Origin: Phycisphaerae bacterium
GTDB lineage: Bacteria > Planctomycetota > Phycisphaerae > UBA1845
Length of the DNA stretch: 64,000 nt
Direction of reading: 5' to 3'
NCBI GenBank assembly: GCA_029260075.1
Contig: JAJDDY010000012.1
Span: 2,176 to 66,175, forward strand
Below the pieces are notes generated by a model that had not been told where the DNA came from, searched no databases, and saw only the letters and a list, made by a program, of their open reading frames with translations. Below are positions 1-64,000 of this stretch, piece by piece. The translations under genes were made by a program, and so were the position numbers. The stretch's first letter is position 1. Each line of letters opens with the position of its first letter.

Positions 1-1059
1 ATATGCGTCGTCGCCGCCGTACGCTCTCCGAAAGACAGCTTGAAGTGCGTTCGACTTGAGGCCCAAAGCGACGTGCTATTTTTGTCAGCTACCGATCTCG
101 AACTGAGCTTGCGGTGCGCCGTGGCGCAGGTCGAGGTTGACGAGCCGGGCGATCTTCTCGTGGTCGCCGAAACGTTATCGAAAATCGTTCGCGAATGCGA
201 CGATGAAATACTGGATCTCCAAACGGATGCGAGCACATTGCACATTCGAGGATCCGGAAGTCATTTTCAGATCGTGACGCAGGGCGAGACGGACTTCCCG
301 CCGATACCGCTGCTCGACGGCGAAGCCGATGTAGCCGTGGAATATGGCACGCTGCTGCGTTTGGTCGACCTGACGTCGTTTGCGGCGGCGCGGGAAAGTA
401 CACGCTACGCCATCAATGGCGTGTTGTGGGAATTGTCGGAGAAAAGGCTGACGCTAGCGGCGACCGATGGTCGTCGCCTGGCTGTTGCTCATGGCGATTT
501 GCTTGAGGGCGGCGCCAAGGCTGGTGGTCGAGCGATCATTCCGACGAAAACGCTCACGCTATTGCAGCGACTCCCGGTGGACTCCGACGTGCGGGTTGGC
601 ATTCGTCTATCGGACAACCAACTGCTGTTAGACTTGGGGCGTGCGATGGTGAGCTCGGCGCTTGTTGAGGGGCAATTCCCGAAGTATCAGGACGTGGTAC
701 CGGCGGATTGTGATCGCGACGTGACGTTGAAGGTCGCGGAGTTGCACAGCGCGCTCAAGCGGGCGGCCCTTTTGACGAATGAGGAATCGAAGGGTGTGCG
801 GCTTTCGTTCGCCGACGGCACGTTGACGCTGTCGAGCCGGGCGCCGGAGCAGGGCGAAGCGACGATTGCCATGCCGGTCGAATATGGCCATGACGCGCTT
901 GAAATCGGGTTTAACCCCGTTTTTCTGCTGGACGTGCTTCGGGTGTTGAACGCCGATGAGCTGATTCTGTCGCTCAAAGCGTCGGACCGACCCGGTCTGA
1001 TTCGTCTTGGGGACGACTTTGTCTACGTGGTCATGCCGGTCAATCTTACCTCTGCCTAA
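1..1059 (+). CDS. dnaN: DNA polymerase III beta subunit (sliding clamp), 5' end cut by window edge
   Basis: Frame 1 is open from nt 1, with no stop before the listed ORF 40..1059. Translation (LSATDLELSL...ETDFPPIP...RYAINGVLWE...GFNPVFLLDVL) fits the three-domain beta clamp. About 20-25 N-terminal residues are missing. DUF721 and gyrB follow. Confidence 0.93.
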   Translation: MCVVAAVRSPKDSLKCVRLEAQSDVLFLSATDLELSLRCAVAQVEVDEPGDLLVVAETLSKIVRECDDEILDLQTDASTLHIRGSGSHFQIVTQGETDFPPIPLLDGEADVAVEYGTLLRLVDLTSFAAARESTRYAINGVLWELSEKRLTLAATDGRRLAVAHGDLLEGGAKAGGRAIIPTKTLTLLQRLPVDSDVRVGIRLSDNQLLLDLGRAMVSSALVEGQFPKYQDVVPADCDRDVTLKVAELHSALKRAALLTNEESKGVRLSFADGTLTLSSRAPEQGEATIAMPVEYGHDALEIGFNPVFLLDVLRVLNADELILSLKASDRPGLIRLGDDFVYVVMPVNLTSA

Positions 1060-4135
<3,076 letters not shown>

Positions 4136-4153
4136 CACCGGGGGAAAACCGCC

Positions 4154-4190
4154 AATGGATCACCGGCTGGAAGCCGGTGCCACACTTTTT
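4154..4190. terminator. Family-B hairpin repeat (copy B1, inverted orientation); probable bidirectional terminator
   Basis: AATGGATCACCGGCTGGAAGCCGGTGCCACAC followed by TTTTT. 8-bp stem CACCGGCT/AGCCGGTG with a 3-nt loop. Lies between the convergent stops of gyrB (4135) and the minus-strand regulator (4201). Confidence 0.6.
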
Positions 4191-4200
4191 CAACAGGCCG

Positions 4201-5559
4201 TTAGTCCAAGTCGAGTCGTTCGAGGCGATAGCGAAAAGCGTCGCGGCTGAGGTGAAGTAGTTTGGCGGCCTGCGTCTTGTTGTTTCCGGCGCGCTGGAGC
4301 GCTTGTTTGATGAAGGCGTTTTCTAGTTCCCGCAGGTCGATGCCGTTTTCCGGCAACTGGAGGGGGTCTGATTGGGGCACCGCGCGGCCGCCGCGGCCAA
4401 GCATTATGTCGTCGGCGACGATTGTTGTTCCGCCTGAGAGCAGGACGGCGCGTTCCGTCACATTTCTAAGTTCGCGTACGTTTCCGGGCCACGAATAGGC
4501 GGCCAGTTCGTCGTACGCAGCTTCGTCGATACCGCTGATGGGCTTTTTGAATTCGCGGGCGAAGTTGTGAACGAAATGTTGGGCGAGCAGGCGTACGTCG
4601 TCACCCCGTTCGCGCAGCGGTGGCAGCGTGATGGGAATCACATCCAAGCGATAGAGCAGGTCGCTGCGGAACTTGCCTTTTTCGATCAGGTCTTCGACTT
4701 CGCGGTTCGTGGCGGCGATGATCCGGACGTCTACCGATATCTCTTGCGTGCCGCCGACGCGTCGGAATGCCCGTTCTTCGAGAAACCTCAGCAGTTTGGC
4801 TTGTAGTGCCATAGGCATGTCGCCCACTTCATCGAGAAAAATCGTACCGCCGTCGGCGACTTCGAACAGCCCCTTCTTCGTGCCCTTGGCATCAGTGAAG
4901 GCGCCTTTCTCGTGGCCGAACAGCTCGCTCTCCAACAGCGTTTCGGAAAGTGCGGTGCATGTGATGTTCATGAACGCTTGACCCACGCGATCCGAGTTGT
5001 AGTGGATGATTCGGGCGAGTAGGTCTTTCCCGGTGCCGGATTCGCCACGGAGGAACACGGTGGATGCGCCGCTTTGCGAGATTCGGTTCAGCACCTCATA
5101 GAGTTTGAGCATGGGCGGTGATTGACCGATGATGCGGTCTACGTTGAATGTGTCCTGCATGTTGCGTCGCAGTTCGCGAATTTCGCGGCGGAGTTTCGTG
5201 GTTTCGAGGGCTTTGTCGATCGTGTGCAGTAGCTGCTCCATGTTGAACGGTTTGGTGATGTAGTCGTAGGCGCCGAGTTTGATGGCGTCCACGGCGCTTT
5301 CGATCGTGGAAAACGCGGTCATCATGATGACAATGACATCGCTGTTGTTCTTGCGAATTTTCTTGAGTACTTCCAGTCCGGTCATGTCCGGAAGTTTGTA
5401 GTCGAGCATCACGAGATCGATCGATGCGTCCTCAAGGGCGGCGAGGCCACGCTCACCGGTTTCGGCTTCCGTCACATGGTACTTGCGCCCTTCCATTTTC
5501 TGTCTGAGCGACCAGCGAATGAGTTGTTCGTCTTCTATGATTAAGATATTAATGGTCAT
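4201..5559 (-). CDS. Sigma-54-dependent response regulator (NtrC/AtoC family enhancer-binding protein)
   Basis: Receiver domain (DLVMLDYKLPDMTG); AAA+ domain with Walker A GESGTGKDL and a GAFTDA loop (GAFTGA variant); C-terminal Fis-type HTH (AAKLLHLSRDAFRYRL). Its ATG overlaps the kinase stop (ATGA at 5556-5559). Confidence 0.93.
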   Translation of the reverse strand: MTINILIIEDEQLIRWSLRQKMEGRKYHVTEAETGERGLAALEDASIDLVMLDYKLPDMTGLEVLKKIRKNNSDVIVIMMTAFSTIESAVDAIKLGAYDYITKPFNMEQLLHTIDKALETTKLRREIRELRRNMQDTFNVDRIIGQSPPMLKLYEVLNRISQSGASTVFLRGESGTGKDLLARIIHYNSDRVGQAFMNITCTALSETLLESELFGHEKGAFTDAKGTKKGLFEVADGGTIFLDEVGDMPMALQAKLLRFLEERAFRRVGGTQEISVDVRIIAATNREVEDLIEKGKFRSDLLYRLDVIPITLPPLRERGDDVRLLAQHFVHNFAREFKKPISGIDEAAYDELAAYSWPGNVRELRNVTERAVLLSGGTTIVADDIMLGRGGRAVPQSDPLQLPENGIDLRELENAFIKQALQRAGNNKTQAAKLLHLSRDAFRYRLERLDLD

Positions 5560-6764
5560 GGTTTCATTCTTTCCGCTGGGGGAGGCGCCTGAGACGGTAG
5601 TGTGACGGCGACGGTTGTGCCTTGCCCTGGTTCACTGTTTAGCGTGATCGACCCTTCGTTGGCTTGGACAAGTGTTCGGCAGATGGCCAGCCCCAGACCG
5701 GTGCCCTTAGCCTTGGTTGTGTAGAACGGTTCGAAGGCGCGTGTGCGAACGTCCGGTGTCATTCCGGAACCACTGTCCGTTACGACGAGTCGGGTCTGAT
5801 TGGCGTTCGCGATCACTTCGATAAGAACATCCTGACCGTTTTCTGACGCGTGGGCTGCGTTGATGACCAAGTTCATCAAGAGTTGTTCGAGGTGGTGCTC
5901 GTCGGCGCACACCGGAACCGGCGTCGGTGGATGTTGGTACACGACGCGTACGCGTTGAACGCTGGGTTCTTCGTGTAGCAAGGTCAGGACACGCATGGTG
6001 ATGTCGCTCAAGGAGACGACTTGCGTTCGTGGGCGCGGCGGGCGCGCATAGACAAGCAGGTCTTTGACGGTGTCGTCGAGGCGATTGATCTGCCCGAGAA
6101 TCTCTTTGATGATTGGTTGGTGCGGGTCCTCGGCGGACATCGTGTCGCGAATGACCTGGATCGCGCCGCTGATTCCCGCGAGCGGGTTTTTTATCTCGTG
6201 CGCGAGCGAAGCGGCCAGTTGGCCGATTTCCGCGAGGTGTTCCGCGCGGGTCAGTTTTTTCTCGAGCACCGAGCGCTCAGATTGTCGAACGCGATCGGAA
6301 GTTCCTTCCTTATAACTCTCCAGCATGATCGCCAGATCGAGCGACAGTATCTTGTGAACCGATCGGAGGTGTGTGTCGATGTCGGGAAAGTCCGTTCGTC
6401 GCAGCCGACACTCCAACTCATTCCAGATTAGCTCCACGCCCAGGACCATGAGGTGTTGACTCAGGCCGACGCGAACGTGCGTGGTTCCGATGGCTAGGCG
6501 TTTTTCGAAGTACGCGGTCTCGTAGGTTCCGCCGAAGACTTCGGTGAGCCAGATCGACACCAAATCCCTAAGGCGCCGAATCTGATCTTCGCCGTTTGAG
6601 AAGGCGTTCTGCGCGTCGGCGTCGTTGAGCAACACAGCGTAGAAGTGTTCGACGATAGCGGGAATGTGGTCAGCCGCCGTCGGGGACAATGCGACGAGTC
6701 GTCGGGTGTCGTCGTCAGTGAATCCGATCAGCGACTTCATTTCGGTGAATCGTTGCTGTTGCAT
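5556..6764 (-). CDS. Globin-coupled sensor histidine kinase (protoglobin domain + HisKA + HATPase_c)
   Basis: Start placed at ATG 6764 (MQQQRFTEMK). The N-terminus (FTDDDTRRL...VEHFYAVLL...YFEKRLAIGTTHVRVGL) fits globin-coupled-sensor domains and has a candidate proximal His. H-box LAASLAHEIKNPL; ATPase motifs NLVINAAHA, DSGSGM, GTGLGLAI. The 60 upstream codons of the listed ORF are Arg/Pro-rich and unlikely to be coding. Confidence 0.88.
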   Translation of the reverse strand: MQQQRFTEMKSLIGFTDDDTRRLVALSPTAADHIPAIVEHFYAVLLNDADAQNAFSNGEDQIRRLRDLVSIWLTEVFGGTYETAYFEKRLAIGTTHVRVGLSQHLMVLGVELIWNELECRLRRTDFPDIDTHLRSVHKILSLDLAIMLESYKEGTSDRVRQSERSVLEKKLTRAEHLAEIGQLAASLAHEIKNPLAGISGAIQVIRDTMSAEDPHQPIIKEILGQINRLDDTVKDLLVYARPPRPRTQVVSLSDITMRVLTLLHEEPSVQRVRVVYQHPPTPVPVCADEHHLEQLLMNLVINAAHASENGQDVLIEVIANANQTRLVVTDSGSGMTPDVRTRAFEPFYTTKAKGTGLGLAICRTLVQANEGSITLNSEPGQGTTVAVTLPSQAPPPAERMKP

Positions 6765-7220
6765 GGTGGACAGTTTAGCAGCCAGGCGGCGTACGTGCAG
6801 GGCGCGACCGGCGACTTTTGGGCGTTGTCGCGACCGGTTCCCAGCGTGACGTCGCCCACCGCGCGCAGACTGCGCCGGTCGAACCGGTCCGAAAACGTTC
6901 GCGCGGGGTAGTCGACTGTCTCGCTGCGGCGGACGCGGATACATGCTTGCGGCCTAGTGGCGCGGGCGCGAGGCCCCACATGCCCGACAAAAATGACGCT
7001 GACAGCGACCTCAGGACCTGAAACGCTCGATCATAGGCGTTCATTCTGCGGAGGCGGGCAAACTGTTGCTGTTCGGGCGTCAATCCCGATCTGGCTGGCC
7101 ATCTGGGTGTCGGAATCGAAATTACGCTTGGCGGATGGCACGCATCCTGCAGGAGTCGAAAGATTGGGGATCGCACAGGTTCGCGGGAATGGATGTGACT
7201 TAGTGGGAGGCGCTGGACCA

Positions 7221-7607
7221 GTGGGCAAGACAAAAGCCTATCAGCCATTGCGGGCCCGACTGCTGGTCGTTGAGCCCGAATCGCTACTTCGGTGGTCTCT
7301 GGTGACCTATTTGAGTCGCTACTTCGAGATCCGCAGCGTGACCGCGTGCGACGACGCTGACGAGATGGTTCGAACGGACCGGTTCGACGCCATCGTCATC
7401 TCCGATCAAATCGCGCCGGGGGTGGCAGCGAATATCGAACGTCAGGCGCGAGGCCGTAACCCGGCGGTGCGCATTGTCCGGACCGTCACCGACTCGCACG
7501 GCGAAGTCGAGGACGCCGCCCGTGTGCGATGGTTGGAAAAGCCCTTCCGGCTGGCGGAGTTGGCTGAACTATTGGGCGTGGGGCTCGCGAACAACTTCAA
7601 ACCGTGA
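7221..7607 (+). CDS. Single-domain response-regulator receiver protein with atypical acidic pocket
   Basis: LLVVEPE (instead of VVDDE), IVISDQIAPG (candidate phospho-Asp) and LEKPF (conserved Lys-Pro). GTG 7221 is chosen as start; the upstream part of listed ORF 6957 does not look protein-like. Divergent from the kinase gene. Confidence 0.5.
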   Translation: MGKTKAYQPLRARLLVVEPESLLRWSLVTYLSRYFEIRSVTACDDADEMVRTDRFDAIVISDQIAPGVAANIERQARGRNPAVRIVRTVTDSHGEVEDAARVRWLEKPFRLAELAELLGVGLANNFKP

Positions 7608-7646
7608 CGCGGCTCGTTACGCTCCGTTTCCATGCAGACAAAGGAG

Positions 7647-7671
7647 AGGCCCGGCGGGGTGAGCCGGGCCT
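7647..7671 (+). terminator. GC-rich stem-loop after the receiver gene
   Basis: AGGCCCGGC-GGGGTGA-GCCGGGCCT gives a 9-bp stem, 40 nt after the stop at 7607. It is followed only by TT, so intrinsic termination is uncertain. Confidence 0.35.
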
Positions 7672-7748
7672 TGGGGAAAACCGACCCATGGGGGGGACGG
7701 GTCGGTAAGGGGGTCGAATTTGCTTCTGCTTAATTTTTGATCAAATCC

Positions 7749-7783
7749 GAATCTTTCGCAAGGGAAATCTTTTGAAATCTTTT
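7749..7783. repeat. Short tandem motif GAAATCTTTT x2 plus a degenerate third copy
   Basis: GAATCTTTCG (7749-7758), GAAATCTTTT (7764-7773) and GAAATCTTTT (7774-7783), in an AT-richer stretch about 120 nt upstream of the 7904 ORF. Confidence 0.6.
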
Positions 7784-7903
7784 GCGATTTGCGTTCTGCG
7801 ATGCGCAACAAAGATTCACCGGCTGGAAGCGCGTCGAACGCTCGGGTACGATGGCGGCTTAAGTTTCGTTGTCGTCGTCGACGTTTCGGAAAGTAGTGAT
7901 CGC

Positions 7904-8203
7904 ATGCTTCAGTGTAAAGATTGTGAATTCTTTCGCGAGGGTCCGGGCGGGGTAGTGGAACTGGGCTGTAATCCGTTCACGAACATCAAAGAGCCGGAGT
8001 GCCTGGCCAAGTGGCAGCTTCACCAGCTTACTACGATTGCCAAGTCGCACGAAGCCACGCTATCGCTGTATCGGCGTTTGGCTCCGCTTCAGGAGAAGAT
8101 GTTTCAGCACATGGAGCGCGAGATCGACGACGCTGATGATGCGGATAGTTGGAAAAACCAGCCTGACGACGACGAGACGGACGACGATCCGTTTCGTCTT
8201 TGA
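7904..8203 (+). CDS. Hypothetical small protein with a 4-Cys zinc-ribbon-like motif and an acidic tail
   Basis: ATG 7904 (MLQCKDCEFF...GCNPFTNIKEPEC). CxxC plus Cx11C arrangement. The C-terminus is DDADDADSWKNQPDDDETDDD. Confidence 0.6.
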   Translation: MLQCKDCEFFREGPGGVVELGCNPFTNIKEPECLAKWQLHQLTTIAKSHEATLSLYRRLAPLQEKMFQHMEREIDDADDADSWKNQPDDDETDDDPFRL

Positions 8204-8224
8204 CAGCGCTACAGGACTGAACGC

Positions 8225-8767
8225 GTGTCAAGAATGAGGCACGCCGGCGTCCCGGCTCGGAACATGTTAATGCCTCGATCAGTGGTTGGTGTTATGGGTG
8301 GGTCGAAGGCGACGCCGAAGGTGATGGCTTCGGCGCGGCGACTCGGGTTTCTGATCGCTTCGCGCGGATGGGTATTGCTCAATGGCGGGCGCGACTCGGG
8401 CGTGATGGCGGCGTCGGCGGAAGGGGCACAGGAGGCGGGGGGTTTGGTCATTGGCGTGTTGCCGGGTGCGACGACCACGCGCGCCGCGCCCGGTGTCAGC
8501 GTCGCGATCGTTACTGGGCTGGGCGACGGGCGCAATGCGATCAACGTAATGTCGAGCGACGTGGTTGTCGCGTGCCGCGGATCGCTCGGTACGCTTTCGG
8601 AAATCGTGCTTGCGCTCAAACACAAAAAGCGCGTGATCTTGCTCGACTGCGATGTGGGTAAGGATTTCGACGCATACCGCAAGCGAGGGCAGCTTACCTG
8701 GGCGGCGACGCCCGAGGACGCCGTCGAACAGGTGGCGTTGGTGCTCAGTGAGACGCGCGGCGACTGA
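8225..8767 (+). CDS. TIGR00725-type / LOG-like (SLOG) Rossmann-fold protein
   Basis: VVGVMGGS...LLNGGRDSGVMAASAEGA...GLVIGVLPG...GDGRNAINV...CRGSLGTLSEIVLAL matches the GG..GvM / G.GT.EE pattern of the LOG/TIGR00725 family. Exact start is uncertain (GTG 8225 or a downstream ATG). Confidence 0.75.
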   Translation: MSRMRHAGVPARNMLMPRSVVGVMGGSKATPKVMASARRLGFLIASRGWVLLNGGRDSGVMAASAEGAQEAGGLVIGVLPGATTTRAAPGVSVAIVTGLGDGRNAINVMSSDVVVACRGSLGTLSEIVLALKHKKRVILLDCDVGKDFDAYRKRGQLTWAATPEDAVEQVALVLSETRGD

Positions 8768-8827
8768 CCGTCTCAGATCCTGTTAGCGATCGGATTGCGG
8801 CCATGCTCGAGCGATCGAGCCACGAAC

Positions 8828-9574
8828 TCATTCGTCTACTTTCAATGCGGTCAATGCCTTTCCGATAAAGCCAAACATGTCCGAATCGATCCCGGTTTGT
8901 GTTCGTAGTTCGGGTTCGTGTTTCCACACGCGGGCTACTGACTTTTCGATGCCCATGTCGCCGCCGGAAAACGCTTGAATGAGTGCTTGCCACCGCTTAG
9001 CGAGTTCTTTGACCGTGCCGCTGGTCGGATCGGTGCCCCGGTTCATCTCGATTTTGACCTCAGCGATAAGCGTCTTCCAGTCGGCTTCACCCTGACGAAC
9101 GGCGTCGTCGCCTAATGTTTGGCGTCGTTCGGTTAGATACGCCGTCTGTTCCGGTGTGTAATATTTTTCCAGTTGTTCTATCCGCCCGATCTCCTTAATT
9201 GTTTCCATGAATTCTTCGACCGATACGCGGTCTTTCGACGCGAGCCGATCGTGGATCGCCGTCAGGCGAGTGCGAAGCTTCTGTTGTACGTCTATTCGCT
9301 CGCCCAGTCTTCCGATGTGCATTTGGATCACGTCGATCGGCGCGTATTCTGGCCGAGCCAACACCTTGCGTACTTCTTCAAGGGAAAACCCAAGTTGCCG
9401 AAGCGATTTGATCTGCTGTAGTCGAACGACGTCGTCAGCACCGTAGAGCCGATGGCCCGAGCCGGTCCGGTGCGACGGTTCGAGCAGACCAATCTCATCG
9501 TAATAGTGCAGCGATCTAATAGAGACGCCCGTACGATCGGCCAAGTCGCCTACTTTCCAGAATGTTTCTTGCAT
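8828..9574 (-). CDS. MerR-family transcriptional regulator with TipAS-like C-terminal domain
   Basis: ATG 9574 (MQETFWKVGDLADRTGVSIRSLHYYDEIGLL), a MerR HTH. A long helical C-terminal domain resembles TipAS-type ligand-binding domains. Confidence 0.88.
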   Translation of the reverse strand: MQETFWKVGDLADRTGVSIRSLHYYDEIGLLEPSHRTGSGHRLYGADDVVRLQQIKSLRQLGFSLEEVRKVLARPEYAPIDVIQMHIGRLGERIDVQQKLRTRLTAIHDRLASKDRVSVEEFMETIKEIGRIEQLEKYYTPEQTAYLTERRQTLGDDAVRQGEADWKTLIAEVKIEMNRGTDPTSGTVKELAKRWQALIQAFSGGDMGIEKSVARVWKHEPELRTQTGIDSDMFGFIGKALTALKVDE

Positions 9575-9619
9575 CGTTCGCACTCCGTCCGTCGTTCGGT
9601 GTCCAACCCAACTGACTCA

Positions 9620-9650
9620 AGCGTACATCATCACGTAGCGTGAGGTGCAA
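9620..9650 (-). promoter_or_regulatory. Candidate MerR-type promoter with 19-bp spacer and internal dyad
   Basis: On the minus strand: TTGCAC (9650-9645), a 19-nt spacer, then TACGCT (9625-9620). The spacer holds the dyad TCACG-nnn-CGTGA (9631-9643). It lies about 45 nt upstream of the regulator ATG. Confidence 0.5.
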
Positions 9651-9764
9651 GAGATTTGTTGGCGAAAAACAAAAAAATATTCTGACGCGTACGGCCTCTG
9701 GATAGAGCGCGGACGTCCATTGCTCAACGGAGGAACACACCAGAGAGCCGTCAGCGCCGGATCA

Positions 9765-9900
9765 CTCGCGTGTGAGAAGATGCATTAGAGGGTTTGTGAG
9801 GAACTGAGCGGCGCCCGTGAGGAAGCGGTTTTTACCCGCGAGCCCAGATCGCTTCCTCACGGGCGCGGCTCGGCAGGAGGCTTCGCGCACACGTACTAAG
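9765..9900. repeat. Family-A nested palindromic element, copy A1
   Basis: Arms GAGCGGCGCCCGTGAGGAAGCGG (9806-9828) and CGCTTCCTCACGGGCGCGGCTC (9850-9871). Outer tail ends ...GCGCACACGTACTAAG. Confidence 0.8.
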
Positions 9901-10234
9901 AGCCGGCTGCTGTTGCTGATGTGGCTGCTTGTTGTTGGGCAGCCTTCGCGGCGCCGAGTATGGAATGTGATGTGTGTCCGCCGCAAACGGCCAGCGACGT
10001 CGTGCCGTAGCCGAAGCCCTTCATCCGATTGACCCAGAGTTGTGCTCCGGTGATAGGGTCGAGGCCGTAGGTGTATCCGTTCACTGCGACGAACAGGCGG
10101 TCGCGGTCGAGCAGGAGAGAAACAAAGCCCGATCCGTCGGGCGCCATCCACTGCCAAACGATCTCACCAGTCTGCCGATCGAGGGCTGCGATGCGTTTGT
10201 TGAATCCTACGTACAGCAGTTGTTCTGCGTTCAT
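9896..10234 (-). CDS. Short PQQ-like beta-propeller repeat protein (112 aa)
   Basis: ATG 10234 preceded by GGAGAT. Motifs: TGEIVWQW and ITGAQLWV. No signal peptide. Its stop codon lies in the terminal CTAAG of repeat A1. It could be a fragment. Confidence 0.45.
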   Translation of the reverse strand: MNAEQLLYVGFNKRIAALDRQTGEIVWQWMAPDGSGFVSLLLDRDRLFVAVNGYTYGLDPITGAQLWVNRMKGFGYGTTSLAVCGGHTSHSILGAAKAAQQQAATSATAAGS

Positions 10235-10447
10235 ACCGCCTATCTCCAAATTTCGCGAACCTGCGACATCCAAGTTTTATATCGCCTCATGCCGCAGAGC
10301 ACCAGCGTGCGGCGGTTCGTCTGGTGTTTCGTGTGATCGTCGCAGGGCTCGGCGTGAACAATCACCAGGCGCGTTCTTGGGGCGATGAGAGGGCGCCTCG
10401 TGTATCGACGCGTTTTGCGCGAGCAGGAGAACAAAGAGATCGAGCGA

Positions 10448-11761
10448 ATGGATTCCGAACCCGCAAGAGTTCGCGCGGTAGTGCCACTGCTTGACTACCA
10501 ACGCGCGGATGTCGAATCCGACGCGCGGTTTCGCTGGAACTGCTGGGCGCGACAAACCGGTAAGAGCTTCACGAAATCGCTTCGTCGGATCGTTCGCGGG
10601 CTTCGTCGCGGTCGCAATCAGATATTCCTTTCAGCCAGCGAGCGTCAAAGTCGTGAGCTGATGGACAAAGCTAGGCAGCACTGTCAGGCGCTGAAGATCA
10701 CGGCGGACTATTACGACAACCGGTCGTTTCGTAACCTGAGCGTCAAGCAACTTGAAATCGTTCTTCCGGGCGGCGTGCGCATCATCGGCCTGCCCGCGAA
10801 CCCGCAGACCGCCAGAGGGTTTTCGGGCGATGTGTTGCTCGATGAGTTCGCCATGCACGCCCAGGATCAGGAAATCTGGGCGTCGGTCTTTCCCAGCATT
10901 CTGCGCGGGGACGGCGAACTCGACGTAGCCTCCACGCCGAGGGGCAGGGGTGACACCTTCTACCGCCTTGGAAGTAACGACCGATTCGTCACGAGTACGG
11001 TGACGATCGATGATGCGATCGCGGACGGTTTGAGTGTCGATACCGTGGCACTTCGCGAGGCTATGGGCGACGACACGCTCTACCGGCAGGAGTTTCTCTG
11101 CGAGTTTCTTGACGAGTCCACGGCCTTTTTGACATTCGAGCAAATCGACGCGTGCGTGGATCCGGCACTACAACTTCATCAGCGTGTGGCGGAACTTTCG
11201 CAGGACGGACGCGATCTGTTCGTCGGTGTTGACGTCGGTCGGTTGCACGATCTGACGGTCGTTTGGGTCGTGGCTCGTGATGAAGACGCGCTGCCGACCG
11301 TGGCGGTGTTCACATTGTCGCGCACGCCATTTCGCGAACAGTTCGATCTGTTGTGCGCATTGCTCGATCTTCGAAGGGTGCGCCGTGTGTGCATGGACTC
11401 CGGCGGATTGGGTATGCAGCTTGCGGAACAGGCTGTCGAGCGTTTTGGAACGCACCGAGTGGAACCCTTGACATTTACGCCGGCGCTCAAGTCTCAACTC
11501 GCTTTGGGGTTGCGGTTGGCCATCGAGTCCGCCCGGATTCGAATTCCCGATGATCGGTCGATTCGAAACGACTGGCACTCGGTCGAACGCTCGGTGACAT
11601 CGACGGGACACTTTCGGCTCGCAGCCCCTCGTCGAGAGGGCAGCCACGCGGATCGGTTTTGGGCGGCGGCGCTGGCGGTTCACGCAGCGGCTGCGGGCAC
11701 CGGCACGATCGAATCTGTATCCATCAGGCCGTTGCAGTTTGCAAGAGCGGGAACCTGGTAG
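10448..11761 (+). CDS. Phage terminase large subunit
   Basis: ATG 10448. Walker A-like WARQTGKSFT, Walker B LLDEFAMH, nuclease-domain acidic motif VGVDVGRLHD. The portal gene follows. Confidence 0.85.
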   Translation: MDSEPARVRAVVPLLDYQRADVESDARFRWNCWARQTGKSFTKSLRRIVRGLRRGRNQIFLSASERQSRELMDKARQHCQALKITADYYDNRSFRNLSVKQLEIVLPGGVRIIGLPANPQTARGFSGDVLLDEFAMHAQDQEIWASVFPSILRGDGELDVASTPRGRGDTFYRLGSNDRFVTSTVTIDDAIADGLSVDTVALREAMGDDTLYRQEFLCEFLDESTAFLTFEQIDACVDPALQLHQRVAELSQDGRDLFVGVDVGRLHDLTVVWVVARDEDALPTVAVFTLSRTPFREQFDLLCALLDLRRVRRVCMDSGGLGMQLAEQAVERFGTHRVEPLTFTPALKSQLALGLRLAIESARIRIPDDRSIRNDWHSVERSVTSTGHFRLAAPRREGSHADRFWAAALAVHAAAAGTGTIESVSIRPLQFARAGTW

Positions 11762-11862
11762 ACATTCATACGAACGCGGTGGCCCATGGTCCGGACATCG
11801 CCAACCTCGTCGTCCATCGGATCGTCGCCTGCCTTGCGGCTGGCGGTGCGGAGAACTGAACC

Positions 11863-13152
11863 ATGAAACTAACAGAACGTATTCTCAAGGCATTTCGATC
11901 CGGCGCTGGCGCACGGCCGCGACCGGGTCGTGTGGTGAATCCTCGCGCCGAAGATTCCGTTCGAGACTACGCGTCGTCGGGACTAACACCGTCGGGATTG
12001 ATCGCGATTCTTCGTGAGGCCGACGACGGGTCGCTATCAACGGCGATGCAACTCTTCGAGGAGATGGAAGAGAAGGATGCGCACCTGTTTGCGGTGGCCA
12101 ACACGCGGCGGTTGGCGCTGACCGGATCGTCGTGGGAGGTGGTGAGCGCCGCAGATTTGAATCCGCAGGCGGATCGGGCGCTGGCTGATGCGGCTGCGGC
12201 GCACGGCGCGGACGTGCTCAATTCGCTCGACGGTTTCGATGAAGCGTTGCAACACCTATCGCTGGCCACCGGTCGCAATATCGCGTTGGCGGAAATTGTC
12301 TGGGACGAGACGCCGAACGGTTTTCGGCCGGTGTCTCTGGCGCCCGTGGACTTCTCGCGCATCATGTTCGACGAGCTGGACCGTCTGCGTTTGCTTACGG
12401 CGGCGGCGCCGCGTGACGGCATCGCGCTGCCACCGCACAAGTTCGTAGTGCATACGCCGCACAGCGTGTCGGGTCATCCGCAACGTGGTGGCTTGCTGCG
12501 TGTCACGTCCATGGTCTATCTGGCTAAGAACCTGGCGCTCAAAGATTGGATGATTTTTTCCGAGGTGTTCGGCATGCCCGTGCGCATCGCGCGATACGAT
12601 CCCAGTGCGACGCCGGAGGAGAAGCGCGAATTGCTGCGCATGCTCGAATCGTTGGGCAGTAACGCCGCGGGTGTGTTCAGTCAGGCGGTCGAGCTACAAA
12701 TCATTGAAGCCAATCGCGGCACGCTCGGTCCGCCGTACGAACGATTGATTGAGTTCCTCAACCGTGAGATGAGCAAAGCCTGGTTGGGGCAGACGTTGAC
12801 CACGGACCTGGCCGGTCAGAGCGGATCGTCCGCAGCATCACAAGTCCACGAAACGGTACGGCAGGACGTGCTTGCCGACGACGTGCGCAAAGAGGGTCGC
12901 ACGTTGCGTCGCGATCTGCTCACGCCGATCACGCGCATGAAGTTCGGCGAGCGCGCGCTGGTTCCATTCTTCCGCAGAAGACTCCGTTCGCCGCTGAGTG
13001 TGAACGAACAGGTTGAGCTTATCGATGCGGCGGTCAATCGCCTGGGTCTTAGCGTTTCGGCGAATTGGGCGCATGAACTGCTTGGTTTGCCGATCGCGGC
13101 GCCCGGTCAAGCTGACGTACCTGGCGCCGCGACGAATGAACCGTCTGAATGA
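11863..13152 (+). CDS. Phage portal protein, Mu gp29-like (DUF935)
   Basis: ILREADDGSLSTAMQLFEEMEEKDAHLFAV... fits the DUF935 portal family. Position between terminase and protease agrees. Confidence 0.85.
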   Translation: MKLTERILKAFRSGAGARPRPGRVVNPRAEDSVRDYASSGLTPSGLIAILREADDGSLSTAMQLFEEMEEKDAHLFAVANTRRLALTGSSWEVVSAADLNPQADRALADAAAAHGADVLNSLDGFDEALQHLSLATGRNIALAEIVWDETPNGFRPVSLAPVDFSRIMFDELDRLRLLTAAAPRDGIALPPHKFVVHTPHSVSGHPQRGGLLRVTSMVYLAKNLALKDWMIFSEVFGMPVRIARYDPSATPEEKRELLRMLESLGSNAAGVFSQAVELQIIEANRGTLGPPYERLIEFLNREMSKAWLGQTLTTDLAGQSGSSAASQVHETVRQDVLADDVRKEGRTLRRDLLTPITRMKFGERALVPFFRRRLRSPLSVNEQVELIDAAVNRLGLSVSANWAHELLGLPIAAPGQADVPGAATNEPSE

Positions 13153-13232
13153 TCGGTTGTGGTCGCGCGTCGACGGAGCGCGTGCGACGTTGTGACGCAT
13201 GAAGCGTATGGAACACGGGCTTACTTGGCGAG

Positions 13233-14174
13233 GTGATGATGTCAGACAACACGTTTACAACGCATGAGCAAAGCAACGAAGTGACCGCATTGCGATCAGC
13301 GCCGCTTTCGGGTTCGACCATCCCCGATCGTGTGCTGGTGGCGCCTTGGGGTCAAGTGGAAAGTAGCAACGGGAGTTTCGTGGTCGACGAAGAGGCGGCG
13401 TCGCTAGCGGTGGCTGCCTTCGACGAGCAGGGCACGGATCTTCCACTGGACTACGAACATCAAACATTGGGCGGTCGGTTCTCTTCGCCGACAGGTCAGG
13501 CGCCGGCTGCGGGTTGGATCAAGCGCTTGTCGCCGGAGGGGGGCGTCGGTTTGATCGCAGAGATCGAGTGGACTGAGCAGGCCAAGCGCATGCTCGCGGC
13601 GAAGGAGTATCGGTATGTCTCGCCCGTGGCGATCATTCGCAAGTCGGATCGGAAGCTCGTGGCTATTCATTCGGTCGCACTGACCAACAAGCCGGCCATT
13701 GTGGGTATGCAGCCCATCGTCAACTGTGCGGCGATGGCTTCGGAAGAACTGTGTGCTGACTCGCTCGACCAACTGCGCTCTGAGTTGAAACTCGAACCGG
13801 AATCGGACGCGGCCGTTGTTCTGCTGGCGGCCAGTCGCCGGTTGGTGGACTTGGAGGACGCGGCGAAGCGTCGGCACATCGACGAGCGGATCACGAAGGC
13901 GATGCGTGCCGGCAAGCTCGTTGAGGCGCAGCGCGCGTGGGCGGAGGCGTTGGTGGCGCGGGAGGAGGCCCTGTTCGACGAGTGGTTTCAAACCGCCCCG
14001 GTTGTCTTGACACGCGGCGCGATCGCCAGTCCCGATGCGGCTGACACGGGTGCGGGCTACAAGCGAACGATCGCCGCAAAGGCTCGGGCCGAGTTTCACT
14101 CCAACCGGCTACTCTCAGCGCTGACGAGTGAAGAAGCATTCATATCGGATGCCCTTCGACATCAACGTAACTAG
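13233..14174 (+). CDS. Mu gpI-like head protease / scaffold protein
   Basis: VLVAPWG...GSFVVDEEAA...LPLDYEHQTL...AGWIKRL...EIEWTEQAKRMLAAKEYRYVSPV fits Mu-like prophage I protein. The C-terminal half is helical and scaffold-like. Confidence 0.8.
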   Translation: MMMSDNTFTTHEQSNEVTALRSAPLSGSTIPDRVLVAPWGQVESSNGSFVVDEEAASLAVAAFDEQGTDLPLDYEHQTLGGRFSSPTGQAPAAGWIKRLSPEGGVGLIAEIEWTEQAKRMLAAKEYRYVSPVAIIRKSDRKLVAIHSVALTNKPAIVGMQPIVNCAAMASEELCADSLDQLRSELKLEPESDAAVVLLAASRRLVDLEDAAKRRHIDERITKAMRAGKLVEAQRAWAEALVAREEALFDEWFQTAPVVLTRGAIASPDAADTGAGYKRTIAAKARAEFHSNRLLSALTSEEAFISDALRHQRN

Positions 14175-14259
14175 CGCGACCGCACGCAACGCTCGACACA
14201 TCAAACACAATTGACTCGGCTCGAACAATCACACGGTCCCATCGAAAGGATGACAAGAA

Positions 14260-15024
14260 ATGGCACTGACGGCAAATCGTGAAGTGGACCACTACATTGA
14301 TCAAGAACTGCGCAGCCTGCAGGTGGCAGCCACCGCACACGTGTACAAGGGCGGTATGGTCGGACTGTCGGCGACGGGGTATGCCCAGCCTCTGGTGGCT
14401 GGCGATCCGTTCGCGGGGATCGCGTATGAAGAAATGGACAACACGACAGGAGCGGCCGGCGATGTATCGGTTCGCGTGTATACGCTCGGCGATTTCGGTC
14501 ACGCGCTAAGCGGCGCCGCGGTCGGCGACCTCGGCCGACCGGTGTTCGCATCTGCGGAGGACGCCCTGACGTTCGCCGGATACGGCAACAGCTACGTCGG
14601 CATCGTTCAAGACGTACCCTCGGCCGGCAACATCATTCTTCGTGTGGACCCGACGCACAAGCTCATCAAAACGAGCACGCACGTCGTCGAGGACGTGGCC
14701 GCCGGTGCGGATATCTCCGCCCGGGCGATCCAATCGTTTGATCAGGCCGGATGGTTGGTGGCGGCGCGGGTAGTGAATCAGGCGACGGCGACGGCGGGCA
14801 TCGACGCGTCCAACACGTGCGTCATCGCGCTGGCCATTGACGCCGGCACGGTCGTGTCGGCGACGTTCGACAACGTCACGACGTTTCCCGCATCCAACTC
14901 GGTCAAGACGCTCGGCGCTTTGGCCAATACGAAGGCGGGCAAGGGCAACGTGCTCACGCTGGCGGTGACCAACGGAGCCACCGCCGATCCGGGACCGTTC
15001 CTCGTACAAGTCGACTACGTCTAA
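14260..15024 (+). CDS. Putative head decoration/cement protein (DUF2190-like N-terminus) with beta-rich C-terminal extension
   Basis: Lies between protease and capsid genes. The N-terminal ~110 aa (VYKGGMVGL...GIAYEEMDN...VRVYTLGDF) resemble DUF2190-type proteins. The functional call is weak. Confidence 0.55.
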   Translation: MALTANREVDHYIDQELRSLQVAATAHVYKGGMVGLSATGYAQPLVAGDPFAGIAYEEMDNTTGAAGDVSVRVYTLGDFGHALSGAAVGDLGRPVFASAEDALTFAGYGNSYVGIVQDVPSAGNIILRVDPTHKLIKTSTHVVEDVAAGADISARAIQSFDQAGWLVAARVVNQATATAGIDASNTCVIALAIDAGTVVSATFDNVTTFPASNSVKTLGALANTKAGKGNVLTLAVTNGATADPGPFLVQVDYV

Positions 15025-15111
15025 CAATCTCGTCGACGACTTCTGCGCCCATTCTGGGTCGGACCGCAGCGATGCGGTGGCATTTCGAAATCTGAACAGG
15101 GAGTTTCAGCA

Positions 15112-16035
15112 ATGGCTGTGATCAATACCGGCCTCCTGATGAAGGGGCTACGTAGCGAGTTTTTCAATCGCTTCGACATTACGAACACACACTTCGGGGA
15201 TCTCTCGACCCGAATTGAATCCAATTCGGACAGCGAAACGTACAAGTGGCTCGGGTCCATTCCGCGGATGCGCGAATGGGGTACCGGTCGCATCGCCCGG
15301 GGCATACGCACCGAATCGTACTCGGTGGAAAACCTCAAATACGAGTCCACGATCGAGGTCGACCGAGACGAAATCGCCGACGACAAGACGGGGCAGATAC
15401 GCATCCGTGTCGCGGAAATGGCCGAGCGTGCGGCCACGCACAAGGACTTCCTGATCTCGCAGTTGTTGATCAATGGCGAGACCACCGGCTTCAACAGCTT
15501 TGATGGCGTGTCGTTCTTCAACGACAGCCACGTCTCGGGTAGCTCGGGTGTACAGGACAACAATCTCACGTCCCCGGCGGTCGACCCGAACAACCCTACG
15601 ACGGCGGAGTTCAAGGGGGCTTTGGGCGATGCTATCGGGACCATGCTCGGATTTCACGACGATCAGGGCGACCCCATGTCGATTTCCGCGACCGACCTGG
15701 TCTGTGTCGTACCGACCACGATGTTCGTGGAGGCGTCCGAAGCCGTGAACGCCACGATCGTCAACAGCACGACCAACGCGCTACAGGGCGCCGCTCGTGT
15801 GATCGCTTTCCCGTGGTTGTCGGATCAGAGCAAGTGGTATCTGCTCAAAACCGACGGCGTCGTTCGGCCGTTTATTTTCCAGGATCGCGAGCCGGTCGAG
15901 TTTACGGCGCTTACGGAAGACAGTGATGAAGGTTTCCGGCGCGAGAAGTTCATGTACGGCGTTCGAGCGCGGTATCGACTGACGTACGGCTACTGGCAGT
16001 TCGCGGTGCGCATGAACTTCACGTTGCCGACGTAG
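15112..16035 (+). CDS. Major capsid protein, Mu gpT-like
   Basis: ETYKWLGSIPRMREWGTGRIA...YSVENLKYESTIEVDRDEIADDKTGQI...FDGVSFFNDSH matches the gpT major-head pattern. Confidence 0.88.
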   Translation: MAVINTGLLMKGLRSEFFNRFDITNTHFGDLSTRIESNSDSETYKWLGSIPRMREWGTGRIARGIRTESYSVENLKYESTIEVDRDEIADDKTGQIRIRVAEMAERAATHKDFLISQLLINGETTGFNSFDGVSFFNDSHVSGSSGVQDNNLTSPAVDPNNPTTAEFKGALGDAIGTMLGFHDDQGDPMSISATDLVCVVPTTMFVEASEAVNATIVNSTTNALQGAARVIAFPWLSDQSKWYLLKTDGVVRPFIFQDREPVEFTALTEDSDEGFRREKFMYGVRARYRLTYGYWQFAVRMNFTLPT

Positions 16036-16096
16036 TGCCATTTTATTGGCAGTTTATTGATCCACGCAACGGTTCAAACAGCGGAGTCTCGTCGTC

Positions 16097-16540
16097 ATGG
16101 CCTACACTACGAACGCAGATATCGAAGAGCGACTCTCCACCGCAGCCTACATTCAACTCACCGACGATGACGGTGACGGCATCGCAGATGTGGGTGTTGT
16201 GGACGAAGCCCGGTTGGCGGCGGAGGGAGAAGTCAACAGCTTCCTTGCCCGTCGATACGGCGTGCCGATTGATGTGACGGCTCATGCCGACTTGGCCGAC
16301 GTGTTGGCGTCGATTTCGCTGGACCTGGTCGAGTACCGCTTGCGATCGCGTAGACCGCCGGCGCCGGGCGACGCTGTCCGGCGCCACGGCCACGCGATCG
16401 ACTGGTTGGGGCGCGTGGCCGATGGTCGGATCGACCTTCCGTCGGCCACGCTCGTGGCAAGCGGTACGGCTCGTAGCCCGATCGGCCTGGTGGGCGGCGA
16501 GGATCGCGTGCTGACGCATGACGAACTTGCGGACCATTAG
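16097..16540 (+). CDS. Head-tail adaptor, Mu gp36-like (DUF1320)
   Basis: MAYTTNADIEERLS...DEARLAAEGEVNSFLARRYGVPIDV fits the DUF1320 pattern. It lies immediately after the capsid gene. Confidence 0.75.
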   Translation: MAYTTNADIEERLSTAAYIQLTDDDGDGIADVGVVDEARLAAEGEVNSFLARRYGVPIDVTAHADLADVLASISLDLVEYRLRSRRPPAPGDAVRRHGHAIDWLGRVADGRIDLPSATLVASGTARSPIGLVGGEDRVLTHDELADH

Positions 16541-16603
16541 TGACGTGAGGCCAAGACCCGACTGTTGCTGTAACTGAGCCCGCAGATTGAATGTGAACCC
16601 AAG

Positions 16604-17086
16604 ATGCCCACTGCCGACCGAACCACTACTAAGGCCACCATCGACGCACTGGTCACGGCGCTGCGTGCCAACGTGGTGGCCGACCCCCCAACGGCCGGCA
16701 AGCCGTTTCGCCGTGTGGGTGTGGCTGAATCGCTCGCGACCTCTTGGGCCCGTCCGTTCTTGGCCATTGTCCCGGAGCGAACCAAGCTCATCGGCTCTGT
16801 CGACAACGACAAGATCGTCGAGGTAGCGCTGACGTTGCGCATCGCGGTCGACGCGACCGCGAACGACCCGCACGGCGCCGTGCTCGACATGATCGGCGCG
16901 CTCGACGACTACTTCGACAGCATCATCGACACCGGTGTCATCGGCGGCGCCGAAGGGTTTGACCTGCGAGATTGGACTTTCGAGTTTCCGCGCACCACGG
17001 CAGGGGCGCGCGTCGTATCCGCGAAGTCCACGGTGTCATTCGTCGTCAAGGTGGAACGAAACCAAAACAGGGTTCCTGCCGTGTAG
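16604..17086 (+). CDS. Hypothetical virion protein (possible head-closure / tail-terminator-like)
   Basis: 160-aa ORF in the structural gene order. The N-terminus (ATIDALVTALRANV) is vaguely like DUF3168-type proteins. No firm motif. Confidence 0.6.
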   Translation: MPTADRTTTKATIDALVTALRANVVADPPTAGKPFRRVGVAESLATSWARPFLAIVPERTKLIGSVDNDKIVEVALTLRIAVDATANDPHGAVLDMIGALDDYFDSIIDTGVIGGAEGFDLRDWTFEFPRTTAGARVVSAKSTVSFVVKVERNQNRVPAV

Positions 17087-17542
17087 TTGGAACTGATGAT
17101 CTGGATCTTGGCAACACGGGGCGCGTCGACAAGACTTCGCGCCACGCCGTTCACGGAAACGGCCATCGAAGGCGTCCACAGCGTCGTCTATCAACCCGGG
17201 ATCGCGCCAGTCCCAGCGAGTGGGGAAGACATCGCTGCCGGACTGCTCGGAACATTTTCGCGCGGTGTTCATCGTATCTCCGGTGTCGTTTTTTCGTACG
17301 ACGGACTGGCTGCGGAGACGCTGTTTGCGATTGAGAATCCAATCGACTTGCTCATCCGCTACCGGGCCAACGGTCAAAAGCGACTGCGCACATTGTCCGA
17401 CGTGCTTTTCGTCGGAGACTCGCGCGTGACGATACCCGAACTGAACACCGGGCTGCCGGAGTCGATCGGCGTGCCTTTCCGCGTGCAAATCCCGGAGGGC
17501 AACAAGATTGCCAACCACGTGACCGATGCGGTGGAGGTATAG
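17087..17542 (+). CDS. Hypothetical virion protein
   Basis: ORF starts directly after the previous stop (TTG 17087 or ATG 17096). No recognisable motif. Confidence 0.55.
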   Translation: MELMIWILATRGASTRLRATPFTETAIEGVHSVVYQPGIAPVPASGEDIAAGLLGTFSRGVHRISGVVFSYDGLAAETLFAIENPIDLLIRYRANGQKRLRTLSDVLFVGDSRVTIPELNTGLPESIGVPFRVQIPEGNKIANHVTDAVEV

Positions 17543-17544
17543 CG

Positions 17545-17991
17545 ATGGCCATCAACCGACTAAGTGCGCTTCGCGCCGTGACGAAGGAGTTGAACCTCCA
17601 GAATCTCGAACTGGAGGAACTTCGCGCCCGGCAGATGCGGGCCGTCCTGATCAAGACCGCTTCGGGAACCGGCGACATAGAACATGTGTTCAAGCTGGAC
17701 CGCAAGTTCCGCGTAGTGTTTGTGCGATGTCACTTTGTTGGCACTTTGTCTACGGCTGAATTCGCCCTATCCGTGGATTCGGCCAGCGGTTCGGCGTTTG
17801 ATACGAAGTTGTTTTCCATCGCCCAGGCCGGTGGCGGCCAGGATGTACACTTGCGGACGGACGACGGCGGTACCTCCGAACCCTCGCCTTGGACGTTTCA
17901 AACCGGCGACCAAATCCGCATTGACTGGACCAACCCGGACAGCGGCAACATTACCTGGGGGCTTGAAGTAGGATTCGTACTGGCCTCCTGA
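17545..17991 (+). CDS. Hypothetical virion protein
   Basis: ATG 17545 preceded by GGTGGAGG, 2 nt after the previous stop. Beta-rich C-terminus. Confidence 0.65.
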   Translation: MAINRLSALRAVTKELNLQNLELEELRARQMRAVLIKTASGTGDIEHVFKLDRKFRVVFVRCHFVGTLSTAEFALSVDSASGSAFDTKLFSIAQAGGGQDVHLRTDDGGTSEPSPWTFQTGDQIRIDWTNPDSGNITWGLEVGFVLAS

Positions 17992-18004
17992 CGGAACGCT
18001 TGAT

Positions 18005-18826
18005 ATGCCGAACACGAATCGAACCAGCACGCACAACCGTGCCGGCCGCGCCGACCAGGACAGCTATCACCCCGGCGCGCCGACCGACTGGTCGAACCCC
18101 GAACCAAGGACCGTGCAACAGGGCTTGGACGATCTCGCCGCGCAGTCTCACCCGGTGAACGACACCACGCCGCTGGTTCAAGATCCTGTCGACAGCGCAC
18201 GACGAATGCGGATCGACGTGGGGGCGGTTGCGACGGGCACCGTGCGCGTGCTCACGATTCCCGATCGCGATGTCGACCTTTCGTCCGGCGGTACGTTTGC
18301 CGAATTCACGCACGCATCAACACACGAATCCGGTGGCGCGGATGCGATCAACCACGACAACTTGACGGGCTTCGTCGCCGGCGAGCATGTAGACCACTCG
18401 TTAGTATCCGTACTTGCGGGGACCGGACTAAGCGGTGGCGGAACGATCGACTCCGATCGAACGCTCAACGTCAGCACGGCGTTGCGCACACGGACCGCCA
18501 TATTCTACATCCAAGATCCCAAGAGCACGGACGTTATTCCGATCCTCTTCACCAAGGACGCGATGACCATCTCCAAGGTCTACGCCGTGACAAGCTCAGC
18601 CACCGTAACGTTCAATCTCTACGAGAGAACCCTCGCGAATACGTTTACGGTTTCCGGCGAGTCCAAAATCATGACGTCGGATCTGGTGGCTGATACGAAT
18701 TCAGAAACCACAACGATCTTCATAGACGCAGCGATCGCTGCCGAGCGTGGCATCATATTCAAGGCCGTGTCCACAACGGGAAGCCCCGGGCAACTTATGG
18801 TGGCGGTCAGCTACACGGTTGACTAA
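18005..18826 (+). CDS. Putative tail-fibre / receptor-binding-like protein
   Basis: ATG 18005. The His-rich segment HASTHESGGADAINHDNLTGFVAGEHVDHS resembles the H-x-H...D-I...L-x-G segments of many phage minor tail/fibre proteins (from memory). Beta-rich C-terminus. Confidence 0.55.
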   Translation: MPNTNRTSTHNRAGRADQDSYHPGAPTDWSNPEPRTVQQGLDDLAAQSHPVNDTTPLVQDPVDSARRMRIDVGAVATGTVRVLTIPDRDVDLSSGGTFAEFTHASTHESGGADAINHDNLTGFVAGEHVDHSLVSVLAGTGLSGGGTIDSDRTLNVSTALRTRTAIFYIQDPKSTDVIPILFTKDAMTISKVYAVTSSATVTFNLYERTLANTFTVSGESKIMTSDLVADTNSETTTIFIDAAIAAERGIIFKAVSTTGSPGQLMVAVSYTVD

Positions 18827-18963
18827 GAACGTGTGTGGGTAGATGTATTCGAGGGCTTGCGATGAACCGAGCCGTGCCCGTAACGAAGCGGTTGTTCGCC
18901 TCGCACATTGACCGCTTCCTTACGGGCGCGGCTCGGAAAGAGACTGCTTGCACACGTTCTAAG
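18823..18963. repeat. Family-A nested palindromic element, copy A2 (full length, inside the virion cluster)
   Basis: CTAAGAACGTGTG...GAACCGAGCCGTGCCCGTAACGAAGCGG-loop-CCGCTTCCTTACGGGCGCGGCTCGG...CACACGTTCTAAG. It overlaps the TAA stop of the upstream CDS. Confidence 0.85.
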
Positions 18964-19063
18964 ATGTTCGCGCGGAACGGGATGGCCCGGCATGTTGGCG
19001 GCGTGGCCAAAGGCCGGAACGCATCGCCGGCAATTGTTGGGAAGTTTTGTAAGGCATTCTGCG

Positions 19064-20293
19064 ATGGCAATATCACTCATCGATTTCGATGGCGCGAATT
19101 CCGGGAGCATCCACACGCTTGGTACGGGTCAAGCAGGCGTGGTCGCTGTGGGCACACCTGCGCCGTTGAGTTCGAAGGAAACGTTCGTCTACAGGATCGA
19201 CAACTTAGGCAGCCCGTCAAAACTGGTCGCCGATATGTTCGCACCAGATACGGAGTGGATTACGGTCGGGTTCATCGCCCGATGGAATAGCCTTGGCACC
19301 TTGAGCGCCACGCCGAAATTCTTTCAAGCCCACGACGCTTTGCCGCATTTCTACCTGAAGTGGGACAAGGACAACGGCGACGTCAAGCTCTACAACGCTT
19401 CCAACGCCTTGCAGGATACGGCAAGCGACATCATCTCTGTCGACACGTGGTATCGGTTCGAGATGAAGTGGAAGCAATCAAGCGCCGGTCAGTTTCAACT
19501 CCGCGTCAACGGCGACTTGGCCATCGACGTCGCCTCGATGAATCTGAAGAATTCGGGAACATCCAATGTGACGCCCGTGTGGACAAACGGATCCAATCAA
19601 GCAGAGATCGTCAACGTCTACATCGGGTCGTACTACGTATATACTGACGACGGCACAAGTATTGACACGAACACGACATTTCTTGGTGACTACACCGTCC
19701 TCGGGTCGTTTGAATCGGGAACTCAGGGCGCCACGGGCGACTTCTCCGGTGAAGACACGTTGGGTTCATCGACAACGCTCGCGATGTGTCAGGACACGCC
19801 GTCGGACGACACCGACAGCGCGAAGATGGTCATTTCATCCGAGGGGCAGAGGAAAACCGGTGTGGCCACGGACCACGCGACGGCGACCATCGCCGGACCA
19901 CGCAACAACCCGGACGTAGACGACTTGATCAAAGGGGCCAAGTGGACCTGGCGACACACGGGGCCGAACGCACAGTTCGGGCAGTCCATGAAATTCTTCG
20001 GCCGCTACGGACGGCAATCGAACGTCAACAAAAACACACCCAACGTCGTCGAGACACCTGCCTTCGGCGCGACCATGTCCACGACGAAAGCCAACCTGTC
20101 CATCGTCGAGGTTGCTTCCGGTTCATCCGGTAACGTCCCCGACAAAACGGAATGGTTTCAGCAGGGGTTTCGTATCGACAATCAGTTCACGTCACAGAAG
20201 ACCGGCGAGTGCGTGGATATGTGGAATCAAACCCTACACAAAGAACGTCGACAGGTCGTCGTCGGCGGAAAAACGCAAAGGTTGCCGTCGTGA
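19064..20293 (+). CDS. Hypothetical virion protein with LamG/concanavalin-like N-terminal domain
   Basis: ATG 19064 (MAISLIDFDG...). The listed ORF start at 18908 lies inside repeat A2. WYRFEMKWKQSSAGQFQLRVNGDL is typical of a lectin-like jelly roll. Last gene of the cluster. Confidence 0.65.
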   Translation: MAISLIDFDGANSGSIHTLGTGQAGVVAVGTPAPLSSKETFVYRIDNLGSPSKLVADMFAPDTEWITVGFIARWNSLGTLSATPKFFQAHDALPHFYLKWDKDNGDVKLYNASNALQDTASDIISVDTWYRFEMKWKQSSAGQFQLRVNGDLAIDVASMNLKNSGTSNVTPVWTNGSNQAEIVNVYIGSYYVYTDDGTSIDTNTTFLGDYTVLGSFESGTQGATGDFSGEDTLGSSTTLAMCQDTPSDDTDSAKMVISSEGQRKTGVATDHATATIAGPRNNPDVDDLIKGAKWTWRHTGPNAQFGQSMKFFGRYGRQSNVNKNTPNVVETPAFGATMSTTKANLSIVEVASGSSGNVPDKTEWFQQGFRIDNQFTSQKTGECVDMWNQTLHKERRQVVVGGKTQRLPS

Positions 20294-20371
20294 CATTGAC
20301 GCTCATCGTCGATGCGCTGAACAGATACGTGCGTCGGCACGAGAGCCTTTCAATGCAGCCCCACTGAACGA

Positions 20372-20409
20372 GTGTGGTACCCGCTTCCAGCCGGTGATCC
20401 ATCGGCGAT
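20372..20409. repeat. Family-B hairpin repeat, copy B3 (terminator-like)
   Basis: GTGTGGTACCCGCTTCCAGCCGGTGATCCATCGGCGA, 79 nt after the last virion-cluster stop. Confidence 0.7.
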
Positions 20410-20435
20410 CGACACCAACGTTCTCGGCAACAGCG

Positions 20436-22121
20436 CTACATCGGTGACTCGGGCGCCATGGCCTGCATCACTCGTTCAACGGCTCGGAACGGAATGTGAA
20501 TGTCCAGCCGCGCCGGTTCACCCGAAAGAGAGGCTGAGATGGCGATGGGCGGACCGGGTGCGACGTCTCCCACGTCCGCGGCACCAAGCATCGGGCCGAA
20601 CATGGACATGGCCACCGCCGCATCCACGAGAATGACCGCATTCTTCTTGGCTGGCAACGCCGCCAGCGCTTCGACCACATACTTCGATGAAGAGAGCGGC
20701 TTCGAACCCTTGGAACTAAACGCTTGCGCGATCAGTCTCTCCGTGCCCATGCAGAATCGCACCGCGCCGCCCTGCATGCCCAATCCGAAACGCGCGTCTT
20801 TTCCGAGTATCGACGCGGACATAGCCGCAGCCGGATTGTTCGGATCCATCTTGAGCATGAACTGTTCGACAGACGCACCACCAATGTCCTTCACCCCGAG
20901 TGATTCGTAGCTCGCGCCTTTGAGTTGCTGGCTGAGTGGGTTCGATGGATCCAATGACGCTTTCACCAACTTGAGCAGCCCTGGCGCGTCGCTCGTCGTG
21001 TACGCCCCGGACATCGTCAAGACGCCGCCCGACGAACCGATCGTCGCCCACGTTCCTTCGAGTTTCTCATAGATTTCAAATGTCGACCGCATCGCGTCGG
21101 TGAGTTGCTTTGTTTGGTCGTTCGCGCCGTCGCCCTGCGCGATGCCGCCTTCCATGGCCGCAATCGCCTTGGTCTTCAGATAGCCGAAGAACGGTGAATC
21201 ACTACCGGGAACTTCCGAGGCGATCGCCGCGAAGAACGATTGATCGGGCGTCTTCGCAAAGAAGCCGCCGCTCGCTGGTTTCTGTTGGCTGAGGTAGGTC
21301 TTGATCGAACCATCCAAGTACCCCGTGGCTACCGTAATGTCCGCAGCCTTGTCCGTGATACCTACGAACAGATCGACGTACGAGACTTGAGTCATGAAAT
21401 CCTTGGCCGCATCGACAACAGAAGAAATGCCCGCCGTCGCCATGGCTGCATTGCCGCCCTGCTGTCCCATCATCATTGCCAGCATGGGTGCCATCTGTGC
21501 CGCCTGCGCTAGACCGCCCAATGCGTCGCCCCGGACTGCATCGATTTCCATATGCATAAGGAGTTGGCGCTTGCCCAACAAACCCAGACGTGGCTTGATC
21601 GCCTGCGTCAATGACTTACCCTCTGCGCACGCTTGGGCAAGCGTATCCTTGTATGTGGATGCCACGACATAGTCACCGCGAACGCGTGCGAAAAGGATAT
21701 CGCCTTCCTCTGCGCCCAACTGCCATAGGCCGTCTTCCTCGGAAGCCGGAAGGTCCAGCGTCTTGATCTTCGTGGCGAAGTCCGGAACACGCACCCATAT
21801 GGCTGTACGATCGCCACTACCCATGTTCGGACCGGCGATAGCCACAGGCTGCGTGAAGTCGACAAGTTCGCCGAAGCTTAGCTGACGCTGCAACTGCTTC
21901 ACGAAGCCATCGTCGTCCTTAGACGGATCGAAGCGCTTCATCGTGGCGAGCACCTGCTTGTCGAAAGCGGTTGGGTTGTTAATCACCAGACTGAATGCGA
22001 AGTCCGACGGCATGAGGTTGGTCACGCGCTCGACACTCGGCGCTTGGCCGTAGGAAGAAGCGACCGGCAAAGCCAACACGATCGACAGCAGGAACGTGGA
22101 AAAGATGGAACGTTTGAACAT
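20436..22121 (-). CDS. Secreted hypothetical protein (561 aa)
   Basis: ATG 22121 preceded by AGGAG. Signal peptide MFKRSIFSTFLLSIVLALPVASSYGQ. No catalytic motif recognised. Confidence 0.75.
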   Translation of the reverse strand: MFKRSIFSTFLLSIVLALPVASSYGQAPSVERVTNLMPSDFAFSLVINNPTAFDKQVLATMKRFDPSKDDDGFVKQLQRQLSFGELVDFTQPVAIAGPNMGSGDRTAIWVRVPDFATKIKTLDLPASEEDGLWQLGAEEGDILFARVRGDYVVASTYKDTLAQACAEGKSLTQAIKPRLGLLGKRQLLMHMEIDAVRGDALGGLAQAAQMAPMLAMMMGQQGGNAAMATAGISSVVDAAKDFMTQVSYVDLFVGITDKAADITVATGYLDGSIKTYLSQQKPASGGFFAKTPDQSFFAAIASEVPGSDSPFFGYLKTKAIAAMEGGIAQGDGANDQTKQLTDAMRSTFEIYEKLEGTWATIGSSGGVLTMSGAYTTSDAPGLLKLVKASLDPSNPLSQQLKGASYESLGVKDIGGASVEQFMLKMDPNNPAAAMSASILGKDARFGLGMQGGAVRFCMGTERLIAQAFSSKGSKPLSSSKYVVEALAALPAKKNAVILVDAAVAMSMFGPMLGAADVGDVAPGPPIAISASLSGEPARLDIHIPFRAVERVMQAMAPESPM

Positions 22122-22335
22122 CGTATTACTCCTCGTTTGCCAAGGACGCCCTCGCGTCAACATGGGGACATAACGTCCGCTAATTGCACAGTGTTTCTTC
22201 GGTCAGGCCAAGATCAGACTACACACAAAAGCATTCACACCACCCACCAGCCTAGCCGTACTCGTCGCAGTCGCCAACCTTGCGCTGTACAAATTTGTCC
22301 ATTCCCGTCGGCTCGACCGCATATTCCGGTACGTG

Positions 22336-23286
22336 CTATTCCTCCGGTACGCCAAGTAGGCTAGTGATCCGATCAAAATCATCGAGGGAGTAGTAATACA
22401 AAACCACGCGGCCAGTGCCTTTTCGCTGACCCGTATGAATCGTCACCTTCGATTTGACCGCGGATTCGAATCGCTGCTCAAGATTACGAATGTGCGCCGA
22501 TCCTTCCGCCTTTGCAGGCTGGCGCGACTCCCCATCGTCAGACCCCCGCCTTTTCTGCCGCCGCACGATTTCTTCCACCGCGCGTACGGACAGATCGTTT
22601 TCCATGATCGCGTCTGCGAGACGCTGCTGCATGGCTTCATCTTCGACACCGAGCAGGCATCGCGCGTGACCCATGCCCAGTTGACCTCCTGCTACTTTTT
22701 GACGTATGGCATCGGGCAAGTCCAGCAGTCGCAGATAGTTGGCGACGGTGGAGCGGTCCTCGCTCACGCGAGTAGCCACTTCCTGTGTACTCAGCTCGAA
22801 ACGATCGCAGAACCGTCGGTAGGCTTGGGCTCGGTCGATGGCGTTGAGATCCTCACGCTGGAGGTTCTCAATCAGGGCCAATTCGAGCATCTGCTCGTCG
22901 GTCGTCTCCCTGACAAGCACGGGCACAGCCTTCATGCGTAACGACTTGGCTGCACGCCACCGCCGCTCACCTGCTATGATTTCCAGGCGCCCGGATACGG
23001 AGCGCGCCGTGATTGGCTGTAGGATTCCGCTCTGACCGATCGACTTGGCTAGAGATAGTACCTGTTGGTCGCTAATAGTACCACGAGGTTGAAAAGGGTT
23101 CGGATTCAGCTCGTTCGTTGGAACCATTCGCACTTGTAGCCCGTCATCAGGCGCGGATTCTTGGCGCGCGGCGCTTGGAGCTGTCGCAGGCTTCTGCGCA
23201 TTGGTGGGCGTTGCTTCCGGCTCAGCACGAAGGTCTGAGACCAGCGAGTCAAGACCTCTACCGAGTCTTCGCGCGGACTTGGCCAT
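22336..23286 (-). CDS. parB: Chromosome partitioning protein ParB
   Basis: ATG 23286 preceded by AAGGAGG. MAKSARRLGRGLDSLV, NPFQPR, GILQPI, IIAGERRWRAA and ENLQREDL are ParB/Spo0J signature boxes. Confidence 0.95.
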   Translation of the reverse strand: MAKSARRLGRGLDSLVSDLRAEPEATPTNAQKPATAPSAARQESAPDDGLQVRMVPTNELNPNPFQPRGTISDQQVLSLAKSIGQSGILQPITARSVSGRLEIIAGERRWRAAKSLRMKAVPVLVRETTDEQMLELALIENLQREDLNAIDRAQAYRRFCDRFELSTQEVATRVSEDRSTVANYLRLLDLPDAIRQKVAGGQLGMGHARCLLGVEDEAMQQRLADAIMENDLSVRAVEEIVRRQKRRGSDDGESRQPAKAEGSAHIRNLEQRFESAVKSKVTIHTGQRKGTGRVVLYYYSLDDFDRITSLLGVPEE

Positions 23287-23635
23287 CGTATCCTCCTTGA
23301 TCACAAGTTTTGCAGTTCGAACGCTACCGGTCCTCCGCAGCACGGCTCAACACTTGGAGGCGGCCAGTTGCGACACCGAATGCGCTCTGGAATCGTCCCA
23401 CAGCCGCCGCGCCCGTCGATTCCGGATGGAGCGTGCCCCGGACCGAAGCGAATTCCATCGGCGGACGTTGCGTGTATATGGTACGCATGAAGATCATGCA
23501 ACCCCCTGGCGATTCATCCGTGTTTCGGAACTTGCCATGGCCACTTCGTCTCACGCCCACGAGGCTGGTGACGCACGCTTTTCCGCTTTTCCGGTAGTCC
23601 TGGCCGTACGCGGCGTGGTCAAGCGTCCGGGACCG

Positions 23636-23651
23636 TGTTTCACGTGAAACA
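23636..23651. promoter_or_regulatory. parS centromere-like site 1 (perfect consensus)
   Basis: TGTTTCACGTGAAACA, an exact 16-bp palindromic parS consensus, 350 bp upstream of the parB start. Confidence 0.9.
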
Positions 23652-23797
23652 GTATCGCCAGTAATGACGAGATCCGACGACCTGCTATCGAAAAGCGGCG
23701 AGTCGGTAGACAGATCGTCCTGCGCCCCCAGATGGTATCGGCAAGGCGGTCCGTCGGAAGAGGTCGCCGAGATTGGGGTGCGTGACAGTTGCGGCGC

Positions 23798-23935
23798 GTA
23801 CCCCATTCCTCGCCGTAGGCGAAGGGTGGGGCACGGATAGTTCACGCGAAGAGCAGTAGTGCTCCACGTCTTTGCGTCACGAAGAACTCTTGCTTCCATG
23901 TGGTGCGTTACACGGTGACGCGAAGAATGGGGCAT
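23798..23935. repeat. Family-C composite repeat, copy C1
   Basis: GTACCCCATTCCTCGCCGTAGGCGAAGGGTGGGGCACGG...CACGGTGACGCGAAGAATGGGGCAT. The ends are inverted complements. Colinear with copy C3. Confidence 0.75.
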
Positions 23936-24175
23936 CCATATCGGTCTTGGCCCCGCCGAATCTGCTTGAACCCCAGAAATTGCGGCCTGCGACACCCGCC
24001 ATGCCGCGTGAACCTGACCAACGATGTCACGATTGATGACCGCGCCCCACGACGTCGTCCGCTGGAATCCGAGATGGAGGGTCCTTTGCTCGGCCGCTGT
24101 CCTAGATCGCGGTAGCTCAGAGGCAGCAAGAGCATGCGTTGGACGACGCATCCTATGATCGCTTCCGGATGCGCT

Positions 24176-24191
24176 TGTTTCACGTGAAACA
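24176..24191. promoter_or_regulatory. parS centromere-like site 2 (perfect consensus)
   Basis: TGTTTCACGTGAAACA, a second exact copy 540 bp from site 1. Confidence 0.9.
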
Positions 24192-24237
24192 ACGCTGTTA
24201 TGCCCTGGCCACGCAACTACGCGGCGACACCATCCAG

Positions 24238-24409
24238 CCTAGTGCTTTGTCACAGCTAAGACTTCGGGTTGCGTTTGTCTGATCAGGCGCCGTGGGCGCC
24301 AGCCCGCGGACCGGTCCCACCGCTAGTGCGGAGGGCTCTGATCGGCGCGCGCGGCTCCGCTGGTGCGGGCGGCGACAACCCGAACATTAAGGTGTGACAA
24401 AGCACTAGG
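24238..24409. repeat. 17-bp perfect inverted repeat flanking a 137-bp GC-rich segment
   Basis: CCTAGTGCTTTGTCACA (24238-24254) and TGTGACAAAGCACTAGG (24393-24409) are exact reverse complements. Confidence 0.8.
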
Positions 24410-24424
24410 TAGTCTGTCGAGGAA

Positions 24425-24460
24425 GTGTGGTACCGGCTGCCATCCGGTGATCTATTCGCG
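24425..24460. repeat. Family-B hairpin repeat, copy B4 (diverged)
   Basis: GTGTGGTACCGGCTGCCATCCGGTGATCTATTCGCG. Confidence 0.6.
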
Positions 24461-24994
24461 ATTTCGTCCTCTTGGTGGGAACGCAGCACTTTATCACGTG
24501 CGAGTTCTCGTTGACGGGCTTGAATACCCGTATTGTTCAACATCCTGCTTGCGGTATTGCCAACGTCTGCGGCAACGCAATCTGTAGGCTTGCAATAATA
24601 CGCATGACGCGTGCATAAGACTTCGGTGCAATCTTGCTTGCGGCGTATGGGGTATCGGACGCAAGCGCGCTGGCGTAACCCGGAACGTCGCACCCATAGT
24701 TCCGATCGTTGTGCAATAACCGACGTGTACAATCGCCGAACACAAAGTGCCATAGGTGTGGCACTTTTGGGAACGCTCTCGGTAATCGCTCCTTGATCAC
24801 GGTAACAGGATCGGTCTCGCCGTACGCGAAGGAATCGTTTGCCGCTCGAAGTGTGTGATTGCAGTGGAGCCAACGATTCGTGCGCGAGCGAACGTACAAC
24901 GTTTGCCATTAGCAAGGAATCCACGGCATGCACGTTGTGGCGCATATTGCTTGTATTTCACGGTAAAACAGCCGTAGCGCGACGTTGCAGATGC

Positions 24995-25035
24995 GGGTGC
25001 CCCATTCTTCACCGTAGGCGAAGAATGGGGCACCC
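24995..25035. repeat. Family-C repeat, minimal hairpin form (C2)
   Basis: GGGTGCCCCATTCTTCACC-GTAG-GCGAAGAATGGGGCACCC, a near-perfect ~17-bp stem. Confidence 0.75.
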
Positions 25036-25182
25036 CGCTACGAAACATCTGAAGCATCAACGCTGCATCATCTTGATCGTACGCTTGATTGACATCGATC
25101 GGCTTGCGACGGTCGGTTTGCGGTGTGGCTACTATTCAAAGCTGCGGAGATGTTGGCCGGATCAGACGTGGTTCGTTGTGAG

Positions 25183-25258
25183 AAAAAAAGGAGCCCGAGG
25201 TGCGTCGGGTGTATAGCCGGTTCCTTACAAAAAAACCAAACTGCTCGCACCTCGGGCT
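25183..25258 (-). terminator. Long-loop stem followed by a T7 run (minus strand); possible terminator or 3' end of an unannotated transcript
   Basis: On the minus strand, AGCCCGAGGTGCG (25258-25246) pairs with CGCACCTCGGGCT (25204-25192), then C plus TTTTTTT (25189-25183). The 41-nt loop is atypically long. It sits about 300 nt downstream of the PQQ-propeller stop. Confidence 0.35.
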
Positions 25259-25565
25259 TCCCCCACGCAGTAAGTACGAGTCACACAGGTAATCCTGGCG
25301 CGCCCACAAGATTTTCTCGTCGCGTCCGTGAGACGACTATAAAGAAGTACATCACCCGGTGGGGGCTGGCGCTGTGATCCTGTGCATGCAGGGGGGGTCC
25401 GAGAGAACGCGGGATGAGCCGACACATGTGGACCGGGCAGCGACTGCGTATTTATCGGACGCATCTTCGCGGGTGCGCGGGTTGGCGCGTCGACTCCGGG
25501 GCGTAGGAGTGGCCTGCCCTGTCGGTATGTATGCTCGGAGTGTGTCTCCGACTGCTGAGGGTTGT

Positions 25566-26942
25566 CTATTCGCTCGTATCCGAAATGGCCAAGAGGTGGC
25601 TTCGCGTTCGGTACAGCAGGACGCCTTCCGAAATCGCGGGCGTAGCCATGCATATCTCGCCCATCGTGTTTTCCGCGAGCAGCTTGTATTGATTCCCTGC
25701 GTCGAGCACGAAGACGCTGCCCTCTTCGCTGGTGAAGTAGACCTTTCCGTCACCAGCTATGGCGGAGGAGGTGAAGCCCGTCCGTCCACCGCCCAAGCGC
25801 TTCTTGTAGATAATCGATCCACTCGATGCGTTGACGCAGGTCATCGTGCCGTTGTTGCGACACAGGTACAGTTTGTCGCGGTAGACGATTGGCGTCTGCA
25901 TGTAGTTGCCACGCCGGTTGTAACTCCACTTGATGTGCTCGTTGCGCGTCTTACCCTCGCCGAGCGTGATGTCACCCGTAGCGCTTGCGCGGATCGCATA
26001 CACCGGGGCTTGGCGACCGTGTGCGTTGGTGATGTAAATCAAGTCATCAGAGACGATCGCTGTGGGGACGGGGACGTCACCGCCGCCGGTCATCTTCCAA
26101 AGTTCATGGCCGGTAGCAAAATCATACGCACCGATGTGGCGCCAACCGTTGGCGATGATCTGCGTGCGGCCGTCGTGTTCGAGCACGGTCGGAGTGCCCC
26201 ACGTTGGCACTTCGTCCCGCAGCACGCGCCAGACTTCTTTACCAGTTTGCACATCCAACGTCGCAATGAACGATTGGTTGTTGACGTCGCATTGAACGAT
26301 AACGCGATTCTCGTAGATGACGGGCGAACTACCAAACCCCCATTGAATCTCTTTCGCGTTGAAGGCGCCGGCGTCGAGGTAACCGAGATCGACTTTCCAC
26401 AGCTGTGTGCCGTCCATATCGAAACAGTACAGCCCCTCCGAGCCGAACGAGACCACGACGTGCTTGCCGTCGGTTGCGGGTGTGCTGTTGGCGTGCGTGG
26501 CTTTGATGTGTCGTTTCACCTTGGGGATACCCTTGTAAGCCAGGCGGTTCCAGATGATCTTTCCGGTGTGCTTATCGATGCACAGCGTCCGATATTCGTG
26601 ATCAAATGGTTCAGGGTTGTCAGGGCTTGCGCCATAGAGGCCGACGCGCAGTTGGGGGTTGGCGTTTTCGGTGACCACGGTGGTTAGGAATACGCGATTG
26701 CCCCAAACAACCGGAGACGAGTGGGCGAGACCGGGGATGGGCGTCTTCCATTTGATGTTGTGGCCGGATTCGACGTCCCACTGCGTCGGCGTCTTGAACC
26801 CGTCGGCTACGCCGCTTGCCTGCGGACCGCGAAACGATGGCCAGTGTACACCCGAAGGCTCGGTCGCACTTACCATCGACGGTGCCCACGCTGCTACGAA
26901 TCCCACAACGACTGGTATGAACTTCCGCTTGGTATTGATCAT
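25566..26942 (-). CDS. Secreted PQQ-like / BamB-like beta-propeller repeat protein
   Basis: ATG 26942 preceded by GAGGAG. Signal peptide MINTKRKFIPVVVGFVAAWAPSMVSA. Repeated propeller blades (WPSFRGP, NIKWKTPIPG, GKIIWN, GTQLWK, GKEVWR, GHELWK). Confidence 0.85.
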   Translation of the reverse strand: MINTKRKFIPVVVGFVAAWAPSMVSATEPSGVHWPSFRGPQASGVADGFKTPTQWDVESGHNIKWKTPIPGLAHSSPVVWGNRVFLTTVVTENANPQLRVGLYGASPDNPEPFDHEYRTLCIDKHTGKIIWNRLAYKGIPKVKRHIKATHANSTPATDGKHVVVSFGSEGLYCFDMDGTQLWKVDLGYLDAGAFNAKEIQWGFGSSPVIYENRVIVQCDVNNQSFIATLDVQTGKEVWRVLRDEVPTWGTPTVLEHDGRTQIIANGWRHIGAYDFATGHELWKMTGGGDVPVPTAIVSDDLIYITNAHGRQAPVYAIRASATGDITLGEGKTRNEHIKWSYNRRGNYMQTPIVYRDKLYLCRNNGTMTCVNASSGSIIYKKRLGGGRTGFTSSAIAGDGKVYFTSEEGSVFVLDAGNQYKLLAENTMGEICMATPAISEGVLLYRTRSHLLAISDTSE

Positions 26943-27506
26943 CTCGTAGACTCCTCGGGTCTTGCCTGGCATTGCATGGCGCCACGACTTTGCCGTTGGG
27001 TTAGGTTGTCGGTTCAGGTTTCCTGTCCGCCCGTGTTCATACCGACGCGCTACCGCCCGCTATCCCGTGGGATAAGGTCGATTCACGTCTCCAGCCTGTC
27101 CACGTTTATACCCTCTTGGCGGGTTTCTGAACAAGCCTAACGCGTTGCGTTTGCGACGGGCTGCGGTCCAGTTGGCTACAGATTCGTCTACTCCGCGGCG
27201 TTATTTTTCGGACGGATCGTCGTCGTCTGGCAGCGGGGACCGACCGGTTGGCGGGGTCGGTGATTTCTGGTACAAACCCGCCGAGTTTCGGCGGGTGTAG
27301 GTGCGCCCGTTCACGACGTTCCAGGTGGCCACCGAGGGCGTTCCGGCGCGGGGCGCTGCCCGGGCGCGTCACCCGATCCCGCACGGCTCACGAGTAGTGG
27401 TACACGTTCGGGTTGTGCGCTGTCCGAAGCGTCCGCATGGACGGTAAGTTAGTCGGGACGTTGCGCTAGCGGGTACAGCCCGAAACCACATGACAACAAG
27501 ACCGGA

Positions 27507-27941
27507 ATGATCCGGGCGGAGTATCCATCGTTGGAAGCATACGGTATCCATTGCATCGCCGAGTTGTACGACTGCCCCGGCGAGCTGCTTAACGATAAAG
27601 ATTACGTCACGCAGGCGGTGCGCGATGCGGTCGAGCGGGGTATGGCCACACTCATCGGCGAGGTCTCGCACAGCTTTCACCCTCAGGGCGTGACGGCGTT
27701 GGCATTGATCGCCGAGTCACATGTGGCTGTACATACCTGGCCCGAGTGCGGATACGCCGCCGCCGATGTGTTCACCTGTGGTGATCAAGCAAGTGCGGAG
27801 CGTGCGTGCGAACATCTCATCGTCGCGCTGCAGGCCAAGCGTCACGTGCTCAAGAAGATCGAACGCGGTTTGCACGTGGGCATGCCCGAATCTTCAATTT
27901 CGGTCGACAATGCGGCGGTTGCCCTGTCGAGTTCCCCATAA
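27507..27941 (+). CDS. speH: S-adenosylmethionine decarboxylase proenzyme (pyruvoyl type, class 1B)
   Basis: GIHCIAELYDC...VTALALIAESHVAVHTWPE...AADVFTCG. The E-S self-cleavage site is present in its usual context. Confidence 0.9.
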   Translation: MIRAEYPSLEAYGIHCIAELYDCPGELLNDKDYVTQAVRDAVERGMATLIGEVSHSFHPQGVTALALIAESHVAVHTWPECGYAAADVFTCGDQASAERACEHLIVALQAKRHVLKKIERGLHVGMPESSISVDNAAVALSSSP

Positions 27942-27971
27942 CCCATCATTTCAAAGACGGACGGCCGCATC

Positions 27972-28922
27972 ATGGCTGGTGGCGAAGTCGGTACTGAGTT
28001 TTGGTTGCATGAGTACATCACACCGTGGGATTTCTACGCCCATGGGATTACCAAGGTGCTCGAGTATCGCCGTACGAAGTTTCAGGAAATGTACATCGTA
28101 GAGACCGGCGCGTATGGGCAGGCGCTCGTGCTGGACGGCAAGTGGCAGTCGTGCTCGGGTGATGAGTTTCTCTATCACGAGCCGCTGGTGCATCCGGCGA
28201 TGCTGTTGCACGGGTCGCCGAAGCGCGTGCTTATTCTTGGCGGTGGCGAAGGGGCTACGGCGCGTGAGGTGTTGCGTTGGAAGAGCGTCGAGCAGGTGAC
28301 CATGGTCGACATCGACGGCGAGGTGGTCGACGCCTGTCGATGCCATCTTGCGAGCATGCACCAAAACGCCTTCGACGACCCACGCCTCGAAGTCGTGATC
28401 GATGACGCTATTAACGTGCTCGACCGGGCTAATACAACCTGGGACGTGATCGTTTCCGACTTGTCCGATCCCATCGAAGATGGGCCGTCGTTCAAACTCT
28501 TCACGAAAGAGTATTTCGAAAAAGCCAAGCGCGTTCTTGCGCCTGACGGTGCATTCGTGCTACAGGCTGGACCAGTCGCGCCAGCCGAGCTTCGTCTTCA
28601 CGCTCGCCTCGTTCATACGATGCGCCAGGTGTTTGAGCACGTTCAGTCGTACACATCGTACGTGCCCACGTATGCATCACCGTGGGGCTTCGCACTCGCG
28701 CGTTCAACACCGATCGACACGCGACCGGACCCGGAAACGATTGACGGTCAGCTTTCCGAGCAAACCACCGGCGGGCTGAAAATGTTCGACGGGACCACAC
28801 TTCTAGGCATGCTGCAGCTACCGGCCCACATCCGCCGGGCCATCGACGACGAAACCGTCGTGTACTCGCTCGATCACCCGCCGAAGTTTTTCGGCAAGGG
28901 TACGCTGGGTGCGTCTGCCTAA
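27972..28922 (+). CDS. speE: Spermidine synthase (polyamine aminopropyltransferase)
   Basis: YHEPLVHP...VLILGGGEGATAREVLRW...VTMVDIDGEVV...DVIVSDLSDP, a spermidine-synthase signature. Adjacent to speH. Confidence 0.92.
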   Translation: MAGGEVGTEFWLHEYITPWDFYAHGITKVLEYRRTKFQEMYIVETGAYGQALVLDGKWQSCSGDEFLYHEPLVHPAMLLHGSPKRVLILGGGEGATAREVLRWKSVEQVTMVDIDGEVVDACRCHLASMHQNAFDDPRLEVVIDDAINVLDRANTTWDVIVSDLSDPIEDGPSFKLFTKEYFEKAKRVLAPDGAFVLQAGPVAPAELRLHARLVHTMRQVFEHVQSYTSYVPTYASPWGFALARSTPIDTRPDPETIDGQLSEQTTGGLKMFDGTTLLGMLQLPAHIRRAIDDETVVYSLDHPPKFFGKGTLGASA

Positions 28923-29193
28923 CGGTCGCGACGATAGCGGCGGGTAGTTGGCCCGTCGTGCTCCTGTCACATCCTTCGACCATGACGCCAAAGGTGATCG
29001 GACGTTTGTTTCTTGCAAGCCGTCCAATTCCAGAGAAACTATGACTAAGGCGTTTTAATGTCCGCTCGGATATTAAAATTTTTGATTGTTTATTGTAAAA
29101 CTAACTTGCGATTTGAGTAATGGAGTCATATATTGCAATGTGACGTTCGATACTCAAAACAATCCAGGTTTCTCGGGCTAGGGATGGTGTGCA

Positions 29194-30348
29194 GTGTTAC
29201 TTGAACATTTCGGTGAGTTCAAGGCCGGTCTTCCTGTGCCGATTGATTTGAGCGAGCCGCAGGATTGGGCTTTCGTTCCCGGTCCGCTGCCGCCAAGCTG
29301 GAGCATCCCGGACAGATTGTGGCGACTCATTGCTGAAGCCCGACAGAAAGTAGGCGACCTCAACGGTAGCGGCAACAGGCTGACCAACGCGCGCCTACTC
29401 TTGCGGCCGCTTCAACGACGTGAGGCGTTGCGATCCAGTAGCCTCGAAGGAACGTACGCCACTCCGAAGGAGCTATTGCTATTTGAAAAATCGCGTAAGG
29501 AAATCGAGGGGAACGAAACTTCTCAAGAGAATCAATGGAGGGAGGTACACAATTACTATGCTGCTCTGAAACATGGCCAACAGCACATTATGCATGGTAA
29601 ACCGTTTGACCTTGATTTTTTTTGCACCCTGCACGGAATACTCATGAAGGGTGTGCGTGGCCACGAGAAGAATCCCGGGCAAGTGCGCACGAGTCAGGTG
29701 CATATTCGTGGGGAGCGAAGATTCACCCCGGCCCCGCCATCAGAAATCCTTAGCTGCATTGACAACCTTGAAGCTTATCTTGCTGCAGACCATGGTGACG
29801 TGGACCCGCTCGTCCGAGCGTTCATTTCACATTATCAGTTTGAAGCGATACATCCGTTCTCTGACGGCAACGGAAGGATCGGTCGAGTCTTGCTTTCGCT
29901 CGTGATTTCGCGATGGCTAGGACTATCCAAGCCATGGCTGTACCTAAGCGAGTATTTTGACAACCATCGGAGTGACTACATGAACCGACTCTTCCGTGTC
30001 AGCACGCACGGAGATTGGGACGAATGGATAGAGCTGTGCATATTAGGAACGATAGAGCAAGCTGAGTCGTCCATCGCTCGATGCAACGCTTTGGAATTGC
30101 TGAGATTGCGGTACCACGAAAGGGTGAGCAAGGGAAGCGCTCGGCTGCACACGATCGTCGACATGCTCTTTTCGTCTAGCCCACTCATATCGATAGGAGA
30201 GGCGCAAAAAGCTCTAGGGACAAGTTACCCAACAGCGAGAGATGACCTATTACGGCTACAGGACGTTGGAATTGTTGAGCTCATAGACGGTGTGTACCCG
30301 AAGATGTTCGGGTCAGAAGAGCTGTTGAAGATCGCCTACATCGACTGA
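29194..30348 (+). CDS. Fic-family protein (class II arrangement, C-terminal winged-helix-like tail)
   Basis: GTG 29194. Fic motif HPFSDGNGRIGR (29851-29886). N-terminal inhibitory-helix motif SSSLEG, i.e. (S/T)xxxE(G/N), at 29434-29451. Visibly lower GC than the neighbours. Confidence 0.9.
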   Translation: MLLEHFGEFKAGLPVPIDLSEPQDWAFVPGPLPPSWSIPDRLWRLIAEARQKVGDLNGSGNRLTNARLLLRPLQRREALRSSSLEGTYATPKELLLFEKSRKEIEGNETSQENQWREVHNYYAALKHGQQHIMHGKPFDLDFFCTLHGILMKGVRGHEKNPGQVRTSQVHIRGERRFTPAPPSEILSCIDNLEAYLAADHGDVDPLVRAFISHYQFEAIHPFSDGNGRIGRVLLSLVISRWLGLSKPWLYLSEYFDNHRSDYMNRLFRVSTHGDWDEWIELCILGTIEQAESSIARCNALELLRLRYHERVSKGSARLHTIVDMLFSSSPLISIGEAQKALGTSYPTARDDLLRLQDVGIVELIDGVYPKMFGSEELLKIAYID

Positions 30349-30378
30349 CCGCTCGGATGTTGCGGATGGCGCGTGGAC

Positions 30379-31887
30379 CTATGGATAAAACTTGCCCATC
30401 ATTCTCGGATAGGGGATGGTTTCTCTGATGTGTTTGAGGTTGCAGATCCAGGCTACGGTTCGTTCGACGCCGAGGCCGAAACCGCCGTGGGGGACGGAAC
30501 CGAAGCGGCGGAGGTCGAGGTACCATTCGTAGTCGTTGCGATCGAGTTTCTCTTCGCCGATACGTCTTAACAATCGGTCGTAGTCTTCCTCGCGAGCCGA
30601 GCCGCCGATGATTTCTCCGAACCCTTGGGGTGCCAAAACGTCGACACATTCTACGACGTCGTCGTTGGTGCGGTCTTCGCGCATGTAGAACGCCTTGACC
30701 CGTTTCGGATAGTGCGTGACGGCCACAGGCCTGTCGTGCAGGCGGGAGATGATGGTCTCGTCCGATCCGCCGAGGTCCGAGCCCCATTCGAAGTTGGCTG
30801 CGAGCTCCATGTGGTGCGGGATGTTGCGAATTTGTTCTTCAAGTTCGGATCGCTCTTCACGACGGTCGATCACTTCGGCGATGGCCTTGTCTTTCTTCCA
30901 TTGCTTGACGCCCTGTGCCTTGGTTGTGGCGTCGAGTTCTTCGATCAGGGCGTTGAGTTCTTCGACGCGAGCGTTTTTCTCGACCAAGTCGCGTTCGAGC
31001 AATGCTTTGGCTTTGGAGCCTCGGAGCAGGTCAGCCGCTTCGGTGTAGGTGATGCGGTGGAAGGGTTTCTTGATGGCGTGCAACTCGTCGATGTTGCGAT
31101 CGAGCGCTTCGAGGTCGTCGAGGTGATCGCGCAACACGCGATCGACGATGGAGCAGAGCAGGTCTTCCGACAGGTCGATCACGTCGCTTAGCGAGGCGAA
31201 GGCGATCTCCGGTTCGACCATCCAGAACTCGGTGAGGTGACGCCGCGTCTTGCTTTTCTCCGCTCGAAACGTAGGCCCGAAGCAATATACCTTGCGATGG
31301 GCCATGCAGGCTGCTTCGAGGTAGAGTTGTCCGGTTTGCGCTAAGAAGACCGGATCTCCGAAGTAGTCGACTTGGAACAGCGTTTGCGCCCCCTCGCCCG
31401 CCGCCGGCGCGAAAAGGGGCGTGTCCATCAGTAGGAAACCGTTGTCGTTGAAGAAGCGGCGAATCTGGTCGATAACGGTGGCGCGGACGCGGAGGATGTG
31501 CCATTGTCGCTGCGAACGAAACCACAGGTGGCGATGCTTCATCAGGAATTCAATACCGTGCGGTTTGGGTGTGATGGGGTAATCGCCGGCTGCGTGGACG
31601 ATGGTGGCGTCCGTCACTTTCAGCTCGAACCCACCGGTCGCACGCTCTTCCTTCGACACCACGCCCGTCAGTGCCAAAGCCGATTCCTGCGCCAGCTTCT
31701 TGACGTCGGCGAAGAACGACTCGGTGTTTTCGTCCTTCTCAATAACGCACTGACAGCGCCCGGTACCGTCGCGGAGGATGATGAAAATGATCTTCCCGCT
31801 CGCCCGGCTGTTGTACACCCAGCCTTGCAGCGTGACCGTATCACCGACCTGCTTTTCCAACTGATCGATTGTTGTCTTGGTGGCCAT
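30379..31887 (-). CDS. asnS: Asparagine--tRNA ligase
   Basis: ATG 31887 (MATKTTIDQLEKQVGDTVTLQGWVYNSR). Class IIb motifs FRAEKSKTRRHLTEFWMVEPE and GGFGLGVERTVAWI. The C-terminal ...PYPRMMGKFYP is AsnRS-like. A coiled-coil insertion is present. The 95 upstream codons of the listed ORF are rejected. Confidence 0.9.
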   Translation of the reverse strand: MATKTTIDQLEKQVGDTVTLQGWVYNSRASGKIIFIILRDGTGRCQCVIEKDENTESFFADVKKLAQESALALTGVVSKEERATGGFELKVTDATIVHAAGDYPITPKPHGIEFLMKHRHLWFRSQRQWHILRVRATVIDQIRRFFNDNGFLLMDTPLFAPAAGEGAQTLFQVDYFGDPVFLAQTGQLYLEAACMAHRKVYCFGPTFRAEKSKTRRHLTEFWMVEPEIAFASLSDVIDLSEDLLCSIVDRVLRDHLDDLEALDRNIDELHAIKKPFHRITYTEAADLLRGSKAKALLERDLVEKNARVEELNALIEELDATTKAQGVKQWKKDKAIAEVIDRREERSELEEQIRNIPHHMELAANFEWGSDLGGSDETIISRLHDRPVAVTHYPKRVKAFYMREDRTNDDVVECVDVLAPQGFGEIIGGSAREEDYDRLLRRIGEEKLDRNDYEWYLDLRRFGSVPHGGFGLGVERTVAWICNLKHIRETIPYPRMMGKFYP

Positions 31888-31924
31888 GTGCCGAGTGTAC
31901 GCAAGCGCGAGCGTACCTGCAACG

Positions 31925-31998
31925 TGGGGAGAAGGGCAGGGACTAAGGGACAGAGGAACGAAGGGACGTAGGGAGAGGGGATGGGACGTCGGGACTGC
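31925..31998. repeat. Polypurine (plus strand) / polypyrimidine (asnS leader strand) tract with GGGAC repeats
   Basis: TGGGGAGAAGGGCAGGGACTAAGGGACAGAGGAACGAAGGGACGTAGGGAGAGGGGATGGGACGTCGGGAC. GGGAC occurs 5 times. The tract begins 38 nt upstream of the asnS ATG. Confidence 0.7.
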
Positions 31999-32101
31999 TG
32001 GTGCGTGAATCCTTTCTCGCACCAAGGTGCCGGGGAACCATGATGCCGTGCGATGGAACGCACGATCGGATTTCGTCCAGCGTCGTCTCCTGCCCGAGCG
32101 G

Positions 32102-33043
32102 TCACGCGCTGATTTTTGATAGGGACGCCGTCGCCGCGAATCCGGCCACGGCCAATACGGCGCCGAACACATAGTCGCTAGCTACAGCGTCACCGGCGAA
32201 AGGCCAGATGCCCACGATCGAGCCGAGAAGAATGCCCAGAAGAAATCCAAGCGTGGGTTGTTTCTTGTGGCGAAGCATCCACTTCAGAACATTGCTGAGC
32301 AGCACAAGGCTGAGCAGCGACCCCAACGCCACCGGACCGAGCACCTCAATCACGAGCGCGACGTCGCCCTCGCGACCGGACGATGACGCCAAGTTCTTGG
32401 CCATGTCGATAGCGGCGAGTATGTGCTCGTACCGGCCTAGGATAAGAAGCATGTAGGCGCCGGAAATTCCGGGTAGGACCATGGCGGACATGCCCAACAC
32501 GCCGGCCAAGAGGTCGCGCACGTACGCCGGTTGAATGATCATTTGGCCTGCGGCGACGGATTCCTTGAGGGCTGCTTTGGCTGATGGGTCTTGCCCGGTC
32601 ATCGCAATCGCGACCATGGCCCCCACGCCGAACAGTAGGCCAATCCACGATGCGGGAGTGAACGGACGAATCATGTGTAAAAGCAGCGGCGCGCCACCGA
32701 GCGTGAGTCCGACAAAAATAGAGAACATAGCCTGGCGCTGGACGACAACGATGTGGGCGACAGTGCCGGCCATGGTCACGATGGCTGTGGCGGCGGCCCC
32801 GCCAATCACGATTAGAATGAGCAAATCGCGTCGACGAAAGCGCAACCGCGTGACGTTGGCGACGGCGGCTATGAAGTCGTCGTAGAGCCCCATCACCAGA
32901 ATCATCGTACCGCCGGAGACGCCGGGTACGAGGTTGGCGAAGCCCATCAATACGCCCCCGATCGAACACCGTACCAGAGGCACTGGCGCCGGAGGTGTCG
33001 ACGAGTTTTCTTCTGTTGGCGGACCCGGATTTGTTTCCATCAT
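32102..33043 (-). CDS. DUF368-family membrane protein (undecaprenyl-phosphate translocase family)
   Basis: Two DUF368 repeats: NLVPGVSGGTMILVMGLY and MVLPGISGAYMLLILGRY. Polytopic membrane protein. Start is uncertain (ATG 33043 preferred over 33097). Confidence 0.85.
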   Translation of the reverse strand: MMETNPGPPTEENSSTPPAPVPLVRCSIGGVLMGFANLVPGVSGGTMILVMGLYDDFIAAVANVTRLRFRRRDLLILIVIGGAAATAIVTMAGTVAHIVVVQRQAMFSIFVGLTLGGAPLLLHMIRPFTPASWIGLLFGVGAMVAIAMTGQDPSAKAALKESVAAGQMIIQPAYVRDLLAGVLGMSAMVLPGISGAYMLLILGRYEHILAAIDMAKNLASSSGREGDVALVIEVLGPVALGSLLSLVLLSNVLKWMLRHKKQPTLGFLLGILLGSIVGIWPFAGDAVASDYVFGAVLAVAGFAATASLSKISA

Positions 33044-33145
33044 CAATTCGTAGCCCACCAAAAAAGTGTGGCCGACGTTCGGGCCGTGATTTCGCACGCG
33101 TCTTCAGCCGGTTTTGAATCTTCGGGTCGGTCTACCACTGGGCTT

Positions 33146-33169
33146 GAGTCGCTTCGGCGGAAGCGACTC
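33146..33169. terminator. Perfect 10-bp stem / 4-nt loop hairpin downstream of the tilS-GT-C-AsmA operon
   Basis: GAGTCGCTTC-GGCG-GAAGCGACTC. No U-run, so the terminator role is tentative. Confidence 0.4.
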
Positions 33170-33174
33170 AGGAA

Positions 33175-33303
33175 CTAAGAACGTGTATCAGAAGTCTCTC
33201 TTAGAGCCGCGCCCGTAAGGAAGCGGTGCGGTTTCGTGGTCGACAACCGCTTCCTTACGGTCTCGGCTCGGTTTGAAGCAACCCTTCCTAAACACGCTCT
33301 TCG
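33175..33303. repeat. Family-A nested palindromic element, copy A3
   Basis: CTAAGAACGTGTA...GAGCCGCGCCCGTAAGGAAGCGG-loop-CCGCTTCCTTACGGTCTCGGCTCGG...AACACGCTCTT. Confidence 0.8.
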
Positions 33304-33324
33304 GGACGACGGGTTTATTGCATG

Positions 33325-36300
33325 TTACGAAGCCGATGATTTGCCCGTTTTAGGCTTGCGCTTGCGGAACAGGCGCTTGAATTCTTCGGTCAGCCCACGC
33401 AGGGGTTTGGCATGCACCTCGGGGCGGTACAGCGGACCCGTCACGTGCAACCGTACGAGTTCGCGGCCGACTTGCTCAACCACATCGGTCAACACCGGTA
33501 CACGGACCCAACCGTCGGGGTTGACGTTGTACAGTTCGAAGTCGACGCCCCTATCGGGAACGCTCAGCGTTCCGCGTCCGGTTAGGGCGAGTAGATCGCC
33601 GCGTAGGCGAATGTCGTCGAAGGTCAAGCGATTTCCGGTCACGTAGAAATCGAGCAGCGCGTCGGAAAAAGCGGTCGTTGTCGGTGCGGTCACGTTAAGC
33701 ACGTTGAGGATCGCAAGAATGAGCGGCAATCGATAGAGCTGTGCTTCGTTGATTTCAAAGTGCCCCCGTCCGCGCGTTGTTGAGGCGTCTCCTACGGTAC
33801 CGGTGAGACACAATCGTCCGGCGGCGACGCCGCGCACGTCGACCGACGGTTGGGTGGCGTCTCTGGTGGATTGCTCGTGAGCGATGAACGATTCAATGCG
33901 CATTCCCTGAAGCATCGTCGAGAGATCGTACGTCGACTGCTGGTTATCGAACGACAGGTCGAGGCGACCGGCTACCGTGCCTCCATAGAGCTCGCCACAC
34001 GCGGATTGAAGCGAAAACATACCAGTACCGTCTGGGACGCGGGCGAACGACCACTGCCCCGAAAGCGCCGACAACGGATGGCCGAACGCATCGAGCTTGT
34101 CGAGCGCAAGCTCACCCATCAGTGACGCACCGTCAGACGGGTCCAATATCATACCCCGTCCCATCACTGTTCCGGATAGGTTCTCGAAATTGTCTATCAC
34201 GCCGCCCACAGACACGCCCTGCAATTCAGCCACCGCGCTGACGGTCCACACACGCGGCGCGTCGTCGTCTGCCTGTTCAAAACTCAAGTCCGAAACTTCC
34301 AGGTCGACGGTTCCGGTTGGTTTCCAGCGCTTCCATCTCTCCGTCCAACCATCCAGTTGCAATTGTCCGATTGGACCGTCCAGCGGCAGGCCCTTGGCCG
34401 ATACCCTGAATCGACCGCGTTCACCTTGCTTGAGGCGCTCTATGGCGACGTCGGCGGTGACGGCTCTGTCCCCGATGCGGAAGCTGGTATCTGTCGCACG
34501 AACACCGGCCTTGTCGAATGTGACCTCTGCACGCACGTCGGTCAACGAGACCGCGACGCCTTCGTGGGTCAAGGCGGCGCCATCGAGTGTGGCAATCGTT
34601 GTGGGCGTGGACGGTGCGCGCTTTCGATTCCCACGCACCGGCAGAAACGTTACCGTCGACACCGGGCCCTCGATGCGCCAGCCGCTTAGGGTGCGACGAA
34701 GCGCTTCGGGGAGTTCGGCGCGAAGGGTGTCGTCGTTGAGCGATAGTCCTTCCGTGCGAACCATTAGAGTGTGTTCGGCGTCTGTATCTCCATAGGGCAT
34801 TGACCCCTCTGCCGAAATTCTTCCCCCGAACACCTTCCCCGTTACTCCTTGAACAAGAATCTGGTCGCCGGTGACGACGATCGTTCCTTCCAGTCCGGCG
34901 ATCCTCGTCTGCATGCCGTCAGGTCTGTAGTCAGCGTCGCGCAAGCGGATGGTTGTGGTGTGGGTCACGCTACCGACATCCACGCCTGAGTCCACGGAAG
35001 ACTCGAAATCCACGGCGCCACTGATGTCGCCGCCCGCCAACCGATCGCGAACGGTTTTGGGAAGTGCGGTCAGGAGTTGGTCGTCGATCACCAGGCCCGT
35101 ACCGCGCACCGCAAGGTCGATGTCGTCGACGCGCTCGCGAGCCAGACTGACGGTGCCATCGACGGTCACCTCACCCGCGCCGGCGCGCCCGTCGACCTTG
35201 TCGACGACGACGCGCCCGTCGCCAAAGGTGAGCCTGCCCGTCAATCCTTCGACCGGATAGGGGATCTTCGTGTATGTAGCGGATACGTCGAGTAAGGTCA
35301 CGTCTGTGGTCGTGGCCCATCGGATGTGCTCGTCGGGGTCGATTTGGGGTTGGGCGAGGTGAACTTCCACATCAATCGTACCGGTCGGATTGAACGTGTC
35401 CAAGATGGTTGCATAGCGACGGGAAAGGCTCGCGGTGAGCGCTTCGTCGATGGGGATACCCCAGCCCTTGATGGTCAATTCTTTTTCGGCCCAGCGCTTC
35501 GGTGCAGCCAACCAACCGTCGACGGAGAGTCGACCGGCGCCGTGGCGACCCTGGAGGTTGCGCAGGAAGACGCCCTCCGGGGCATACTCGACGACGCCCG
35601 ACAACCCGGTCACACGGTAGGGAAAGAAGCGGCAACTGCTGTCGGTCTGTCGCGCGGTCAGCTTAACGCGACGGACCGTGACCGGTTGTTCCTGTCCGGG
35701 ACGCAGACCCACATCGATCTCCACATCCACAACGCCATGCGGGTCGTAGTCGTCATAGAAATGTGCGAGCGGCGGAAAGCGTCGAATCAGGCGCGCTTCT
35801 GATGGCGTGGCGTCAGGGCCGCGGCGCGGGAGCGTGAATTCTGTGAGCGACATCTTAATGTCCATCTCGACATCTTCGAGCGATACCGCGCTATTCACGC
35901 CGGTGCGAATGACCATTTCGACTTGGCACGGACTGTCATGCAGGCGACCGGTGAATGACGCATACATCGCATCGCCGGTAAGACGCACTTTGCCTTCGAC
36001 GTGTTCGAACGTAACAAATCGATCCTCTGGTGGAACTTTCTGTTCCTCGCGATCTATGGGAATGGAAATCGCAGCGCCGGCCAGCTCGATCGTGGCTGAG
36101 CGGTCGGCGCCGTCGCCACTGTGCAAGTCATAGTCCGTCGCGCGCACGGTTCCGTCGAGACCGAGTAGGTCGTACCAGGCCCCTACGCCGTCGTACCCGG
36201 CGTCGATCGCAAGCATGACGGCTTCGACTTTCATGGCCGGTAGCCCGCCCTCCACGTTGCGCAGCGCCCCGGTACGTACGTCGATCTGCGAATGTCCGCT

Positions 36301-36936
36301 TACCTTCGGAGCGTCTACGCTGCGCCAGGTCACGTCGTGGATGTATGGATCGTTCTTGGAAGGAAGCGATCGCAGCGTGAGGCTAAGGTTGTCCACTTGT
36401 CGCGACACGCCGTGTTCCAACGAAAAGACACGGAGTCGCGCGCGGTTCAACTCGATGATCGGCCAGTCCGCAGTGTTTGTAGGTGCGATCTCAGGAACGC
36501 GGAACAGTCCGCGGAGGTTGGTGCGCTCCGTGATAGCGTCGCGGACTACGGTGAGAATGGGTTCTGTCGCAAGAATCGACGTGATCTTCAATGATCCCAG
36601 CAGCGCCGGTATGGTTTTGTGAACCAGGTGTACCTCGCGACACGCGAAGACGGGATGCGTGGAAGCCATCGACGGTTTTTCGTCGAGGTCCGGCTGCGGT
36701 ACGACCGCTACGTCGAACAATCGGATGCCCCCGCGCCAGGAGAAGTTTGCTGAACCCACCGTAACGCGACCGGTGACGTATTGCTGAAGATATGTCTCAG
36801 CCAACATCCGGATGCGCGCCGGGTTCGTCAGGTGGGCGTACGCGAAGTATCCGGCTAGGGTCGCCGCGACGGCGACGCAGACCGCGATCCGTCGACCGGT
36901 CAATCTTGCTTTAGGGATGGCTTGTTGTTGCGTCAT
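33325..36936 (-). CDS. Large membrane-anchored AsmA/TamB-like protein (1203 aa)
   Basis: ATG 36936 overlaps the upstream stop (ATGA). N-terminal TM helix (IAVCVAVAATLAGYFAYA), a long beta-rich body and an AsmA-like C-terminus (FDDIRLRGDLLALTGRGTLSVPDRGVDFEL). Family assignment is moderate. Confidence 0.65.
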   Translation of the reverse strand: MTQQQAIPKARLTGRRIAVCVAVAATLAGYFAYAHLTNPARIRMLAETYLQQYVTGRVTVGSANFSWRGGIRLFDVAVVPQPDLDEKPSMASTHPVFACREVHLVHKTIPALLGSLKITSILATEPILTVVRDAITERTNLRGLFRVPEIAPTNTADWPIIELNRARLRVFSLEHGVSRQVDNLSLTLRSLPSKNDPYIHDVTWRSVDAPKVSGHSQIDVRTGALRNVEGGLPAMKVEAVMLAIDAGYDGVGAWYDLLGLDGTVRATDYDLHSGDGADRSATIELAGAAISIPIDREEQKVPPEDRFVTFEHVEGKVRLTGDAMYASFTGRLHDSPCQVEMVIRTGVNSAVSLEDVEMDIKMSLTEFTLPRRGPDATPSEARLIRRFPPLAHFYDDYDPHGVVDVEIDVGLRPGQEQPVTVRRVKLTARQTDSSCRFFPYRVTGLSGVVEYAPEGVFLRNLQGRHGAGRLSVDGWLAAPKRWAEKELTIKGWGIPIDEALTASLSRRYATILDTFNPTGTIDVEVHLAQPQIDPDEHIRWATTTDVTLLDVSATYTKIPYPVEGLTGRLTFGDGRVVVDKVDGRAGAGEVTVDGTVSLARERVDDIDLAVRGTGLVIDDQLLTALPKTVRDRLAGGDISGAVDFESSVDSGVDVGSVTHTTTIRLRDADYRPDGMQTRIAGLEGTIVVTGDQILVQGVTGKVFGGRISAEGSMPYGDTDAEHTLMVRTEGLSLNDDTLRAELPEALRRTLSGWRIEGPVSTVTFLPVRGNRKRAPSTPTTIATLDGAALTHEGVAVSLTDVRAEVTFDKAGVRATDTSFRIGDRAVTADVAIERLKQGERGRFRVSAKGLPLDGPIGQLQLDGWTERWKRWKPTGTVDLEVSDLSFEQADDDAPRVWTVSAVAELQGVSVGGVIDNFENLSGTVMGRGMILDPSDGASLMGELALDKLDAFGHPLSALSGQWSFARVPDGTGMFSLQSACGELYGGTVAGRLDLSFDNQQSTYDLSTMLQGMRIESFIAHEQSTRDATQPSVDVRGVAAGRLCLTGTVGDASTTRGRGHFEINEAQLYRLPLILAILNVLNVTAPTTTAFSDALLDFYVTGNRLTFDDIRLRGDLLALTGRGTLSVPDRGVDFELYNVNPDGWVRVPVLTDVVEQVGRELVRLHVTGPLYRPEVHAKPLRGLTEEFKRLFRKRKPKTGKSSAS

Positions 36937-38243
36937 GTTTCGTAACGGTTTGTGGCGAACGGATGAGGCCTCCCACGACCCAACATCCTGCATACTATGG
37001 TGAGGATGGCGTACGAAGCCAGCACGTCAAGCATCGGCAACGCCCCCAGACGATAACGGACACTTCCAATAAACAGGCTGTGTACTAGGCTCAAGTATAG
37101 TGCGGGCAGCACGAGGTACACCGCCCATTGCCACCCCTCGCGCCGGCGCGTGAACAGTAGCAGTATGGCGCCGAGCGCCGCCAGGGCGAACGTCGACGCC
37201 GTCCAGGTGACGGAAATCAAACGGGTCCGCCCAGACTGGTAGCTATCGACATTTGGAAACGGATTCCACATGCGTTTCATCTTCACCGCGCCAAGTTTGA
37301 CGATTCGCATAGGGTCGGAGCCTATGGCTTCGAACGATCGGGAGAGAAAATATCGGTTCCACGCCGTCTCATCGAGCGACGCCACCTCGGCCATTTGTTT
37401 GACGTCGCCAAGATTGCTGGCGCCGGTCGCCTGCGGACCCACGCCGTCGTAGAGTGAAATGCCGCCGCGCGTGGTCAACCAGCACCATTCGCCGACCACG
37501 CGTTGATTGCGCGCCGCCCACGGTACAAGTGTCAGTACAATTATGGATGCAGCGATGACTCCGCCGAATATGGCACGGCGGGTGTATCCGGCTGTCGTCG
37601 CGACGATCAGTATCAATATCGCAGCCAATCCCAGTGACGACTCGCGGATGTAGACCGTACCCGCCGCCACCAGACCCAACGCCGCCCAGCGCGCCAATGA
37701 ACGCCCCTCGCCCTCGATCAAGACGACGGCGAGCCACCACAGTCCGATCAACGCGGTAACGAAGGCCGTTTCGGTGAGCAGGAGTGAGGAAAAGAAGATC
37801 AAGAACGGATCGAGGGCTACGAGCAGACCGGCTATCAAACCGGTACGTCTTCCGAAGAGTGCGCCGGCTAGACCGGCGGCGAACAGCGCCGCCATCGAAC
37901 CGATCACCCATTGCGCGGCGCGTGCGGTTTGCATCCCGCCGTCGTGACCGGTGAACAAAGACAGAAACGCCGGATAGAGCGGCATGCGTGTGGCTTGAAA
38001 ACCGAGTTCATCGGGCAATCCTTGCCCCGCGCGCAGCGCTTCGGCCATGGACCAATACTGCTGCTCGTCCGGAAACTGCAAACCGCTTTCGTGTCCGGCG
38101 TGGACCGGCCGGATCAACCCCCACCCGGTTCGGGCGGTAAGCGCAACGACAAACACGAGCGCGAGCGATCGCCATGCCGATTTCGTTGGCCGTGATAGCG
38201 TCAGCGCGGGGCTAGGTGCGTTGTCGGTCGGTGTGTCCATCAC
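36933..38243 (-). CDS. GT-C fold glycosyltransferase, family 39 / ArnT-PMT-like membrane protein
   Basis: Polytopic membrane protein. The first loop has PDEQQYWSMAEAL (DE-x-x-Y motif typical of ArnT/PMT_2). The start (GTG 38243 or ATG 38240) overlaps the tilS stop. Confidence 0.7.
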   Translation of the reverse strand: MMDTPTDNAPSPALTLSRPTKSAWRSLALVFVVALTARTGWGLIRPVHAGHESGLQFPDEQQYWSMAEALRAGQGLPDELGFQATRMPLYPAFLSLFTGHDGGMQTARAAQWVIGSMAALFAAGLAGALFGRRTGLIAGLLVALDPFLIFFSSLLLTETAFVTALIGLWWLAVVLIEGEGRSLARWAALGLVAAGTVYIRESSLGLAAILILIVATTAGYTRRAIFGGVIAASIIVLTLVPWAARNQRVVGEWCWLTTRGGISLYDGVGPQATGASNLGDVKQMAEVASLDETAWNRYFLSRSFEAIGSDPMRIVKLGAVKMKRMWNPFPNVDSYQSGRTRLISVTWTASTFALAALGAILLLFTRRREGWQWAVYLVLPALYLSLVHSLFIGSVRYRLGALPMLDVLASYAILTIVCRMLGRGRPHPFATNRYET

Positions 38244-39679
38244 GGTGCCAGCGATCTGGCATGAACGCGCAGCACGCGGCGGGTCAATTCGGTCAGCTTG
38301 ACTCGGTCGTCAAGGCGGTGCCCGATGATCCAAATTGGACCGAGGTGATCGCACAGGATGGCCACCCGATCGCGCTCCTTAGGGTTGACCTTGGTATCGA
38401 TCAGGAAGTCGGAGACTTTCTTGGAACCCGGCGCGCCCAATGGCAAGAAACGATCGCCGGGTCGGCGCTTGCGCACGACCAGCGGCGGTCGAACGGCTTC
38501 AAAATCGATGTACTCATTCATCCGGTCACCGTTGCGGCGGAGGCGCTGAATGTCCGCAGCCGTCGCGGCGTCGATTGAGCAGTCGATCCGAAGGCGGCGG
38601 ATCGGCAAGAGCGTTTGACCGGGTACATGAACGGCGATTTCCGCAGCAATCGTTTCGCGCGGTTCTTCGGAGGGAAGCAAGAATAGTAGTTGGTGGTAGC
38701 GTTTCTCCATCAACATGCCCCCGGGTAGTTGAATCTGCCGGCCGCTTGCCGGGTCGGCGATGAGGTCGAGCGCCGAAACCATATGAGCGAAACAAAGATC
38801 CTGCTCGCCCAGACCAAACGAACGATACGCCAGCCGCACGAGCTCGGTCTGAACGATGCGGCTCTTGCGCGACAGCGTGTCTGCGTTGAGGGCGAGTTGT
38901 TGGTCCGTGCGAGAAATGATCAACGACTCAAAGGTGCGTTCCACGGTCTCGCGAAGATATTCTTCGACCCATCCGGCCTGCTCCGCAAGGCGAACCAGTG
39001 CATCGCGAACCTGCGGGTTCACTTCGGCTTCGACCAGCGGAAGGATGACGTTGCGGATGCGATTCCGCATCGGCTCATTCAACGTGTTGGTTCGATCTTC
39101 GCGAAACGCGATTCCAGAGTCAGCCAGATAGGCGCGCAATGTGGCCCGCGTCGTGTGCAACAGCGGTCGCACCAGTCGGATGTGGCTACTTGTGCTGATC
39201 GGTCGCGTTCTTGGGATGCCAATCAGACCGCGCAACCCCGTGCCGCGCAGGACGCGGTGCAAGACGGTCTCGGCGTTGTCGTCGGCATGGTGCCCGACGG
39301 CTGCGACGTCAAATCGCGACTTGATGCAGACGCGTTCGAGGAGCGCGTAACGCTCGCGGCGCCCGATTTCTTCGACCCCCGTCGACTCCTCCTTGGCGAG
39401 TTGAGCCACGTCGACCGTTTCGATGGTGCATGGCAGTCCGAGATCATCCGCAGCCGCTTGGACGAAGGCGGCGTCCTTTTCGGCTTCGCTCCCGCGCAGT
39501 TGATGATTCAGGTGGGCGACGTGGATCTTGAACGACCAGTCGTGTTCTTGGCTGAGCGCCAGCAATGCGTGGAGCAGGGCCATGGAGTCCGGGCCACCGG
39601 ACACACCGACGACCACACCGTCTTTCCGGTCAAGCAACGCCTCGGAGCGAATCTCTTGGCTTAGTGACTTGAGCATCAT
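38240..39679 (-). CDS. tilS: tRNA(Ile)-lysidine synthase
   Basis: PP-loop VVGVSGGPDSMALLHAL. TilS-type central and C-terminal domains (...RRPGDRFLPLGAPGSKKVSDFLID). Confidence 0.92.
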   Translation of the reverse strand: MMLKSLSQEIRSEALLDRKDGVVVGVSGGPDSMALLHALLALSQEHDWSFKIHVAHLNHQLRGSEAEKDAAFVQAAADDLGLPCTIETVDVAQLAKEESTGVEEIGRRERYALLERVCIKSRFDVAAVGHHADDNAETVLHRVLRGTGLRGLIGIPRTRPISTSSHIRLVRPLLHTTRATLRAYLADSGIAFREDRTNTLNEPMRNRIRNVILPLVEAEVNPQVRDALVRLAEQAGWVEEYLRETVERTFESLIISRTDQQLALNADTLSRKSRIVQTELVRLAYRSFGLGEQDLCFAHMVSALDLIADPASGRQIQLPGGMLMEKRYHQLLFLLPSEEPRETIAAEIAVHVPGQTLLPIRRLRIDCSIDAATAADIQRLRRNGDRMNEYIDFEAVRPPLVVRKRRPGDRFLPLGAPGSKKVSDFLIDTKVNPKERDRVAILCDHLGPIWIIGHRLDDRVKLTELTRRVLRVHARSLAP

Positions 39680-39854
39680 GGGCGTATCGCGTCGACGGAT
39701 CGCCGGCTACGTGCGTTCGGTGTCACATGTACGCAGCCGTCGATACGCACAGCCTACCCATCATACCCGGTGATTCCGACATGTCACCGTTTTTCCACAA
39801 TTGTCCCGGTTCAACGTGGTCGCCAGATGAGCCCGGGTGGATGACACTTTCGGC

Positions 39855-40095
39855 GGGTGCCCCATTCTTCGCCGTAGGCGAAGGGAGGGGGACGGGCAGT
39901 TTACGAAAAGACCAACAGTCCCCCACCCCTTCGCGTCACCAGACACTTGTGCTTCCATATGGGGCGCTACACGGTGACGCGAAGAATGGGGCACCCGCAC
40001 CGGTCGCCGATTCGACTCCCCCACGGCTGAAGCCATGGGCCACCCAGCCGCCATCGCGGGTTGTGCAGGCTGGAAGCCCGCGCTACAAACCACTC
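39855..40095. repeat. Family-C composite repeat, copy C3 (longest), ending in a GGCTGGAAGCC-type hairpin
   Basis: GGGTGCCCCATTCTTCGCCGTAGGCGAAGG...CACGGTGACGCGAAGAATGGGGCACCC (39855-39996), then GATTCGACTCCCCCACGGCTGAAGCCATGGGCCACCC, then TGCAGGCTGGAAGCCCGCGCTACAAACC (40063-40092). Confidence 0.75.
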
Positions 40096-40118
40096 TGCCC
40101 GGTAGGATCAGGGAAGGG

Positions 40119-40222
40119 TTAGAACAAACCGAGCCGCGACCGTGAGGGAGCGGTTTTCACCCTCGAAACCGGACCGCTTCCTCACGGGCGCGGCTCGGGA
40201 AGAGGCTTCTTGAACACGTTTT
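40119..40222. repeat. Family-A palindromic element, copy A4
   Basis: TTAGAACAAACCGAGCCGCGACCGTGAGGGAGCGG-loop-CCGCTTCCTCACGGGCGCGGCTCGGG...GAACACGTT. Confidence 0.8.
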
Positions 40223-40376
40223 TTGCGCGTCGCCGCTGATCCGTTCGAAATCGGACATCGTCGATTCTGAGCCCAAACCGGCTTTCCCTCTCGGACCTAA
40301 CTAACCACGCGCCCCGGCCGGGCCGATAACACGTGCACGGCAGCGGTTTGCGCTGCCTTTGGGAGTGGTCCGCGCG

Positions 40377-41984
40377 ATGAGGTTATGCCTGATATCTCCG
40401 CCCACGACGGTCGCCAGCACGACCGGGCACTATCCGCAGGTTCCGCCGCTGGGGGTGGCGTATCTGGCGGCGGCGGTGCGCCATGGCGGGCATGACGTCG
40501 AGGTGGTCGACGGACTCGGAGAGGCGCTCGAGGCCTACCACCCGTTCGTGCGGGGGCAATTCCTGAACGGTCTTTCTATTGAGCAGGTCGTTGACCGGGT
40601 CGATCCGTCGGTCGACTTGATCGGCGTCAGTGTGATGTTCTCCAAGCAGTGGCCGGTGGCGCGGCGAATTGTGGCTGCGCTTCGTGAAGCCTTTTCCGAC
40701 ACGCCCATTGTGGTCGGTGGCGAGCATCCGACGGCGGCGATGGAACACGTGTTCGAGAGTTCCCCGGTCGACTACGTCGTGCTCGGCGAGGGCGAAGACA
40801 CGCTGTGCGCGTTGCTTGATTCGTTAGGACAGTCTCGCCGTCCCGACGTCTCACGAATCGCCGGCTTGGCCTATCGCCGATCGGCCATGTCTTGCACAAC
40901 CAAACACGGCCACATCAGTCTACCTATTTTCGGCGACCGCGTTTCCGGTGACATTGTCAAGAACGCGACTAGGCCACGTCGTCGCGCCCTCGACGCCCTC
41001 CCCTGGCCCGCGTGGGATCTGATCCCACTGCGTCGCTACATCGATGCCAAGCGATTCCAGGATTGCAGCGAGCGGCGAGTGATGGTGATGCTGGGTACGC
41101 GCGGTTGTCCTTATGAATGCAAATTCTGCTCGAACCCGCAAATGTGGACGACGAGCTTCTACACGCGCGACCCGGAGGACTTGGTCGACGAAATGGAACA
41201 CTACGTGCGTCAATACGACGTGTCGGAGTTCCAGTTTCAAGACCTCACCTTCGTGGTCAACAGGCGATGGGTGATGCGTGTGGCTGATGAAATAATCGCC
41301 CGCCAACTCGACATTGTATGGAAGCTGCCGGGCGGAACGCGTAGTGAGGCGTTCGACGCGGAACTGATGGCCAAGCTGAGCGAGAGCGGCTGTCGGTCGC
41401 TCTGCTTCGCGCCGGAGAGCGGTTCGCCGCGCGTGCTCGAAGCCATGAAGAAGAAGGCCGATCCGAAACGCTTCATTGAACTTGGGCGCATCGTCCGGCG
41501 CGACCGCGTCGATGTGGACATCACCGCGTTCATCATCATCGGATCGCCCGACGAACGGTTTCGTGATTTGCTTCAGACCTATTGGTTCATCGCTCGCCTG
41601 GCGCTGAGCGGTTACGACGGGATCATGTGCAGTCGGTTTACGTGTTATCCCGGGTCGGCGTATCACGAAGAGTATCTGAAGCAGGGGCTGATCGAGTACG
41701 ACGACGACTATTTTCTTGATCTCGATCTGAGTCTGGCGAACCTGCGACACGGTCGCAGTTGGCATCCCAGGTGGGGTGACAAGCGTCTGCAACTCTTCGT
41801 TATGTTCGGTTATGTCTTGTTTTTCTTGGTCTATTACGCATCTCGGCCGACGCGCGTGTGGCGTAGCGTGCTGGCTGTTTTGCGCAACAAGCCGACATCG
41901 CGCGTGGAGCTTGTCGTTGCGCACGGTCTCGGTGAACGACTGCGTCGCCTGTGGCGACGACAACCTATGGCGCCGGCGGGGTAG
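40377..41984 (+). CDS. B12-binding-domain radical SAM protein with C-terminal membrane helix
   Basis: ATG 40377. The N-terminal Rossmann-like domain (MRLCLISPP...PPLGVAYLAAAVRHGGHDVEVVDG...IVVGGEHPT) is a cobalamin-binding type. rSAM cluster motif GCPYECKFC. C-terminal hydrophobic helix LFVMFGYVLFFLVYY. Confidence 0.85.
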   Translation: MRLCLISPPTTVASTTGHYPQVPPLGVAYLAAAVRHGGHDVEVVDGLGEALEAYHPFVRGQFLNGLSIEQVVDRVDPSVDLIGVSVMFSKQWPVARRIVAALREAFSDTPIVVGGEHPTAAMEHVFESSPVDYVVLGEGEDTLCALLDSLGQSRRPDVSRIAGLAYRRSAMSCTTKHGHISLPIFGDRVSGDIVKNATRPRRRALDALPWPAWDLIPLRRYIDAKRFQDCSERRVMVMLGTRGCPYECKFCSNPQMWTTSFYTRDPEDLVDEMEHYVRQYDVSEFQFQDLTFVVNRRWVMRVADEIIARQLDIVWKLPGGTRSEAFDAELMAKLSESGCRSLCFAPESGSPRVLEAMKKKADPKRFIELGRIVRRDRVDVDITAFIIIGSPDERFRDLLQTYWFIARLALSGYDGIMCSRFTCYPGSAYHEEYLKQGLIEYDDDYFLDLDLSLANLRHGRSWHPRWGDKRLQLFVMFGYVLFFLVYYASRPTRVWRSVLAVLRNKPTSRVELVVAHGLGERLRRLWRRQPMAPAG

Positions 41985-42010
41985 CGGTATTGTTGTTGCG
42001 AAGCCGTCCG

Positions 42011-42083
42011 TGTGCGAGGCGAACAACCGCTCCCTTACGGTCGCGGCTCGGTTAGCGACGGTCTTTCTTGTACACGTTCTAAG
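42011..42083. repeat. Family-A element, half copy A5 (one arm plus loop, inverted)
   Basis: TGTGCGAGGCGAACAACCGCTCCCTTACGGTCGCGGCTCGG...GTACACGTTCTAAG. Confidence 0.7.
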
Positions 42084-42179
42084 CACAGGGCGTCCGTATT
42101 GTGTGACTTCGACGTGTTGCCCGTGGTTCGCACAGTGGCGGATCGACAAACGCCCCGATAGCTGTCGGGGATCGGAATA

Positions 42180-43466
42180 ATGACCATGTGGATGATGGTA
42201 TTGGCATTTGGGATCGCGACGTTGCTGCTGGCGTGGCTGTTGTTCGGCTATGTCGTGTGGCTTCGTTTTGTGGGGGATACGCGCCTTCGCGATGACGCGG
42301 CCGTGCCCAGTCAACTCCCCTTTATGTCCATTATCATACCCTGCCTGAATGAACAGTCCATGATCGTCGACAAGCTCGACAATGTGCTGGCGTCAGACTA
42401 CCCGTCCGACAAGATGGAGATTGTGGTCGCGGATGGCGGGTCGACGGACGGAACATTGGCGTTGGTCGAGGGCATCGCTCGTGACGATCAGCGCGTACGT
42501 CTCGTTCACTGTTGCCGTGGTGGAAAGATTAACCAACTCAACGAAGTGCTACCCACCCTTCGCAGCGACTTGGTCGTCGTGACGGACACCGACGCACGCA
42601 TCAACAGCAGCGGACTGAGTTGGGTGGCGGCCGAGTTCTGCGCCGACGCTGATGTGGCTGTGGTCGGTGGATATACGTCGCCAAGCGGCGGGCTTGCGGT
42701 GGAGCGTTGCTATTGGGCGGCTCAGAACCGGATTCGACTCTTGGAGAGCAGCGTGTTGCACGTGTCCACAGTCGTGGCGTGTTGCTACGCGTTCCGGCGC
42801 GATCTGATCGACCGCTTTCCCGACGACGTGATCGCAGACGATGTATACATCACCGCTGTGGCCAACACGCGCGGCCACAAGACGGTCTACTGCCCGCGTG
42901 CCGTGGTCAAAGAATTACGCACGCCGCAAACCCTACCGGAGTTTTTCCAACACAAGTTCCGTAAGAGCAACGCGGTGCTTCGCGAGCTCATGCGGTTTGC
43001 CTACGCCCTGCCGGATATGGACTCGCGCTGGAAGTCGATTCTTAGCACACGAATTGTCCAACAGCTATTGCTTCCGTGGGCCACCGGAATTTGGATCGCC
43101 CTCGGGGTCGCACTGGTCAACCTTGGTCAATGGGATGTTCCGGTGCTCGGTGCGTCGCTTCTGTGCGTGATGCTTCTGGTGACCCGCAAAGCCACACTGT
43201 CCGTCGAGTTGCCGGGTGATCCCGAGCGGTTCGGACCGGTGACGCTCGGGCTCGCCTATGTGTACACAATGGCTATCTGCTGCGCTACGGCTGTCACCTA
43301 CTTGTCGTTTCGACAAACGAGTTGCTACGCCCGCGTTGGCGGAGACTTGAAGAATAGCGAACAACCGAACCTTGTCGGGTCCGTAATGACGAAGCCGGCG
43401 TCCGATGTGGTTTCAGTGATGCCAACCGTTAGCGGTTTCACGCTTGCGGTGGGCGAATCGAAATAG
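42180..43466 (+). CDS. Family 2 glycosyltransferase with flanking transmembrane segments
   Basis: MSIIIPCLNE...EIVVADGGSTDGT...VVTDTDAR (GT-A fold, DxD). TM helices before and after the catalytic domain, an ArnC/GtrB/HpnI-like architecture. Confidence 0.85.
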   Translation: MTMWMMVLAFGIATLLLAWLLFGYVVWLRFVGDTRLRDDAAVPSQLPFMSIIIPCLNEQSMIVDKLDNVLASDYPSDKMEIVVADGGSTDGTLALVEGIARDDQRVRLVHCCRGGKINQLNEVLPTLRSDLVVVTDTDARINSSGLSWVAAEFCADADVAVVGGYTSPSGGLAVERCYWAAQNRIRLLESSVLHVSTVVACCYAFRRDLIDRFPDDVIADDVYITAVANTRGHKTVYCPRAVVKELRTPQTLPEFFQHKFRKSNAVLRELMRFAYALPDMDSRWKSILSTRIVQQLLLPWATGIWIALGVALVNLGQWDVPVLGASLLCVMLLVTRKATLSVELPGDPERFGPVTLGLAYVYTMAICCATAVTYLSFRQTSCYARVGGDLKNSEQPNLVGSVMTKPASDVVSVMPTVSGFTLAVGESK

Positions 43467-43529
43467 GGTTTCTTGCAAGGCGCTCTCGGTGAGCGTGGCT
43501 GCCACGGTGAACGAACTTCGTGGCGTTGG

Positions 43530-45176
43530 ATGGAACGAATGGCACAGGCTTTGACTACCCATACGACTTGGACGCTGCCGCGCGTTGATCTGCGCGACTG
43601 GCGACCGGTATTGCTGGTCGTACTTTTTCTGGCGGTGGTCGTGCGCGTCTCCATGCTTGGATTCGACAGCCTGTCGCACGCCGAAGCCGGTCGAGCGAAC
43701 GATGCACGATGGGCGACGCTGTCGGAGATGCGATGGTACCCGCCGCTTCAATACGCCGTGCTCTGGGCTGTGCGAAGTTTCGTCGGTAAGGGTGAGCTCG
43801 TGCTGCGTCTGCCCAGCGCTCTAGCCGGCGTAGCGTGTGTGGCTGTGCTGTTCATGTTCACACGCCGATACGTCGACGCCTGGTCCGGCGTGTGTGTGGC
43901 CGGTGTGGCTGCGTTTCATGCGGAACTCGTCACACAGTCGCGCATTATGAAGGAATTCAGCATCGAAGCCTTGATGGCGATCATTCTCATGTGGGCCGGA
44001 TTGGCGGCGGCCACCCATCGGACCACGCGAAGTCTCATTACGTTCGCAGCAATTGCCCTGTTGGCCATGCTCTTGACGTATACCGCGCCGCTCATCGCCG
44101 CGTCGTGGTTGCTGGTGATCGGGTTCCTGCTGATTCGCAACTCGGAAACCCACAAGCAAATCCCCTGTTTCGTGGGTGTCGCGATCGCGTTGGCTATTGG
44201 TGCGGGACTATCCTATCTATGGCTCTCTGGGGCATTCAACAAGAGTGGAGCCTACAAAGACTACGGCATTGTCAATGGTGCTTGGCCCATAGCGTACGAT
44301 GTGGAAACCCTTGCTCTATGGGTGGTTGCCCAAAGCTATGGGGCCATGCGATTCGTTCTTGGCATATCTCCCCTCTACGCACCCATCGACGCGCTGATCG
44401 GTGGGTATGAGATCCTGCTGATCGCAGTGGCGGTCACCGTGTTGTATCGAAGGGTGCCCGCGCTCTGCGCCGCAACTGTCGTGTTGGTTCTGCTCACAAT
44501 GGTCGCGGGTGCCGCCAGGTTCTGGCCGTTCGGCAATTTCCATACGCAGACTTTTCTCGTTCCGCTTGTTTGCGTCGCTGTGGGATGTGGCCTTCGCCGT
44601 GCGGCTACGCAGTTGAAATCTCGCCCGGCGATAGCTGCGCTGGTGTTGGTCTGCCTGATTAACCCCGCCGCACGCGCCGTGAAGAACACCGTAGTCAGTC
44701 CCCCCGTCTCCGAACACCTGCGTCCGGTCCTTGAATATGTGAATGTCCGCGCCGAGCGCGACGACGGCATTTTCGTGTACTACGCTGCGGCGGCTGCTAC
44801 ACGCTACTATTGGGAGCGACGCGACATTGGAATTCTCACCCAGACGTACAAAGATCGTGGTCACGTCGACAGGTTCCTGGCCCGTTTCGATCGGTTCATG
44901 GCCGACCACAATCGGGTCTGGTTCGTTTCGACACACGACATCAACGACGAGCGCAAAACATGGACGGCGGCGCTTCAACGGAAGTATACGTCGGTCGACG
45001 AGTATGAAAGTGAAGATGCGGCCGTAACGTTGTTTGTGTCCGTGGATCGCGCTGCGATGACCGAGTCGACGAAGATTGGTCGTTCAGTGCGTGAGGCGTT
45101 GGTCAGTCCGCAGCAGGATGCTACGGCCGCCATTAGCATTCGAACCGACTCCACACCGGAAGGAGCGCCAAATTGA
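43530..45176 (+). CDS. GT-C-like (ArnT/PMT_2-type) polytopic membrane protein
   Basis: About 12 predicted TM helices with the first periplasmic loop after VLLVVLFLAVVVRV, and a soluble C-terminal domain. Start is uncertain (TTG 43473, ATG 43530 or ATG 43539). Confidence 0.6.
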   Translation: MERMAQALTTHTTWTLPRVDLRDWRPVLLVVLFLAVVVRVSMLGFDSLSHAEAGRANDARWATLSEMRWYPPLQYAVLWAVRSFVGKGELVLRLPSALAGVACVAVLFMFTRRYVDAWSGVCVAGVAAFHAELVTQSRIMKEFSIEALMAIILMWAGLAAATHRTTRSLITFAAIALLAMLLTYTAPLIAASWLLVIGFLLIRNSETHKQIPCFVGVAIALAIGAGLSYLWLSGAFNKSGAYKDYGIVNGAWPIAYDVETLALWVVAQSYGAMRFVLGISPLYAPIDALIGGYEILLIAVAVTVLYRRVPALCAATVVLVLLTMVAGAARFWPFGNFHTQTFLVPLVCVAVGCGLRRAATQLKSRPAIAALVLVCLINPAARAVKNTVVSPPVSEHLRPVLEYVNVRAERDDGIFVYYAAAAATRYYWERRDIGILTQTYKDRGHVDRFLARFDRFMADHNRVWFVSTHDINDERKTWTAALQRKYTSVDEYESEDAAVTLFVSVDRAAMTESTKIGRSVREALVSPQQDATAAISIRTDSTPEGAPN

Positions 45177-46057
45177 AGAGCGTGGACGCAATCCGTGAAG
45201 AGGAATATACCGATTGGACGACGAACGCGGCGTTCTACGTGGGCGACGATGAGTCTCCGTTGATGCAAGAACTCGCGATGCGCCGGGACCGATACTTCGA
45301 CCTTCGTCCGGGGGACCGAGTCTTGGACCTCGGTTGTGGATCGGGCGCTGTGGTTGCGCGACTTCGCAAGTGTGGCGTCGATGTCGTGGGCGTGGACTAC
45401 GCGGAGGCCATGGTCGACGTCGCCCGGGAAACATACGGTCTCGGCGACAAGGTTCGTCGCATGGATGCGACCGACCTGCAGTTCGAGTCGAACTCGTTCG
45501 ACGTTGTACTCGCCAATGGTGTGCTGCATCATTTGACGGTTCAGGAGCAACTGGACGGTGCGCTATCGGAAGTTCACCGCATACTGCGACCGGGCGGCCG
45601 GTTGTGCTGTTTCGATCGCAATGGAAGTTTCGCATCGGCTGCACTGACGCATTTGTGCGTCAACGTCAAGGAAGCACTGCGCGTGCTGACTCGGCGGGAA
45701 CGCTTCGCCAGTTGCGCATCACGCAATGAGATATCCTTCGGCGCCCCGCGCGATCTGAAGCGGATCGAACGCGCCGGGTTCTCACTCCACGAGCGAATGG
45801 ATGTATCTACGGTTCCGTTCTTCCTCTCCGTGGTCACGATGAACGCGACACAATACTTCCTATCCGAACGTCTCCGTCGCTTTGCTGAAGCCAAGCTGCA
45901 GCGATCGATGAGTTGGATCGACGGATGCTTGAACTGGCGATGGCTTTCGATCGAGCAGTTTGTGATTTTTCATAGGTGCGCCTCGGTGGCTGTGATGATG
46001 ATGCCGGCGCCGGAACAGTCGACGACGCCGAATCAGGTTAGTCCGGCGGCGGTATAG
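45173..46057 (+). CDS. Class I SAM-dependent methyltransferase
   Basis: Motif I VLDLGCGSG, plus VGVDYAEAMV and VLANGVLHHL. The start overlaps the previous stop (TTG 45173 or GTG 45182). Confidence 0.88.
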   Translation: MKSVDAIREEEYTDWTTNAAFYVGDDESPLMQELAMRRDRYFDLRPGDRVLDLGCGSGAVVARLRKCGVDVVGVDYAEAMVDVARETYGLGDKVRRMDATDLQFESNSFDVVLANGVLHHLTVQEQLDGALSEVHRILRPGGRLCCFDRNGSFASAALTHLCVNVKEALRVLTRRERFASCASRNEISFGAPRDLKRIERAGFSLHERMDVSTVPFFLSVVTMNATQYFLSERLRRFAEAKLQRSMSWIDGCLNWRWLSIEQFVIFHRCASVAVMMMPAPEQSTTPNQVSPAAV

Positions 46058-46069
46058 GTGTAAGGAACC

Positions 46070-47173
46070 ATGAACGCACACCCACACGAACTTGTTGGCT
46101 TGACCTGTGAAGGCAGAGCACTGGCGCCGTCTGCGACGGATTCACAAGCGGAGGAACTGTCGCGCCGGCCAGGTTGGCTGATGCGTCGGTCGCGTGTTCT
46201 GCGCGATGTACTCCTTCCACGACCCGTAGCCCGTGGTGTGCCGTTTGAATATGTCATTGAGGTGACCAGTCGGTGCAATCTACTGTGCCCGATGTGTCCG
46301 AGAGAAATCAGTCCAAGCGTCGGCAACAAAGACATGGATCTTAATACGTTCGATTCCGTAATCGATCGCATCCGCGATGATGCGTCGTTCGTCTGGCTGG
46401 CCGGATTGGGCGAGCCGATGATGAGCAAACATTTCATTGAGATGATTCGTCGCTGTAAAGACGCTGGTATTGCGACCGGGGCGTCGACGAACGGAACGTT
46501 CTTGAATCCTACGTGGCAACAGCGACTACTCGACATTGGGTTGGATCTTCTGATCGTTTCGTTCGACGGCGCCAACAAGGAGACGTACGAGAACATTCGC
46601 GTGGGCGCGGACTTCGACAAAGTGTGTACGAACGTGCGCGACTTCGCGGCCATGAAAGTGGAACGTCGTGTCGAGAAACCGTGGTTGATTCTGCAGATGA
46701 TCGAATTGGCGCCGACCCGCGGGCAAGGTCAGGCCTTCCGCGACATGTGGAACCTTCCCGGTGTCGACGCAGTACGAGTAAAAAAAGACGAGTTGCAGTT
46801 TGAAGAATCGCTGGCGTTTGAAGGTCAGCGCAAACGGGATGGCCGCCGGACCTGCCCCTACCTTTGGCGCGGGACGATGTACATCCATTCTGACGGCGCG
46901 ATCTCACCATGTTGTTATGGTCACCACGACAAGTCGTTCGGACGAATACAAGACGCATCTGTCTCGCGACTTTGGAACGGTCCGAAGGTTCGCGCGCTGC
47001 GCGAAGTTCATCTCGCCGGTGGCGCCGGCGACGAGGCGTTTTGCAAGAACTGCCATACGTTTCAACCCGGCAGCGTCTCCACTGCAGCATCTGTCCTCGT
47101 CCCAAGCCTGACACAAAAGAAACATGCGGATGTCGTGGAGAAATTGAACCGATGGGTACGATTCATGGAATAG
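46070..47173 (+). CDS. Radical SAM protein with SPASM-type C-terminal Cys cluster
   Basis: VTSRCNLLCPMCPRE (CxxxCxxC). The C-terminal CPYLW...SPCCYGH...FCKNC is typical of SPASM/twitch auxiliary-cluster domains. Confidence 0.85.
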   Translation: MNAHPHELVGLTCEGRALAPSATDSQAEELSRRPGWLMRRSRVLRDVLLPRPVARGVPFEYVIEVTSRCNLLCPMCPREISPSVGNKDMDLNTFDSVIDRIRDDASFVWLAGLGEPMMSKHFIEMIRRCKDAGIATGASTNGTFLNPTWQQRLLDIGLDLLIVSFDGANKETYENIRVGADFDKVCTNVRDFAAMKVERRVEKPWLILQMIELAPTRGQGQAFRDMWNLPGVDAVRVKKDELQFEESLAFEGQRKRDGRRTCPYLWRGTMYIHSDGAISPCCYGHHDKSFGRIQDASVSRLWNGPKVRALREVHLAGGAGDEAFCKNCHTFQPGSVSTAASVLVPSLTQKKHADVVEKLNRWVRFME

Positions 47174-47188
47174 CCGCCGATTGAACAA

Positions 47189-47222
47189 GTGTGGCGCCGG
47201 ATTCCAGTCGGTGATCCATCTG
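47189..47222. repeat. Family-B hairpin repeat, copy B5 (diverged)
   Basis: GTGTGGCGCCGGATTCCAGTCGGTGATCCATCTG, 16 nt after the SPASM rSAM stop. Confidence 0.65.
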
Positions 47223-47255
47223 CTCGAATGTTCATAAGTCTATGGAACTGTCGTT

Positions 47256-48647
47256 ATGAGAATTCTCTTACTCTCGCCGCCATATAAAACGGACTATATG
47301 CGCAACGCACGCTGCGATTTCGTCTCGCTCTCCTCATCGCAGTGGTACCCCCTTTGGTTGGGATACGCCGGCGCCTGGCTGGAACAGCAGGGACACGAAG
47401 TCAAACTCATAGACGCACCCGCCGCCCACCTCGACCACGAAGCCACCACCCGCGTTGTCACCGATTGGCGACCGGATATGTTGGTCGTGTACACCGGTCA
47501 GAAGAGTCGCGCCAATGACGTCCGCGTGGCTGACCGTCTCGCGGAATCGCTGGGTTGCATGACCGTGCTCGTTGGGCCTTACTTTTCAGCTAGTCCTAAA
47601 GAGACGTTTAACGAGTCGCAAGCAGTCAACTACGGAATCGCGGGGGAGTTCGATCATCCGCTGGCTGAGCTTGCGGCTGGTATGCCGCCGTCGGAGATCA
47701 AGAACCTGCTCTACCGTGACGGTGATCGAGTCGTTTGTAACGGTCGCCGACCGTTCCTAACCAGCGAGCAACTCGATGAAATACCGTTTGTCAGCCGGTT
47801 CTTTGATCGACAGATCAACCTGTACGACTACAAGACCATCTCCGAGTATTACCCGTTCGTTGATATCATGAGCGGTCGTGGCTGCCACTGGGGTCAGTGT
47901 ACGTTTTGCCTCTGGGTTCATACGTTCGTTACGGGCAAGACCTACAACCTGAGAAGCGCGGACAATCTCGTCGAAGAGCTGTCGTACATCGAACGCGACC
48001 TGCCGAAGGTGCGATCCATCATGATTCAGGACGACATGATGACCGACGAACGGGCTGAGGAGGTTTGTCGTTTGAAGATCAAGCGCGACATCAAGCTGTC
48101 GTGGTCGTGCTATGCGCGGTGCAACCTGAGCTTGGACGTGATGAAGCTTATGAAGAAGGCCGGCTGTCGCAACCTCCACGTCGGCTACGAATCGGGCGAT
48201 CCGCAGATCATCAAGAACATCCGCAAGGGCGTCACGCTCGACGTCATGCAGCGATTCACACGCGACGCGAAGAAGGCCGGCCTGCGCATCCACGGCGACT
48301 TCGCCATCGGGTTTCCGGGCGAAACCAAGGAAAGCGTCGACCGGACGATTCTGTTCGCCAAACGCCTGAACCCGCACACCGCACAGTTTCAGTTGGCCAA
48401 CGTGTTGGAGGGCACGCCGTTCTTCGACACCTGCCAATCCAACGGTTGGCTGACGGACGAGGGCGAACCGAACTATCCAACGTTCTCCAACGTCGACATG
48501 CGTGCAGCCGCCAAACGGGCGTATCGATCCTTCTATCTGTCGCCGCGCTGGATGCTGCGGTGCTTGCAACACCCCTACGAGAATTTCTTCGGACGGGTCA
48601 AAACAATGACCGTCGCCCTGCCCGCCATGCTCTGGCGACACTGGTAA
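47256..48647 (+). CDS. B12-binding-domain radical SAM protein (HpnJ-like N-terminal pattern)
   Basis: MRILLLSPPY...SQWYPLWLGYAGAWLEQQGHEVKLIDAP and GRGCHWGQCTFCLW. From memory the pattern resembles HpnJ-type class B rSAM enzymes. Not verified. Confidence 0.8.
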   Translation: MRILLLSPPYKTDYMRNARCDFVSLSSSQWYPLWLGYAGAWLEQQGHEVKLIDAPAAHLDHEATTRVVTDWRPDMLVVYTGQKSRANDVRVADRLAESLGCMTVLVGPYFSASPKETFNESQAVNYGIAGEFDHPLAELAAGMPPSEIKNLLYRDGDRVVCNGRRPFLTSEQLDEIPFVSRFFDRQINLYDYKTISEYYPFVDIMSGRGCHWGQCTFCLWVHTFVTGKTYNLRSADNLVEELSYIERDLPKVRSIMIQDDMMTDERAEEVCRLKIKRDIKLSWSCYARCNLSLDVMKLMKKAGCRNLHVGYESGDPQIIKNIRKGVTLDVMQRFTRDAKKAGLRIHGDFAIGFPGETKESVDRTILFAKRLNPHTAQFQLANVLEGTPFFDTCQSNGWLTDEGEPNYPTFSNVDMRAAAKRAYRSFYLSPRWMLRCLQHPYENFFGRVKTMTVALPAMLWRHW

Positions 48648-48684
48648 GGCCGTGCGTGAGAAAACGTATTAGCGGGTTGGCGAT

Positions 48685-48768
48685 GAACCGAGCCGCGCCC
48701 GTGAGGAAGCGGAAGTTTGAGAAGCGGCCGGGACAGCTTGAAACCACTCCTTCACGCTCGCGGCTCGG
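48685..48768. repeat. Family-A element, copy A6 (loop subtype 2)
   Basis: GAACCGAGCCGCGCCCGTGAGGAAGCGGAAGTTTGAGAAGCGGCCGGGACAGCTTGAAACCACTCCTTCACGCTCGCGGCTCGG. Confidence 0.8.
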
Positions 48769-48891
48769 ATCGGACGAACCCGCCACTTACGGCGTGACGA
48801 AGCGCTAGTGGGGCTGAACCACTGGCGAATTCGTCCGCGATCGCATAGACTTGCCGTATAGGGCGACGCACGTCGTCCACGGAGTAGATTG

Positions 48892-50187
48892 ATGCCCAGA
48901 GAATTCAAACTGCCCGATCTCGGCGAAGGGATCGCGGAAGCCCAAATCATTCGCGTCCTGGTCAAAAAGGGCGAAACCATCGCCGAAGACCAGTACCTTT
49001 TCGAGGTCGAGACGGATAAAGCCGCTGTGGAGGTACCCTCCCCATTCGCCGGCGTGGTCACGGACGTCCACATCGAAGAAGGGCAGACGATTAACGTCGG
49101 CGACGTGGTGATTACGTTCGACGACGGAGCCGGAAGCGCGACCAAAAAATCTGCTGCGCCGGCTGTCAAAGCCGCCGCACAAGCTGCCTCGCCGGCCAAC
49201 GGATCGACCACGGCCGTCATGACGGCTGTGGCTGCACCGCCCGTAGCGCCGCCCGCGCCCAAGAGCAAACGCACAACCGCCGTTCCCGCGTCACCGGCCG
49301 TTCGCCGACTGGCGCGCGAAAACGGAATCGACCTGACTACCGTGCGCGGAAGCGGCCCCGGCGGTCGCGTCGTGAAGGCGGACGTGGAAGGACATTCGTC
49401 CACAGCCATTGCCTCGGCGGCTGTTCCCTCGGCGCCGATGCGATCCGCACCGGAGATGCTACCCGGCGAGCCGGGCGCCGATCAGTGGGGTCCGATTCGA
49501 ACGGAGTCGATCAGTCAGATTCGCAAGACCATTGCGCGGCAGATGAGCCTAGCGGCGTTTACCGCTGTTCACGTCACGCACTGCGACGAGGTCGACATAA
49601 CGGACCTCGAACGCATACGCCGCCGCCTCAACGAAGCCACCGACAACAACCCTAAGTTAACCGTCATGTCGTTCGTCATTCGGGCGACGTGTCTGGCGCT
49701 CAAGAGGCACCCGGTGTTTAACGCTTCGTTCGACGTCGACGGCGGACGCATCATCTACAAGGACTACGTCAACCTGGGCATCGCCGTAGATTCTCAGCGC
49801 GGTTTGATCGTCCCGGTGATCCGCAACGCCCACGGTTTGAAGCTGAACGGCGTGGCCGATTCGCTTCGATCACTCGCCGATCAGATTCGCACGAGTCGGT
49901 TCACCATCGAAGACTTGCGCGGCGGAACGTTCACTATTACTAACGTCGGCGCGTTGGGTGGCACGGTCAGCACGCCGATCATTAACTTCCCGGAAGTGGC
50001 CATCCTCGGCGTGGGGCGGTCGCGAAAGATGCCCGTGGTGCGCGACGATCGCATCACGACGGCGCTTATGCTGCCGATCAATCTTTCGTTCGATCATCGT
50101 GTGACCGATGGTGCAAACGCCGCGCGGTTTGCGGGCGACATCATTCGCTATCTTCAGGCGCCGGAATTGCTACTCCTGGAAGGTTGA
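48892..50187 (+). CDS. Dihydrolipoamide acyltransferase (E2 of a 2-oxoacid dehydrogenase complex)
   Basis: ATG 48892 after GGAG. Lipoyl domain EVETDKAAVEVPSP, Ala/Pro linker, E3-binding PAVRRLARENGIDL and catalytic DHRVTDGANAARF. Confidence 0.93.
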   Translation: MPREFKLPDLGEGIAEAQIIRVLVKKGETIAEDQYLFEVETDKAAVEVPSPFAGVVTDVHIEEGQTINVGDVVITFDDGAGSATKKSAAPAVKAAAQAASPANGSTTAVMTAVAAPPVAPPAPKSKRTTAVPASPAVRRLARENGIDLTTVRGSGPGGRVVKADVEGHSSTAIASAAVPSAPMRSAPEMLPGEPGADQWGPIRTESISQIRKTIARQMSLAAFTAVHVTHCDEVDITDLERIRRRLNEATDNNPKLTVMSFVIRATCLALKRHPVFNASFDVDGGRIIYKDYVNLGIAVDSQRGLIVPVIRNAHGLKLNGVADSLRSLADQIRTSRFTIEDLRGGTFTITNVGALGGTVSTPIINFPEVAILGVGRSRKMPVVRDDRITTALMLPINLSFDHRVTDGANAARFAGDIIRYLQAPELLLLEG

Positions 50188-50287
50188 TCGCTTCGCGGTC
50201 CGGTGGCGTCGACTAGCGGCGTCCTCATTCAACGGAGGCGATCGCCTAGGGAACTACAGATTGGGGCCGGGCGGTACGTTGTCTTCG

Positions 50288-50410
50288 GACGTGTATGAGA
50301 AGGACCGTTGCGAACCGAGCCGCGACCGTGAGGGAGCGGTTGTTCGCCGCGCACATGGACCGCTTCCTTGCGGGCGCGGCTCCGAAAGACCCTCTTAGGC
50401 ACGGTCCTAA
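50288..50410. repeat. Family-A element, copy A7 (between E2 and E3 genes)
   Basis: GAACCGAGCCGCGACCGTGAGGGAGCGGTTGTTCGCCGCGCACATGGACCGCTTCCTTGCGGGCGCGGCTCCG, with outer arms AGGACCGT/ACGGTCCT. Confidence 0.8.
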
Positions 50411-50486
50411 CAGAAGAATATGAATCCGGACGATTGACCGATCAGGCTGGGGGTCGCCTGAACACAGATAGCAGGGACGCAATCGC

Positions 50487-51878
50487 ATGGTTGTAGGTGA
50501 GTTTACGCAGGACGCAGATTTGTTGATCATCGGCGGTGGTCCCGGCGGCTACCACGCGGCGTTTCGCGCCGCCGCGGGTGGAATCGCCACCACCATTATC
50601 GACGCCGAGCCGGGACTGGGCGGCGTCTGTCTTCACCGTGGCTGTATCCCTTCTAAGACCTACCTCAGCCTGGCCGAAACCGTTCACGCGGCCGCCGCCG
50701 CCAAGTCGATGGGCATCGACTTCGGCAAACCGAAATTCGACATCGACGCCATTCGTGGGTGGAAGGAACAGGTCGTATCCAAGCTCGTCGGCGGGCTCGA
50801 TGCGCTGTGCAAGAAGCACGGCGTGGATCGTGTTCGCGGAGTGGCCAAGTTCGAGGACGGCAAGCATGTGGCTGTCAGCGGCGCCGACGTATCGCGCATC
50901 AAGTTCCGTCGTGCGATCATCGCGACCGGCTCTCGCTCGATCGAGCTTCGCGGCGTGCAGATCGAGTCGCCACGGGTGATGACATCGAAGGGCGCGCTGG
51001 AACTAGCGGACGTCCCGAAAACGCTCCTCGTGATCGGCGGTGGGTACATCGGTCTCGAGCTAAGTCAGGTCTACGCTGCGCTGGGTTCGAAAGTCACCGT
51101 CGTGGAAATGACAGGCGGCTTGTTGGCCGGCGTCGACGGCGATTTGGCCAGACCGCTCCTCAAGCGACTCAAAGACGAGCTGCACGAAATATGCCTCGAA
51201 ACCAAAGTGACGGGCATGAAAGAGGTCAAGGGTGGAATCGAGCTGACCTTCGATGGCAAGAAGCCGCCGAAGGCTCAACGGTTTGATAAGGTCTTGGTGG
51301 CCGTCGGTCGCAGGCCGAACTCTTCGACGCTCGACCTGGACAAAGCCGGCGTGGCGGTGGACGACCGGGGATTCATCAACGTCGATGAAGGCTTTCTCAC
51401 CTCTGGACCAAAGATTTGGGCCATCGGCGACGTGATCGGTAACCCCATGTTGGCGCACAAGGCGTTGCACGAGGGCATGGTCGTCGCCGACATCCTGCTG
51501 GGCAAAGACGCCGTGTTTGAACCACAGGCCATTCCGGCGGTCGTCTTCACCGATCCGGCCATCGCATGGGCAGGTTGCACCGAAGTCGAAGCCAAGGCAG
51601 CCGGTCTCGACGTCGTCATCAAGAAGACGCCGTGGGCAGCCTCCGGGCGAGCCGTGGCCATGGGTCGAACAGACGGCCTGACCAAGCTCATCTGCGATCG
51701 ATCCACCGGACGCGTTCTCGGCGTGGGAATCACCGGTGTTCACGCCGGGGAGATGATTTCCGAAGCCGTGCTCGCCATCGAAATGGGTGCCGTCGCGTAC
51801 GACTTGGCCACAATCATCCATCCCCACCCCACGCTTTCGGAATCCCTGGGCGATACCGCCCACCTCATCCCGAGTTAG
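50487..51878 (+). CDS. lpdA: Dihydrolipoyl dehydrogenase (E3)
   Basis: FAD motif LLIIGGGPGGY, redox disulfide GGVCLHRGCIPSK, NAD motif LLVIGGGYIGLE and C-terminal HPHPTLSE. Confidence 0.95.
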   Translation: MVVGEFTQDADLLIIGGGPGGYHAAFRAAAGGIATTIIDAEPGLGGVCLHRGCIPSKTYLSLAETVHAAAAAKSMGIDFGKPKFDIDAIRGWKEQVVSKLVGGLDALCKKHGVDRVRGVAKFEDGKHVAVSGADVSRIKFRRAIIATGSRSIELRGVQIESPRVMTSKGALELADVPKTLLVIGGGYIGLELSQVYAALGSKVTVVEMTGGLLAGVDGDLARPLLKRLKDELHEICLETKVTGMKEVKGGIELTFDGKKPPKAQRFDKVLVAVGRRPNSSTLDLDKAGVAVDDRGFINVDEGFLTSGPKIWAIGDVIGNPMLAHKALHEGMVVADILLGKDAVFEPQAIPAVVFTDPAIAWAGCTEVEAKAAGLDVVIKKTPWAASGRAVAMGRTDGLTKLICDRSTGRVLGVGITGVHAGEMISEAVLAIEMGAVAYDLATIIHPHPTLSESLGDTAHLIPS

Positions 51879-51911
51879 CGCACGGCCGCGCCTTATGTGG
51901 CGCGTTCGTCC

Positions 51912-51996
51912 GAACCGAGCCGCGACCGTAAGGAAGCGGAAGTTTGAGGTCCGGCCGGGACCGCTTGAAACCACTCCCTTACGGTCGCGGCTCGGT
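51912..51996. repeat. Family-A element, copy A8 (loop subtype 2)
   Basis: GAACCGAGCCGCGACCGTAAGGAAGCGGAAGTTTGAGGTCCGGCCGGGACCGCTTGAAACCACTCCCTTACGGTCGCGGCTCGG. Confidence 0.8.
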
Positions 51997-52025
51997 AAGT
52001 TCGTCGTTCTAGCTGTGACGTAGCA

Positions 52026-54209
52026 CTAGCGCGGTTCGTCGCGTAATCTACGCTCCTCTTCTGCCGCTTGTCGTGACCCCTCCGTGTCTCCGAGTTCGCT
52101 CAGCACGACCGAAAGAAACCCGTACGCATCCGCGTCGCGCGGGTTCAGGTCGATGGCACGGCGGATGTGCGGGACGGCGTCCGCCGGACGACCGGCCATG
52201 AACGTGGCTACGCCGAGATTGTAGTGGGCGAGCGCGAAGGAGGGGTCGGCGGTTGCGGCGTCTTCAAGATGTGTGATGGCCTCCTCAATCTCGCGCCGAT
52301 TGAGCATGGCCATGCCAAGGTGGTAATGGACCGTGTGCAAATCTGGGTCGAGCTTCGCGGCTGTGCGCAGCGCTTCGATACCTTCATCCGTACGACCGAC
52401 CTGCAGCGCCGTGATTCCGAGTAACGCATGCCCCGGCGCGAAGTCGGGATGTCGTTGTACCAAGGCCATCAGTTCCGCGATGGCATCGTCCGTCCGTCCG
52501 ATTCTCGTGAGCAGTTGCGCCAGTGACATGGACCATTCCGTCTCATCCGGGCGGGCGTCGATGCCACTGCGGTATACGGTGATGGCGTCATCGAATCGGT
52601 CTTCGTCAATGAGCATCGAGGCCAGTTCGCGGCGGGCCGCCGAAAACGACACATCCAACGACAGTGCTTTGTCGTACGACTGCTGTGCCTCGTCGATGGC
52701 ACCCTGCCGGCGACGGACACCAGCTAGGCCACGGTAGGCGCCGGCGAACTTAGGCGCAATGTCGATCAAGCGGTGCAGCGCCGCCTCGGCGCGATCACAT
52801 TGATCCTTGGCAAGGTACAACCACACCAGATCGACAAGCACGTCCGGCGTGGTCATGAGGCCCCACCGATCGGGGCGCCTAAGCAGCGCCACAGCCTCAT
52901 CAGCCTCGCGCCGTTGCGCTGCCGATGCGTCTCGCCACCACGCACTGTTGGCGTACCAGACGTCGTCGCTGATCGACAGCTTGGTCATGGCTTGATGCCC
53001 GCGCCACGCGGCGGACTGTACCGCGGCACTGTGTCCGAGCAGGACGAACGTCGCCGCCGCAATCACGACCGCCCAAGCGCCGGACTTCGTCAACCGCCCA
53101 CCACGCTTGAGTTGAAGATTCTGAAAACGCACGTTGCTGTCGCGAATAAGACGGAGGGTCTTGATGGCGGCGAAGGCGGTCATGGCCGCCAGCGCCATGG
53201 CGAGAAGCAGCGGGATGCGTCCATACAGCCCGCGACATGTTCCCAGCGTCACCAGACCCACAACGATCGCGATCAGCTCCTCGCCGATGGAGAAATCGAA
53301 GCGCGACGCCGACGCGATACGTCGGACCTGTGCAGCCACCGGCGGTGTCGCCAATCCAAAGTGCAACGCGTCGTTGGGGCAAACGCTGACGCAGTCCATG
53401 CACTTCATACAACCCGGATCGACGACCATGCCGTACTTGGCGACCTCTTCGTGAACGCGGACGTTGGATGTACACGCCGCCGTGCAATGGCCGCAATGCT
53501 GACATGCGTCTGTCACCAAAATGCGACCGGTGGCGACTTGGTCCAGTACGCGGAAGAAGCCGCCGTAGGGACAGGCGTACGTGCAGAAACCCTTCGAGCC
53601 GAGAAAATAGACGATGACGAATCCACAGAACACGACCGACAGAACGGCGACGACCAGACCGGGAAACGTGGCCCAATAGGTTGTCGTCATGAGATGGTTC
53701 GACAGCGCCGGTCGGACGCCGCCCATCCACGCCCGGTAAGCGCTTGGCCAGACGAACATGTACACCGCCAGAGCGAACGGCGCGAACACGAGGAATCGCG
53801 AGCGAAACGGCTTGGGTTTGATCCCCGCGCGTCTGAGCAACCAGGCGCAGAAGTCTTGATAGGCGATGAGGTGACATCCCCATCCACAGACGAACCGACC
53901 CAGCGAGAGCGTTGCGACGAGGGCCAGCACGAAGAAGATGAATCCGGCGTTGACGTGGCCGTCGTTGAGCGTGTACATCGCTTCCGACGGTTCGATCGGA
54001 GACAGCGTCTCGCCACGGATCAGCCAATGAACGACGTGACCGATCATCAGGGCGTGAACCGTGATCAGCGAGGTCGCCCGCCATCGGCTCATACGCGAGC
54101 GGCGCACGGGACCAGCCGCATTGGGCAGGACCGGTAGGGACGCGCCGGTCGCGCTTGGTCTTCGCTCTGTGCGGTTTGGCTGAGATGTCGGTGTGTCGTT
54201 TGCCATCAT
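52026..54209 (-). CDS. Membrane polyferredoxin (NapH/MauN-like 4Fe-4S protein) fused to a C-terminal TPR domain
   Basis: CGWGCH, CTYACPYGG, CQHCGHCTAAC and CMKCMDCVSVCP motifs within a multi-TM N-terminal half. The C-terminal ~330 aa carry repeated TPR-like units (A..Y..AL..DP..A.A...LG). Confidence 0.8.
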   Translation of the reverse strand: MMANDTPTSQPNRTERRPSATGASLPVLPNAAGPVRRSRMSRWRATSLITVHALMIGHVVHWLIRGETLSPIEPSEAMYTLNDGHVNAGFIFFVLALVATLSLGRFVCGWGCHLIAYQDFCAWLLRRAGIKPKPFRSRFLVFAPFALAVYMFVWPSAYRAWMGGVRPALSNHLMTTTYWATFPGLVVAVLSVVFCGFVIVYFLGSKGFCTYACPYGGFFRVLDQVATGRILVTDACQHCGHCTAACTSNVRVHEEVAKYGMVVDPGCMKCMDCVSVCPNDALHFGLATPPVAAQVRRIASASRFDFSIGEELIAIVVGLVTLGTCRGLYGRIPLLLAMALAAMTAFAAIKTLRLIRDSNVRFQNLQLKRGGRLTKSGAWAVVIAAATFVLLGHSAAVQSAAWRGHQAMTKLSISDDVWYANSAWWRDASAAQRREADEAVALLRRPDRWGLMTTPDVLVDLVWLYLAKDQCDRAEAALHRLIDIAPKFAGAYRGLAGVRRRQGAIDEAQQSYDKALSLDVSFSAARRELASMLIDEDRFDDAITVYRSGIDARPDETEWSMSLAQLLTRIGRTDDAIAELMALVQRHPDFAPGHALLGITALQVGRTDEGIEALRTAAKLDPDLHTVHYHLGMAMLNRREIEEAITHLEDAATADPSFALAHYNLGVATFMAGRPADAVPHIRRAIDLNPRDADAYGFLSVVLSELGDTEGSRQAAEEERRLRDEPR

Positions 54210-54414
54210 GTTCGATCAGGGGGACGCTCCACCATGGACCCGACGGAGCATCGGTCGGCCCGCCCGACCTGCAATTATACCTTCATCGACCGCGAACCCG
54301 GACCAACCGAACCGGAATCTCGATTCGGAGGCCGAAACCCCTTGCGGTTGGGCTCGATGAACGAAACAATGACTCCGTTTGGAACAAAGTCCGTCGCATC
54401 TTGGATCATCACTG

Positions 54415-56727
54415 ATGAGCAACGATCCGGAAACCGCCGCAAAGGTTCGCCAGCGCCTGACTGAACACCTCGAGCTGCGCCCCAACATCGCCGAACGCAT
54501 CCACAGGGAACTGCTCGTCGAGCTTCATCGGCGCAGCGTCGTGGGTATCGATACGATTCAAGACGAGGCGCACAAGCGAACCGGTCACGCTGCGCGAGAG
54601 GTCGTTACCGACCCCAACCAAGCCGAGCGCGACCGATGGGACGAGCACGAGCGCGATCTCGTCGTCGAGATTACGCGGGAGTACGTCGAGCAACACTTCA
54701 ACGTCGCCGACGTCGATGACTTGGTCAACCTGGCGCTCAAGCGCGAGGAGGTGCAACGCCTCGAATATATCGCCACGCAGGCCGGCGTCTCCTTCGGTGA
54801 ATTGAGGGAGAAAATTCGCCGGTTCTGCGAGCTGCCGATGGGTGAAACGAGGCTCGCACCGGCGGACGTGCTCGGCACGCGCGTCGCCCTAACGCGCCAC
54901 TTGATAAGCGATCAACTCGAGTTTCTCGGCGTCGCCAAGTACCACCTTCGAATTCGAGACTTCGACGATATCACTGGTCGAACCATCGGCGGCGACAAAG
55001 GCATGGGGCGCATCGGCGGCAAAGCCGGCGGTATGCTTCTTGCCTACCGAACCCTCGCCGACGCGGAAGAGGGCACTGAGCCCTACCTGCCCATCGCCAT
55101 TCCGGATTCCTATTTTCTACGAAGCGACGTCGTCGAAGAGTTCATGCAGCTCAACCGCCTCAACGAGTACCAAAGTCAAAAATACAAACCGTTGGATCAC
55201 GTGGCCCGGGAGTATCCGCTGATCAAAGGCCTGTTCCGCAACGGTGATTTTCCGGTAAGAATAATCCACGAGTTGCGCGACGTGCTGAACCGGTGGGGCC
55301 ACGACCCGGTGATCGTCCGGTCGTCAAGCCTGTTGGAAGATCGCTTCGGCACCGCGTTCAGCGGCAAGTATGCCAGCATTTTCGTCGGCAATCAGGGCAC
55401 GGTTGAGCAGCGCCTACACGCCTTACTCGGAGCCATAGCGGAAGTCTACGCCAGTATTCTCGCGCCCGACCCGATCCTCTATCGCAAAGAGCACAATCTG
55501 ATCGACTACGTCGAGGATATGGCCGTGCTTATTCAACGCGTCGTTGGCGTGCGCGTCGGCGATTACCTCTTTCCGCCGGTGGCGGGCGTGGCGTTTTCTC
55601 GTAACGAATATCGTTGGTCGCCGCGGATCGAGCGCCACGACGGCTTGATTCGAATGGTGGTTGGTCTGGGTACGCGCGCCGTTGATCGAAGCGGTGCGGA
55701 ATATCCGCGCATGGTGGCGCTGGGTTCGCCGACACTTCGTCCGGAATCGACGGTCCAGGAAATATGGCGCGGCGCGCAGCGAACCGTGGACGTCGTCGAC
55801 CTGAAGCGTAACCGTCTGCGTTCCGTGAAGTTTCAAGACCTTCCGCTCGGCGATCCCGGTTTCCCCATGCTGGATCAACTGATCTCCGTCTACCGGGACG
55901 GCGAATTGTACGTCCCACCCGGGCGGCACATCGACGCCGATCCGGAACAGTTCTGCATCACGTTCGACAAACTGATCCGCACGACTCCATTCGTCGAGCG
56001 CGTGCGTGACATGCTTAAGCGGTTGGAAGACGCCTATGGCTTGGCTGTGGATATGGAATTCGCCACCGATGGCGAGAGATTCTATGTCCTGCAGTGTCGC
56101 ACGCTGTCACAGGCGGCGGAAATGGGGCCGGTGACGATTCCTGAGGACATACCCGAAAAAGACATTCTGTTCGATGCCCATCGATACATCCGTACCGGGC
56201 TCGTCGAGAACATCGAGTACATCGTCTATATCGATCCGAGGGCGTACGACAAGGTTCCCACGCGCGCGCGACGCATCGAAATCGCCCGCACCGTCGGACG
56301 CATCAACCATGCGCTCCCACCGCGCTCGTTCGTCCTGATCGGGCCCGGGCGATGGGGAAGCAACGATATTCGCCTCGGGGTTCCGGTGGGCTACGCCGAC
56401 ATCAACAATTGCCGTCTGCTGATCGAGGTGGCCCGCATGAAGAACGGCTTTGCGCCGGAAGTTTCTTTCGGTACCCATTTTTTCCAGGATCTCATAGAAG
56501 CCAGCATCGACTACCTACCCCTCTACCCCGACGACGAAGGTTGTCGATTCAGCGACGAGTTCTTGAACCACGCGCCCAACAGTTTGGCGAGCGTTCTTCC
56601 CGACTGTGCGAGCCTCGCGGATGAAATTCGCGTGATTCACGTGCCCGCCGTAGCGCAGGGGCGCAAGATGACGGTGGCTATGAACGGAGATGAAGAGCGC
56701 GCCGTCGGATTCCTCGAAGGCCGTTGA
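54415..56727 (+). CDS. PEP/pyruvate-binding (PPDK_N, ATP-grasp) domain protein with an uncharacterised C-terminal domain
   Basis: ATG 54415. GGKAGGMLLA and VIVRSSSLLEDRFGTAFSGKYASIFV match the nucleotide-binding domain of PEP synthase/PPDK. No phospho-His swivel motif was recognised. Confidence 0.8.
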   Translation: MSNDPETAAKVRQRLTEHLELRPNIAERIHRELLVELHRRSVVGIDTIQDEAHKRTGHAAREVVTDPNQAERDRWDEHERDLVVEITREYVEQHFNVADVDDLVNLALKREEVQRLEYIATQAGVSFGELREKIRRFCELPMGETRLAPADVLGTRVALTRHLISDQLEFLGVAKYHLRIRDFDDITGRTIGGDKGMGRIGGKAGGMLLAYRTLADAEEGTEPYLPIAIPDSYFLRSDVVEEFMQLNRLNEYQSQKYKPLDHVAREYPLIKGLFRNGDFPVRIIHELRDVLNRWGHDPVIVRSSSLLEDRFGTAFSGKYASIFVGNQGTVEQRLHALLGAIAEVYASILAPDPILYRKEHNLIDYVEDMAVLIQRVVGVRVGDYLFPPVAGVAFSRNEYRWSPRIERHDGLIRMVVGLGTRAVDRSGAEYPRMVALGSPTLRPESTVQEIWRGAQRTVDVVDLKRNRLRSVKFQDLPLGDPGFPMLDQLISVYRDGELYVPPGRHIDADPEQFCITFDKLIRTTPFVERVRDMLKRLEDAYGLAVDMEFATDGERFYVLQCRTLSQAAEMGPVTIPEDIPEKDILFDAHRYIRTGLVENIEYIVYIDPRAYDKVPTRARRIEIARTVGRINHALPPRSFVLIGPGRWGSNDIRLGVPVGYADINNCRLLIEVARMKNGFAPEVSFGTHFFQDLIEASIDYLPLYPDDEGCRFSDEFLNHAPNSLASVLPDCASLADEIRVIHVPAVAQGRKMTVAMNGDEERAVGFLEGR

Positions 56728-56784
56728 GGCGCGGGCGTCAGCAGTTAATGCGTTGTCACGACTCAAGTGACGGGTTGGTCCGAT

Positions 56785-56865
56785 CCGAGCCGCGACCGTG
56801 AGGGAGTGTTTTCAAGCTGTCTCCGCCGGCTTTCGAACGTCCGCTTCCTTACGGGCGCGGCTCGG
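56785..56865. repeat. Family-A element, copy A9 (loop subtype 2, inverted)
   Basis: TCCGAGCCGCGACCGTGAGGGAGTGTTTTCAAGCTGTCTCCGCCGGCTTTCGAACGTCCGCTTCCTTACGGGCGCGGCTCGG. Confidence 0.8.
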
Positions 56866-57113
56866 TAACCCCTTCATTCGATGTGGGACAGAGCATTCGT
56901 TGCACATGTGCTCCCCCAGCTTCCAGTCCGAGTTAAAGCTACAAGTCAGATTTCTTATTGACAATGTATCTCAGCATATGGTAGCCAACTGCAATCCCCC
57001 TGCTCATCGCGACGCCAACACGGAACTTGCGCTGTGTCGGCCTTGCGTTGAGAAGTTGCAACGGACCCGGGTGGCCCACCTCTTCAGAGGCGTTGAGGTC
57101 GAATCCGGCGTAG

Positions 57114-57153
57114 ATTCGACTCCCCCACGGCCAAAGCCATGGGCCACCCAACC
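57114..57153. repeat. Family-C repeat, partial copy C4
   Basis: GATTCGACTCCCCCACGGCCAAAGCCATGGGCCACCCAACC matches 40009-40049 of copy C3. Confidence 0.7.
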
Positions 57154-57477
57154 TGTCGATGGATCGCAGAAAAGCTGGTGGAACCCGCACTACCCTCGGT
57201 GTGCCGCAGTTTCAGGTAACCCCGTCTTGGAGGGGTCCGTGCCACTTCCGGCGGGAGGGGTGCGCCGAGTCAGAGCCGCAGGCGCCAGCCTGCGGACTCC
57301 CTGCGTCAGCATGTCACCGGGCTTGCGCCCGGTGCTCTGAAAAGCGCCCGACGCCGATTCTGTCACGCACCCGTCTTGGAGTTCGGTCGGTTTTCGGTTT
57401 GCATTTCCCCGGCTATGACGTACGATAAGGGGCTCGATAGACCAGTGAAGTTTTTTGAAGACACAGGACACGAAGCC

Positions 57478-57726
57478 ATGAAACAGGGCATTCATCCCGA
57501 GTACGTCGATTGCACGGTCCACTGCGGTTGCGGAGAGACCTGGCAAACGCGGAGCACCACTGCGCAGATCAAGATCGAAATCTGCTCAGCCTGCCATCCG
57601 TTCTACCAGGATGACGGCTCGTCGAAGATGGTCGACGCCTTGGGTCGCGTCGGACGATTCACCAAGAAGTTCGGCGGCGATTACTTCAACAAGCCGGACA
57701 AGAAGGCCAAGCCGCGACGCCGTTAG
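57478..57726 (+). CDS. rpmE: 50S ribosomal protein L31
   Basis: ATG 57478 (MKQGIHPEYVDCTVHCGCGETWQTRST...CSACHPFY). Confidence 0.95.
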   Translation: MKQGIHPEYVDCTVHCGCGETWQTRSTTAQIKIEICSACHPFYQDDGSSKMVDALGRVGRFTKKFGGDYFNKPDKKAKPRRR

Positions 57727-57760
57727 CGATCCGCCATACGTTAACAGGCCGTTGAAGAAA

Positions 57761-57797
57761 GTGTGGCACGGGCTTCCAGCCGGTGATCCATTAGCGA
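57761..57797. repeat. Family-B hairpin repeat, copy B6 (terminator-like, after rpmE)
   Basis: GTGTGGCACGGGCTTCCAGCCGGTGATCCATTAGCGA, 35 nt after the rpmE stop. Confidence 0.75.
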
Positions 57798-58134
57798 CTT
57801 CCCCCAGTTGTTGGGGACGCGGTTCATTGTCAGGGGCGAGATCGCCACGACGCGCTTGAACGCCGGCTATCTTCAACAAGTTGGTCTAACGTCGGTAGCG
57901 CGGATCATGTCGTTCGAGATGAGCGGCGCGGGCGGTTCGTGGCTCGTATCTTCGACGGCGAAGGCTGTTTCCCGACCACCACTTGATTGCGGAAGAACAT
58001 GACCACGCCTGCCGCCCTTTTCGGGCGACGCGCGTGGTCTTTGCATGTACGGTTCGCGCCGCTACTGTGCGTGTGGTGCGGACGAAGCCGCGCGGCATTC
58101 ATCGAACGGTTTCTGACGTTGCGGATACAAGAGT

Positions 58135-59229
58135 ATGGCCCAAGAAGTCAACGAAAGATTGATCGCCAAGCTCGGGGAGCTCAAAGCACGCCACGACGTG
58201 CTGAACGAGCAACTTGTAGACCCGGTTATCGCGGTCGACCCCACCCAGACGATCGCGATCACCAAAGAGCTGGGTCGACTGCGCCGCCTCGTGGAGCCGT
58301 TCTGCGAATTCACTCGCGTTTGCGAGGAGCTCGACGACGCCCGAGCCATGGCTGTCGACCCGGCGCAAGACGATGACCTCCGTGCCCTCGCGGAGGCTGA
58401 GGTTGGCCCCTTGACGGCGCAGCACGATGACTTGTTGGAAGGCCTGAAGTTTGCGCTTGTCAGCGACGACGACGCTTCGATCACGTCGATCATCGTGGAG
58501 ATTCGCGCCGGAACCGGAGGCGCCGAAGCCGCGTTGTTCGTGCGCGATCTCTATGAGATGTACCTTCGCTACTGCGAAAAGAAGAAACTATCCATGGAAG
58601 TGCTCGACCAGAGCGGGCGCGATATGGGTGGGTTCAAAGAAATCATTCTGAACGTGAAGGGGCCGGATGTCTATCGTCTGTTGGGTTATGAAGGCGGCGG
58701 TCATCGCGTGCAGCGCGTACCCGCCACCGAGGCCCAAGGTCGCATCCACACCTCCGCCGCTACTGTGGCTGTGCTCCCCGAGCCCGAAGAGGTCAACATC
58801 GACATCAATTGGGACACCGATACCGAAGAATTCGTGTCGCGCGCCGGCGGACCGGGCGGACAAAACGTCAACAAGGTGTCGTCCGCCATTCGACTCGTTC
58901 ACCTGGCCACGAACATCACCGTTTCCATGCGCGATGAAAAGAGCCAACACAAGAACCGCGCCAAAGCGCGACGCATTATGCAAACAAGACTCTACGATCA
59001 TTTCCAACGAGAGAACAACGCCGAACGGGCCAGCGTTAGAAAGACCATGGTCGGAAGCGGCGATCGATCCCAAAGAATACGGACCTACAATTTTCCGCAA
59101 AACCGCGTGACGGATCATCGAATCGGACTGGACCTTCACAGCCTCGAAAAGATCATGCAGGGCGAGCTCGATGAACTGATCGAAGCCCTACAAACCCACG
59201 ACAAAGAAGAGCGCATCAAGAACCTCTAG
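58135..59229 (+). CDS. prfA: Peptide chain release factor 1
   Basis: RVPATEAQGRIHTS (the PxT tripeptide is the RF1 type) and GPGGQNVNK (GGQ motif). Confidence 0.96.
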   Translation: MAQEVNERLIAKLGELKARHDVLNEQLVDPVIAVDPTQTIAITKELGRLRRLVEPFCEFTRVCEELDDARAMAVDPAQDDDLRALAEAEVGPLTAQHDDLLEGLKFALVSDDDASITSIIVEIRAGTGGAEAALFVRDLYEMYLRYCEKKKLSMEVLDQSGRDMGGFKEIILNVKGPDVYRLLGYEGGGHRVQRVPATEAQGRIHTSAATVAVLPEPEEVNIDINWDTDTEEFVSRAGGPGGQNVNKVSSAIRLVHLATNITVSMRDEKSQHKNRAKARRIMQTRLYDHFQRENNAERASVRKTMVGSGDRSQRIRTYNFPQNRVTDHRIGLDLHSLEKIMQGELDELIEALQTHDKEERIKNL

Positions 59230-59243
59230 AGCCTGCTGAGAAA

Positions 59244-59287
59244 GTGTGGCACCGGCTTCCAGCCGGTGATCCATTAGCGATTTCCGC
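59244..59287. repeat. Family-B hairpin repeat, copy B7 (terminator-like, after prfA)
   Basis: GTGTGGCACCGGCTTCCAGCCGGTGATCCATTAGCGATTTCCG, 15 nt after the prfA stop. Nearly identical to B6. Confidence 0.75.
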
Positions 59288-59509
59288 CTCTTGACGGGAC
59301 AAGTCCCGTTGTTACGGGCGGGTTCGCGGGGACGTGATTGACTACTAGGCTTGTTCAACAGACTGCTAGCGCAAGCTCGATCCAGCTGTAACGTTCGGGC
59401 ACCGGTTCTTCCCGCTGCTTTGCGACGTTTCCGTCGACAGCGGTGTCGTTGCCGCGTCGTGCTTGGTCGGTGTTTCGTTGCTCGCGAAGTGCGGAATCGC
59501 GTTCGATCG

Positions 59510-60976
59510 CTACTCCGCTGGGTCGTGACGCCCAGCTTCAGCCTCTGCTTCGCGATCCCATACGGATTCGGTAACCGAAGCGACGACAGCGTCTTCTTCT
59601 TCCGGGCGAATCGTGCGGAGGTCGAAACAGATGGCGTCGTCGCGAATGCGTGCGATCACGGGCACCTCGGCGTCGCGGAGGGCGGCGGCTACGTCGTCGG
59701 TGGAAGCGTGCGTGGGTCGCCATTGGACGACGACGGTGGGCAGCGCCCGATCGGGCATCGATCCCCCTCCGGCGTAGGCTACGTCGGAACAAACGAGAAA
59801 CGCTTCGTCCGGCAGACTGGCTTGAAGCTGCTCGGACAACGCGTTGGCGCGATGGGCGAGTTCGTCCGTGGTCGCGGTGAGCATGGCCAGGGTCGGGATT
59901 TCGGCGATGGCCTCTCGTTCGTCCATGCAACAGCGAAGCGTGGCTTCGAGGGCTGTGAGCGTGAGCTTACCCACGCGATAGGTTCGCATGAGCGGGTTGC
60001 GGTCGAGTCGTTCGATCAGGTCGCGCCGCCCTACGATGATACCGCACTGCGGACCGCCCATCAGTTTATCACCGGAGAAGCAGGCGAGGTCGGCGCCGGC
60101 GTTCAGCGACGCACGCACGGTCGGTTCCGCCGACAGACCGTGGGGCATCAAGTCGAACAAGATGCCGCTTCCCATATCGTCGACGGCGATCAAGTCGTGG
60201 CGATGAGCCAGCTCAGCCAATTCGCCGATGGACGTTTCTTCGGTGAACCCGATCACGCGATAGTTGCTGGGGTGGCAGCGGAGCAGCATGGCCGTGCAAT
60301 CGGTGATGGCTTGCTCGTAGTCGGCGATGCGCGTGCGGTTTGTCGTGCCAACTTCGCGCAGCTTGGCCGAGCTGGCGGCCATGATATCCGGTAGTCGAAA
60401 ACTGCCGCCGATTTCGATCAGTTGACCGCGAGACACGATAACTTCGCGATCACTCGCGAAGGTCTGGAGAATCAACAGCGTGGCGGCGGCGTTGTTGTTC
60501 ACGACGGTGGCCGCCTCCGCCCCGGTCACCTCGACGAGGCGATCGGTGACGTGCGTGTTGCGTCGTCCGCGACCGCCCGATTCGAGATTGTACTCCAGGT
60601 TGCAATAGCTACTCGCCGTCTCGGCGATGGCTTCGACAGCCGCATCGCAAAGCGGGGCTCGACCCAAACCCGTATGCAGCACGATGCCGGTCGCGTTGAT
60701 GACGTGACGAAGCGACGGGATGGATCGCCGCGCGAGGTCGTGCTCGGCTGCGGCTAGGATATCTTCCATGTCGATGGGATGCTCAACCCGACCGGACCGG
60801 ATCATCCGCCGGGCCGCCGCGAGCGACTCCTTGAGCGACACGACGACGGCACTCCTCGGAAGGCCTTGAAGCCAATCCTGCACGTCGTCTTGTTCCAGAA
60901 GCGATGAGACCGAGGGCAAGGCGCGCAAGAGTTGATTGGTGTCATCGACCGTGTGCTTGCTCTTCTTCTTGGGCAT
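59510..60976 (-). CDS. selA: L-seryl-tRNA(Sec) selenium transferase
   Basis: LRALPSVSSLL...VINATGIVLHTGLGRAPL...FSGDKLMGGPQCG (PLP-Lys context). The start is ATG 60976, 2 nt after the selB stop, or TTG 60982 overlapping it. Confidence 0.92.
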   Translation of the reverse strand: MPKKKSKHTVDDTNQLLRALPSVSSLLEQDDVQDWLQGLPRSAVVVSLKESLAAARRMIRSGRVEHPIDMEDILAAAEHDLARRSIPSLRHVINATGIVLHTGLGRAPLCDAAVEAIAETASSYCNLEYNLESGGRGRRNTHVTDRLVEVTGAEAATVVNNNAAATLLILQTFASDREVIVSRGQLIEIGGSFRLPDIMAASSAKLREVGTTNRTRIADYEQAITDCTAMLLRCHPSNYRVIGFTEETSIGELAELAHRHDLIAVDDMGSGILFDLMPHGLSAEPTVRASLNAGADLACFSGDKLMGGPQCGIIVGRRDLIERLDRNPLMRTYRVGKLTLTALEATLRCCMDEREAIAEIPTLAMLTATTDELAHRANALSEQLQASLPDEAFLVCSDVAYAGGGSMPDRALPTVVVQWRPTHASTDDVAAALRDAEVPVIARIRDDAICFDLRTIRPEEEDAVVASVTESVWDREAEAEAGRHDPAE

Positions 60977-60978
60977 CG

Positions 60979-62913
60979 TCAACCATCCCTAGGGCTATTG
61001 AGTTCCCGTTTGTCGCCCACGCGCTTTGTGAACCCGACGCGATCGAGGTATTCTAGAAAGGGCACGACGAACTTGCGAGTCGAGTCCAACGCCTCGCGAA
61101 CTTCACCGACGGAAATCCCGCCTTGCTCTTCGATGAGCGCCGTCAGTCGGTCGCGTAGCTGCTGCTCGACTTCGGCGTGAAGGTAGGTCTTCTCGTCGAC
61201 GGCTACCAACTCGCCCATGGCCACCGCCAGCGTGACCATCCGTGCGAGTTGTTTTCGACCGGGGCTTGGCGAAACGTTGATATCTTCCAGGCGGGGCGGC
61301 TGAAAACCGCCGGCTCGAACCTCAGCCACCATCGCAGCCAACAGTTTTTCGTCAGCGGCGGACAGGGCGGGTGCAAACTCTGGAAGACAGATGAATCGGC
61401 CAAATCGCTTCAAGGTGCCGTTGTCCACAAATTCATCGAGCAGCGGGCGCGCCAACGACTTCAGGGTCATGCGCTCGAGATATCCGATCACCGCGTCCGC
61501 CGGTCGACCGGGTAGATCTGGGTTGGCTTTGTGGTAGCGCGTCAACCATGCGGTCACGCGTCGATTCAAACCGGCAACCACGTCCGGAACCGCGAAGATG
61601 TCCGTACCCGCCACGGATGTCCAGCGACCCTCACTTCGCAGTCGGTCGAACGACGCTGGAATATCGGTTAGCTCGATACCCGCATGGGCGCAGAGCGTCA
61701 GGTCGTCGGGGCGCGTGAACCACGCGGAGCGCAACACCTCTTCCAGACGGTCGGCGTCGTCACCGTGGTCGAGTCGTTTCATCCCAGCCACTTGCTCGTC
61801 GTGACTTCGACGTCGCCGACGCATGGCCATGCGCAGCACGACACCACCACCGATTGTTCTGGCTGCGTTCTCGTCACGTATGATGAATCGTTGACCGTAC
61901 GTAGCCGCCACGGCGCTGCCGACGCGCAGTTGGGCGTAGGCTGAGTCGCCCGGTTCCAGGCGATCTCCATCGAACAGAATGACCCGCGCCGGTAGCTCTT
62001 CCGTACCGATTTCAAACCGCACGACCGACGCGGATTTCAACGGTCGACCGCCCCTGAGCGATTGCAGGCGGACGTCGAAGATGCGCGTGGGCGATAGGTA
62101 GCCCGGTGTCGCCAGCTCGCTGCCGCGAACCACGAACGCACGATCGACGCCGCTCACGTTGATAGCCGCACGCTGCCCGCGCTCAATGCCACCCGATTGA
62201 CACCCGTGGCTTTGCAATCCGCGGACTCGACAACTGTGTCCGCCGGGCCAAACGGTCAGTGAATCGCCCTCCGCAACGGCGCCGCGTAGTACGGAACCCG
62301 TGGCCACAGTGCCCCGCCCTTGCACGGTGAACACCCGATCGACGGCCATGCGAAACGGCACAGCGGATGCGATCGTCGGCACGGACGCGCACGCTTCTAT
62401 CAGCGCACTCCTCAAGTCATCCAAACCGCTTTGCGTGATGGACGACACGGGGCAGATTGGTGCGTGTTCGAGGGCGGTACCGGCCAGCAGTTCGCGAACT
62501 TCCTCGCCGACGAGTTCGACCATTTCGTGGTCGACCATGTCCGTCTTGGTGATAGCCACCACGCCGTGCGACACACCCAAGAGGTGCAGTATTTCGACGT
62601 GCTCGATGGTTTGTGGCATCACGGAATCGTCGGCGGCGATGACGATAAGTGCGACGTCGATACCGGTGGCGCCGGCGACCATGGTACGCACGAACCGCTC
62701 GTGACCGGGCACGTCGACGATACCAAACCGCACCGACCCCACGGTCAGCTCGGCGAATCCCAACTCGATGGTCATGCCTCGGCGTCGCTCTTCGGGCAAG
62801 CGGTCGGTGTTGGTTCCGGTCAGAGCGCGAACCAATGACGTTTTGCCGTGGTCGATGTGCCCCGCTGTGCCGAGAATACAGTATCGGCTCGCATCGGTGG
62901 CAGGGTCAGTCAT
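60979..62913 (-). CDS. selB: Selenocysteine-specific translation elongation factor
   Basis: ATG 62913 (MTDPATDASRYCILGTAGHIDHGKTSLVRALTG...DRLPEERRRGMTIELGF). C-terminal winged-helix repeats. The 39 upstream codons of the listed ORF are rejected. Confidence 0.92.
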   Translation of the reverse strand: MTDPATDASRYCILGTAGHIDHGKTSLVRALTGTNTDRLPEERRRGMTIELGFAELTVGSVRFGIVDVPGHERFVRTMVAGATGIDVALIVIAADDSVMPQTIEHVEILHLLGVSHGVVAITKTDMVDHEMVELVGEEVRELLAGTALEHAPICPVSSITQSGLDDLRSALIEACASVPTIASAVPFRMAVDRVFTVQGRGTVATGSVLRGAVAEGDSLTVWPGGHSCRVRGLQSHGCQSGGIERGQRAAINVSGVDRAFVVRGSELATPGYLSPTRIFDVRLQSLRGGRPLKSASVVRFEIGTEELPARVILFDGDRLEPGDSAYAQLRVGSAVAATYGQRFIIRDENAARTIGGGVVLRMAMRRRRRSHDEQVAGMKRLDHGDDADRLEEVLRSAWFTRPDDLTLCAHAGIELTDIPASFDRLRSEGRWTSVAGTDIFAVPDVVAGLNRRVTAWLTRYHKANPDLPGRPADAVIGYLERMTLKSLARPLLDEFVDNGTLKRFGRFICLPEFAPALSAADEKLLAAMVAEVRAGGFQPPRLEDINVSPSPGRKQLARMVTLAVAMGELVAVDEKTYLHAEVEQQLRDRLTALIEEQGGISVGEVREALDSTRKFVVPFLEYLDRVGFTKRVGDKRELNSPRDG

Positions 62914-63129
62914 GTTGGGCGGCTTCGGCGACATGCACCGATTATCGAACCGCATCGGCGGATCGCAAGTGGACATACAAGCAGACACGACGCAACGTGG
63001 TATTATGCTGGCGTGTGTGCGCGCGATCACAGCTGAGTAACTTGTGTCCCCGTGAAGGAAGACTCAAGTCCGCAAGGCCGGTAGCATTGGATTTGCGGCG
63101 ACTGGTTTTGAATAGACGAGGTACTACCG

Positions 63130-64000
63130 ATGAAGTGTTTTCGAACGGGAAGTGTAGCGCTCGTGCTCACGTTGCAGATGGTCGCAGTCTCACCGGCTGC
63201 GGATCCGGCGTGGGTGGTGCGCGGGAAGAGCGGCGTCGTAGCCAGCGATTCTCGACAGGCGTCGCAGGCTGGTTTGTCGATCTTGAAATCCGGCGGTAAT
63301 GCCGTCGACGCTGCGGTGGCGGTCTCGTTCGCCTTGGCTGTGACTCGACCCTACAGCACCGGTTTCGGCGGCGGCGGATTCATGATCGCACGCTTCGCTG
63401 ACAGCAGAGTCTTCGTGCAGGATTTTCGAGAGACCGCCCCGGCAGCAGCCACGGGTGATCTGTTTGTTAAGGCGCGGGAGCGCAACGCGAGCGCAGCGCC
63501 GCCGAGCCGATTCGGATATCTCGCCGCTGGTGTTCCGGGATTGGTGGCCGGGCGGTGCCAAGCCCTGGCACAAATGGGAACAATATCCCTAGAGATGGCG
63601 ATGGCGCCGGCGATTCATCTGGCACGTGACGGGTACCCCGTCGACCCGGACTACGTGAAGAATTCCCATGACGTTATGAAGTTCTACGAGAAATATCCCG
63701 CGCTCAAGAAATCTTGTGGCTATGTGTTTCGTACTCATATGCGTGGCGGGCGAATTCGCCGACCCGGTGATAAGCTCGTTCAGCCGGAACTCGCCCGATT
63801 GCTACAGGGCGTAGCCAAGGGCGGTGCGGAGTTTTTCTACAAGGGTCCGGTGGCCAAGGCGATCGCGACGGCTATGCGTTCCGGCGGCGGGTTGATTACC
63901 GAAAGTGATCTGGCCGGATACGCGCCGATTCAGCGCAAGCCGATCGTCAGCACGTTCCGCGACTACGAAGTAATCGGGATGCCGCCACCCTCGTCGGGCG
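63130..64000 (+). CDS. ggt: Gamma-glutamyltransferase, 3' end beyond window
   Basis: ATG 63130. Signal peptide MKCFRTGSVALVLTLQMVAVSPAA, then GVVASDSRQASQAGLSILKSGGNAVDAAVAVSFALAVTRPYSTGFGGGGFM. The frame is open to nt 64000. Confidence 0.9.
   Translation, partial: MKCFRTGSVALVLTLQMVAVSPAADPAWVVRGKSGVVASDSRQASQAGLSILKSGGNAVDAAVAVSFALAVTRPYSTGFGGGGFMIARFADSRVFVQDFRETAPAAATGDLFVKARERNASAAPPSRFGYLAAGVPGLVAGRCQALAQMGTISLEMAMAPAIHLARDGYPVDPDYVKNSHDVMKFYEKYPALKKSCGYVFRTHMRGGRIRRPGDKLVQPELARLLQGVAKGGAEFFYKGPVAKAIATAMRSGGGLITESDLAGYAPIQRKPIVSTFRDYEVIGMPPPSSG

Follow-up and report, generated by a model that had tools for sequence, protein, structure and literature searches.

A Mu-type structural gene cluster conserved in Phycisphaerae, a candidate for a domesticated, gene transfer agent-like particle

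The gene transfer agent (GTA) of Rhodobacter capsulatus (RcGTA, g1-g15, Alphaproteobacteria) is encoded by a chromosomal, structural-only cluster ordered from head to tail, which contains no replication or lysogeny genes, is inherited in a large clade under purifying selection and leaves lysis and regulation to genes outside the cluster. Known GTAs such as RcGTA hold accessory genes at other loci. PBSX-type defective prophages, BaGTA and VSH-1 are host-maintained, phage-derived particles that package host DNA, with complete tails and lysis modules encoded in or near their clusters. The capsid-forming PICIs (cf-PICIs) belong to the mobile satellites and possess integrase, regulators, primase/replication genes and small terminase. 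Their own genes cover head, packaging and head-tail connector but not a full tail, and outside tails are needed for completion. Here we describe a cluster in a window of 64,000 nucleotides from a Phycisphaerae bacterium (contig JAJDDY010000012.1), which shares with the RcGTA cluster its chromosomal, structural-only, head-to-tail layout, inheritance in a large clade under purifying selection and the lack of lysis and regulatory genes. Its origin is independent: it has Portal_Mu, Mu-like_Pro, Mu-like_gpT and gp36, whereas g3-g5 of RcGTA are of the HK97 type. Unlike RcGTA, it has no small terminase (g1), tape measure (g12), distal tail, hub or megatron genes, and its tail module varies by sub-clade. 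It has no sequence relationship to PBSX-type prophages, BaGTA or VSH-1, with which it would share maintenance by the host and the packaging of host DNA. Like the cf-PICIs, it encodes head, packaging and connector without a full tail, but it has none of their mobility, regulatory, replication and small terminase genes and is fixed and conserved across species.

Eleven ORFs, all on the + strand, span positions 10385/10448 to 20293 of the window (Table 1). As the initial annotation had described, the intergenic gaps are short (2-101 nt) apart from a single gap of 237 nt at 18827-19063. Pfam and PHROGs upheld the six identities that it had assigned (terminase, DUF935 portal, gpI, a 254-aa decoration-like protein, gpT and gp36), and its terminase start coincides with the conserved N-terminus and is also the start called in the closest relative; the frame itself is open from 10385/10400. 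The LamG-like nature that it proposed for the last ORF, g11, found no support, since Pfam, PHROG and PDB sequence searches returned no match. The flanking genes are ordinary chromosomal genes, with dnaN, gyrB, a sigma-54 two-component pair, SLOG and MerR/TipAS upstream and ParB, BamB-like, SpeD/SpeE and AspRS downstream. The claims of a host-like composition and of no tRNA boundary were borne out: the cluster has the G+C and codon-position G+C of its host, and a search of the whole window found zero tRNA genes.

Repeat A, a unit of about 135 nt, occurs in at least nine copies in the window. Two repeat families had been reported in or beside the cluster; the copy in the 237-nt gap and the copy after the last stop were found again, and a further copy of repeat A just 5' of the cluster had been missed. 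Two Logan contigs are identical to the window, and one of them (L001) ends inside both of these repeat A copies, at 9846 and 18939. In the closest relative the repeat between g10 and g11 is missing, and g11, with a conserved N-terminus, starts 12 nt after g10. No g11 homologue was found in 80 genome loci. The gene is a lineage-specific add-on and, judged by position only, may be co-transcribed with the cluster.

Table 1. Features of the cluster and adjoining repeats in window coordinates; dN/dS was determined against the closest relative.
Feature	Position	Strand	Basis or remark	dN/dS
Large terminase (TerL)	10448..11761	+	Terminase_6N, Terminase_6C; phrog_5909, phrog_2	0.054
Mu-type portal (DUF935), without MuF domain	11863..13152	+	Portal_Mu at 2e-87	0.062
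gpI-type head maturation protease/scaffold	13233..14174	+	Mu-like_Pro at 2e-50; phrog_328	0.088
Cement/decoration protein, long form, 254 aa	14260..15024	+	phrog_1731 'virion structural protein', 1e-18, residues 1-126	0.10
Major capsid protein, gpT type	15112..16035	+	Mu-like_gpT at 3e-56	0.067
Head-tail adaptor (Mu gp36/DUF1320)	16097..16540	+	Phage_Mu_Gp36 at 8e-20; phrog_195 head-tail adaptor	
g07, 160 aa, neck position	16604..17086	+	conserved; no family match	
g08, predicted tail-tube-fold protein	17096..17542	+	AlphaFold2 pLDDT 90, pTM 0.82; Foldseek	0.106
g09	17545..17991	+	30-residue N-terminal helix and jelly-roll-like beta-sandwich (AlphaFold2 pLDDT 68.5, moderate confidence)	0.097
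g10, mosaic fibre-like protein	18005..18826	+	variable tenth position of the cluster	0.155
g11, 409 aa	19064..20293	+	lineage-specific	
Repeat A copy (dispersed hairpin)	18830..18964	.	between g10 and g11; repeat families D1/D2/D4	
Repeat A copy	9767..9901	.	just 5' of the cluster	
Repeat B copy (dispersed)	20365..20426	.	72 nt past the g11 stop; family D3, inverted pairs I8, I9, I12	

The domain matches show that the predicted products comprise all parts to build and fill a capsid, namely TerL, portal, protease/scaffold, cement and capsid protein. In TerL, the Walker A motif (RQxGKSF), the Walker B motif (LDEF) and the Asp motifs of the nuclease do not vary among 60 sequences, and 57 protease sequences conserve the motifs DyEHQTL and HSxALTNKPAI. 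More than 120 portal homologues were found, with identities of 65-93% and nearly all 424 aa long; the capsid proteins are 60-82% identical across species loci. The cement protein occurs in relatives in two sizes, 136 aa or about 251 aa. In the long form, the cement domain is followed by about 120 further aa at the C-terminus, and a short-form orthologue weakly matches Phage_cement and Phage_cement_2.

The initial annotation had reported that tube genes are missing. At the level of the fold this is wrong, as g08, one of its four unknowns, is confidently predicted by modelling to adopt a tail-tube/Hcp fold. Foldseek comparison of the model with the PDB detected tail tube proteins, Hcp and a neck chain of RcGTA (6toa_G) with E values of 1e-5 to 1e-3; in BFVD, 124 hits at E<=1e-3 include siphovirus 'tail tube/major tail protein' entries with TM up to 0.67. 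The protein is the best conserved of the three small proteins g07-g09, and is represented by only 20 representative clusters in 1.84 billion proteins. Pfam, PHROG and PDB sequence searches gave no match for g07; we infer from its position alone that it is a stopper or terminator. Alignments of 18 orthologues each showed identities to the window protein of 41-61% for g07 and 43-64% for g09. Foldseek matches of g09 are weak (KHP40 trimeric cement protein, TM <0.4). For g10 only 20 homologues were found, most of them covering 11-28% of its length at 40-77% identity and two containing Peptidase_S74; the modules at its N-terminus, centre and C-terminus are shuffled between loci. The tenth position of 86 type-A loci is taken by a 216-aa family in 33 and by g10-like proteins in about 17. 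With a tube-fold protein and a mosaic fibre-like protein among its products, the cluster cannot be called tail-free.

The other absences reported earlier stand: transposase, adjacent small terminase, MuF, tape measure, baseplate and lysis genes, as well as integrase, repressor and replication genes, were not found in the cluster when window and flanks were searched. The order TerL-portal-protease-cement-capsid-gp36 is present in about 57 of 80 species-representative Phycisphaerae/Planctomycetota loci with differing host flanks, and the trio g07-g08-g09 in 23-24 of them and on 80 further metagenome contigs. Across these 80 genome loci and 80 contigs no transposase, conserved small terminase, MuF, tape measure, baseplate or lysis gene was detected. 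No conserved ORF precedes TerL in 47 loci. Past position 10, parB is the sole recurrent gene in the 86 loci having g09 plus downstream sequence (6 loci in the downstream clustering; it adjoins the cluster in L005, L022 and L025).

Of the two alternatives left by the initial annotation, one was a particle system that is maintained, the other an unusually clean prophage remnant; the latter would be a Mu-like prophage in neutral decay. Loss of the modules that a functional Mu-like phage requires, and the host repeats inserted inside and beside the cluster, would fit a remnant. However, the ORFs have stayed intact across dozens of species, with 51/51 capsid, 56/57 protease and 59/61 TerL orthologues intact and full-length orthologues of g07 (18/18), g08 (16/17) and g09 (17/17; together 51/52). 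The dN/dS values of the cluster are 0.05-0.16 at dS 0.5-0.7, with g10 at the top; they are comparable with or below that of the adjacent host SLOG gene (0.11). Apart from two isolated ORFs, the 80 species-representative loci with their flanks of +-10 kb contain no other Mu-phage gene family, and no relative carries a complete prophage. Frameshifted orthologues, dN/dS near 1 and complete Mu-like prophages in relatives had been named beforehand as signs of decay, and the findings contradict decay on all three points. Because the ORFs are intact, the catalytic motifs invariant, dN/dS low and the portals one clade separate from viruses, the cluster is not a decaying prophage, a reading that is hardly tenable any more; the tests favour maintenance.

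The head module is homologous to that of the Mu-like transposable phages (above all the siphoviral Pseudomonas B3/D3112/JBD30 group) and of L083, the nearest virus-like IMG/VR contig, with the same order of TerL, DUF935 portal, gpI, cement, gpT and gp36. In contrast to these, the cluster lacks MuA/MuB, repressor, Mor/C, lysis genes, the DUF3486 small terminase, MuF (fused to the portal in L083), a gp37-like protein, sheath and the long-tail set. An NJ tree of the portals groups the Planctomycetota loci in a single clade. Among IMG/VR portals the nearest is 49% identical and all others at most 41%; among the capsids of the INPHARED GenBank phage set the best match reaches 36%, versus at least 60% within the clade. 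Pairwise distances of capsid and gp36 correlate weakly with those of TerL and portal (r 0.2-0.5); saturation and short length could explain this, as could some exchange. Three observations speak for vertical inheritance: the portal tree is monophyletic, the MAG labels agree roughly, and close relatives share local synteny.

A satellite or defective transposable phage moving between genomes would account for the flanking genes that differ in most genomes, as the chromosomal position is not conserved class-wide, and for the exchanged tail module. A few carriers are also MAGs labelled Chloroflexota, Alphaproteobacteria or Chromatiales, but these labels are limited to contigs of 2-9 kb or to a bin whose portal is nested among Phycisphaerae and are more simply explained by mis-binning. 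Such horizontal mobility is very unlikely, given that transposase, integrase and end repeats are absent, the composition is host-like, each listed genome has one locus among the top 80 loci, and close relatives share the locus; the closest one has SLOG upstream and g11 downstream.

The tail raises two further explanations. Heads filled with DNA and equipped with a neck could gain the tails of infecting or resident phages, like cf-PICIs, or interfere defensively with phages; adaptor, g07 and g08 would then form the neck, with g08 as a terminator-like docking ring. Tape measure, hub and baseplate are missing from all 86 type-A loci, and the tube fold is common to tail terminators, so that g08 could be such a ring. 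Furthermore, hhalign identifies g07 as a homologue of the ORF that follows the adaptor in L170 (probability 95%, E 1.7e-8), a contig that also holds the single IMG/VR homologue of g09 (49% identity); L170/L171 has the order adaptor, g07-like, g08-like, g09-like and tail-fibre gene next to a different head and a primase, and is satellite-like in its predicted gene content. Against tail piracy, the window and its relatives have no integrase, primase/replication gene, small terminase or excision signal, g08 finds its top matches in BFVD among major tube proteins and not among terminators, and the fibre-like gene after the trio suggests an adsorption device of the particle itself. Deeper-branching relatives moreover have a seemingly complete short-tail module, which the g07-g10 module appears to have replaced. 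We therefore regard dependence on foreign tails as unlikely.

Alternatively, the cluster could be one part of a long-tailed, GTA-like system whose tape measure, distal tail, hub, lysis and regulatory genes are conserved elsewhere in the genome. The siphovirus major-tail fold of g08 and the accessory loci of known GTAs agree with this, and one sub-clade (L051, L054, L057, L071 and L076) retains only TerL and portal at the locus, showing that the cluster can be split. In L083, however, the tube gene after the neck genes is followed by no tape-measure-sized ORF in the approximately 2 kb of locus beyond it, and a split would thus have to be old and clean. Such a system seems improbable.

Taken together, we consider it probable that this is a host-owned, domesticated, GTA-like cluster for particle formation, derived from a Mu-type tailed phage, inherited within Phycisphaerae/Planctomycetota and kept under purifying selection. 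Domestication with maintained function is very likely, and it is ancient; a role in DNA transfer, drawn from the gene content, is put forward tentatively. In the proposed pathway, the host would express the operon, procapsids would assemble at the portal and be matured by the gpI protease, and TerL would fill the heads with any available DNA, that is, host DNA, because no sequence-specific small subunit is encoded beside it. The missing small terminase is compatible with non-specific packaging, without proving it. Adaptor, g07 and g08 would form a very short tube or stub that closes off the portal, and g10-type fibres, in the lineage of the window together with g11, would bind cells, so that released particles would behave as a gene transfer agent. 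Any further tail parts, release and regulation would have to be encoded elsewhere or otherwise supplied. We know of no established assembly route for a tube-fold protein without tape measure, distal tail protein or hub; therefore the particle may be incomplete, and the rest of the tail, lysis genes and regulators could lie elsewhere in the genome. In agreement with the initial annotation, which knew of no such system in this lineage, the searched literature contained no description of such a particle for Planctomycetota. A host-owned, GTA-like particle of this kind would be new for the phylum.

The cluster consists of eleven ORFs on the + strand, extending from 10385/10448 to 20293 with gaps of 2-101 nt and one gap of 237 nt. 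Searches with Pfam and PHROGs identified a Mu-type head module (TerL, DUF935 portal, gpI, gpT and gp36) and thereby confirmed the calls of the initial annotation for these genes and for the decoration-like protein. It had also described eleven co-oriented ORFs without MuA/MuB, repressor, small terminase, MuF or lysis genes, which held true for cluster and flanks. The MuA, MuB and repressor/Ner early region was not found, the window flanks being dnaN to MerR on one side and g11 to ParB on the other, and neither the DUF3486 small terminase, MuF/gp30 and gp37 nor the tail and lysis modules of Mu were detected at the locus. The cluster contains neither regulator nor lysis genes. Thus, it shares the head module with Mu-like transposable prophages but not their transposase/early region and tail/lysis modules. 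For g07 to g11 no significant Pfam match was obtained, and the sole PHROG match was a marginal one of g10 to phrog_21962 ('tail protein', E 0.002). A tailocin was ruled out because the cluster has a capsid, and an encapsulin-like compartment because portal and terminase are conserved.

Features of the cluster and its surroundings. Coordinates refer to the window unless a relative's locus is named; dN/dS is from one pairwise comparison with the closest relative.
Feature	Position	Strand	Length	Similarity or remark	Full-length in species loci	dN/dS
Large terminase (TerL)		+		Pfam Terminase_6N/6C, PHROGs	59/61	0.054
Mu-type portal (DUF935)		+		Pfam 2e-87		0.062
gpI protease/scaffold		+		Pfam 2e-50	56/57	0.088
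Virion protein (cement)		+	254 aa	N-terminal 126 residues phrog_1731; short-form orthologues match Phage_cement weakly		0.10
gpT capsid		+		Pfam 3e-56	51/51	0.067
gp36/DUF1320 adaptor		+		Pfam 8e-20	49/51	
g07	16604-17086	+	160 aa	ORF 7	18/18	
g08	17096-17542	+	148 aa	ORF 8	16/17	0.106
g09	17545-17991	+	148 aa	ORF 9	17/17	0.097
g10	18005-18826	+	273 aa	ORF 10		0.155
g11	19064-20293	+	409 aa	last ORF; real start 19064		
Adjacent host SLOG gene						0.112
MerR/TipAS gene	8828-9583	-				
Small ORF divergent from TerL	9896-10234	-	111 aa	single PQQ_2/BamB-like repeat, 6.5e-7		0.076
Rejected small terminase candidate	9974-10336	+				
First seven cluster genes, gaps	11762-16603			61-101 nt each		
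Hairpin and T-run	16036-16051			directly after capsid stop		
ORF upstream of parB	23324-24151	-		internal 23776-23946 resembles 39835-40005		
Region of low G+C	28000-31000			down to 0.53-0.55, ~0.59 elsewhere		
Fic/DOC gene	29194-30348					
Repeat A	9767-9901 (just upstream of cluster), 18830-18964 (between g10 and g11), 33175-33294, 40092-40226, 42000-42083, 48645-48803, 50272-50412, 51873-51995, 56743-56866		~135 nt			
Repeat B	4136-4199, 20365-20426, 24420-24479, 47184-47243, 57747-57815, 59231-59298		~60 nt			
Type B module	L039: 14754-21170			after the same head genes; similar in L018, L024, L040, L041, L046, L048, L049, L059, L062, L067		

Among the matches listed, more than 120 portal homologues showed 65-93% identity, nearly all of 424 aa and on contigs of up to 698 kb, and the named ones were all labelled Planctomycetota or Phycisphaerae. 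A scan using one genome per species yielded 239 genomes with a relative, and the best 80 of these 239 were analyzed. They have portals that are 50-73% identical, carry one locus each and are almost all Phycisphaerae/Planctomycetota MAGs; since most of the relatives' genomes are MAGs, their labels are uncertain. ORFs in the relatives were assigned by HMM labelling of six-frame ORFs, which replaced greedy calling by length/GC3 with its antisense mis-calls in G+C-rich DNA. About 57 of the 80 loci share the window's order TerL-portal-protease-cement-capsid-gp36, most of the others being cut by contig ends, and capsid identity across species loci is 60-82%. The flanks are host genes that vary between genomes. 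The locus is shared in the closest relatives, where SLOG lies upstream in contig L167 and g11 directly downstream in contig L169; parB adjoins the cluster in the loci L005, L022 and L025, and a ParB family recurs downstream in six loci. MAGs labelled Chloroflexota, Alphaproteobacteria and Chromatiales (L015, L041, L052) have portals that nest among the Phycisphaerae ones, and their odd labels are probably due to mis-binning rather than transfer. In five loci of one portal sub-clade (L051, L054, L057, L071, L076) TerL and portal are the only cluster genes; no protease, capsid or adaptor gene lies within 10 kb, which indicates that these loci have either a split cluster or one that has lost part of its genes. 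Insertions between portal and protease were seen in L011 (about 4 kb, 11260-15304) and L081 (3.3 kb, 11278-14549).

Viral relatives are distant. Among 2.9 million IMG/VR contigs the top portal match was 49% identical (L083) and all others were at or below 41%, and in the INPHARED GenBank phage set no capsid was more than 36% identical. L083, which encodes a Phage_tube_2 protein and a portal fused to MuF, has the appearance of a genuine Mu-like siphophage; the window portal is without MuF. In a simple NJ tree of portals the Planctomycetota loci form one clade, to which L083 is sister.

The initial annotation had left a choice between a maintained particle system and an unusually clean prophage remnant. 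Complete Mu-like prophages in relatives, frameshifted orthologues or a dN/dS near 1 would point to the latter, and each was contradicted. When ORFs of 80 Mu-like IMG/VR loci were compared with the sequence up to 10 kb on either side of the 80 genome loci, no Mu-phage families were found except for two isolated ORFs. The capsid gene, for example, is intact in all 51 species loci scored, and dN/dS of the cluster genes compared, estimated once from the pair formed with the closest relative (three ENA contigs, dS 0.5-0.7), lies between 0.054 and 0.155. In addition, Walker A, Walker B and the nuclease aspartates of TerL and the His and Ser of the protease are kept in 57-60 sequences. A decaying remnant is therefore poorly supported. 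Clade-wide conservation, intact ORFs and purifying selection speak for maintenance by the host, as in gene transfer agents (GTAs).

Two architectures were found downstream of gp36. In type A, present in the window and its closest relatives, gp36 is followed by g07, g08, g09 and a fibre-like protein. In type B, present in deeper-branching loci, it is followed by a 279-aa protein whose N-terminus weakly matches Mu gp37, a beta-rich protein (about 720 aa) without resemblance to a tape measure, several small proteins and a beta-helix protein; this module may be a short, podovirus-like tail apparatus belonging to a related domesticated cluster. Comparison by hhalign of g07-g10 with the type B downstream genes and with neck, sheath and tube families of 53 Mu-like IMG/VR loci gave no relationship above 50% probability. 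Type A is nested inside the type-B-bearing diversity in the portal tree, which suggests that one tail module took the place of another after domestication. The g07-g09 module was seen outside Planctomycetota chromosomes in one place only, the 23-kb contig IMGVR_UViG_3300037264_003279 (L170/L171), which is virus- or satellite-like and encodes a primase, its own TerL, a non-Mu portal, an HK97-type capsid and a 409-aa adaptor. Here, the adaptor is followed by g07-like (hhalign 95%), g08-like (52%) and g09-like (49% identity) proteins and a tail fibre. With the type A order located behind a different head, g07-g09 and the fibre constitute a portable module.

The model of g08 (pLDDT 90; alignment from a representative library, 20 clusters in all among 1.84 billion proteins) matches PDB structures of tail tubes, Hcp and terminators, among them HFTV1, monocin, phage R4C, an RcGTA neck chain and the Mu tube, with E down to 1e-5, and siphovirus 'tail tube/major tail' proteins in BFVD with TM up to 0.67. 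At fold level (beta-sandwich plus flanking helix) the modelled protein falls into the tail tube protein superfamily and could be a tube, terminator or distal tail protein. Contrary to the initial annotation, the cluster is thus not tube-less. The g09 model, of moderate confidence, has a long N-terminal helix and a jelly-roll sandwich with weak structure matches. No search run gave a match for g07; PDB sequences searched with profiles of g07, g08 and g09 yielded nothing, member-wise PHROG scans of g07 and g09 found nothing recurrent, and the three concatenated as one protein query matched only P0141, a spurious ORF fusion. g10 is a mosaic: the segments from its N-terminus, centre and C-terminus are recombined from locus to locus, and a Peptidase_S74 domain forms the end of two related proteins; this fibre-like character suggests a possible role in adsorption. 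The description of g11 as LamG-like could not be upheld, as neither a match to Laminin_G or related families at E≤10 nor a notable PDB sequence match was obtained. Outside the window g11 was found only in the closest relative, where it starts 12 nt after g10; the repeat A copy between both genes in the window is therefore an insertion.

Of 86 type-A loci, 33 have a member of a family of 216-aa proteins at the tenth position and about 17 a g10-like protein. Beyond this position nothing recurs but parB, and neither a tape-measure-like gene nor a hub was detected, whereas RcGTA has both. RcGTA (g1-g15) uses an HK97-type portal, protease and capsid; the window cluster is not homologous to it, its head proteins all belonging to Mu-type Pfam families. 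A comparison of 47 loci showed no conserved ORF family upstream of TerL and hence no small terminase next to it; a + strand ORF considered for this role is not conserved, and selection acts instead on the 111-aa ORF that overlaps it on the minus strand. Because tape measure, hub, lysis genes, regulators and small terminase are absent, two variants remain serious: the remaining machinery may be encoded at other loci, or the heads may dock onto tails of other phages, as in cf-PICIs. The latter are mobile islands with integrase, primase and replication genes, regulators, small terminase and att sites, and none of these hallmarks was found here. An actively mobile element is poorly supported.

The cluster is located in an ordinary chromosomal setting close to the replication origin. 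Upstream are dnaN, gyrB, a sigma-54 response regulator with a protoglobin kinase, the SLOG protein and MerR/TipAS; downstream are an unknown 575-aa protein, ParB, a BamB-like protein, SpeD/SpeE, Fic, AspRS and more housekeeping genes. The window has no tRNA, and an Rfam scan of it gave zero matches. G+C and codon-position G+C of the cluster agree with the host values, in line with the host-like composition reported earlier, and the two host repeat families noticed in and beside it are both real. Repeat A is a dispersed, intergenic hairpin element with at least nine copies and a 25-nt inverted repeat (CCGAGCCGCGCCCGTGAGGAAGCGG plus complement) as core; it looks REP- or MITE-like, and Logan contig L001 ends within two copies. 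Repeat B (core GTGTGGCACCGGCTTCCAGCCGGTGATCCAT, no Rfam match) is dispersed as well and sits right after gene ends in both orientations. The 111-aa ORF is a real gene judging from its dN/dS against the closest relative, and it was also found upstream of TerL in L005 and L167, not in other loci. Between SLOG and this ORF, L167 is missing the MerR/TipAS gene and the upstream repeat A copy, an indel exactly at the left edge of the cluster. For a late operon of a phage, the gaps between the first seven genes are long. Directly after the capsid gene is a hairpin with T-run; overall, scans for terminators and sigma-70 consensus promoters were at chance level, and a k-mer search of the sequences preceding TerL in 43 loci for a common promoter motif yielded G+C-rich words only. 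The region of low G+C around the Fic/DOC gene may represent a small island of acquired DNA. At the place expected for parA, upstream of parB, lies an ORF that contains repeated sequence and has no Pfam match; no ParA was recognized beside ParB.

Taken together, these results show an old structural cluster of phage origin that resides in the host as a single copy, is under functional constraint and has intact packaging and maturation enzymes. GTAs package essentially random host DNA in pieces too small for the whole cluster, deliver it to recipients, and depend on host regulators and host-encoded lysis. Like them, the window contains a phage-derived structural cluster in the chromosome without replication, lysogeny or self-transfer genes. 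Judged from sequence, the most likely function of the cluster would be to make DNA-filled particles from host DNA as a GTA-like system, the particles carrying exchangeable fibres and a minimal stub of neck and tube. That no small terminase is encoded next to TerL is a hint, and the sole indirect pointer, that random host DNA might be packaged. Tentatively, and at somewhat less than even odds, we propose an independent, ancient GTA lineage, the first in Planctomycetota and the first from a Mu-type ancestor, Phycisphaerae-wide and probably beyond, with a tape-measure-free minimal tail (adaptor, g07, one tube-fold protein, g09 and fibres) and a tail module swapped after domestication.

To our knowledge, independent GTA lineages are few and none is known in Planctomycetota. 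Full-text literature searches on GTAs in Planctomycetes/Planctomycetota and on Mu-like, terminase and portal genes in Phycisphaerae returned alphaproteobacterial GTAs or unrelated work only. The cluster would be an independent domestication of a Mu-type ancestor in a new phylum and one more case of virus domestication. It would also demonstrate that tail modules can be exchanged behind a domesticated head module, and would pose the structural puzzle of how a tube-fold protein is used without a tape measure. For virome pipelines caution is indicated, since these loci are viral in appearance and, on present evidence, host genes. Planctomycetota have an unusual cell biology and few genetic tools; for the abundant environmental Phycisphaerae the cluster would suggest a route of horizontal gene transfer.

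Follow-up and report, generated by a model that had tools for sequence, protein, structure and literature searches.

A recurrent radical-SAM and membrane-glycosyltransferase cassette in Phycisphaerae, built around an HpnJ-like enzyme family and a candidate for remodelling of membrane-anchored sugars

The gene cluster and its repeats

The window discussed here is the whole 64 kb stretch of Phycisphaerae bacterium DNA that was analysed. Positions 40377-48647 hold six co-oriented, full-length ORFs on the + strand, all of them intact:

40377..41984, +: g1, 535 aa; B12-binding and Radical_SAM domains; motif CPYECKFC
42180..43466, +: g2, 428 aa; membrane GT2, GT21-like
43539..45176, +: g3, 545 aa as called; PMT_2; GT-C fold (an alternative TTG start at 43473 gives 567 aa)
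45173..46057, +: g4, 294 aa; class I methyltransferase; motif VLDLGCGSG
46070..47173, +: g5, 367 aa; Radical_SAM domain and SPASM/twitch-type C-terminal Fe-S domain; motif CNLLCPMC
47256..48647, +: g6, B12-binding and Radical_SAM domains; motif CHWGQCTFC; the anchor gene of this study

Genes g2 to g6 are tightly packed: the start of g4 overlaps the stop of g3 by 4 nt, and 12 nt separate g4 from g5 and 82 nt g5 from g6. The six domain assignments made in the initial annotation are each borne out by Pfam and NCBIfam model scores and by motifs. The profile search against NCBIfam models that it had proposed as a check gave no full-strength match to a named family, and none of the six genes reaches a curated cutoff. 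The surroundings of the cassette are housekeeping genes, and 7 kb upstream the window also has a gene for a PopT-like (DUF368) Und-P translocase.

Repeats, listed without strand, occur around and within the cluster:

40092..40226: full palindromic repeat copy, upstream of g1 (families D1/D3)
42000..42083: inverted half-copy of the same palindromic repeat, between g1 and g2 (inverted pairs I5, I10, I11)
47184..47243: weak copy of a second intergenic repeat family, between g5 and g6 (family D2)
48645..48803: full palindromic repeat copy, downstream of g6 (families D3/D6, inverted pair I1)

Both full copies fold as hairpins, the upstream one at -61 kcal/mol (z = -4.7) around a stem of about 30 bp and the downstream one at -42.6 kcal/mol (z = -3.1); by itself the half-copy forms no stable hairpin (z = +0.75), and the D2 copy, 60% identical to its reference copy, has no significant fold (z = -0.07). 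The half-copy and the segment 40127-40180 flank g1 on both sides. The cluster had been described as bracketed by repeats—the flanking copies are real, but they mark no functional boundary; the palindromic intergenic family is dispersed across the entire window and a half-copy lies inside the cluster. The repeat at 40092-40226 is a generic genome repeat with no specificity for the cluster.

g6 and the J family

The anchor gene carries a B12-binding domain (PF02310, 41.8 bits; gathering score 32.1) and a radical-SAM domain (PF04055, 61.4 bits). Its noted resemblance to HpnJ holds: TIGR03471 (HpnJ) is the best NCBIfam match, the alignment is full length and includes the N-terminal region, and the two proteins share the same domain architecture. 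However, the score of 338.3 bits lies below the cutoff of 577.6, and identity to annotated (PGAP) HpnJ is 36%. The cluster motif differs as well; g6 has a non-canonical CX4CX2C (C210-HWGQ-C215-TF-C218), found in all 72 of the J members examined, whereas the canonical CX3CX2C is present in 3/3 HpnJ sequences (GRGCx3CxxC) and in 62 of 63 paralogues. The sub-cutoff score, the Cx4CxxC motif and the lack of linkage to hpnI, hpnK, shc or hpnH set g6 apart from the HpnJ equivalog family.

Judged by its sequence, g6 is HpnJ-like but not HpnJ, and belongs to a tight sister family that we call the J family. This family is distinct: pairwise identity among its members is 41-100% (median 53) across phyla, against 28-39% between J members and HpnJ. 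We scored 1332 homologues of g6 and found 226 metagenome loci, with carriers in Phycisphaerae, other Planctomycetota, Omnitrophica, Elusimicrobia, Endomicrobiia, Chloroflexota, Lentisphaerae, Tectomicrobia, and others. As far as we found, the J family is without a curated model, a solved structure or a paper of its own, and it therefore points to unexplored envelope biochemistry in largely uncultivated bacteria.

The membrane glycosyltransferases g2 and g3

In its AF2 model (pLDDT 86.8), g2 has only four TM helices, one at the N-terminus and three at the C-terminus, with a GT-A domain and interface helices between them. It matches PF00535, PF13641, and PF13506 (GT21-like), the last at 37.3 bits against a gathering score of 21.7; since HpnI reaches 149 bits on the same model, g2 is a remote PF13506 member. 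In a 24-sequence alignment of the g2 family, D90, D136xD138, D221, and K259-x-R261 are invariant and D220, H258, and K262 are at least 90% conserved; the QxxRW motif is absent from g2, with H258-K-x-R-K262 at its position.

The 19 NCBIfam matches of g2 include PgaC, NodC, HpnI, HpnB, and CruG, of which PgaC/IcaA is the best (88.8 bits; cutoff 422). The suggestion that this GT2 could be HpnI-like stands at the superfamily level—g2 and HpnI have the set PF13506/PF13641/PF13632/PF00535 in common—but fails closer in, with 41.4 bits against the 310-bit cutoff of TIGR03472 and 23-24% identity (E about 1e-5) to two annotated HpnI proteins. The score rules out g2 as a true HpnI. The best PDB sequence match is PcManGT (6yv7, E = 9e-28), also the best Foldseek match (TM 0.65/0.79), followed by hyaluronan synthase and BcsA. 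PcManGT, which is assigned to N-glycan assembly, is a minimal cellulose-synthase-like membrane GT2; yet it is only 23-24% identical to g2 and, unlike g2, is archaeal and has no radical-SAM partners. We know of no established lipid-alcohol acceptor for it.

The initial annotation had interpreted the GT2 and GT-C pair by ArnC/ArnT or GtrB/GtrC logic, and for g2 this logic finds no backing here. ArnC, GtrB, and DPM1 are missing from the 19 NCBIfam matches, and no polyprenyl-phosphate GT2 appears among the best 50 Foldseek PDB matches, so that g2 shows no similarity in sequence or fold to polyprenyl-phosphate sugar synthases of these kinds. As a processive synthase (PgaC/BcsA/HAS), g2 fails on the QxxRW motif, the multi-helix channel and the PgaC cutoff. 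Sequence and model comparisons together make g2 a predicted cellulose-synthase-like enzyme, nearest to PcManGT and not ArnC- or GtrB-like.

Protein g3 scores 40.1 bits on PF13231 (PMT_2; gathering score 26.1), and its AF2 model (pLDDT 82, pTM 0.81) has GT-C enzymes as all of its best 38 Foldseek PDB matches, including ALG12 (0.54/0.60) and ArnT (0.56/0.57). We thus predict a polytopic glycosyltransferase of GT-C fold. It falls in no named subfamily (ArnT, PMT, OST); the sole NCBIfam match is Agl23-like (35.6 bits against 126), there is no PDB sequence match, and no WWDxG motif was seen when the sequence was read by eye. E49 (545-aa numbering) lies in the first external loop, just past TM1 (residues 22-37), is invariant in 14 sequences and may be catalytic. 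Close homologues number only about 13, from Phycisphaerae-type MAGs and metagenome contigs.

The accessory enzymes g1, g4, and g5

The second B12-type protein, g1, has the domains of a class B (cobalamin-dependent) radical SAM enzyme (PF02310, 74.1 bits; PF04055, 65.9 bits), the motif CPYECKFC, which is a canonical CX3CX2C, and at its C-terminus a hydrophobic helix; we predict that it binds cobalamin. Its best NCBIfam match reaches 142 bits against 575. In g4, a Rossmann domain (PF08241, 90.2 bits) with the GxGxG SAM motif VLDLGCGSG predicts a class I SAM methyltransferase, and the top NCBIfam match, to the DVU_1556 family, reaches 81 bits where the cutoff is 155. In g5, PF04055 scores 51 bits and PF13186 (SPASM) 46.5 bits against 21.5; its C-terminal domain has only five Cys, compared with seven in the SPASM motif that holds two auxiliary clusters, and a twitch-family model also matches (71 bits), so a single auxiliary cluster is possible.

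The nearest solved structures by sequence of the three radical-SAM enzymes all modify carbohydrates or aminocyclitols: AprD4 for g1 (6fd2, E = 4e-13) and g6, and BlsE (7vob) and BtrN (4m7t) for g5 (E about 1e-10). These relatives are nonetheless distant (E = 1e-10 to 1e-15, over part of the length) and belong to antibiotic pathways, with soluble substrates and other gene contexts.

Conservation of the neighbourhood

Two Phycisphaerae relatives, L015 and L098, carry orthologues of all six genes in the order g2-g3-g1-g4-g5-g6, with identities of 54-73% and 48-70%, respectively. The g1 orthologues (60-62%) lie within the cluster in both; because they are placed between g3 and g4, g1 has been relocated in the present genome. 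Identities for g4 are 56% (L015) and 50% (L098) and for g5 67-68%, with g5 relatives at 30-36% in Omnitrophica and other loci. More broadly, about 90 loci spread over many phyla show a neighbourhood centred on g6, where the companions of J are g2-family GT2s (G), class I methyltransferases, B12-type and SPASM/twitch radical-SAM enzymes, an HpnA-like SDR, and GT-C-like proteins. The grouping of six genes is therefore not due to chance: it is the Phycisphaerae version of a cassette that recurs across many bacterial phyla. The initial annotation had made its proposal of a novel envelope pathway depend on conserved gene order in relatives and on the lack of a characterised counterpart; the order is conserved in these two relatives and the whole cluster matches no characterised pathway, so on these two counts the proposal is not refuted, and overall we find it partly supported.

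Among 44 long loci, we counted a methyltransferase in 36, G in 33, an extra B12-type radical-SAM enzyme in 31, an SDR with HpnA as its best match in 29, a SPASM/twitch radical-SAM enzyme in 27, and a GT-C-like protein in 26; J loci hold up to four radical-SAM enzymes besides J. The window itself has no HpnA-like SDR, and its g4 and g5 come from subfamilies other than those of the commonest 'S E M J' block. Minimal 'G J' loci (L005, L021, L099), with no GT-C in cis, suggest that the G-J pair is a self-sufficient core, which makes g2 and g6 the candidate core of the cassette.

A possible pathway

Our leading reading, with a rough probability of 0.45, is that the cassette decorates a membrane-anchored sugar by lipid glycosylation in the cytoplasm, radical remodelling of the sugar, and a periplasmic GT-C step. 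We infer the acceptor lipid, the sugar, the type of each reaction, and the order of the steps. At the cytoplasmic face, g2 would move a hexose from a nucleotide sugar to a membrane lipid acceptor, as HpnI does with bacteriohopanetetrol. The J enzyme g6 would then take hydrogen from the lipid-bound sugar, leading to rearrangement of the carbon skeleton or to C-alkylation; the rearrangement would resemble the ring contraction from pyranose to cyclopentitol that has been put forward for HpnJ and Cds. Further tailoring by g1, g5, and g4 might comprise C-methylation or deoxygenation, oxidation or decarboxylation, and O/N-methylation. Finally, at the periplasmic face, g3 could extend the head group using a polyprenyl-phosphate-linked sugar, or hand the product on.

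That g2 matches GT2s with hopanoid- or carotenoid-lipid names (HpnI, HpnB, CruG), beside PgaC and NodC, speaks for glycosylation of a lipid; against it, g2 is just ~23% identical to HpnI. GT-C enzymes require a polyprenyl-phosphate(-diphosphate) sugar donor, and the lack of a polyprenyl-phosphate sugar synthase among the six genes also counts against it. The adjacency of a PF13506-class membrane GT2 to J in many loci parallels annotated hopanoid loci, where hpnI adjoins hpnJ (followed by hpnK). HpnJ-type chemistry, in which a lipid-bound sugar is remodelled by a B12-dependent radical reaction, has to our knowledge been described in hopanoid producers only. The Arn pathway (ArnA SDR, ArnC GT2, ArnD, ArnT GT-C) likewise combines a GT2 with a GT-C, and an SDR as in the wider cassette, and alters its sugar while lipid-linked, as we propose here; in contrast, neither the sequence nor the fold of g2 resembles ArnC, models of the ArnT family gave no match, and we know of no radical-SAM tailoring in that pathway. 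In Sulfolobus, the radical-SAM calditol synthase Cds furnishes GDGT lipids with a cyclopentitol head group, and support for the HpnJ reaction comes from genetics only (PMC13459092). Cds is alike in concept, in that radical ring contraction of a lipid-bound hexose is the step proposed for g6; it is archaeal and has no GT-C or multi-radical-SAM context.

A bolder and rather doubtful extension is that the cassette equips non-hopanoid membrane lipids of bacteria across phyla with sugar head groups that are carbocyclic (calditol- or cyclitol-ether-like) or heavily C-methylated, with the CX4CX2C enzyme contracting the ring. Such a pathway would probably be anaerobic, since it relies on radical-SAM enzymes. 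If true, bacteria would have their own equivalent of calditol, from which some unassigned environmental lipids might stem; an acid-stable lipid of cyclitol type would bear on lipid biomarker interpretation and on radical-SAM enzymology. The J family—a far more conserved sister family of HpnJ, with its own cluster motif and recurrent partners—offers in its cassette a defined, testable gene set.

Alternative readings

The alternative that survives best, though we consider it unlikely, is a relay on a carrier lipid, close to the idea in the initial annotation: g2 would load a sugar onto Und-P (undecaprenyl phosphate), the three radical-SAM enzymes and the methyltransferase would remodel the Und-P-linked sugar in the cytoplasm, and after flipping g3 would pass it to an envelope glycan, lipid or protein. 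Given its GT-C fold, g3 should use a donor linked to polyprenyl phosphate; SDRs of HpnA/ArnA type are frequent members of the cassette, and the Und-P translocase gene upstream would suit a relay. The frequent 'J C' adjacency, in which a GT-C-like gene directly adjoins J, fits it at least as well as the glycolipid pathway above. However, g2 has no affinity in sequence or fold to ArnC, GtrB, or DPM1, and classical polyprenyl-phosphate GT2s form a separate family in the related loci (matching AglJ, ArnC, and PpgS) that tends to occur with G where GT-C is absent (8 loci, against 2 with GT-C). The neighbourhood has no conserved flippase gene, and the minimal G-J loci likewise tell against a relay.

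A role for g2 in the processive synthesis of a PNAG- or cellulose-like exopolysaccharide, with the other enzymes modifying the polymer or its precursor, is improbable. PgaC/IcaA as best NCBIfam match, the strong fold matches to hyaluronan synthase and BcsA, and the origin of the window in biofilm metagenomes fit this idea; the PgaC score far under its cutoff, the replacement of QxxRW by H-K-x-R-K, and four TM helices, insufficient for a channel alone, argue against it. There are no PgaA/B/D or Bcs partners, and the radical-SAM enzymes are cytoplasmic, with a secreted polymer out of their reach.

A divergent but genuine hopanoid side-chain pathway is very improbable. HpnI, HpnJ, and HpnK together form the bacteriohopanetetrol cyclitol ether, and the best named matches of g6 and of the cassette SDR are HpnJ and HpnA. 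Some Planctomycetota do encode SHC (bioRxiv 10.1101/2025.07.29.667474). Against this stand the sub-cutoff scores of g6 and g2, the different radical-SAM motif, and carriers in taxa such as Omnitrophica, Elusimicrobia, and Endomicrobiia. A survey of the 64 kb window found no SHC or Hpn genes; HpnK had no match there or in ~98 related loci, the HpnI model gave only weak matches to G (4 of the ~98 loci), and about 1.2 Mb of scanned flanks held no SHC-motif ORF. With no SHC, HpnK or true HpnI linked, the cluster is not a hopanoid locus, as had been concluded for a standard one at the outset; it also differs in carrying extra radical-SAM enzymes, a methyltransferase, and a GT-C, and no HpnH is linked to it.

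Weakest of all is a soluble secondary-metabolite cluster of aminocyclitol or aminoglycoside type: the similarity of g1, g5, and g6 to AprD4, BtrN, and BlsE speaks for it, but no cyclase, aminotransferase or resistance/export gene is present, both glycosyltransferases are integral membrane proteins, and the cassette is kept across many phyla, amid housekeeping genes.

Gene cluster and borders

The initial annotation placed six co-oriented genes at 40377-48647, and these are borne out as six long uninterrupted ORFs on the plus strand. Its domain assignments are upheld for every gene by Pfam and NCBIfam scans; in the NCBIfam scan, which had been proposed as a check, the curated cutoffs were reached by none of the six proteins.

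Genes of the cluster
40377-41984, + strand: g1, B12-binding (74 bits) and Radical_SAM (66 bits), motif CPYECKFC
42180-43466, + strand: g2, family 2 glycosyltransferase (GT2; Glyco_tranf_2_3, GT21)
43473 or 43539-45176, + strand: g3, PMT_2 (40 bits; gathering score 26)
45173-46057, + strand: g4, class I methyltransferase (90 bits)
46070-47173, + strand: g5, Radical_SAM and SPASM (46.5 bits)
47256-48647, + strand: g6, B12-binding and Radical_SAM

Genes g2 to g6 are closely packed, with a 4-nt overlap of the g3 and g4 ORFs. The borders are clear because the genes on either side are housekeeping genes with no relation to the cluster—tilS upstream on the opposite strand, and the E2 and E3 genes of a 2-oxoacid dehydrogenase downstream. 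A scan for promoters and terminators gave no more sites than shuffled controls, and no Rfam family, such as a cobalamin riboswitch, was found between 38 and 51 kb in the window. According to DNA runs, the window originates from biofilm metagenomes; a search among RNA runs yielded no usable transcripts.

A sister family of HpnJ

The initial annotation saw a resemblance to HpnJ in the N-terminus of the last radical-SAM enzyme, and this holds up: HpnJ is the best named match of g6 over the whole protein (338 bits; cutoff 577.6), and the two are 36% identical when the HpnJ is one that PGAP annotated on a Paraburkholderia plasmid. NCBIfam scores for ladderane, Tes, Grs, HpnP and HpnR models all lie well under the cutoffs, and these identities were rejected. 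Homologues at 53-76% identity, generically named in every case, occur in Phycisphaerae, other Planctomycetota, Tectomicrobia, Elusimicrobia, Endomicrobiia, Abyssobacteria, Lentisphaerae, Chloroflexota and Omnitrophica.

Within this family (hereafter J) pairwise identity is 41-100% (median 53%), against 28-39% to HpnJ and 18-32% to other B12-type radical-SAM enzymes of the same loci. The radical-SAM site reads Cx4CxxC in all 72 J sequences examined, 71 of them in the form GRGCx4CxxC; the canonical Cx3CxxC is found in all three HpnJ sequences and in 62 of 63 paralogues. In g6 the motif is GRGC-HWGQ-C-TF-C (residues 210-218, window 47883-47909), and four further cysteines (C20, C101, C285, C304) are invariant in a 12-sequence alignment. 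The identity gap and the CX4CX2C rather than CX3CX2C spacing separate the family from HpnJ; judged by sequence, g6 is a member of a distinct, strongly constrained sister family.

Neither J nor its cassette appears in any NCBIfam model (release June 2026), solved structure or paper of the searched literature, and searches for literature on HpnJ-like proteins or HpnJ homologues, DVU_1556 and Sden_1168 returned none. Radical-SAM enzymes that modify lipids were reviewed in 2026; that review covers Tes, Mss, Gms, Grs, Gmm, Cds, HpnH, HpnJ, HpnP, HpnR, Jaw5 and ladderane candidates, and contains no J-like enzyme or cassette. We rate HpnI/HpnJ-type lipid-sugar chemistry as the known part, and the family, its context and its taxa as new.

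Conservation of the neighbourhood

We collected about 100 related loci: seven GTDB species genomes, 80 of 226 confirmed JGI metagenome matches, and the rest from exact-protein look-ups. Partners were detected by de novo ORF clustering and then counted with HMMs on six-frame ORFs.

Partner genes near J, in the 44 loci whose flanks were long enough
Class I methyltransferase (M): 36/44
g2-family membrane GT2 (G): 33/44
Further B12-type radical-SAM enzymes (B), up to four per locus: 31/44
NAD-dependent SDR: 29/44
SPASM/twitch radical-SAM enzyme (S): 27/44
GT-C-like polytopic protein (C): 26/44
Soluble AglJ/ArnC-like GT2: 14/44

The top NCBIfam match of the cassette SDR is the hopanoid-associated epimerase HpnA (187 bits against 367). 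Gene order, whose conservation had been suggested as a check, recurs: the J partner set was found across the collection, and the six-gene set in L015 (all six orthologues, 54-73% identity) and L098 (all six, 48-70%, plus four extra tailoring genes). Phycisphaerae-type relatives have the order G-C-B-M-S-J; outside the Phycisphaerae the commonest string is G-S-E-M-(B)-J-C, and three minimal loci (L005, L021, L099) hold G and J only. The gene set is now defined sufficiently for testing.

Several loci carry additional neighbours. In L100 (GCA_041320515.1, 5.97 Mb contig; G, methyltransferase, B12-type radical-SAM enzyme, membrane protein, J) a URO-D family gene (17458-18213) lies directly 3' of J; this family includes MtaA-type corrinoid methyltransferases, and the product could be a cobalamin-handling partner. 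Two Planctomycetota cassettes have Fer4_13 ferredoxin genes of 82-86 aa directly 3' of a B12-type radical-SAM gene (L012, 4196-4444; L013, 19640-19900), which may encode dedicated electron donors; the window cluster has no such small ferredoxin gene. In the marine loci L089-L094 (e.g., L093, 5596-6393) a fatty-acid-desaturase/hydroxylase-like membrane protein with histidine boxes adjoins J, which hints at a lipid substrate.

Proposed pathway and alternatives

The best-supported reading of the cluster is a lipid-sugar pathway at the cytoplasmic face of the membrane. In this scheme g2 would glycosylate a membrane lipid at that face, and g6 would remodel the bound sugar by B12-dependent radical chemistry; as a precedent, ring contraction has been proposed for HpnJ and Cds (PMC13459092). 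Further decoration would fall to g1, g5 and g4, and g3 would work on the periplasmic side. By sequence, the nearest solved structure to both g1 and g6 is AprD4, which acts on an aminoglycoside sugar as a radical diol dehydratase; those nearest to g5 are BlsE, a cytosylglucuronate decarboxylase, and BtrN, an aminocyclitol dehydrogenase. Remote as these similarities are, each of them points to a carbohydrate or a cyclitol as substrate. The C-terminal domain of g5 has only five cysteines, and the protein may therefore bind a single auxiliary cluster.

The AF2 model of g2 (pLDDT 86.8) has four TM helices, one N-terminal and three C-terminal, together with a GT-A domain and interface helices. By sequence and fold, g2 matches PcManGT best (6yv7; E = 9e-28; TM 0.65/0.79), followed by hyaluronan synthases and BcsA. 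D90, D136/D138 (DxD), D221 and K259-x-R261 are invariant in a 24-sequence alignment, in which D220, H258 and K262 are at least 90% conserved.

The strongest competing reading is an Arn-like relay, in which g2 loads undecaprenyl phosphate and g3 moves the sugar, once remodelled, to an acceptor in the envelope. It accounts well for the frequent adjacency of J and GT-C-like genes; however, g2 has no affinity to ArnC, GtrB or DPM1, and a separate family, the soluble AglJ/ArnC-like GT2, occupies the polyprenyl-phosphate niche in some loci. The ArnC/GtrB logic first proposed for g2 also finds no backing in the fold comparison, where polyprenyl-phosphate GT2s are absent from the top 50 structural matches.

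A hopanoid pathway is less likely. As the initial annotation held, this is not a standard hopanoid locus: a Pfam survey and a search for the SHC motif DxDDTA found no hopanoid gene in the window. Related loci totalling about 1.2 Mb contained no SHC-motif ORFs and gave no tblastn match to HpnK, and HpnI gave solely weak matches to G, in four loci. The suggestion of an HpnI-like GT2 fared poorly, with g2 sharing only 23-24% identity with two annotated HpnI proteins; the two share a Pfam set including PF13506, but HpnI scores 149 bits and g2 37, and from these profile scores g2 is a remote PF13506 member. In a recent survey, proteins passing the HpnI/HpnJ TIGRFAM thresholds were confined to SHC/HpnH-positive genomes (bioRxiv 10.1101/2025.07.29.667474); J scores under the HpnJ threshold and is therefore invisible to such surveys. 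Processive synthases carry QxxRW where g2 has H-K-x-R-K, and an exopolysaccharide synthase is a less likely reading, as is a soluble natural-product cluster.

For g3, the best 38 PDB fold matches of the AF2 model (pLDDT 82, pTM 0.81) are all GT-C: STT3, AglB, PglB, ALG12, ALG9, ArnT, DPY19, Pmt, Emb and AftA. An oligosaccharyltransferase identity was considered on the STT3/PglB matches and rejected—the protein lacks WWDxG, its C-terminal domain is small, and ArnT and ALG12 are equally similar. E49, in the first external loop, is invariant. The g3 family is small, with about 13 close homologues in Phycisphaerae-type MAGs and metagenome contigs. In hhalign comparisons with GT-C-like families of other phyla, probabilities were 60% and 40% for two and below 1% for two others; these proteins are at most remote kin of g3, so the GT-C-like class of the census is a functional class and not a single orthologous group. 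Just upstream of the cluster lies an envelope row (32102-38243, - strand) with a DUF368/PopT-like undecaprenyl-phosphate translocase, a 1222-aa YhdP/AsmA-like protein and a second PMT_2 GT-C (436 aa), the last with a homologue in none of the related loci.

Repeats and the position of g1

The family-A repeats, said to bracket the cluster, do exist as palindromic intergenic copies with the core AACCGAGCCGCG.CCGTGAGG.AGCGG; they are not confined to its edges, as they occupy many intergenic regions of the window and one inverted half-copy sits within the cluster, between g1 and g2.

Palindromic repeat copies
40092-40226, 42000-42083, 48645-48803: at the cluster
9767-9901, 18830-18964, 33175-33296, 50278-50412, 51912-51995, 56750-56866: elsewhere in the window

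Full copies form hairpins whose stems measure about 30 bp (the cluster-flanking copies give z = -4.7 and -3.1). Inverted copies bracket g1 (inverted pair I11), which lies upstream of g2 in the window but between the g3 and g4 orthologues in L015 and L098; this shift and the inverted repeats together indicate a local rearrangement, and suggest that g1 was moved by a repeat-mediated event.

Other features of the window

1-4135 and 4201-6944: dnaN and gyrB, suggesting an origin-proximal region, and after them a histidine kinase with a protoglobin sensor, forming a pair with a sigma-54-dependent response regulator
10385-16035: Mu-like prophage head-module remnant (large terminase, Mu portal, Mu-like protease I, gpT major head protein)
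52026-54209, - strand: 727-aa membrane protein with a polyferredoxin-like 4Fe-4S region and a long C-terminal TPR array
59510-63030, - strand: selA (selenocysteine synthase) and selB (SelB elongation factor); selenoprotein machinery is therefore part of the organism's gene repertoire
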